IMG/VR virus record: IMGVR_UViG_3300032218_000775
Span: 1 to 30,666 of that record
From: a virus
Lineage: Duplodnaviria > Caudoviricetes
DNA length: 30,666 nt
Strand: one strand, 5' to 3'
Positions 1 to 30,666 of the stretch are shown here, one piece after another. How positions within the stretch are numbered: position 1 is the first letter of the stretch; the number at the start of each line of letters is the position of its first letter. The notes beneath the pieces are model-generated. The model saw nothing but the letters and a program-made list of their open reading frames with translations. It made no database searches and was not told where the DNA came from. A program made the translations under genes and the position numbers.

Positions 1-309
1 AAACTCTACTGGAGATTTGCAAAGAATTAAACCACCTGTAACTATGCTGCCCGGAAAGTCTTTATTGGACGAACCAAACAATCGAATTTCGGGATGGTCA
101 GATGCTTTTACGGGCTCCCAGCCCTCCTGAAGCTTTGAATTCAAGTTAGTCGGATCATCTTTGCCTAAGGTAGCGATACGAATCCAGCGAAACGCATATC
201 CCGGTTCCGGCTTAGGATCGGGAAGAAGCTGGGGAGGACGCCACCGGTTAGGGCGGGCAGTAGCCTCACGGGTTTCGAGTTCTCTACTTTTGCGAATTTG
301 TTCAGTCAT
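1..309 (-). CDS. Conserved phage head-operon hypothetical protein (partial, runs off the left edge)
   Basis: Not in the ORF track. Manual translation MTEQIRKSRELETREATARPNRWRPPQLLPDPKPEPGYAFRWIRIATLGKDDPTNLNSKLQEGWEPV... is open to base 1. Its ATG overlaps the TGA of the upstream gene (ATGA at 306-309). Confidence 0.85.
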   Translation of the reverse strand, partial: MTEQIRKSRELETREATARPNRWRPPQLLPDPKPEPGYAFRWIRIATLGKDDPTNLNSKLQEGWEPVKASDHPEIRLFGSSNKDFPGSIVTGGLILCKSPVEF

Positions 310-1250
310 GCTTGTTTCCTCATTTCTTCAGCAACCTTACGAGCATAGAGTTCCAAAGGAACCCCAAGCCGCTTGGCGATATTTACCTGCGTTTGTGTAA
401 GTACGATCTTTTTAGGCGCTGTACTACGTGATGCCGGTGCTACAACATTTGACTTCTGGCGCTGAGATGGTTTCGCATCAGCGGGTTCCTCTGCAAATGC
501 CTCAGGGAACCTTGCTTTCATATCAGAATCTATGGCCGCGAAATAATCGTCGCTTGCGGCGGAAATTCCAGAATCCACAATATCTTCATGGAGTGACAAT
601 GCATAGGCAGTCATCTTTCGATTGGTGCCCCACCATGGATTTTTTGAAACCCATGACTTAGTATTATCGTCCAATTCAGGTACTTGGGCGGGTTTTACTA
701 TAGTTTTTGGCTCTTGTAAAGGGGCTGGCTTAAAATTATTTACTTTGTCCGCCCGAATTGCAGCAGAAGTTAATTTTGCCTGAGCCTTGACAAGCCGGTC
801 AGTATCCCCGGATTCATAAGCGTCCTTATATTCACGCTGGGCGTTATCAATCTCCGACTCCACCACTTTCTTAGCCTGCTCCAGTAGGGCAGTTTGGTTA
901 GTGGCTAGGGAACCCTGTAGGCGCTTATTCTCTTCTACTACCGACTCAGCCATACGCAAAGCTTCTTCTCGCTCACGTAGTGCAGTCTCCTTTGCCCGAC
1001 GTTCCTCGTGGTAGCCCTTATTAATATGGGCCAACCGGTCTTTGAGTTTCTGGTCAGTGTATTTAGATAACTCCTCGTCCGTTACCGGGGCTGGAGCTTC
1101 TTTCATAGGAGTACGGTGTCTGTCCGCTGGAGGAGTATCGTCAACAATTTCGATATCCGCCTCGGGCTCAGGGGCTACTACCCGCCCACCTTCGCGGGGG
1201 TTCTTAGCCTCGATTTCGTCCGGAAATTCAAATTCAGTTATTTCAGTCAT
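306..1250 (-). CDS. Putative capsid scaffolding protein (acidic N-terminus, coiled coil)
   Basis: 314 aa, GGAG RBS, long E/K/A-rich helical region, located downstream of the portal in the head operon. Function inferred from position and composition. Confidence 0.65.
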   Translation of the reverse strand: MTEITEFEFPDEIEAKNPREGGRVVAPEPEADIEIVDDTPPADRHRTPMKEAPAPVTDEELSKYTDQKLKDRLAHINKGYHEERRAKETALREREEALRMAESVVEENKRLQGSLATNQTALLEQAKKVVESEIDNAQREYKDAYESGDTDRLVKAQAKLTSAAIRADKVNNFKPAPLQEPKTIVKPAQVPELDDNTKSWVSKNPWWGTNRKMTAYALSLHEDIVDSGISAASDDYFAAIDSDMKARFPEAFAEEPADAKPSQRQKSNVVAPASRSTAPKKIVLTQTQVNIAKRLGVPLELYARKVAEEMRKQA

Positions 1251-1259
1251 GATGACTCC

Positions 1260-1661
1260 TTATGGGCGTTGAATGCCGCGTGGGTCTTGCACCACAGCTT
1301 CGACACACTCATCTTGAATTAACCGCCATTCGGTGCCGTGGATTTTCATCCGAGTACCTGTGTTGGGTCGAGTAAGAATAAAGTCACCTACCTTGCAGCT
1401 TGGGCCGCTTGGAAAGCGTTTCTCATCCTTATAGGCATCAGGGCCCATTTTTGCTACAAATAGCACAGGGGACAGAAGCTCCTCGTGGTGCATCATTTGC
1501 GCAGTTTTTACCAGCCCCGATTCTCCAATTTCCTCTTCGGCTTTTGGAACCATACACAACAAGTAGTATGTACATGGGTCAGGTACTTGTTTGGCTTTTT
1601 CTTCTGGGTCAGTATTTAATATCCCAGATAAATCAACCGCAGCGACATTAAAGTCATTCAT
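1260..1661 (-). CDS. groES: GroES-like co-chaperonin
   Basis: Start reassigned to ATG 1661 (AAGGA RBS). 133 aa with GroES-like motifs: ESGLV mobile loop, VAKMGPDAY, KVGDFIL, GTRMKIHGTEWRLIQDECVEAVV. Confidence 0.8.
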   Translation of the reverse strand: MNDFNVAAVDLSGILNTDPEEKAKQVPDPCTYYLLCMVPKAEEEIGESGLVKTAQMMHHEELLSPVLFVAKMGPDAYKDEKRFPSGPSCKVGDFILTRPNTGTRMKIHGTEWRLIQDECVEAVVQDPRGIQRP

Positions 1662-1729
1662 TTGTTTTCCTTGCACGCATGGGGTTTGAGCGTATTTCGG
1701 CGGGTAACCCCAGATAAACCCATCCAAAC

Positions 1730-1924
1730 TTAGTCTTCTGCCCGCTGTAAGCGCTGCTCCATATCTCTTACATAATTCATCGCACGGGTTAACCCCAGCA
1801 CCTGACCACACAAATATTTGTACTCAGGGAAGTCAGCAGATGCCCCAGCCGCAATTACTTGGGTTATCTGCTGGATTTCCTCATTCATCTGCTTAGCTAG
1901 CAGACTCATCGCGTCATTGTCCAT
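1730..1924 (-). CDS. Small hypothetical protein (64 aa)
   Basis: GGAG RBS, overlaps the portal stop. The DFPEYKYLCGQVLGL motif is typical of small genes that follow phage portals. Confidence 0.75.
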   Translation of the reverse strand: MDNDAMSLLAKQMNEEIQQITQVIAAGASADFPEYKYLCGQVLGLTRAMNYVRDMEQRLQRAED

Positions 1925-4397
1925 TTACGTCTCCAGCCAGTTTCTGTTGCTGCATCTGATCCTTGTGCATCATGCCTTGCTGGTGTAGCTGAGCCTGCTG
2001 CTGTTGGGCTTGCGCCTGCATAGCCTGCGCTTGCTGTGCCTTTTGGGCATTAATCTGAAGCTGCTGTTGGTGCATCTGCTCAGCCTGCATTGCCTGCTGC
2101 TCAATTTGCATCGGGTTGATGCCGCCTTTATCTGCGTCCAACGCTAGTCGGGCTTGGGCCAACGCAATGTCCGCGTCGATTTTCTTAACGTCCGCGTCAG
2201 CCTTCTGCTTCTTAATCTGAAGCTCTTGCATCTGCATCTGGATAATTGGGTCTTGCATCTGCTGCTGGGCTTGGGCTTGAGCCGCTTGGGCTTTGTTCAT
2301 CTGCAACAACTGCTGCGATGCCTGTGCTACCGCACGCGACAACTCGACCTCCAACTCGGGCGGAAGCTCGACATCAGGCATAGGCATGGGTGCGCCAAGA
2401 CGCTCCTCAATCTTTGTCCTATACATAAACCCAAGGTGTTCTGCAATATGGGCTTGGATAGCCGCCTGCATCTGCTGGGCCATCGGGCTCTGTCCAATCT
2501 GCGCTGCAATCATCGGGTCTTGCATGAATGTCGAATGCACCGCGATGTGAGCCTCATGGTCTTGATAGATAAACGCTTTGGTAGGCTTACCCTTAAGGAA
2601 TGACATGTTCTCGCTGATCGGGTCACGCGGCTTCTGGTCGTCCTCGATAGGCACAATCTTCTCGGCGTTCTTAACCCCCAACACCTCAATCATCTGGCGG
2701 TGCAAGTACGGCAAGTCGTAAATATTGGGAGCCTGCGCAGACAGTTGGGTAACCGCCTGATACTGCATGATCCGCTGCGCCATCGTGCTGCTGTTGGGAT
2801 CGCTAACCGGGATGATCTCCACCAAGTCGTAGTCCGACTGCTTAGCTTTACGGTTCCCACCTTCAGGGTTATAGCTGTACTCCTGAGGCGTATGGTCACG
2901 GATCAGCACCTTAAGTAGCTTGAACTCCTGTTTCATGGAGTAGTGAACCCGTGCCTGCACCGCGCTCATGGTCTTAAGCTGACGCTCCAGCAGTGCCAGA
3001 GTCGTACCTACCGGAGCATTCGCACCCATGTCGCTGATGTTCAAATCAGCAATAGACCCCAGACGGCGACCTTCTTCGGTGATCTGATTGAGCAGTGCTG
3101 CCAGAACTTGCGACGGCTCCTTATATGGGAGCGCCATGATGTTGTCGCGGATTGTCCCCGATGTGACATCAACGTCCCGGAACTCTCCCGGTGCGATAGG
3201 CGTATCGTCACCCTTAACACGTAGCCCACGGGCTTTCATACCTCCGGGCAAGTTACTCAGCGTGCCAGCGTCCACCAACTGACGGATTAGAGAAGTGCCT
3301 GCGCGAGCGTAGCCGCCGATCAAATGGATCAACCCAAGGCCGTAGGCCCCAAACCCCGGCACGTATGTGTACTGTACGAAGTGCTGGCGCTTTAGTTTTA
3401 ACTTGTCGTCCTCTTCCCAGTTACGACGGATAGCCAAAATCTCAGTGCTGCTACGGTCAATAGTGACCACGTATGGACGGGCTACCCCATCCTTGTCCTC
3501 GTACCCCGGCATGTCGTAGTCAACATGAACCTCATATACCTGATACCGGTCATCATCGGTCAGGGAGTAGCCTTGCCCTTCAGCTTTCTTCTTCTCTACG
3601 TCTGTGTGTACATTGTCCGGCTCACCCAGATCAACGTCCCTGTAAAAGCCTGCGACTTGTAGGCGCTTAATGTCATTCTTGGTCTTACGCATGATATGCG
3701 TAACACGCTCCGCAGTCTGCGCACTGGACGCGCCATAAGGGATGATTAGGTCTTCGGCTGGGATAAACATCGCTGTCTGACGCCCCAACGCTGGGTCGAA
3801 GTACACCTTCTTAAACGCCGCGCCTGCCAAGCCAAGGTTATATAGCATGCGCTCATGCTCGGGCCGATACTCAGGCATCTCCTCTACCAACTGGTAATTC
3901 ATGTCGTCGCGGACACGATCAGCAGCTTCTGCCGTCTCAGGGGTATCTTCACCAATAATCTGGGTCTTGACCGGGCCCTGCGCAGGGAAACTCTCGGTAA
4001 TGGTTTCTGACTGGAACCTGATAGCAGCTTCAGTAAGTATGGTGGAGAACACTCCGCATGCGCCATTCCACGGCTCAGTGCGCTCTTCGTAGTTCATACC
4101 AAGGACTTCCAATCCCTTGACATACATCTCTACCCAGTCCTTGCGTGATTGGATATCGGCGTCAATCAGATCAATAAGCTCTGAGCCCAGCAACTGCAAG
4201 TCGCTCTCATCCATGACTTCAGCTAAGTTCTCATCAAACTCGCCCTCGCCGTGGGGCAGAATCTCAATCTCCATACCCCCAGTTTTGACCATAACGCTGT
4301 CAGGATTCTCCACTTCAATCTCAAGTGGGCTTTCATCGCCTTCGTCAATACCCATCGGGGCTTGATACAGGGAAGGGCTCATGCTATTGGTAGCCAT
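1914..4397 (-). CDS. Portal protein (P22-like) with Q-rich C-terminal coiled coil
   Basis: 827 aa directly after terL, AAGGA RBS. Motifs PWNGAC, GAAFKKVYFD and GFGAYGLGLIHLIG resemble podovirus portals. Confidence 0.85.
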   Translation of the reverse strand: MATNSMSPSLYQAPMGIDEGDESPLEIEVENPDSVMVKTGGMEIEILPHGEGEFDENLAEVMDESDLQLLGSELIDLIDADIQSRKDWVEMYVKGLEVLGMNYEERTEPWNGACGVFSTILTEAAIRFQSETITESFPAQGPVKTQIIGEDTPETAEAADRVRDDMNYQLVEEMPEYRPEHERMLYNLGLAGAAFKKVYFDPALGRQTAMFIPAEDLIIPYGASSAQTAERVTHIMRKTKNDIKRLQVAGFYRDVDLGEPDNVHTDVEKKKAEGQGYSLTDDDRYQVYEVHVDYDMPGYEDKDGVARPYVVTIDRSSTEILAIRRNWEEDDKLKLKRQHFVQYTYVPGFGAYGLGLIHLIGGYARAGTSLIRQLVDAGTLSNLPGGMKARGLRVKGDDTPIAPGEFRDVDVTSGTIRDNIMALPYKEPSQVLAALLNQITEEGRRLGSIADLNISDMGANAPVGTTLALLERQLKTMSAVQARVHYSMKQEFKLLKVLIRDHTPQEYSYNPEGGNRKAKQSDYDLVEIIPVSDPNSSTMAQRIMQYQAVTQLSAQAPNIYDLPYLHRQMIEVLGVKNAEKIVPIEDDQKPRDPISENMSFLKGKPTKAFIYQDHEAHIAVHSTFMQDPMIAAQIGQSPMAQQMQAAIQAHIAEHLGFMYRTKIEERLGAPMPMPDVELPPELEVELSRAVAQASQQLLQMNKAQAAQAQAQQQMQDPIIQMQMQELQIKKQKADADVKKIDADIALAQARLALDADKGGINPMQIEQQAMQAEQMHQQQLQINAQKAQQAQAMQAQAQQQQAQLHQQGMMHKDQMQQQKLAGDVNGQ

Positions 4398-4418
4398 ATT
4401 AATTCCTTAAAAGTATTC

Positions 4419-5936
4419 CTAATAATACGCAGGGCGGCGACTACTACGGAAAAATTGCTCGTCCTCGGGATCGCTCTTCATTGTAAGTAGCCCACCCTTA
4501 CGGATACGTATTAGCGCCAATGTCATGGTGTCAACTTCGTCGTCATGTTCCCCAGCAGGGAACGCTAGTATCTCTTCTACTGTGGTTGCTGCCCAGCTAG
4601 TTTCTGGAAACCACACATGCCCGGAGGCAAACATGTCCGCCACGGAGTTCAACCGCGCAATCTTATCCTGTCCTTTGCCCGGACTGAAATCCTGTACAAA
4701 TATACCTGACCGGCGCATCTCATCTATTAATGGCTGACCGCTGGCCTTGGCTTCTACGATCACACTGTCCGGCTCCCAGTTGGCAAACTGCTCATGCGCC
4801 ATGGTTTTCAACTCAGGAAACTCATATTTACCCTTGACTGAGTTAAGCAGGATCACATTATTACTGCCGTCCTCTTCGCTAGTAAAAGTTCCCCATGTAT
4901 GACACACAGAATAATCTGACCGGCTGTTAGTAGTGAGGGCAGTATCGTAAGACTGCACGATGAAGTCGATTGGCGGCGGGTCTTTCTTCCCCCACCATTT
5001 AATCCACTCCCGCTTAATAATCGCAGCCTCCGATGCGGTGGGGTTTTGCTGATACTGTGCATACCACTGCCACATAATGTGGTGCATCGACGCCCGAGTT
5101 TGCTGCAAAGACTCAATTGACCACTGCTCAGGCCATATTGACTTCTCATCTTCGGTATTTTCATTAAGAATTGCAGGAAATTCAAAGGCTTCGTAGACAT
5201 CGCCGCCCTCGTTTATCGCAGAATCCTTCAAAAGCCGCCCAATTAAGTCCCGCTGGTGCCAGCGCGTGTGCAAAACGCATATTTTCCCGTTAGGCATGAG
5301 ACGAGTACGCAATCCAGCACTAAACCACTCGTATGTAGCGTCCAATGAGGTGGTATTTCCCGATTTAATGTCCTGTTCTGACAGTGGATCGTCGGCAATA
5401 ATCAGATTTGCACCCCGTCCGGCCAGCGCACCACCCACACCAATAGAAAAATACTCGCCTCCACGGGTGGTATTCCACTGTCCCGCCGCCTTAGCGTCCG
5501 ATGCGATGGCAGTTGCAGGAAAAATAGACTTGTACTCAGGCGTATTAATTAGATTTCGCACCTTGCGGGCCATAACTAACGCCAAATCAGCCGTGTGGGA
5601 AGCCACAATTACCTTGTGGTCGGGGTGCCGACCTAAATACCACGCCGGATAATAGATAGAAATCATCTGGGACTTGCCCATACGAGGTGCCATAGACACC
5701 GCAATCCGGCTTTTTACGTCCTGCTCCACATCCATGAGCAGGGAACCTAGGCGTTTTAGGTGAATACCAAACTTGTACTGCTTGTCAATAGCTGCAATGA
5801 ACGCAAGAAAGTCGTCGCGGGCCATCTGCACCCGCTTGCGCTCCTCGATTTCATCAAACATAACCAGTAGTTCAGCCGCCTCGTTGTGCGGCATGTTCCT
5901 GATTATCTTGTCGATCATCGCTCTGGATAGCTCCAT
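4419..5936 (-). CDS. terL: Terminase large subunit
   Basis: Walker A MAPRMGKS, Walker B IIADDP, coupling motif HTRWH, QYQQNP, RNase-H nuclease residues SYDTA and HDDEVD. Confidence 0.95.
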   Translation of the reverse strand: MELSRAMIDKIIRNMPHNEAAELLVMFDEIEERKRVQMARDDFLAFIAAIDKQYKFGIHLKRLGSLLMDVEQDVKSRIAVSMAPRMGKSQMISIYYPAWYLGRHPDHKVIVASHTADLALVMARKVRNLINTPEYKSIFPATAIASDAKAAGQWNTTRGGEYFSIGVGGALAGRGANLIIADDPLSEQDIKSGNTTSLDATYEWFSAGLRTRLMPNGKICVLHTRWHQRDLIGRLLKDSAINEGGDVYEAFEFPAILNENTEDEKSIWPEQWSIESLQQTRASMHHIMWQWYAQYQQNPTASEAAIIKREWIKWWGKKDPPPIDFIVQSYDTALTTNSRSDYSVCHTWGTFTSEEDGSNNVILLNSVKGKYEFPELKTMAHEQFANWEPDSVIVEAKASGQPLIDEMRRSGIFVQDFSPGKGQDKIARLNSVADMFASGHVWFPETSWAATTVEEILAFPAGEHDDEVDTMTLALIRIRKGGLLTMKSDPEDEQFFRSSRRPAYY

Positions 5937-6478
5937 CAGCCCACGACCTCTGTAATATCTAGCCGCATAGGCGATGACTTAGGTGACGGGTCAAACTCCC
6001 CCGCCTCAACCACCCGAGTAAGCCTCTCCCGCAGCAGTTGCTCCAGTTCTTCCGTTGGCCGGTGCCGCATGGTAATTTCTGTCTTGTCCGTAAACAACCC
6101 AACGTCACTAATCTTACCCAGCATCTCCAACGCCTTCAGACGAATACGTGGGTCTGGATTATCCGAGTCAAGGATTAACTTATTAGTTATATAGGTACGC
6201 AGTTGTACGGCAGACTTGACCACTACATGATCGTATTCCTGCAAGAGCCCAGCAAGGTGGGCAACTACTCCGGGGCGGGCTAGGTCTTCGTCAGACGCCC
6301 GTTGATGTCCGGCAAATATCTCGCGGGATACTTCTTGCTCGCGTGGGGAAACTTCTTGGGGTATGGAGTCAGTATCTACCAAAGACGCAATGGCAGCAGC
6401 CACCCTGTCTTCCAGAGACTCAAATGTTGGGAGGAAATCCGCAACGGGTATATCGTAATCTACAGATACAGTGTACAT
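5936..6478 (-). CDS. Putative terminase small subunit
   Basis: 180 aa whose stop overlaps the terL start. The C-terminal RLKALEMLGK..VGLF motif is typical of TerS-like proteins. Confidence 0.6.
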   Translation of the reverse strand: MYTVSVDYDIPVADFLPTFESLEDRVAAAIASLVDTDSIPQEVSPREQEVSREIFAGHQRASDEDLARPGVVAHLAGLLQEYDHVVVKSAVQLRTYITNKLILDSDNPDPRIRLKALEMLGKISDVGLFTDKTEITMRHRPTEELEQLLRERLTRVVEAGEFDPSPKSSPMRLDITEVVG

Positions 6479-6599
6479 GGCGAGTTGACGCAGCCTAAGT
6501 TGGCCCGAGTATATGCGATATTTTTTGCATGGGGCTTTTATTTTTGTACCGGGGGGGTCTCCTATTTTGAGGGGGGTGGGTGTACTGGGATTTTACTAG

Positions 6600-6619
6600 T
6601 ACTGTATGGGCATACAGTA
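6600..6619. promoter_or_regulatory. LexA (SOS) box
   Basis: TACTGTATGGGCATACAGTA fits CTGT-N8-ACAG with the taCTGTat...atACAGta flanks of the Beta/Gammaproteobacterial consensus. Confidence 0.75.
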
Positions 6620-6744
6620 GTTTCTGTGGGATTGTGATTCGTAAGTCGATCACTCAGTGTAAAGGCGCGTGGGCGGAGTCCCAGAATAGATTTGGGGGGT
6701 GGGGTGCGGGTGGGTCGGCTGGGTGAGCTTTACCCGGTTAATGG

Positions 6745-6773
6745 TTGTTTAATTCTAAGGGAATAGCTACAAT
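6745..6773 (+). promoter_or_regulatory. sigma70 promoter for the 188-aa gene
   Basis: TTGTTT (6745-6750), 17-bp spacer, TACAAT (6768-6773); GGAG RBS and ATG 6815 downstream. Confidence 0.6.
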
Positions 6774-6814
6774 TCAACCATGGCAACGTCGCCATATTAA
6801 ACGGAGTATTCAAA

Positions 6815-7381
6815 ATGCAAGTTGTATCAATCATCAACCCCTCTATCATCGACGCTACTATCAAGGCCTTTGATAAATCACAATCGACAATCGAGGCCGC
6901 TACACGCAAGGCCACTGAAATCGAGGACAAGGCTATTCAAAAAACCCTCGACGCTATGCTTATCGCATGCGATAAACCAAAGGCACAATTTATGAAGGGT
7001 AACGCGGTAAAAAATCCGGCGCGCGCACAAATTAAGGGTTTGTTCGATGCCTTGGCCGAAAAGGGGTTCATTAGCAAAGCTAGCGCGTCGGTATATCAAT
7101 CGTGTTTCTGGATGGCCTTCGAAAAGGGTATCCCGTTTTCCCGTACCTTGGCCAAGGATGCTAGCGACGCGAAGGCCGCTACAAAGGACAGCGCCGAAGG
7201 CGAGGCCGCAAAGCCCAAAGCAAAGGCCGGTAAGGTATCCACTACAACCCGCGCCGAACTGGATAAAACCATAACGAAGGTTTTGCAACAAGCCCGTTTA
7301 CTTAATTTGACTGACTTTGCCGGTGACATCTTGGACGTATGCATTGACCGCTTGGACGGGTTCAAAGAAATAACCGAATAA
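6815..7381 (+). CDS. Stand-alone Ala/Lys-rich hypothetical protein (188 aa)
   Basis: GGAG RBS, its own promoter and its own terminator; no family recognised. Confidence 0.85.
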   Translation: MQVVSIINPSIIDATIKAFDKSQSTIEAATRKATEIEDKAIQKTLDAMLIACDKPKAQFMKGNAVKNPARAQIKGLFDALAEKGFISKASASVYQSCFWMAFEKGIPFSRTLAKDASDAKAATKDSAEGEAAKPKAKAGKVSTTTRAELDKTITKVLQQARLLNLTDFAGDILDVCIDRLDGFKEITE

Positions 7382-7399
7382 GGGTTTACCCTTACCACC

Positions 7400-7424
7400 A
7401 ACCCCGCCGAGGCGGGGTTTTTTT
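7400..7424 (+). terminator. Rho-independent terminator
   Basis: AACCCCGC-CGAG-GCGGGGTT followed by a T-run, just after the stop at 7381. Confidence 0.9.
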
Positions 7425-7544
7425 GCGCCCGGATTTTTTGCGCGTCATAGTAGTGCGACTGCGGGTGAGCAGGCGAGCGAGCGAGCGAGTGGGCGCGGAC
7501 ATCGGGCGGGGCTGGCAGTGGGGAACCCGTCACGGCAAGTGAAC

Positions 7545-7560
7545 TTTTAACCGGTTAAAA
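7545..7560. repeat. 16-bp palindromic motif, copy 1
   Basis: TTTTAACCGGTTAAAA, a perfect palindrome. Confidence 0.9.
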
Positions 7561-7642
7561 CTTTGGCGCGGGTACTATGACGCGGCGGGCGCAGGGCAGT
7601 TACAAAACCTGTTACGCGTGTTACGAAACCTGTTACAGCAAG

Positions 7643-7658
7643 TTTTAACCAGTTAAAA
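7643..7658. repeat. 16-bp palindromic motif, copy 2
   Basis: TTTTAACCAGTTAAAA, with flanks in inverted orientation relative to most other copies. Confidence 0.9.
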
Positions 7659-7757
7659 GTATCCCTACTGCTAGCAGGGTTTGTTACGCGTGTTACAAAA
7701 ATATTTGACATGTTACAAAACTTCTTGTAACAAGGAATGCAGGTAGGTGCCTATACA

Positions 7758-7770
7758 AATCAACGAGTTA
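7758..7770 (+). promoter_or_regulatory. IHF binding site
   Basis: AATCAACGAGTTA matches WATCAR-N4-TTR. Confidence 0.7.
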
Positions 7771-7996
7771 CAGAGAGAGAGAGAGATATAATATATATAT
7801 TTTATTGTTGTTACAGGTGTTACAGGCTTTTTCGGCCTTTTTTCAAAAATTCAATCTGTCCGCACCCACTTACAGAAAACTAAATATGGAGCGATGAAAA
7901 TGCACCGTTTTGGTGATTCGCGGACGTATTAGGGCGGATGGTGGCTTTTATACCCTAAAACCCCGTAACAGCCGTAACACCCCATTTTCAAATTCC

Positions 7997-8009
7997 TAAG
8001 TCATTGATT
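7997..8009 (-). promoter_or_regulatory. IHF binding site
   Basis: The reverse complement AATCAATGACTTA matches WATCAR-N4-TTR. Confidence 0.7.
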
Positions 8010-8135
8010 TATAAGGCGAAACCCGTTACAGACATTTTTGTAACAAAGCCCCATTTCTTGTAACACGCGTAACAAACCCCACCACCATCATGGTTATTAC
8101 CCCCTAAAACGCTCCATAATTAGTTTTCCAAACAC

Positions 8136-8164
8136 TTGACAAACCCCCTGCATTCTGCTAGAAT
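8136..8164 (+). promoter_or_regulatory. Strong sigma70 early promoter
   Basis: TTGACA (8136-8141), 17-bp spacer, TAGAAT (8159-8164) with an extended -10 TG. Confidence 0.9.
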
Positions 8165-8224
8165 AGACCCATCGACTTGGATATCGCTCCGAGTCTGCGA
8201 CGACCCCTACACTTACATGGCGTC

Positions 8225-8238
8225 TGCTCTTTAACAAT
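8225..8238 (+). promoter_or_regulatory. boxA antitermination element (rrn-type)
   Basis: TGCTCTTTAACAAT matches the rRNA-leader boxA consensus, about 55 nt after the predicted start site and preceded by a hairpin (8174-8195). Confidence 0.85.
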
Positions 8239-8269
8239 TCACTGGCAATGTTGGTTAGAACTTATAGAG

Positions 8270-8285
8270 TTTTAACCAGTTAAAA
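8270..8285. repeat. 16-bp palindromic motif, copy 3
   Basis: TTTTAACCAGTTAAAA. Confidence 0.9.
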
Positions 8286-8693
8286 CAAACCGCCGCTGGT
8301 CAACGCGACCAGAAACTACATAGAAGGAATCGACGTGTAAACGAACCCCAGCAGGGGAACCAAAAGAAACAGACAGTCGTGAGATATCTCCCTGAGTAAA
8401 TAGGCGTAGGGTAGCCAGTCCCTGCATGCAATGGTGTAGCCCCGTAGGCCGAGGTCAGGTGGGCGATAGCTGCATGCAATCTAGACGCATACTACTTAAA
8501 TGAGTAGGGCAAAGCACTAATCCTGCCGAGCCCTTAGGGATGTGGAACCAGCACGCTGGGATAAGCCACACCGACAAACCCTATCGTAGTCCACCGGCAT
8601 CACGCCGGGGCGACAGCTCCCGATAACGGGGAGCCTAGCGTATAGGGTATGAGCAGCCACGCTGTGCCCTATCCGGTAGCACGCTACCAATTC

Positions 8694-8709
8694 TTTTAAC
8701 CAGTTAAAT
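8694..8709. repeat. 16-bp palindromic motif, copy 4 (abuts RBS)
   Basis: TTTTAACCAGTTAAAT followed by CTAAGGAACCAGTATG. Confidence 0.9.
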
Positions 8710-8722
8710 CTAAGGAACCAGT

Positions 8723-8893
8723 ATGAATCGACATCAAGTATTAGCTGACATCGTGATTGCTATGGTCATGACATCCTGCCTCGACTGGGGGTTAGGCGGG
8801 AGCACATCCGTGCATCAAGGGATGCTGATATTCGGCGGCATGTGCGCGGGCTATTTAATAACCACCTACCTAAACATGGGAGAACTGAAATGA
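8723..8893 (+). CDS. Small putative membrane protein (56 aa)
   Basis: Below the ORF-track cutoff. TAAGGA RBS; MNRHQVLADIVIAMVMTSCLDWGLGGSTSVHQGMLIFGGMCAGYLITTYLNMGELK has two hydrophobic stretches; ATGA overlap with the next gene. Confidence 0.7.
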   Translation: MNRHQVLADIVIAMVMTSCLDWGLGGSTSVHQGMLIFGGMCAGYLITTYLNMGELK

Positions 8894-9087
8894 CAACCTA
8901 TATCGTAGAACTTAAGCGCCTATCGTATGTGGACTTCACTATCGAGGCTGACACACCCGAGCAAGCCGAGGCCCTAGCATGGGAACGGGTTGAGAGTGGG
9001 TCAGTATCTGACGGCGTTGCAGACTGGACGCTCAGTGACATATATGAACTGCCGTATGAGCTAGACCTACCGAGCCGCGAAGGCTAA
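8890..9087 (+). CDS. Small acidic hypothetical protein (65 aa)
   Basis: Start reassigned to ATG 8890 (GGAG RBS, ATGA coupling). The IEADTPEQAEALA motif is common in small phage proteins. Confidence 0.75.
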   Translation: MTTYIVELKRLSYVDFTIEADTPEQAEALAWERVESGSVSDGVADWTLSDIYELPYELDLPSREG

Positions 9088-9096
9088 GCCGTAATC

Positions 9097-9112
9097 TTTT
9101 AACCAGTTAAAT
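9097..9112. repeat. 16-bp palindromic motif, copy 5 (abuts RBS)
   Basis: TTTTAACCAGTTAAAT followed by TTAAGGAACCATTATG. Confidence 0.9.
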
Positions 9113-9125
9113 TTAAGGAACCATT

Positions 9126-9890
9126 ATGACCACGTATGACAAACTCAAACTACACATTGCCGGCCATGCCTACAAGCGTGGGCAGTACAAGGGCGATGCC
9201 CCTTTCGACAAGTCAAGGCGCGGACGTAGCCACCACCGCGTAGTGCAGCGGGCAGACTGTATAGCAATCAGATTCCACAACACAGATATTGTGCGGGCTT
9301 ACCCCGATGGGCGCGTGATGCTTGACTGTAACGGGTGGGCAAGCAGTATCACCACAATGACTGCGGTGCGGGACGCGAATAAGTTTCTGTCTTTCACTCT
9401 AAGCATAGGTAGCCGCAGCGTCATGAGCTTGAATCAGATGGTGGTGATACGCGGGGGCGAGACCATTCTTTACTACGATGGCATCACGTTTGACGGCGAG
9501 GGCAATGTTATCACCCCGTTGCGCCCATTCGAGGCGCGGCGCATAGACAAGGCAGAGTCCAAGGAATTCATGGACGGGCTACAAGCATCGGGGTTCAAGG
9601 ACATGTACAAGATTCTGTACGCCACAGTGCAGCCGCCCGAGGGAACGCTAGGAGTTTATAACCCACGCCGATTGAGCGACATCCTCACCGACCCCGAGAC
9701 AGCATCAACATGGCCCGACATCATCGCCAAGTACAAGTATGACCATAAGTGGCAGTACGCTGCATCCAGCGGTATGCATAGGGGGTGGGTAGAGTCAGGC
9801 ACCGCTAAGACCTGCTGGTCACGCATCATGGCCGTATGCAAAAAAGGTATGTACAGCACAATCAAGACGGAGGTAGTAAGCATCAAGTAA
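9126..9890 (+). CDS. Hypothetical early protein (254 aa)
   Basis: Long ORF with TAAGGA RBS; no family assigned. Confidence 0.85.
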   Translation: MTTYDKLKLHIAGHAYKRGQYKGDAPFDKSRRGRSHHRVVQRADCIAIRFHNTDIVRAYPDGRVMLDCNGWASSITTMTAVRDANKFLSFTLSIGSRSVMSLNQMVVIRGGETILYYDGITFDGEGNVITPLRPFEARRIDKAESKEFMDGLQASGFKDMYKILYATVQPPEGTLGVYNPRRLSDILTDPETASTWPDIIAKYKYDHKWQYAASSGMHRGWVESGTAKTCWSRIMAVCKKGMYSTIKTEVVSIK

Positions 9891-9914
9891 GCATCACACC
9901 ACATACTCTCAAAC

Positions 9915-9930
9915 TTCTAACCAGTTAAAA
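9915..9930. repeat. 16-bp palindromic motif, copy 6
   Basis: TTCTAACCAGTTAAAA (1 mismatch), upstream of the AAA ATPase. Confidence 0.85.
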
Positions 9931-9957
9931 CTTTTCTTTTCTTTTCTAGGACACATC

Positions 9958-11019
9958 ATGAAAGTCAATCATTCTCAATCCGCTACTCTCATTCAATCCA
10001 TCGGTGCTAACAACACCATCCTACTGCGGGGGCAACCCGGCATCGGCAAGTCGGACATCTTCAAATCCCTGCGGTCATCCCTGCATGACCATCACTTCTG
10101 CTACGTAGACGTAGCTAACCTTGACCTCGGCGACCTTGGCATGCCGGTCATTGACCGTGAGGAGATGACCACTAGCTACGCACCCAATGTGCGGTTCGGT
10201 GTGGGTAAGCATCAGACCAAGCCCGTAGTACTTATGCTCGATGAGCTAGGCAAGGCATCCCGCCCCGTTATGAATATGCTGCTGCCGGTTATCTTGGAGC
10301 ATCGCATCGGTGACGTTAAGTTACCCGAGGGGTCGATTGTGTTTGGTACTACCAACCTAGATACCGATGGCGTGGGTGACAACATCCCTGCACATGCGTT
10401 CAATCGTATGACTGTGGTGACGCTGGCTAACCCTACGTCCGAGGCGTGGCTGCAATGGGCGGCTAACAACAATGTAGCGCCTGAGATTATGGCGTTCGCC
10501 CATCAGACGCCGGAGATATTTGACTGCTACGCTGACCTCGACTCCAAGACTAAGAACCCGTACATCTTCAACCCGATGACCGGCAATACCAAGGCGTTCT
10601 GTTCACCGCGTTCGCTGGTCAAGGCGGGCAACATCATCAGTCAACGTGCGGTACTAGGGGAGGCTACCCTGCCTGCACTGGCGGGCACTATCGGCGAGTC
10701 GGCGGCGCGGCAGATGGACGCGATTATCAACATGGCTGACCAGTTGCCATCGTTCAAGGCTATCACGCTATCACCTAGCACGACCAAGGTGCCTAAGACT
10801 GCCGGGGCTCTGTTCCTCATGGCGTTCATGCTAGCTGGCAAAGTAACCGAGGACACGATGGACGCGGTGATGGAGTACGCCGAGCGTATGAGTAAGGAGT
10901 CGTTCGAGGCGCATGCGCTGTTCGTTATGTCACTGGCTACCAATAGCGCCAAGGTAGGTATGGCCTGCCGTAACCGTTCGTTTACTACTGCCGCAGCCAA
11001 GCTCGGTAAGTTTTTCTAA
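9958..11019 (+). CDS. MoxR/dynein-related AAA+ ATPase
   Basis: Walker A GQPGIGKS, Walker B LMLDEL, sensor GTTN, arginine finger FNRM, SPRS motif. Confidence 0.9.
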   Translation: MKVNHSQSATLIQSIGANNTILLRGQPGIGKSDIFKSLRSSLHDHHFCYVDVANLDLGDLGMPVIDREEMTTSYAPNVRFGVGKHQTKPVVLMLDELGKASRPVMNMLLPVILEHRIGDVKLPEGSIVFGTTNLDTDGVGDNIPAHAFNRMTVVTLANPTSEAWLQWAANNNVAPEIMAFAHQTPEIFDCYADLDSKTKNPYIFNPMTGNTKAFCSPRSLVKAGNIISQRAVLGEATLPALAGTIGESAARQMDAIINMADQLPSFKAITLSPSTTKVPKTAGALFLMAFMLAGKVTEDTMDAVMEYAERMSKESFEAHALFVMSLATNSAKVGMACRNRSFTTAAAKLGKFF

Positions 11020-11030
11020 GGGGCACATTC

Positions 11031-11177
11031 ATGCTGATAACTGAACGCACAAGTGACGGGCGCACCATCGTGCGCTTGCACAAAGACTGGCACCCCGGAC
11101 GTATCGGGATTGCATACCGACCTAAAACTTTTAACCAGTTAAAACTTTCCAAGGAGAAGCGAGATGGACGTAAGTAA
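11031..11177 (+). CDS. Possible small basic protein (48 aa)
   Basis: AGGGG RBS-like sequence; MLITERTSDGRTIVRLHKDWHPGRIGIAYRPK... fills the gap between the ATPase and vWA genes. Confidence 0.5.
   Translation: MLITERTSDGRTIVRLHKDWHPGRIGIAYRPKTFNQLKLSKEKRDGRK
11129..11144. repeat. 16-bp palindromic motif, copy 7
   Basis: TTTTAACCAGTTAAAA just upstream of the AAGGAG RBS of the vWA gene. Confidence 0.9.
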
Positions 11178-12324
11178 CCGTATCAAGAAAGCGCACATCG
11201 CCATCATGCAGCACAAGAAGTTCTGTGCGTATAGCGGTGTGATTGCGTGTGGCAAAGTCGAGGTGACTACATCAGTACCTACTGCGGCTACCGATGGCTG
11301 GGACGTTTGGTACAACCCTGACTTCATCGAAGCGAACATGCCCACTGACCCTGAGTTGCGGTTCCTTGTACTGCACGAGGCGACACACAAGGCGTATCGG
11401 CACATGGCTGTGTGGAAGTCATTGCATACCATCAATGCCCAGCTAGCTAACGTGGCTGCTGACTACTTTGTCAACGGCGCACTGGTGGACACCGACGATG
11501 GTGAGGGCTTTATCAAGATGCCTAGTAAAAGTGGTATCAAGCCTAAGCCTGAGTATCGTGGCTGGTCGGTGTTGCAGATATTCAATGACCTCATGAAAGA
11601 CCCCGAGAACGGCAGCGGTGGCGGTGGCCTAGACGACCATGACTGGGAAGGTAACGCAGCTAACAACGACCCCGAGGCTGCACAAGAGCAGGCCAACGAG
11701 ATTCAACGTGCCATACGTCAGGGCGAGATGCTGCGTAAGCGGCTGTCCAAAGAAGGTGCCGATGGTTCGGATGGTGTGTTCGGTGACTTACTCGCACCTA
11801 AGATTGACTGGCGCAAAGCACTGCGTGAGTTTGTGCAAGAGACGTGCAGCGGGCGTGATGAGTCGTCGTGGTCTCGGCCTAATCGTAGGTTTCTTAGCGA
11901 GGACATCTACATGCCTACCATGCTGGGCACCACCATGAGCGAGTTAGTTATTGGGTTCGACACATCGGGCTCGTGCTTCGGCGGTGCTGAGATGACTAGG
12001 TTCGTGTCAGAGATAACGACCATCATCGGTGATGTCAAGCCGCACAAGGTTCACGTCATCTATTGGGACACGGCAGTGGCAGGGCATCAGACGTTCGAGG
12101 ATGGGCAGTTCGCTGTGCAAGACCTCAAGCCCAAGGGCGGTGGCGGCACCGATGGTGCAGTGTTATTCAACTACCTACGCAAGAAGCGTATTACGCCGCA
12201 AGCTATCGTGCAGTTTACCGATGGGTACGTAGGTGATTGGGGGCGTAGCGATGTGCCTACATTGTGGGCTGTGACATCCGACATCAAAGCGCCGTTCGGT
12301 ACGACTATTTCTTTGGAGGTGTGA
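11164..12324 (+). CDS. Metallopeptidase-like + vWA domain protein (DUF2201-like)
   Basis: TAATDG, HEATH (HExxH), Gly linker, MIDAS motif FDTSGS, GGGT and FTDG. Confidence 0.9.
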   Translation: MDVSNRIKKAHIAIMQHKKFCAYSGVIACGKVEVTTSVPTAATDGWDVWYNPDFIEANMPTDPELRFLVLHEATHKAYRHMAVWKSLHTINAQLANVAADYFVNGALVDTDDGEGFIKMPSKSGIKPKPEYRGWSVLQIFNDLMKDPENGSGGGGLDDHDWEGNAANNDPEAAQEQANEIQRAIRQGEMLRKRLSKEGADGSDGVFGDLLAPKIDWRKALREFVQETCSGRDESSWSRPNRRFLSEDIYMPTMLGTTMSELVIGFDTSGSCFGGAEMTRFVSEITTIIGDVKPHKVHVIYWDTAVAGHQTFEDGQFAVQDLKPKGGGGTDGAVLFNYLRKKRITPQAIVQFTDGYVGDWGRSDVPTLWAVTSDIKAPFGTTISLEV

Positions 12325-12325
12325 C

Positions 12326-12706
12326 ATGGGCTATCGCAGTGATGTTGTGTGCATCATCTATCCAAACGGGGAAAGCATAAATAAAACAGAGAAGTACGCG
12401 TTACTTAAAACTCTCATGGCCACTACGTTCAAAGACGTATCAGAAGCGTGGGGGTCAAAGATGGAATGGCTCGATGCCGACTGCATATTGGAGTTTGATA
12501 TCCCCGATGTGAAATGGTATGGAGATTACGTCGAAGTCAAAGCCTTTGAAGAGATGCGCGAGAGGATTGAAGCCGAGGAGTTTGAAAGTATCGCTATCGA
12601 ATTCATACGTGTAGGTGAGGAGCCAGACGATATTGACCAGCATCATTCAATGATTGGTGAGTATTACTTAAATACCCAAACAGCAATAGTTAGGGGGCAC
12701 CGATGA
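12326..12706 (+). CDS. Hypothetical protein (MGYRSDV-type phage family)
   Basis: GGAGGT RBS; MGYRSDV...VKWY...FIRVGEE motifs. Confidence 0.85.
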   Translation: MGYRSDVVCIIYPNGESINKTEKYALLKTLMATTFKDVSEAWGSKMEWLDADCILEFDIPDVKWYGDYVEVKAFEEMRERIEAEEFESIAIEFIRVGEEPDDIDQHHSMIGEYYLNTQTAIVRGHR

Positions 12707-12948
12707 AAGGCGAGTGGCATGCTATGAATGCCGGGTATATGTACGTCAACAATGAATGGGGAGTCATGTGCCGGATACATCAGTTCAACGATGGGTGGAT
12801 GCTATCCATTAGCCCGAGCGTCCGTGGCCCATTGGGCCTTGACGTATTCTTTAACAACATCTTTCGCACTAAGGCAGAAGCTAAGGAAGCGTTTGATGGA
12901 TTGATAACTGTGTACAACATTAAGGAGAACGCAGATGAACGTACATGA
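12703..12948 (+). CDS. Hypothetical protein (81 aa)
   Basis: ATGA coupling to the upstream gene; GGGGG RBS-like sequence. Confidence 0.7.
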   Translation: MKGEWHAMNAGYMYVNNEWGVMCRIHQFNDGWMLSISPSVRGPLGLDVFFNNIFRTKAEAKEAFDGLITVYNIKENADERT

Positions 12949-13537
12949 ATTGAAAGCTAGTGACCCTAAGCGGTTTCAGAAAGAGTATGACGACTGGCGT
13001 GAAAACGCTTGTCATGATGACTGGTGGGAGTATGTGCAAGAGGGTTTGAAGGCCGACTGTGCCGAGGTCGGCATCACGGTGAAGGACATTCAATTCAACC
13101 TAGGGTATTCGCAGAGTGACTACGCTGCATTCAACGGGCAGATAGATGTGGTTGAGTGGATGCAGGCCGAAGGATATGACGTTAAGTATCCCGCGCTGTA
13201 CGTGGCAATGGATGACTATCGAGAGTACGCGACTGTATCTACAAGCCATAGAGGGCACTCTCGCGTAAACATGGAGTATTCAGTAATAGGTAATACCTAC
13301 CCATCGGGGATATTCAAACACCTAGACCGTGAGGCGTGGGATGAATTAGTTGAGGAGCAATGCGACATGGCAAACCTTGAGGATGCTATGCAAGAGTGGG
13401 TGGGTAAGCGGTGCAGTAAGTTGTACCGTGAGCTACGTGATGAGTATGAACACCTGACATCCGAGGAATCTTTTATCGAGTCATGTGAGTGCAATGAAAT
13501 TACTTTTGAGGAGAATGGAAATGAAGTATGTAGTTAG
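12935..13537 (+). CDS. Acidic hypothetical protein (200 aa)
   Basis: AAGGAG RBS. The DDWWE, YSQSDYAAF and LYRELRDEYEHLTSEE motifs recall a family seen on phages and plasmids, often loosely annotated 'antitoxin of toxin-antitoxin stability system'. Confidence 0.8.
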   Translation: MNVHELKASDPKRFQKEYDDWRENACHDDWWEYVQEGLKADCAEVGITVKDIQFNLGYSQSDYAAFNGQIDVVEWMQAEGYDVKYPALYVAMDDYREYATVSTSHRGHSRVNMEYSVIGNTYPSGIFKHLDREAWDELVEEQCDMANLEDAMQEWVGKRCSKLYRELRDEYEHLTSEESFIESCECNEITFEENGNEVCS

Positions 13538-13775
13538 TGTGAGTGATAAGAAAGTGCTGCTAAACGAAACCCAACTGGCGCAGCTAAGTGCGGTGCTAGC
13601 GGAGTGTGAGTTTATGGAGGAGAAGTACCTAGGCGCTAACCAAGGTACGTATGGGGACAACCTTCAATACAAGGACGTACTCAATCGTGTGCCGACACGC
13701 GGCTGGCTCAATGTGCTGTGCGTTAACGATGATTACTATGACGCGCTTAAATTTGTGAATCAACTAAACAAATAA
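13521..13775 (+). CDS. Hypothetical protein (84 aa)
   Basis: Start reassigned to ATG 13521 after GAGGAG; overlaps the upstream stop. Confidence 0.7.
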   Translation: MKYVVSVSDKKVLLNETQLAQLSAVLAECEFMEEKYLGANQGTYGDNLQYKDVLNRVPTRGWLNVLCVNDDYYDALKFVNQLNK

Positions 13776-13777
13776 AC

Positions 13778-13793
13778 TTTTAACTAGTTAAAA
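13778..13793. repeat. 16-bp palindromic motif, copy 8
   Basis: TTTTAACTAGTTAAAA, a perfect palindrome, with the same AAC...CTTTGG flanks as copy 1. Confidence 0.9.
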
Positions 13794-13808
13794 CTTTGGA
13801 GAAACATT

Positions 13809-14696
13809 ATGACTAATCAACACATCGCTGGCGTTGCGCGTGCCGCCATGCTCGTAGACCTCAACATCTCAACCTACTCAGGACGTAAGCAAGACCGGGC
13901 TACACAAGCCGAGGTAACTACCGCCAAGGGCTCAGGCTCATCGAAGGCTGCATCGGTATACAAGAACCTGTTCGCTGAGTGCAAAGAGCTAGAAGCTATC
14001 ACCAAGTTCCAAGCGCGGGCTAGGGCTGAACACTACCGCCTGACCCTGCCGTGGAATGACCGTGGTGCGAGGCTATTGCCCACTGCGACCCTGATGGACT
14101 ACAAGGCTGAGATGAACCGATACCAAGCGGAGTTTCAGTTACTGGTCGATGCGTTCCTTGCTAAGTACGACACGCTGGTAGCGGCTGCTGCGTTCCAGTT
14201 GGGCACGTTGTTTGACCGCCAAGAGTACCCCGACACTACTCAGGTGGCGCGTAGGTTCCGCATGGACATAGGGTTTGTCCCACTACCCACATCGGGCGAC
14301 TTCCGGTTAGATGTTGAGAGCGAGGTACAGCGCGAGCTTATGGAGCAGTACGAGCGCAAGCTAGGTGAGCAGTTGGCATCGGCTACGCAGGACTCATGGA
14401 CTCGGCTGCACAGTGCCCTAAGCAAGCTAAGTGACCGCCTGACTGTGGAGGAGGATGGGGAGAAGCGTAAGTTCCACGATACCTTGGTGACTGGTGCCGT
14501 GGAGTTGTGTGACCTGCTGACCGCCATGAACGTGACCAACGACCCTGAGTTGGAGAAAGCTAGGCGTAAGCTTCAGGATGTATTGTCCGGCGTAACTCCC
14601 AAAGAGTTGCGGGAGGAGGATGGTACTCGTGTGTTAGTAAAGCAGAAGGTGGACGACATCCTGTCTGCATTTGATTGGGGATTTGATGGAGTATAG
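13809..14696 (+). CDS. DUF3150-like protein
   Basis: 295 aa; LVDLNIS.YSGRK, TLPW..RG.RLLP and EYP motifs, helical C-terminal half. This family usually co-occurs with AAA/vWA pairs. Confidence 0.7.
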   Translation: MTNQHIAGVARAAMLVDLNISTYSGRKQDRATQAEVTTAKGSGSSKAASVYKNLFAECKELEAITKFQARARAEHYRLTLPWNDRGARLLPTATLMDYKAEMNRYQAEFQLLVDAFLAKYDTLVAAAAFQLGTLFDRQEYPDTTQVARRFRMDIGFVPLPTSGDFRLDVESEVQRELMEQYERKLGEQLASATQDSWTRLHSALSKLSDRLTVEEDGEKRKFHDTLVTGAVELCDLLTAMNVTNDPELEKARRKLQDVLSGVTPKELREEDGTRVLVKQKVDDILSAFDWGFDGV

Positions 14697-14934
14697 ATAC
14701 GAAGAAGAAGGTGACACGTTTCGACTGACCACGTATGAATATGATAGGTTTGCGTCTGAGCCTTTCACTTCCTTGCACCGGTTAGATATGCGTCCTGACT
14801 GGTTACTTACCATACTGGACGTAGCAAAAATAGCGGGGAAGTTCCCCGTTATCAGATACCAACCGCCAAAGCACATCCTGTGGTTTGAGACGGACGACAA
14901 CAATAACCTAGTGAGGTTTAGCCATGATGTTTGA
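14686..14934 (+). CDS. Hypothetical protein (82 aa)
   Basis: Start at ATG 14686 after GGGGA, overlapping the upstream stop. Confidence 0.7.
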   Translation: MEYRYEEEGDTFRLTTYEYDRFASEPFTSLHRLDMRPDWLLTILDVAKIAGKFPVIRYQPPKHILWFETDDNNNLVRFSHDV

Positions 14935-15097
14935 CAACATGACCGATAGGGAGTTACTGCATGAAGTAGACATGCTACTTAAGAAAGACAAACTACTAGA
15001 GCTACTGGCCGAAAGGCTGGATATGCGTATGCGTGAGATTGAAGATTTACAAAACGAAATTCTGAAACTTGAAGGAGAAATTGATGACCTTGCTTAA
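14924..15097 (+). CDS. Small coiled-coil protein (57 aa)
   Basis: Below the ORF-track cutoff. GAGG RBS; MMFDNMTDRELLHEVDMLLKKDKLLELLAERLDMRMREIEDLQNEILKLEGEIDDLA overlaps both neighbours. Confidence 0.75.
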   Translation: MMFDNMTDRELLHEVDMLLKKDKLLELLAERLDMRMREIEDLQNEILKLEGEIDDLA

Positions 15098-15569
15098 AGA
15101 AAAACTGGAAGCCGCAATTGCTGAGTGGGAAGAACCTACGGGCAAACAACTGTTTAGAGTTACTAACAACGTGACTCGTACTACGTTTAATATGGTCAGG
15201 GATAACCCCGGCATCACCCGTAAGGAAACGGTTGAGAAGCTGCGTTTGATAGGGTACAAACCCGCATCTACTGCAACGCTTGTATCGCAAATGATTCGGC
15301 AACGTCTTATCCGCATTGAAGGTGATGAGTTGCATGCCAACTTTTCGGAGTACACGCCACTTAAAGCTAGCCTGCGCGGTAGCCCAAAGGCTAAGGCTAA
15401 AGTTAAGGTCAAGGCTAAGTCCGCAGCTAAGGTCAAGGTAGAGGCACCAGCACCAGCGCCAAGGACAGCCATCATCACGACTAACTACAACGTAGATAAC
15501 ATCATCAAGAACCTGACCATCTATCAGGCCAAAGAACTGCGCGATACGCTCAACAACTTATTTAAGTAA
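15084..15569 (+). CDS. Putative DNA-binding protein (wHTH-like + Lys/Ala-rich linker)
   Basis: AAGGAG RBS before ATG 15084; NPGITRKETVEKL...TLVSQMIRQRLI is wHTH-like; KAKAKVKVKAKSAAK tract. Confidence 0.7.
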   Translation: MTLLKEKLEAAIAEWEEPTGKQLFRVTNNVTRTTFNMVRDNPGITRKETVEKLRLIGYKPASTATLVSQMIRQRLIRIEGDELHANFSEYTPLKASLRGSPKAKAKVKVKAKSAAKVKVEAPAPAPRTAIITTNYNVDNIIKNLTIYQAKELRDTLNNLFK

Positions 15570-15578
15570 GGACAACCA

Positions 15579-15779
15579 ATGAAAAAGATACGATTCATGG
15601 AGTTGATGAAAGAGCCCTTCAAGAAACCAACACCCCTTGAGATGATTGCCGCCGAACTAGCTGACGCGCACCTTGAGAAGTTAAACGCCGAGACTGCGGT
15701 GGAGTACGCCCAGTCAATCGTGGACTACAACGCTACCCGCATTGCACGCCTTAACTCACGACTGGAGGAATACAAATGA
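15579..15779 (+). CDS. Hypothetical protein (66 aa)
   Basis: AAGGA RBS, ATGA coupling. Confidence 0.75.
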   Translation: MKKIRFMELMKEPFKKPTPLEMIAAELADAHLEKLNAETAVEYAQSIVDYNATRIARLNSRLEEYK

Positions 15780-16018
15780 AAGATGCAACGATTGATGGAA
15801 CGATTAATGCAACGATTGCCAAGCAGTACACCGAATGGAACATCAAGAACGGCGGCATGGTAACTGCCATGACCTTGCGTGATTACTGGGCGGGACTGGC
15901 TATGCAAGGCTTACTTTCTTATGCGGCGACATCAGGCAAATACGCACCGCCAGACGATGAACTTGCAAGGGAAGCGTACAAAATGGCAGATGCAATGCTC
16001 AAGGAGCGTGCCAAATGA
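15776..16018 (+). CDS. Hypothetical protein of the common MTLRDY.A..AMQG phage family
   Basis: MTLRDYWAGLAMQG...AY.MADAML motif; GGAGG RBS. Confidence 0.85.
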   Translation: MKDATIDGTINATIAKQYTEWNIKNGGMVTAMTLRDYWAGLAMQGLLSYAATSGKYAPPDDELAREAYKMADAMLKERAK

Positions 16019-16176
16019 CTGAAGAAGATATCAAACGTGTTAACGAAGCGTATACCAAAGAAACGCTTTATCAAGACCCAATAGATGATATTGCGTCCAC
16101 ATTCAAAGGCTTGATTGCTTTGATATTCGTGGTGGCTGGTTTGACAATGGTTGCTTTTGCAATATGGGGGAAGTGA
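16015..16176 (+). CDS. Small membrane protein (53 aa)
   Basis: Below the cutoff. AAGGAG RBS; C-terminal hydrophobic helix GLIALIFVVAGLTMVAFAIW; coupled on both sides. Confidence 0.75.
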   Translation: MTEEDIKRVNEAYTKETLYQDPIDDIASTFKGLIALIFVVAGLTMVAFAIWGK

Positions 16177-16373
16177 TGAACATCATTGAACTAGCAAAGC
16201 AGGTAGGCTATCCGATACAGCACCCCGAATGGCAAAAAGCCACAGAGGAATTTGCCGCATTAGTAGAAGCAGCAGCCCGTGCTAATGAGCGTGAGCGCAT
16301 TGAAAAAGCGTGGGACAAGTTATACGGGTGGTGGGAATCTGATGACGAGACTAAAACAAGGGGGACAACATGA
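16176..16373 (+). CDS. Hypothetical protein (65 aa)
   Basis: TGATG coupling; MNIIELAKQ...EFAALV...ERER motif. Confidence 0.75.
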   Translation: MNIIELAKQVGYPIQHPEWQKATEEFAALVEAAARANERERIEKAWDKLYGWWESDDETKTRGTT

Positions 16374-16666
16374 CAGGCTATCAAAGCAAAAAGGCAGCGG
16401 CGTTAGACGAGGAAGGAATGTACCTTGTGCATCAAACAGCACAACTAAAAGCTACGGGGTTACCGGACACGCCAACTGCAAAAGCATACTTAAAGAAAGT
16501 ATTAGATGATGACGACGACATCCAAGTCTATAAGCGCCCGTGGGTAAGCCTGACGGATGAGGAAATAAAAGAAATCGTTGGGCCGTGGGGCGACACACCT
16601 ATCAAGGGCTACACACGCAAACTGTTTGACCAAATTGAAGCCAAACTCAAGGAGAAGAACGGATGA
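16370..16666 (+). CDS. Hypothetical protein (98 aa)
   Basis: ATGA coupling; the PWVSLTDEEI...IEAKLKEKN motif is common in phage accessory proteins. Confidence 0.8.
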   Translation: MTGYQSKKAAALDEEGMYLVHQTAQLKATGLPDTPTAKAYLKKVLDDDDDIQVYKRPWVSLTDEEIKEIVGPWGDTPIKGYTRKLFDQIEAKLKEKNG

Positions 16667-16845
16667 CCATCGCATGGTACGACCCCACTAACCACCACGT
16701 TAGTACAGACAAGAACGACCCCTTGTTTACACCGCTTGGTCAATTGTGGCCTTTGGATGTGCAGCAAGAGCAAAACTTCTGCCCCCGCTGCGGTAAGCGC
16801 ACACAGGACATTCACACTTGCACACCACCACAGGAGAACACATGA
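16663..16845 (+). CDS. Small Cys/His protein (60 aa)
   Basis: AAGGAG RBS; CPRC...HTC is a possible zinc ribbon. Confidence 0.7.
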   Translation: MTIAWYDPTNHHVSTDKNDPLFTPLGQLWPLDVQQEQNFCPRCGKRTQDIHTCTPPQENT

Positions 16846-17039
16846 AAGTAACAATCCAACTCGAAGAAAAAGCCGAAGTGCTTGATGCAATACATGCCGA
16901 TGAAGCGTGGTTGGCACTCAGAGAAATACAACGCCTGCTACGTGTAAACGAAAAGCATGATGTCGGCGATGCAATTACGTTACAGCGTATCTCAACTGAG
17001 ATACTTGATGCTTTTAGTGTTCGGGGTGACAGTGCGTAA
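16842..17039 (+). CDS. Hypothetical protein (65 aa)
   Basis: AGGAG RBS, ATGA coupling at 16842. Confidence 0.75.
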   Translation: MKVTIQLEEKAEVLDAIHADEAWLALREIQRLLRVNEKHDVGDAITLQRISTEILDAFSVRGDSA

Positions 17040-17280
17040 GTCATACCACCACGCTGTAAGGATGGCGCTACAAAAGTATCATGATGGTCTGACCGTATCG
17101 GAATTAGCCGAGCGATTGGAAAAACCCCCGGAACCCATTCGACGTGCGCTGATAACAATGCCCGATGCGTACATAGACCGCTGGATTTCCGGTAGGGAGC
17201 ATAGAAAACAATGGGCGGCTGTATGGTGTGTAATAGTGCCCCCTGAGAACTGCCCTAAACCAACGGAGAAACCTATATGA
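17032..17280 (+). CDS. Small HTH protein (82 aa)
   Basis: Probable GTG start at 17032; DGLTVSELAERLEKPPEPIRRAL is HTH-like. Confidence 0.7.
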   Translation: MRKSYHHAVRMALQKYHDGLTVSELAERLEKPPEPIRRALITMPDAYIDRWISGREHRKQWAAVWCVIVPPENCPKPTEKPI

Positions 17281-17447
17281 GTGATGGCCCAAACTTTGCC
17301 GCATGGACAAACGAAAACTTAGCTAAGTTTGCTAAGGAAGCTTATGCCCGTATGCTGCTGCAACAAGAAGAAATCGAACACCTTAAGCTAGACGCCAAGG
17401 CCGCACTAGAGGCGGCACGTAAGGCACTGGTGGACGGTAGTAAATGA
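17277..17447 (+). CDS. Hypothetical protein (56 aa)
   Basis: Below the cutoff. GGAG RBS; ATGA overlaps at both ends; MSDGPNFAAWTNENLAKFAKEAY... Confidence 0.75.
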   Translation: MSDGPNFAAWTNENLAKFAKEAYARMLLQQEEIEHLKLDAKAALEAARKALVDGSK

Positions 17448-17806
17448 CACCTGAGGCCAAGGTCAAGGCTAAGATACATGCTGCGCTTAAGGCGCAGGGT
17501 GCGTATGCTGTGAACTACATAGGGGGCTTGCATGCTAACAACGGCACCCCCGACATCCTTGTTTGTATACAAGGGAGGTTCATAGGTATCGAGGCCAAGG
17601 CCGGTAGCAACAAACCCACTGACTTACAACTACACAATCTGCGGCGCATCGACGAGGCCGGAGGCATAGCCTTAGTTATTAACGAAACTAACTTGGAGCT
17701 TGTACGTGACATCTACAACACCAAATCCAATTTTGGACTTTTTGCAAAACCGGCAAAAGCCGCTGGAGCAGAAGGAGAACCGCAAATTAAAAGACGCCCT
17801 GCGTAA
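17444..17806 (+). CDS. VRR-NUC domain nuclease (Holliday junction resolvase-like)
   Basis: MTPEAKVK, GTPDIL, GIEAKAG, PTDLQ, GGIALVI motifs. Confidence 0.9.
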   Translation: MTPEAKVKAKIHAALKAQGAYAVNYIGGLHANNGTPDILVCIQGRFIGIEAKAGSNKPTDLQLHNLRRIDEAGGIALVINETNLELVRDIYNTKSNFGLFAKPAKAAGAEGEPQIKRRPA

Positions 17807-17850
17807 GCGTAAAGCCCGCGCACGAGACGACCAACTTAACTGGAGAGACC

Positions 17851-19749
17851 ATGACACCCGCGTTGATGACGTTAGACCTAGAGACCTACTACTCCCGTGA
17901 TTACTCCCTGACCAAGATGACTACCGAGGAGTACATACGCTCCCCGCAATTCGAAGCTATCGGTGCTGCATTCAAACTCAATGACGAGCAAGCTGCATGG
18001 GTTGCCAAGCCCAAGCTAGAGAAAGTACTTAAGCAAAACGACTGGTCAAACAAGATGGTGCTGTGCCAGAACACAGCGTTCGATGGAGCCATACTAGGCT
18101 GGCACTACGGGGTGCAGCCATTGGCTTGGTTTGACATCATGGGTATGTCACGGGCTTTGTTCCCGCATGAGAAGTCCCATAGCCTTAAGGCACAGGCCGA
18201 GCGCATGGGCGTAGGACAAAAGGGTGATGAGGTGCTGCGGGCGCTAGGTAAGAACTACAAAGACTTTAGCCCTGAGGAGTTGGCCCAGTATGGTGCGTAC
18301 TGCGTAAACGATGTGGACTTGACCCATGCGCTGTTTAAGAAGTACATGGCCCTTGGGTTCCCTAAGATTGAGTTGCAGTTGATCGACCTAACGCTGCGCA
18401 TGTACATTGACCCCGTGCTAGTGCTGGACGAATCCATGCTGCGTAAGCACCTGACTGAAGTGCAAGACCGCAAGCAAGCCCTGATGGAGTCGGTACGGGA
18501 CATGATGCTGGAGAAGGCTGACCCTGACTACGTACACGCTATCTTTAGCGAGGGCATGGCGGGCATAAAGAAGTTACTCATGTCCAATGAGAAGTTTGCT
18601 ACGCTGCTGCGCACGTTCCGCATAGAGCCGCCCATGAAGATAAGCCCGGCCACGGGGCGCATGACCTATGCGTTTGCCAAGAGCGACGAGGGGTTTGCAT
18701 CGTTACTGGAGTTTCCTGACGAGCGCGTACAGACACTGGCAGCATGCCGTATAGGCAGCAAGTCCACGCTGGAGGAGACACGCACCCAACGATTCATAGG
18801 CATGTCGCAGCGCGGCGCGTTCCCTGTACCCCTGCGGTACTACGGGGCGCACTCAGGTCGGTGGTCGGGACAAGACTCGGTGAACTTACAGAACCTGCCC
18901 GCACGGGGGGAGAACGCCAACAAGATTAAGAAGTCCATGATGGCACCGCCCGGACATGTGGTGATTGACTGCGACTCATCGCAGATTGAAGCGCGAACCC
19001 TTGCGTGGCTGGCTGGACAGCAGGACTTGCTGGACGCCTTTGCCAATAAGCAGGACGTGTATAGCATCATGGCAGCTAGCATCTACGGCATACCAGTTGA
19101 CCAAGTTACCACGGGCTCAGGTAGCCAACGCCAAGTAGGTAAGACCGTCATCCTAGGTGCGGGGTATGGGGTTGGCCCTAACAAGCTACAGATATTCCTA
19201 CGGACAGTGGCAGGGGTTGAGGTGGACTTGACCGAGGCCAAGCGTATTATTAATACGTACCGAACTACATACTCGTGTATCCCTGCGTTATGGCAGCGGG
19301 CTCAGGATGCGCTTAGGGCGATGTTTATGGGTAATGGGGCACAGATTGACGCGGTGGGGATTATCCATGCCATGCCTAACAACCGGATGACGCTGCCTAA
19401 CGGGCTGTATATACATTACCCCGACTTAACGCAGACCACGATTAACGGTAACACTGAGTGGTCGTACTACTCCAAAGGCCAGCGGGTCAAGATTTACGGC
19501 GGGAAAATAGCGGAGAACTTTACCCAAGCGGTAGCGCGGTGTGTGGTGGCTGAGCAGATGCTGCGTATCTCCAAGCGATACAAGGTGGTGCTGACTGTGC
19601 ATGATGCGGTGGCATGCGTGGCTCCGATAGAAGAGGCCGAGGAAGCTAAACAGTTTGTTGTGGACTGTATGTCATGGCAACCAGCATGGGCTACGGGTTT
19701 ACCATTAGCTTGCGAAGCCGGGATGGGGGCTAGTTATGGAGACTGTTAA
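17851..19749 (+). CDS. polA: DNA polymerase, family A (3'-5' exonuclease + polymerase)
   Basis: ExoI DLETY, ExoII QNTAFD, ExoIII YCVND, SGRWS, motif A DSSQIEAR, motif B RQVGKTVILGAGYG, motif C VHDA. Confidence 0.95.
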   Translation: MTPALMTLDLETYYSRDYSLTKMTTEEYIRSPQFEAIGAAFKLNDEQAAWVAKPKLEKVLKQNDWSNKMVLCQNTAFDGAILGWHYGVQPLAWFDIMGMSRALFPHEKSHSLKAQAERMGVGQKGDEVLRALGKNYKDFSPEELAQYGAYCVNDVDLTHALFKKYMALGFPKIELQLIDLTLRMYIDPVLVLDESMLRKHLTEVQDRKQALMESVRDMMLEKADPDYVHAIFSEGMAGIKKLLMSNEKFATLLRTFRIEPPMKISPATGRMTYAFAKSDEGFASLLEFPDERVQTLAACRIGSKSTLEETRTQRFIGMSQRGAFPVPLRYYGAHSGRWSGQDSVNLQNLPARGENANKIKKSMMAPPGHVVIDCDSSQIEARTLAWLAGQQDLLDAFANKQDVYSIMAASIYGIPVDQVTTGSGSQRQVGKTVILGAGYGVGPNKLQIFLRTVAGVEVDLTEAKRIINTYRTTYSCIPALWQRAQDALRAMFMGNGAQIDAVGIIHAMPNNRMTLPNGLYIHYPDLTQTTINGNTEWSYYSKGQRVKIYGGKIAENFTQAVARCVVAEQMLRISKRYKVVLTVHDAVACVAPIEEAEEAKQFVVDCMSWQPAWATGLPLACEAGMGASYGDC

Positions 19750-20167
19750 AAGATCGCGGTATGGGCGTATGGAGAAAGGTAGGTACACGCCGTATGGGAC
19801 TATGGCGGGGGCAAGTTCTGAATTAAGAATTGCTTATTATCAAAACGGGTGGGTTCATGATGCGGACATACCAGAGTTACCTCAGCCCAAATGGAACCCT
19901 GATACACCTGTTACGCCGGACGAGGTGTTGGCAGAACAGCAGACCGTAGTTGAAATCGGAACCTTACTAGACGAGTTAACTCCACGGCAAGCAAAAATAC
20001 TTCGGCTACGGTTTGGTTTTAATTGCCCTGAACTTACCTTAGAAGAAGTAGGTAATATATTTAAACTTACTCGTGAACGCATCCGGCAGATTGAGCATAA
20101 GGCGTTGCGTAACCTTCGTACGCCTGAACGTCGAAAAAGGATAGAGTTTCTTTTAGGTAGAATATAA
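19736..20167 (+). CDS. Stand-alone sigma70 region-4 domain protein
   Basis: LTPRQAKILRLRFG...LTLEEVGNIFKLTRERIRQIEHKALRNLR closely follows RpoD region 4; regions 2 and 3 are absent. Confidence 0.85.
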   Translation: METVKRSRYGRMEKGRYTPYGTMAGASSELRIAYYQNGWVHDADIPELPQPKWNPDTPVTPDEVLAEQQTVVEIGTLLDELTPRQAKILRLRFGFNCPELTLEEVGNIFKLTRERIRQIEHKALRNLRTPERRKRIEFLLGRI

Positions 20168-20192
20168 CCGCACAAACAAACGCGAGAAACTC

Positions 20193-20858
20193 ATGGCACT
20201 TGCACACTCCTATTCTTCTGTTAAAGATTTTGAAGGTTGTCCCCGTAGGTATCATGAGGTTCGTATCCTCAAAAAATTCAAATCAAAAGACACAGAAGCG
20301 ACCATGTACGGCACCGCCGTACATAAAGCCTTTGAAGAACGTATACGTGACAACAAACCCTTACCTGAACATCTTGCGCACTACGCGCCATTCGTGGAAC
20401 CTCTCGCCAAAGCAACCGGAGAAATCCGGTGTGAAGAAAGAATGGCAATCCGCGCTGACTTCACCCCATGCGAATTCTTTGATAAAGACGTATGGTTCCG
20501 AGGAATTCCTGATTACCTGTCGATCAACCGAGAGCGTGGAGTTGCAAGAGTAGTTGATTACAAGACCGGCAAGAGCAGTCGGTATGCTGACGTAGCCCAG
20601 CTTGAGTTGATGGCTGCAATGGTCATGACCCATCACCCGGAAGTAGACCTCGTAAAAGGGGCGTTGCTATTCGTGGTGGCTGGGGATATTATTAAGACCG
20701 AGTTCCAACGCTCGGAACTGGCAACAATCCTGTCGAAGTGGGCGGGCAGGGCTGATGCAATTGAGCAAGCAGTAGTAGTGGGTGTATGGAATCCCCGTAG
20801 CTCTGCGCTGTGTAAATTCTGCCCAGTATCTACATGTGAGTATCACCGTGGCAACTAA
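20193..20858 (+). CDS. PD-(D/E)XK (RecB/Cas4-like) exonuclease
   Basis: SYS...CPRRY, GTAVH, GIPD, VDYKTGK, QL, C-terminal CKFCP...C. Confidence 0.9.
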   Translation: MALAHSYSSVKDFEGCPRRYHEVRILKKFKSKDTEATMYGTAVHKAFEERIRDNKPLPEHLAHYAPFVEPLAKATGEIRCEERMAIRADFTPCEFFDKDVWFRGIPDYLSINRERGVARVVDYKTGKSSRYADVAQLELMAAMVMTHHPEVDLVKGALLFVVAGDIIKTEFQRSELATILSKWAGRADAIEQAVVVGVWNPRSSALCKFCPVSTCEYHRGN

Positions 20859-21105
20859 ACGTAACTACGCGAAAGAGTACGCAAACTATCAAGGTACTCC
20901 CGAACAACTTAAGAAACAATCCGAACGGCATAAGGCTCGCCGCGCCTATGAGAAAGCTAACGGCAAATTGCCGGACAACGTGGACGTAGACCATATCAAA
21001 CCGCTAAGCAAGGGCGGTGCATCCACCAAGGTAAGTAATCTGAGGGCTCGTAGTCAGACCGCTAACAGAAGTTTCGCCCGTACCAAAACTGGTACGATGA
21101 AGTAG
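20848..21105 (+). CDS. HNH endonuclease-like protein
   Basis: Probable GTG start at 20848; DVDHIKPLSKGG...NLR...NRS. Confidence 0.8.
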   Translation: MATKRNYAKEYANYQGTPEQLKKQSERHKARRAYEKANGKLPDNVDVDHIKPLSKGGASTKVSNLRARSQTANRSFARTKTGTMK

Positions 21106-21153
21106 GCTAGAATTTACCTGCCGAGCAATCGGCATGTTGTCTCTCCTTGATTT

Positions 21154-21189
21154 GCCGGGTAGTTTACTACCCGGCTATTTTTGTTTTTT
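21154..21189 (+). terminator. Rho-independent terminator
   Basis: GCCGGGTAG-TTTA-CTACCCGGC followed by TATTTTTGTTTTTT. Confidence 0.8.
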
Positions 21190-21203
21190 CTAATGTTCCT
21201 ATC

Positions 21204-22757
21204 ATGCAAACTATCGACAATAAAGCCCTGCTTTTCAACACAAGAAAGTCCCAACAGATAACCGCACTCATCCCCAAAAGCAAGGTCATTGCACAGCAAG
21301 GGGATGTAGACCGCGTACTGGTTAACTGGGGCTTTGACGAAGTGCAACTGCTTCGCAATCTAGGCATCAAAGATGTGCCTAGCCCCATATTGGGACGGTA
21401 TTCATGGCCCGGTATGTTCACCCCGTTCGACCATCAACGAACTACTGCCGACTTCCTAACCCTACACCCACGATGCTTTGTGTTCAACGAGGCCGGTACA
21501 GGCAAGACCGGCGCTGCTGCATGGGCGGCTGACTACTTGATGACGCAAGGGAAAGTAACTCGTGTATTGGTGGTATGCCCTGTGTCCATCATGGAGACTG
21601 CATGGCGCTCTGATTTATTCAAGACAGTCATGCACCGCACTGTGGCTATCGCTCAAGGCTCAAGGCTGCAACGCCAAGCTGTGATTGCTAAAGGCTATGA
21701 GTTCGTCATCATAAATTTTGATGGGGTAAAAGTAGTTAACAAAGAGCTTATGGAAGGCGGCTTTGACCTCATCATCGTGGACGAAGCCAATGCAGTTAAG
21801 AGCGTGACTACTGACCGATGGAAAGCCCTTGCCGCACTGGTGCGACCCAACACTCGACTGTGGCTCATGACCGGCACCCCTGCATCGCAATCACCCATAG
21901 ACGCATACGGCCTAGCCAAGCTGGTTGCGCCCGACTCAGTGCCTCGGTTCATGGGGGCCTTCAGAGATAAGGTGATGCTAAAGATTAACCAGTACAAGTG
22001 GGTACCGCGCCAAGATGCCCAGCAGATAGTCCATCAGATATTGCAGCCTGCAATACGCTTCACTAAAGCCGAGTGCCTAGACCTACCTGACCTGCTGTAT
22101 TCAACCCGTGACATCCCACTGACAGCGCAGCAGGCTAAGTACTATGACGCATTAAAAAAGCAAATGATGACTATCGCAGCAGGCTCAGAAATTACCGCCG
22201 TAAACGCAGCGGCTATGCTTAACAAGCTACTTCAAGTAGCACAAGGTGCGGTCTATACGGATGATGGGAACGTGGTTGAGTTTGATGTCAGTAATCGACT
22301 GGCAGAACTCATGACCGTCATTGAGGGAACCGACAATAAAATTTTGCTGTTCGTCCCGTACCGGCACACGCTGGAGATGCTGCGCAATGAGCTAATCAAA
22401 GCGGGCTATTCGGTAGAGAGCATACAGGGCGGCATGCCTGCGTCCCAGCGAGCCGAGGCCATCAAGCGGTTCCAAACCGAGGACAACCCCCGCATACTTC
22501 TACTCAGTCCGCAGGCTACGGCCCACGGGATAACCCTAACCCGCGCAGACCAAGTTGTGTGGTGGGGGCCTGTATCATCTACAGAGATTTACTTGCAAGC
22601 CAACTCCCGTGCCCACAGGGCGGGACAGACCAACAAGGTCACGGTGACCCACCTACAAGGCAGTCCCGTCGAGCGGCGCATGTACGCTATGCTGCAAAGC
22701 AACATAGATTTACACCAAGGTTTAGTCGATTTGTACAAACAAGTGCTTGACGACTAA
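21204..22757 (+). CDS. SNF2-family helicase
   Basis: Probable start ATG 21204; NEAGTGKT, IIVDEAN, MTGTP, HGITL and QANSRAHRAGQ motifs. Confidence 0.9.
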   Translation: MQTIDNKALLFNTRKSQQITALIPKSKVIAQQGDVDRVLVNWGFDEVQLLRNLGIKDVPSPILGRYSWPGMFTPFDHQRTTADFLTLHPRCFVFNEAGTGKTGAAAWAADYLMTQGKVTRVLVVCPVSIMETAWRSDLFKTVMHRTVAIAQGSRLQRQAVIAKGYEFVIINFDGVKVVNKELMEGGFDLIIVDEANAVKSVTTDRWKALAALVRPNTRLWLMTGTPASQSPIDAYGLAKLVAPDSVPRFMGAFRDKVMLKINQYKWVPRQDAQQIVHQILQPAIRFTKAECLDLPDLLYSTRDIPLTAQQAKYYDALKKQMMTIAAGSEITAVNAAAMLNKLLQVAQGAVYTDDGNVVEFDVSNRLAELMTVIEGTDNKILLFVPYRHTLEMLRNELIKAGYSVESIQGGMPASQRAEAIKRFQTEDNPRILLLSPQATAHGITLTRADQVVWWGPVSSTEIYLQANSRAHRAGQTNKVTVTHLQGSPVERRMYAMLQSNIDLHQGLVDLYKQVLDD

Positions 22758-22774
22758 GTTAGACAGTGTATAAT
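22747..22774 (+). promoter_or_regulatory. sigma70 promoter
   Basis: TTGACG (22747-22752), 16-bp spacer, TATAAT (22769-22774). Confidence 0.65.
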
Positions 22775-22833
22775 TTCAATTGTGGGCGACCCCCACTCCA
22801 TTTCTATTCAACGTAAGTCAACCGGAGTAACAC

Positions 22834-23226
22834 ATGGCAAATGCCGACCAACTTGTTGCGGTCTACATCAAGATACGTGACGCCAAAGACCTAAAAACAA
22901 AACAGATGGAAGCAGAGATTTCAGCGCTTGAGGAACAGCTAAGCATGGTTGCTGACGAGCTACTGGAAATCTGCAAATCAACAGGCCAAGACGGGGGTAA
23001 GACTTCGCATGGCTCCTTCACACGGACTATCAAGTCCCGATACTGGACTAGCGATTGGGACAGTATGTACAAGTTCATCCGTGAGCACGATGTGCCTGAA
23101 CTTCTTGAGCGACGAATCCACCAAGGCAACTTTTCGGATTTCATCAAAGAGAACTCAGACCTCATGCCTGCTGGTGTAAATGTCGAGGCTAAGTACTCGA
23201 TAACCGTTCGTCGCGCTTCAAAATAA
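22834..23226 (+). CDS. Conserved phage replication-module protein (coiled coil, Gam-like architecture)
   Basis: GGAG RBS; N-terminal coiled coil, then DWDSMYKFI...LLERRI...PAGV. Confidence 0.75.
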   Translation: MANADQLVAVYIKIRDAKDLKTKQMEAEISALEEQLSMVADELLEICKSTGQDGGKTSHGSFTRTIKSRYWTSDWDSMYKFIREHDVPELLERRIHQGNFSDFIKENSDLMPAGVNVEAKYSITVRRASK

Positions 23227-23240
23227 CTTAAGGACTTTTT

Positions 23241-24113
23241 ATGAGCAATTTAACTCTTTTCTCTTCCGGCGAAAGCCTCCCTGACTACCTGCGCGATGTC
23301 GCAGATTCCACAACCAAAGACATTGCCGGTAGCTCGGGCGGCAAGCAAATCTCTATTAAGGGAGGCGTGTGGCGTATGGTTGTTGGTGGTGAGGAAGTCG
23401 CCAAGAATGAAGATCGGTCAATGAACTTCGTTATCCTTGCAACTAGCAAGGGCGTGTCCCGTACATACTACGAAGGCAAGTACGAAGAAGGCAAGGACGC
23501 CAAACCAGCATGCTGGTCTGCCGAAGGCAATGTGCCTAACGCAGAGGTGACTAACCCACAAAGCGCTACCTGCGCTACCTGCCCCAAGAATATCGAGGGC
23601 TCCGGTGATGGCAAGGCTCGTGCATGCCGTTACAGCAAGCGACTGGCTGTCGCGTTGGAAAATGATATCGGCGGTAATATCTACCGTCTGTCGGTTCCAG
23701 CTAAGTCTTACTTCGGTAAGGCAGATGGCGACAAGATGCCCCTGCAAGCGTTTGGTAAATTCTTGTCAGGTCACGGCCTGCCGATTACTGGACTGGTTAC
23801 TGAGGCCCGGTTCGACACTAGCGAAGCTGTGCCAGTCATGAAGTTCCGCGCTGTGCGTCCGCTGACTCGTGGTGAGTGGGAGATTGCTAAGGCCCAAAGC
23901 ACTACTGAGGATGCCAAGCAAGCGATTGAGTTCAAGATGGTGCCAAGCCGTGAGAACACTACGCAAGCTGCGCTGCCTGCGGCATTCTCTGAAGCTCCAG
24001 CAAAGCCTATGGACGAGCCAACCAAGCGGCCTAAAGCCTCGGCTGCGGCACCTGCACCTACGCCAGCGAAAAACGTGGCGGACATCCTTAGCGACTGGTC
24101 GGTGGATGAGTAA
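23241..24113 (+). CDS. Putative ssDNA-binding/annealing protein
   Basis: AAGGA RBS; CWS, CATCPKN and AC conserved Cys; Ala/Pro linker; acidic aromatic tail DILSDWSVDE; position in the replication module. Confidence 0.6.
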   Translation: MSNLTLFSSGESLPDYLRDVADSTTKDIAGSSGGKQISIKGGVWRMVVGGEEVAKNEDRSMNFVILATSKGVSRTYYEGKYEEGKDAKPACWSAEGNVPNAEVTNPQSATCATCPKNIEGSGDGKARACRYSKRLAVALENDIGGNIYRLSVPAKSYFGKADGDKMPLQAFGKFLSGHGLPITGLVTEARFDTSEAVPVMKFRAVRPLTRGEWEIAKAQSTTEDAKQAIEFKMVPSRENTTQAALPAAFSEAPAKPMDEPTKRPKASAAAPAPTPAKNVADILSDWSVDE

Positions 24114-24361
24114 TGGTTTCTGCTGCTAGAGGGCACACCACCCATTTCATACGCCGAGTAGAGAGCGCTGCGGTTAACCCCGCAGTGCGGCAGTTGGCTA
24201 TCACTTGCATTTCCAAAGATATTCCCGTAGCGGAACTTGCGGACTTGTTTGGGGTATCCCGTGCGACTGTCTACAACTGGCTTATGGGTACAACGGTGCC
24301 GCGCTCTAAACAGCTTGAGGCCATGCCAAAGATTACAGCCCGTCTTAACAAGCGCAAGTAA
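24113..24361 (+). CDS. Cro/XRE-like HTH protein
   Basis: VAELADLFGVSRATVYNWLMG. Confidence 0.85.
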   Translation: MVSAARGHTTHFIRRVESAAVNPAVRQLAITCISKDIPVAELADLFGVSRATVYNWLMGTTVPRSKQLEAMPKITARLNKRK

Positions 24362-24372
24362 TCCCAATGGTG

Positions 24373-24405
24373 GGGCGGTGGGGAGACCTACCGCCCTTTT
24401 CTTCT
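24373..24405 (+). terminator. Terminator/attenuator-like hairpin before the primase
   Basis: GGGCGGTGGG-GAGA-CCTACCGCCC followed by TTTTCTTCT. Confidence 0.65.
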
Positions 24406-24426
24406 CCAGCTACCCCGTGAGGCTAT

Positions 24427-27267
24427 GTGACTGACTTTTTATCATCCGTACTGCCAATTAAAGGCACGTATTGCACGGTAGGAATTCGGGCTGGAACTGT
24501 CCGGCAGAATTTCCACAACACAATAACTGACGTAGACGCGGTTGGCTCCGCGCTATCTACTAAAGGCGTAGATGCATACTTTGCACTAGCGTCCTTCCAA
24601 GATTCGTCCAGTCGTAAAGTTGAGAACGCGAGCTACCTGCGTTCATTTTTCCTTGACTTGGATTGCGGTACGGGTAAACCCTATGCCGACCAAGCCGCAG
24701 CGGCGCAAGCCCTAAAGATATTCCTCGTTGCCACATCGCTACCGGAGCCCTACATTGTTAACTCGGGCGGTGGGCTGCACGTATATTGGCCTCTGACTGA
24801 GGATGTGCCCGCAGAAGATTGGCGCGTCCACGCTAAGGCATTGAAGCAATTGTGTATACAACATAACCTTCATGCCGACCCAGCGGTAACTGCGGACTGC
24901 GCCCGTATCTTGCGTTTACCTGACACCAACAACTACAAGAATGGTACTGTACGTACGGTTCAGATTATGGTCGAGGGGCAGGCGACTGACTTGGATACAT
25001 TTACTGCACTGCTGCCCGAACCTCCGGCAGACCTATCCTCGGCTAAGTTGTTTGGCATGGACGATGCCACCCGTGAGTTAGTAGGCGGGGAATACCCTAA
25101 GTGCGAGTTCAAACGCATCGTTATCCAAAGCCTTACCGGCAACGGCTGTGCGCAGATTAAGTACGCAATAGACAACGCAGCTACCTTGGAGGAGCCGCTA
25201 TGGCGGGGAGCCTTGTCCATTGCAACGCGCTGTGAGGACGGTGCCACTGAGATACACACGCTCTCTGACCAGTACGCGGGCTATACCCCCGAGAACACCG
25301 AAGCCAAAGCTGCCGAAACCAAGGGCCCCTATACCTGCGATTGGTATCGCAACAACTACCCTGACCGCTGTAAGGGCTGCACACAGAAGGTATCTACTCC
25401 CCTGCTAATTGGCCGGATTGTGGAGGAGTCTGAGGTTATAGACGATCAGTACATGATCGAGAAGCCTGAGGATGAGTCATCTCCCGCAGTCGTACTAAGC
25501 ATACCGGCGTACCCATTCCCATACTTTCGCGGGATTAACGGCGGGGTGTTCCGCAAGGTGCGTGATGCTGATGGCAATGAGCAGGAGGTTGAAATCTATC
25601 GTGATGACCTGTACTTGACAGAACGGTTCTTTGACTCTGACGAACACGGCAACGGTGACGGGGAAATGGTTGGTATCAACCTGCACATGAAACGCGATGG
25701 CGTTCGCAGGTTCTTCGCTCCGGTAACTACCCTGTTCACCAAAGACAAGCTGCGTGACCTACTAGTAAAAAATGGCGTAGTCGCTTATGGTAAACAATTG
25801 GACGTACTTATGGCTTATTTTGCATCGACGATTCGTAAATTGCAGTCGCAATACGCGGCCAACAAAACCCGCAACCAAATGGGCTGGACACCTGACGGTA
25901 CAGGGTTTGTGATTGGCGAACTGGAATACACCGCGCAGGGCACCAAGCTAGCTCCCCCTGCCAGCGGTACTAGGCAGCTTGCTGCTGCGTTCAAACCAAT
26001 GGGCGCATTGGCTGAGTGGAAGAGCATCGTTAACTTTTATGACCGCCCCGGACTAGAGCCCCATGCTCTGACTTTGTTTGCTGGGTTTGGCTCACCCTTA
26101 CTTAAGTTTATCGGCGGCAAAACCGTCAAGGGTGCGTTGATTCATCTGAAACATAACGGCTCAGGTTCGGGCAAGTCTACGGCGCAGATGGTAGCCAACT
26201 CAATATTCGGTAATCCCGACGAGTTGCTGATGAAGCAGGACGATACCTACGCGTCCAAGATGCACATGCTAGGGATGATGAACAGCATTGTGTACACCAT
26301 TGACGAGATTACCAACGAGAAGCCTGAGAACCTGTCTAGTTTGGCATACGGCGTTACCAACGGGCGGGGTAGGCACCGGATGGAATCACAAAGTAACACC
26401 CTAAGGGTGAACAATACTACGTGGCAGAACTTCACAGTCACATCGGGCAATGCCTCTATCGTTGACAAGTTACAGCAGTTGAAAAGCACTGCCGATGGTG
26501 AGTTGAAACGTACCATTGAGATATCTGTACCGCGCTATACCGGCTCTACCAAAGAAGAGATTGACTCGGTATTTAATAAGCTCAATACCAACTATGGGGT
26601 AGCTGGGCCGGTGTTCATTGACTACGTGTTGCGTAATAAAGAAGAAGTCCTAGACCTACTCCTGCAAATCCAACTGAAGATCGACAATGACTTGTCACTG
26701 GACAGCACCCATCGGTTTTACTCTTGCACAGGCGCATGCATGATTGGGGGCGCTTACATTGCACAGAAGCTGGGCCTGCACGATATCGACGTTGCACGTA
26801 TCTACAAGTATCTACTGGAACTCATTACCGCGAACATTGCAACCGTCCAAGCTAGTGTAGGTAACGCGGACGTTATTGCCCAAGAAACATTGGCAGCGTT
26901 TGTAAACGAGAATGTCCGCAACGCACTGGTCGCTAACAGCATATCCAAGAGTGGGGCACCTGAGCTTCCCCTAGTGCAGCCTAACGGCCCCCTGCGGTTA
27001 CGGTATTACCCTGACACGCAAGAGATGGCTATTCCTGTGTCGGAGTTCCGCAGGTTCTTTTCTGACCGACAGGTAGACGTTAAGGATGCGGTGTACCGGC
27101 TAGACAAGGCACAATTCATGAAGCACGGTGGCAAGTCACACCCGACACGTATTGGTGCCGGGGCCTTGGGCGGCATGAGTGGTATCTTGGTGCGCTGCTA
27201 TGTGTTTGATGCCAAGGCGCTGGGCCTTAACCCACTGCACTTTACGGATGATTCCTCAGGCTACTAG
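24427..27267 (+). CDS. Primase (RepB/AEP-like) - DUF927 helicase fusion
   Basis: FLDLD, NSGGGLHVYW and RILRLP (AEP motifs); QMGW, Walker A GSGSGKST and Walker B TIDE in the C-terminal half. Confidence 0.9.
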   Translation: MTDFLSSVLPIKGTYCTVGIRAGTVRQNFHNTITDVDAVGSALSTKGVDAYFALASFQDSSSRKVENASYLRSFFLDLDCGTGKPYADQAAAAQALKIFLVATSLPEPYIVNSGGGLHVYWPLTEDVPAEDWRVHAKALKQLCIQHNLHADPAVTADCARILRLPDTNNYKNGTVRTVQIMVEGQATDLDTFTALLPEPPADLSSAKLFGMDDATRELVGGEYPKCEFKRIVIQSLTGNGCAQIKYAIDNAATLEEPLWRGALSIATRCEDGATEIHTLSDQYAGYTPENTEAKAAETKGPYTCDWYRNNYPDRCKGCTQKVSTPLLIGRIVEESEVIDDQYMIEKPEDESSPAVVLSIPAYPFPYFRGINGGVFRKVRDADGNEQEVEIYRDDLYLTERFFDSDEHGNGDGEMVGINLHMKRDGVRRFFAPVTTLFTKDKLRDLLVKNGVVAYGKQLDVLMAYFASTIRKLQSQYAANKTRNQMGWTPDGTGFVIGELEYTAQGTKLAPPASGTRQLAAAFKPMGALAEWKSIVNFYDRPGLEPHALTLFAGFGSPLLKFIGGKTVKGALIHLKHNGSGSGKSTAQMVANSIFGNPDELLMKQDDTYASKMHMLGMMNSIVYTIDEITNEKPENLSSLAYGVTNGRGRHRMESQSNTLRVNNTTWQNFTVTSGNASIVDKLQQLKSTADGELKRTIEISVPRYTGSTKEEIDSVFNKLNTNYGVAGPVFIDYVLRNKEEVLDLLLQIQLKIDNDLSLDSTHRFYSCTGACMIGGAYIAQKLGLHDIDVARIYKYLLELITANIATVQASVGNADVIAQETLAAFVNENVRNALVANSISKSGAPELPLVQPNGPLRLRYYPDTQEMAIPVSEFRRFFSDRQVDVKDAVYRLDKAQFMKHGGKSHPTRIGAGALGGMSGILVRCYVFDAKALGLNPLHFTDDSSGY

Positions 27268-27481
27268 AGCCCCGCAGGTATTCACCATACTAGATGTTGA
27301 ATACTTCCTTGATTGGAAACGCCTGATACCCGGCGCTTCCTTTTTCCTGCCTACTGTAGCTACACCCAAGCAAGTACAGGAAGTACTTGAGGTAGCCTAT
27401 GAGCATCTACCATACAACTTTGTGGTCTACACCCGCAGGGAGTATGGCAGGTATGGGGTAAGAGTCTGGTGCCTTAATTAG
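27248..27481 (+). CDS. Hypothetical protein (77 aa)
   Basis: Probable start ATG 27248; LIPGASFFLP...GVRVW motif; last gene of the plus-strand arm. Confidence 0.7.
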   Translation: MIPQATRAPQVFTILDVEYFLDWKRLIPGASFFLPTVATPKQVQEVLEVAYEHLPYNFVVYTRREYGRYGVRVWCLN

Positions 27482-30400
27482 CAAACCGTGCATGGGCCAT
27501 AGTCTTGGCTTGCCGCACCCACTCTACAGATTTGTTTTCAAACTCTAACACTTTTTCAAGTTGCGCTTCACGTTTGTCCTTAGGCATAGCCTTTTCGCCT
27601 TCCGGGCTTTCTAAAAAGTTACGGTACTTACGTAGATCAGACAACTGCTTGAGCCCAGTCAGCACACCCTTAGATAGCGCCAGTTCCTCTTTGTGCTCTT
27701 GCATGAACTCCCGTGCCTTTGCAACATCGGTTTTAGCCAAGTCATTAAGTGTGTTCTGTATCGGGATTACCTTAGCCCGTAAGTCGTAAAACTCGTCCTT
27801 GGGGTTGGTCAACTGCGATGCATCGTAGGCAAAATTACTCACCAGCATCCACTGGTGCATAGGGCGGTCTGGCCGGTTGGGGTGCATCATGGAGTCTGTC
27901 ACCATCATTACCGCAGTGGCGCTCGTACCAAAGTATCCCTTAAGGGTATTGTCAATGATGATGGGCGAAACCTCGTAATTAAACTCTTTGCTCATGTACT
28001 CTGCCATGTTTTTTGCCAACTCGGACGTGCCCTTGCTGACCTGCATGTGAGGCAGCATCCCCTGTTGGTAGGTACCAATGAGTTCGCGCCCTGTGAGCGT
28101 CGAGTGGTTAAAGAACGCTTCAACAACCGGCTTGATAGCAATTGGTATAGGGGTTATGCGCCCGATGTACTGCTCCCGTGCGTAGTTCAGTACAGACAGT
28201 ACAGCTTCCGATGCTTGGCGTTCTTCCTTAGTACCCTGCCTACGCTGCCAGTCAACTGCATTCTCGATAGCCACCTTGACAACTGCAATGTCGCCGCGAA
28301 TTGGTATCTTCACACCGTTGCCGAGAATCCAGTTATTGTCCCGAGTGCGGCGGTTTAGCTTGTCGTACTCATCGTCCCCGGCCTTGGCCATGGCATACGC
28401 TAGGGCTCCCGCTGCATAGATAGATACGCGCTGTAGGAACATCTTACGTGCAGCCGCAGACTCAACGCCCATTGCGTTCTCACGACCTGTTGCAGCCCGA
28501 TACAGTAGGTCTGTACCTTGCGCCGCAGCATTCAAGAATGGCACTGTAGTAATTAAATCTTGCACAATTGCTGACGTACCCCGACGATGGAAGTTAATCA
28601 GTTCCCGTGCGCGGGTGTTGGCAAGAAGTTCGTCCTTGGTTTCTTTTAGCGTGTAGTCGTACACAGCTTTACGTACTGCTAAGTCAGACCCGTTGGTAAT
28701 CTTCTCAAGCCGGTGAATAATTGACTGTACGGGCGTACGTTTACGCAGGTTCAAGTCGTACAGCAAGGTGGATGCTGGGCTAGGCGCGTTGTAATCAACA
28801 TCCCCATGCAAGCCGGTACGGCCAAACTGCCGCTCCATATCGTGCATTTTGGAATCTTTACCAGTCAGGTCGGCACCCAAGCTCTTAAGCTCATGCCACG
28901 ATAGCTGTGCAAAATTACCTACGACTGACGCAGCAAATGACAATGGATGCTTTACACCGGAGGTAAGCAGGGCACCCTGAATATCGGTAGCCACCTGACC
29001 CACTGCGAACGCAGGGTTGGCAGTAACAAGCAATCTAAGTAGCTTAGACGCCTTTGCCATCTGACGTATATACGCGGGCGGTACCCGAGGGGCATCTATA
29101 AACGCAGCCGCATCGTACTGCGTGGGTACATCGTAAAACACTTTCTCGCCATTGCGAAATACCGGTATGGTGAACCCAGTCTTACTAGCATTTTGGGAGG
29201 GCCCAATGTACTTGGCTGCGCCTACCGCGCCCATAGCCCCAATCAGTTCAGTATTGGCGTTTTGCTTAACAAGCTGCTGCGCCAGCCAACCCATTGTTTT
29301 GAAGTAGTTGTCAACGACATTACCCACAGGACGGTTTTCTGAACCTACAAGTTCCGGTAGCTTGCCTAATTGGGCGAGACCTCGGCCCGATATACGTTTA
29401 GCCCCAGAAAAATATTTATCATCAATTTCAGATAGCCGGTCAAACGGGACGTAGTTGATGGCTTCACGGTAGAACTTTGCATCCTCGGCAGTTAACCGCC
29501 CAGCCTTTTCTAACTGGTTAATAAGTTCAATACGTGGCGCGTCCATGATGCGCGTCATTTCCTTCAGGTCAGGACTTGCGTTGTATTCGGCTACTGCCTG
29601 TGCAATGCGGGCGGTATCAATATTGCCGTTGGTATCACGCCAGTGGATAAGCGCATCTGTGGCTCCAGCAGCGTTTTGCTTGACTAATTCATGTACACGC
29701 ATGCCCTCAAGTATGGTGCTGGCTTGCGCGTAGCCGGTTTCAAAATCAAGGCCCTTGGATTTAATCCATTTCTGTAAGGGAACGTATACGTCCTGCGGGG
29801 CATCTTTCAGTTTGTAGGTTTCATAAAGCCCTGTAGCCGAGTTGATACGCAAGCCGCCTTCTTCAAAAAACGATGGCAACATTTTCTGCACATCTTCAGC
29901 TTGGCGGGCTATGGCTAGGGCATTTGTTTTTCCTGCTGCATCCCGCACTGCGCCATCGTATAGTGCAGCCAGCCGGTTGGATACCGCAGCAAACCTATCC
30001 ACAACCATTGTCCGTACCTTGTCCACGGCCCCAATACCTTGCAGGGGCTTGACTGCTGCAACTGCGGTTGAAGTTGCTTGTTTGACTGCTTGGGTTACCG
30101 TAGTAGGTTTATAGACAACTCCCGCTGCACGAGTGGCAACGTCTGGCCCCATGGCGTACTTCATCCCTATGGAGTTTCGGACATTTAACTCATCGGCTTT
30201 AAAAGAAGTCAACTCGCCGCCAATACGCAGCACTTCGCTCAGGGCAGTATCAAACTTAGCAGGTAGCCCTAACATGTCGCGGATCAGGGTTGTGAACTTA
30301 TCCCACATGGTTGTGTTTTTGTACGGGATAGATTCCAGATACGCTTGCATGTCCCGGCTCGTAAGCGCCCATGCCAGTATTTCGTCTTTATCTTCTAAGG

Positions 30401-30665
30401 CATTATTTTCAATGTTTATGCGCTTTTCAAACTCAGTAAGTTCTGCACCGGATTCGCGGCGTTCATTAAGGTGGCCAACAACGGCATTTCGTACTAAACG
30501 TAACTCATCCACCGCTTTGCTAATTCGGGTATTTGCCGCGCCTCTGCGCTCCCCAGTATCAATGATGCCCATCGTGGCGGCATGGATAAGTTCATGCAAA
30601 ACCGTTACGGGGTTTACGCCGCTATTAGTGCCGTTGTTTTCATGATTTAGATGAATTTTAATTAG
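27474..30665 (-). CDS. Large polyvalent protein with metallopeptidase-like and LPD38-like C-terminal domains (partial; starts beyond the right edge)
   Basis: The frame is open to the window end (...GVNPVTVLHELIHA, an HExxH motif). YVPF, INFHRRG, VPFLNAAAQG, RDNNWI and VKIP motifs resemble LPD38-type regions of large phage virion proteins. Confidence 0.75.
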   Translation of the reverse strand, partial: LIKIHLNHENNGTNSGVNPVTVLHELIHAATMGIIDTGERRGAANTRISKAVDELRLVRNAVVGHLNERRESGAELTEFEKRINIENNALEDKDEILAWALTSRDMQAYLESIPYKNTTMWDKFTTLIRDMLGLPAKFDTALSEVLRIGGELTSFKADELNVRNSIGMKYAMGPDVATRAAGVVYKPTTVTQAVKQATSTAVAAVKPLQGIGAVDKVRTMVVDRFAAVSNRLAALYDGAVRDAAGKTNALAIARQAEDVQKMLPSFFEEGGLRINSATGLYETYKLKDAPQDVYVPLQKWIKSKGLDFETGYAQASTILEGMRVHELVKQNAAGATDALIHWRDTNGNIDTARIAQAVAEYNASPDLKEMTRIMDAPRIELINQLEKAGRLTAEDAKFYREAINYVPFDRLSEIDDKYFSGAKRISGRGLAQLGKLPELVGSENRPVGNVVDNYFKTMGWLAQQLVKQNANTELIGAMGAVGAAKYIGPSQNASKTGFTIPVFRNGEKVFYDVPTQYDAAAFIDAPRVPPAYIRQMAKASKLLRLLVTANPAFAVGQVATDIQGALLTSGVKHPLSFAASVVGNFAQLSWHELKSLGADLTGKDSKMHDMERQFGRTGLHGDVDYNAPSPASTLLYDLNLRKRTPVQSIIHRLEKITNGSDLAVRKAVYDYTLKETKDELLANTRARELINFHRRGTSAIVQDLITTVPFLNAAAQGTDLLYRAATGRENAMGVESAAARKMFLQRVSIYAAGALAYAMAKAGDDEYDKLNRRTRDNNWILGNGVKIPIRGDIAVVKVAIENAVDWQRRQGTKEERQASEAVLSVLNYAREQYIGRITPIPIAIKPVVEAFFNHSTLTGRELIGTYQQGMLPHMQVSKGTSELAKNMAEYMSKEFNYEVSPIIIDNTLKGYFGTSATAVMMVTDSMMHPNRPDRPMHQWMLVSNFAYDASQLTNPKDEFYDLRAKVIPIQNTLNDLAKTDVAKAREFMQEHKEELALSKGVLTGLKQLSDLRKYRNFLESPEGEKAMPKDKREAQLEKVLEFENKSVEWVRQAKTMAHARFAN

Positions 30666-30666
30666 C

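Follow-up and report, generated by a model that had tools for sequence, protein, structure and literature searches.

Genomic Setting of the Early Leader

The window, i.e., the whole 30,666-nt stretch of DNA analyzed here, represents about half of the genome of an uncultured tailed phage (CheckV 48%). It contains a leftward-reading terminase and portal block, from position 6478, and a long rightward operon (8723–27267) that encodes an ATPase, a DNA polymerase, a helicase, and a primase. The only promoter-like site between positions 6400 and 10000 is a strong σ70-type early promoter on the + strand (8136–8164), with 11 of 12 consensus matches, an extended −10 element, and a predicted transcription start at about 8171; the homologous loci described below are headed by the same promoter. 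The gap between this promoter and the first ORF of the rightward operon constitutes the RNA region (8171–8692), which is followed on the + strand by a palindrome copy, a ribosome-binding site, and the start of the first early ORF at 8723 (8695–8725; ORF list and palindrome scan). The types of promoter and boxA (see below) suggest a proteobacterial host; a contig scan of genomes for a host or prophage yielded only two weak, unrelated matches.

Among the flanking features, a conserved gene that encodes 188 aa, belongs to no known family, and has a terminator of its own is located between the terminase block and a repeat region (6815–7419); Pfam and Atlas searches assigned no function to either of the two flanking proteins, of 188 aa and 254 aa. 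In the repeat region (7590–8130), short repeats in direct and inverted orientation are accompanied by a run of purines and an AT-rich tract, a layout that is kept in relatives and that looks like a replication origin or genome-end signal. A GroES-like gene adjoins the portal gene (1260–1811, − strand), and a stand-alone σ70 region-4 protein, a possible transcription regulator, is encoded between the DNA polymerase and exonuclease genes (19736–20167).

Palindromes, originally predicted to bracket the densest part of the RNA, are real, with ten sites in the window at no more than two mismatches (6729, 7546, 7644, 8271, 8695, 9098, 9916, 11130, 13779, and 29509; 19 strand matches vs. 0.36 expected), but they lie outside the conserved fold and their sequence changes from phage to phage. 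Each phage has its own variant, in up to ten copies per locus. The palindromes precede most early gene blocks, some of them lie upstream of the promoter, and they are likely to represent phage-specific DNA operators. An HTH gene family is found just upstream of the promoter in 28 of 38 loci; no HTH gene is present at this position in the window or in L009 and L010.

Coding Potential, Folding Energy, and Database Searches

The + strand of 8171–8692 folds with a z score of −3.1, with none of 100 shuffled sequences being as stable, as compared to a z score of −0.37 for the − strand, in agreement with the strand and boundaries originally predicted. However, one homologue (L079) presented a z score of only −0.27; folding energy alone is therefore weak evidence, and the case for the RNA rests on comparison. 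Translation of small ORFs across the region finds no counterpart in the data: no + strand ORF of at least 50 aa is present within 8171–8692, the longest sense ORF in the window's leader has 32 codons, the core lengths of 75 homologues are spread evenly over the three frames (26, 27, and 22), and neither the ORF list nor the comparison of these homologues revealed a conserved reading frame.

Rfam 15 models, including GOLLD, ROOL, OLE, HEARO, riboswitches, introns, and RNase P, gave no match in the window at the gathering score. At E values up to 10, positions 7380–9130 showed terminator-like chance matches only, and at E values up to 1 no match was found on the RNA in 14 homologous loci. Searches for tRNA and tmRNA were also negative. 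In line with the original observation, the RNA could not be matched to a tRNA, tmRNA, intron, or riboswitch. BLAST searches of the region, one homologue, and a second RNA against 50,697 phage records produced no match. A supposed resemblance to the 3′ portion of RNase P RNA was rejected, as RF00010 matched 0 of 1 (vs. 11 of 14 controls) and the pairing partners differ.

Distribution of Homologues

Homologues were collected through neighboring-protein searches, two motif scans (yielding 58 and 39 stretches, of which many were chance matches), and one protein alignment, i.e., that of a marker protein from 74 viral and 80 metagenome loci. After exclusion of matches below 60 bits or with a late start, removal of redundancy among the 143 profile matches that reach the 5′ part left 75 sequences, with a mean identity of 56% and an effective number of 64, all of which stem from a group of uncultured phages in which the RNA sits at the head of the early operon. 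We found the RNA in 55 of the 62 non-redundant marker-gene loci whose upstream sequence spans 2.5 kb or more, a proportion biased toward RNA-positive loci by a marker alignment derived from RNA-bearing phages, and it was single-copy in five of five near-complete genomes. The marker protein had no match in the 50,697 phage records, searches with the primase and the ATPase identified distant phages only, and the 36 kb examined of the 61-kb genome of phage Rollin contained no match.

Covariation and Domain Architecture

Covariation was assessed with our own script (not R-scape), using 12 alignments simulated along the tree as the null. Fourteen of 123,530 column pairs exceeded the maximum of these simulations, and all 14 are complementary. 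In a subset of 27 sequences, 88.8% of cells pair, as compared to 30–46% for slid partners, and both partners vary in 20 of 29 pairs. A conserved, structured, noncoding RNA of about 500 bases is thus present at this locus, a conclusion we consider practically certain, and the early promoter at 8136–8164, the covariation, and the lack of an Rfam match support the original prediction of a new large structured RNA as the predicted first early transcript. The pseudoknotted core, boxA, and predicted 3′ processing hairpin described below are additional to the features predicted originally.

All elements of the RNA are on the + strand. At the extreme 5′ end, the previously noticed hairpin at 8174–8195 (P1) is supported by covariation and alignment (56–70 of 67–73 sequences paired per position) and likely protects the RNA. 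It is followed by P2 (8197–8224; alignment), an optional hairpin that has a C-rich loop and precedes boxA, in the position of a boxB, which is missing from homologues with short promoter–boxA spacing, and, beyond boxA, by P3 (8250–8285), a variable hairpin containing the phage-specific palindrome at 8271–8284, likely a DNA operator.

Domain I (8287–8423; covariation and alignment) consists of a three-way junction followed by a hairpin, P5 (8408–8423), whose loop pairs back to 8289–8290 in a 2-bp pseudoknot (8289–8290/8418–8419). Pseudoknot pair 8289:8419 is formed in 75 of 75 homologues (G-C in 43, A-U in 31, and G-U in one). The closing helix P4 (8291–8294/8403–8406) is likewise paired in all 75 at all four positions, with a C-G/U-A exchange at 8293:8404. 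Arm P4a (8296–8312) corresponds to the originally predicted CUGGUC/GACCAG helix, which proved to be conserved (74/75, 75/75, 74/75, 69/70, and 52/69 paired), while P4b (8316–8396) varies from 23 to 232 nt and takes insertions. Junction bases are near-invariant, and insertions, of up to about 200 nt, are confined to peripheral helices; core lengths range from 155 to 545 nt. An insertion of about 220 nt in P4b is common to seven loci (L104, L087, L102, L109, L112, L132, and L219), and other peripheral modules recur as well, which suggests that RNA subdomains have been exchanged between phages.

Downstream of Domain I, the proposed pairing of two 11-nt repeats forms P6, which has a variable tip and is followed by a conserved linker (8424–8490; alignment); the pairing of 8424–8431 with 8470–8477 was found in 57–74 of 70–75 sequences. 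Domain II (8491–8590; covariation and alignment) includes P7 (8491–8495/8586–8590), a conserved internal loop, P8 (8502–8504/8579–8581; one mismatch in the window), and a multiloop with P9 and P10. The columns of Domain II are empty in four of the 75 homologues, one of them a cut-off contig, and Domain I is hence regarded as the universal part. Two variable GC-rich hairpins (8591–8634; local folding) complete this part of the RNA.

Other originally predicted helices fared unevenly on the 75-sequence alignment. The helix at 8541–8570 and its inner stem are supported. By contrast, CCCC/GGGG at 8346–8357 is specific to the window (5–16 of 37–42 paired), and CUACU/AGUAG at 8492–8507 (20/62 to 59/72) loses to P7 (65/70, 70/71, 70/71, and 71/71). 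A three-way junction proposed for 8578–8648 survives in its two GC-rich arms, which fold locally (z = −3.7), but not in its closing stem (8578–8584/8642–8648), which is paired in 8/70 to 67/70, is absent from the covarying pairs, and loses to P8 and to 8643–8649/8665–8671.

boxA, the Predicted Processing Hairpin, and Hammerhead Ribozymes

The order of elements in the leader is promoter, 5′ hairpin, boxA, core, P12, and first gene. boxA (8225–8236; consensus comparison and column conservation) is identical to the E. coli consensus at 12 of 12 positions (PMC13753749), with positions 8229 and 8232 conserved in 75 of 75 homologues, and is mostly located 58–67 nt from the −10 box. According to the accessible text of the same source, boxA alone is enough for an rRNA-type complex (PMC13753749).

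P12 (8635–8679; alignment and likeness to T7) is a predicted RNase III processing hairpin with a predicted cut near 8674/8675. Its upper stem covaries, while its lower stem is invariant, partly mismatched, and competes with P13 (8675–8688; alignment), a short hairpin predicted to close off the 5′ end of the message after processing. P13 is the GGUAG/CUACC helix of the original prediction, confirmed where present (38/44, 40/44, and 40/44 paired, with an A-U/G-C exchange).

A position-weight model of P12, which was designed after the T7 likeness had been noticed, was run over both strands of T7 positions 1–7700. The hairpins before genes 0.3, 1.1, and 1 ranked first (29.6, 23.8, and 23.5, respectively), followed by a score of 18.3, while the window's own P12 scored 29.3; the hairpins before genes 0.5 and 1.3 were outside the top ten, 23 of the 75 training leaders scored below 18.3, and a plain profile HMM of P12 found no T7 site. 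The hairpins before genes 0.3, 1, and 1.1 are not annotated in the T7 record, and we take them, with their cut positions, to be RNase III sites. As described in the available part of PMC1540722, an internal loop in RNase III sites limits cutting to one strand and leaves a protective 3′ hairpin.

Two leaders without a P12 match, L173 and L186 (weight scores of 9.1 and 14.1), carry type II hammerheads in the P12 slot (L173:3459–3514 and L186:2634–2692), with a three-stem catalytic core and an open stem II; these are the only two hammerhead cores among all loci scanned, and both are at the 3′ end of the leader. The L173 hammerhead scored 31.4 bits against RF02276 (E = 0.008), below the gathering score of 37. 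In these two leaders, Domain I was read by eye, as the covariance model missed L173 and matched L186 partly, with an additional 29-bit profile match for L186. The accessible text of Perreault 2011 describes type II hammerheads in phage operons and proposes hammerheads as cutters of long phage transcripts (PMC3088659). L173 and L186 carry one at the leader end, whereas a structural scan of the window's locus (L018) found none, and the hammerhead would be an alternative release device rather than the RNA itself. Both the likeness of P12 to T7 hairpins and the hammerheads that take the place of P12 suggest that the transcript is cut downstream of the RNA, and the RNA is predicted, with good probability, to be released as a discrete species of about 500 nt.

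Near-invariant junctions and a pseudoknot also occur in riboswitch and ribozyme cores, and Domain I, in which insertions are likewise kept to the periphery, could in principle sense the state of the host and gate early expression or processing as a ligand-binding RNA or a new ribozyme. The long helix of the original prediction, which would disrupt P8 and P12, could then be an alternative state; this helix shows no compensating changes, though, and an expression platform, such as a conserved terminator or a helix sequestering the ribosome-binding site, is absent. Moreover, cutting in L173 and L186 would rely on a separate hammerhead, and the core matched none of the riboswitch or ribozyme models in Rfam. 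We consider a sensor or ribozyme improbable. Of the three roles guessed originally, decoy and antiterminator are retained below, while we have no indication that the core is a known ribozyme.

Loss and Replacement of the RNA

Four lineages (L184/L262/L269, L189, L240, and L183) have kept the promoter and operon and lack both the RNA and boxA, leaving a leader of about 50–80 nt. A search of four RNA-less records, among them the complete L189 genome (L269 was not among them), with the RNA model gave no match in any of the four. An extra promoter inside the operon is found only in the L184/L262/L269 lineage among these, while in L189, L240, and L183 the operon has a single promoter and no boxA. 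A general gain of internal promoters upon loss of the RNA is not seen, as the second promoter in L189 and L240 belongs to the upstream HTH gene. Two further loci share a different folded RNA in the slot between boxA and a P12-like hairpin (L182:3600–3980 and L012:1510–1950), which had no match in Rfam or in the 50,697 phage records. Judged by these comparisons, the RNA behaves as an optional, swappable cargo of the leader slot.

Comparison with Known Leaders and Large RNAs

The leader resembles the T7 early leader, which also presents a host-type promoter, a 5′ hairpin, boxA 55–62 nt after the start (at 812, 62 nt after promoter A3), and a similar hairpin before the first gene. In T7, however, boxA and the hairpin are separated by about 35 nt, whereas in the window's family a covarying structure of 300–500 nt is inserted between them, and T7 uses three promoters as compared to one promoter with palindromic operators in the window. 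The antitermination systems of rRNA operons and CRISPR arrays (NusB-S10, NusA, NusG, and SuhB) likewise combine a hairpin, boxA, and a long untranslated RNA, as described in the accessible parts of PMC8632103 and PMC13753749; the leader described here differs in being phage-encoded, in having a cargo that is neither rRNA nor a repeat array, and in that no leader–trailer helix was found.

Large size (several hundred bases), a multi-junction fold with a pseudoknot, and a phage context are shared with GOLLD, ROOL, and phage K lnc001 and lnc002, as described by Weinberg 2017 and in the phage K paper, but our RNA has no Rfam match, has no tRNA neighbors, and is placed in an early leader with boxA and a predicted processing site. 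A structural or packaging RNA, i.e., a ROOL- or GOLLD-like cage or an RNA acting at the neighboring terminase and origin region, would fit the size and modular insertions, as well as the location, some 1.7 kb away from the terminase block and adjacent to iteron-like repeats. We nevertheless regard such a role as very improbable, given an early, operator-flanked promoter, the dispensability of the RNA in complete genomes of the same phage group, and the absence of a GOLLD or ROOL match.

The open-access literature, as represented by listings and the beginnings of abstracts, contained no description of the RNA. Viral RNA candidates in the available part of Fremin 2023 are at most 151 nt long, and six of our record numbers were absent from three of its six supplements, although fragments of the RNA may still be among its candidates. 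The RNA apparently represents a large class undescribed so far, within a known kind of leader. To our knowledge, few large RNAs of bacteria or phages possess a tertiary core that is nearly invariant, and the majority of those examined have proved to be ribozymes, riboswitches, or scaffolds.

Putative Role in Early Infection

We favor, with a probability of roughly 45%, a T7-type leader into which a large RNA has been inserted, with the released RNA acting in trans as a protein-binding decoy. Host RNA polymerase would transcribe the RNA first, from the early promoter, and Nus factors recruited by boxA would carry transcription through 500 untranslated bases. RNase III would then cut the RNA off the message at P12, and the 5′ hairpin, along with the 3′ hairpin left by a single cut, would stabilize the free RNA, which may, during the first minutes of infection, bind a host protein as a folded decoy; a repressor at the palindromes would shut transcription off. 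A trans-acting RNA is favored because boxA travels with the RNA and not with the operon, because the slot is optional and swappable and both RNA ends would be protected, and because T7 shows that boxA and a cut site suffice without such an RNA. By the same token, as T7 has both signals without an RNA cargo, their presence is no proof of a role in trans. The decoy role itself is suggested by analogy with T7, in which the anti-restriction protein encoded by gene 0.3 is made first.

The position of the RNA, always directly behind promoter and boxA, single-copy, and heading a long operon, may instead point to a protein-free processive antiterminator, in which Domain I would bind RNA polymerase or the Nus complex, like HK022 put or lambda boxB with N, and, together with boxA, carry transcription through the 18-kb early and replication operon. 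The largely constant distance of boxA from the −10 box is consistent with this role, as is the position of the RNA in the light of the accessible text of PMC8632103. HK022 put is also a structured RNA just behind an early phage promoter with no evident partner protein; the available text of PMC9378689, which does not mention boxA, describes put as about 70 nt with two hairpins and as working without a tether to the polymerase, so that a 3′ cut is compatible with a polymerase-bound role. The extra internal promoter of the L184/L262/L269 lineage, which appears as if compensating for lost read-through, supports antitermination and counts against a decoy. On the other hand, the other three RNA-less lineages manage with one promoter and no boxA, T7 manages with boxA alone, and terminator-like sites are few in the operon, with one weak + strand site between 8700 and 21100. 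In addition, the size and shape of put are not those of this RNA, which has a pseudoknotted core of 155–545 nt, is two to eight times larger, and is optional and swappable. Antitermination by Domain I is considered less probable than the trans-acting decoy, but is its strong main rival.

Extended beyond this one RNA, the decoy reading leads to the tentative proposal, which we hold to be somewhat less probable than not as a joint claim, that the T7-type leader is an expression cassette for RNA genes, whose first product would be a large folded RNA that is transcribed like rRNA, freed by RNase III or a hammerhead, and able to disarm a host factor. With no fewer than two unrelated classes of RNA occupying the slot, host-takeover or anti-defense genes that consist of RNA only may form a hidden repertoire. 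Either leading outcome, if true, would be new, be it an early takeover factor made of RNA only or a large antiterminator RNA coupled to Nus factors. For further study, the 75 homologues provide natural variants, natural deletions are at hand, the minimal core comprises about 140 bases, and the predicted E. coli compatibility of the promoter, boxA, and cut site makes the leader testable in a laboratory strain.

P12-like Hairpins at Other Gene Junctions

P12-like hairpins also recur before the ATPase gene in several relatives, which makes P12 a mobile gene-junction element. Extra copies consisting of P12 plus P13 are located directly before the ATPase gene in L164 (5498–5606), L172 (4955–5054), L231 (4696–4798), L228 (1111–1207), and L233 (862–955).
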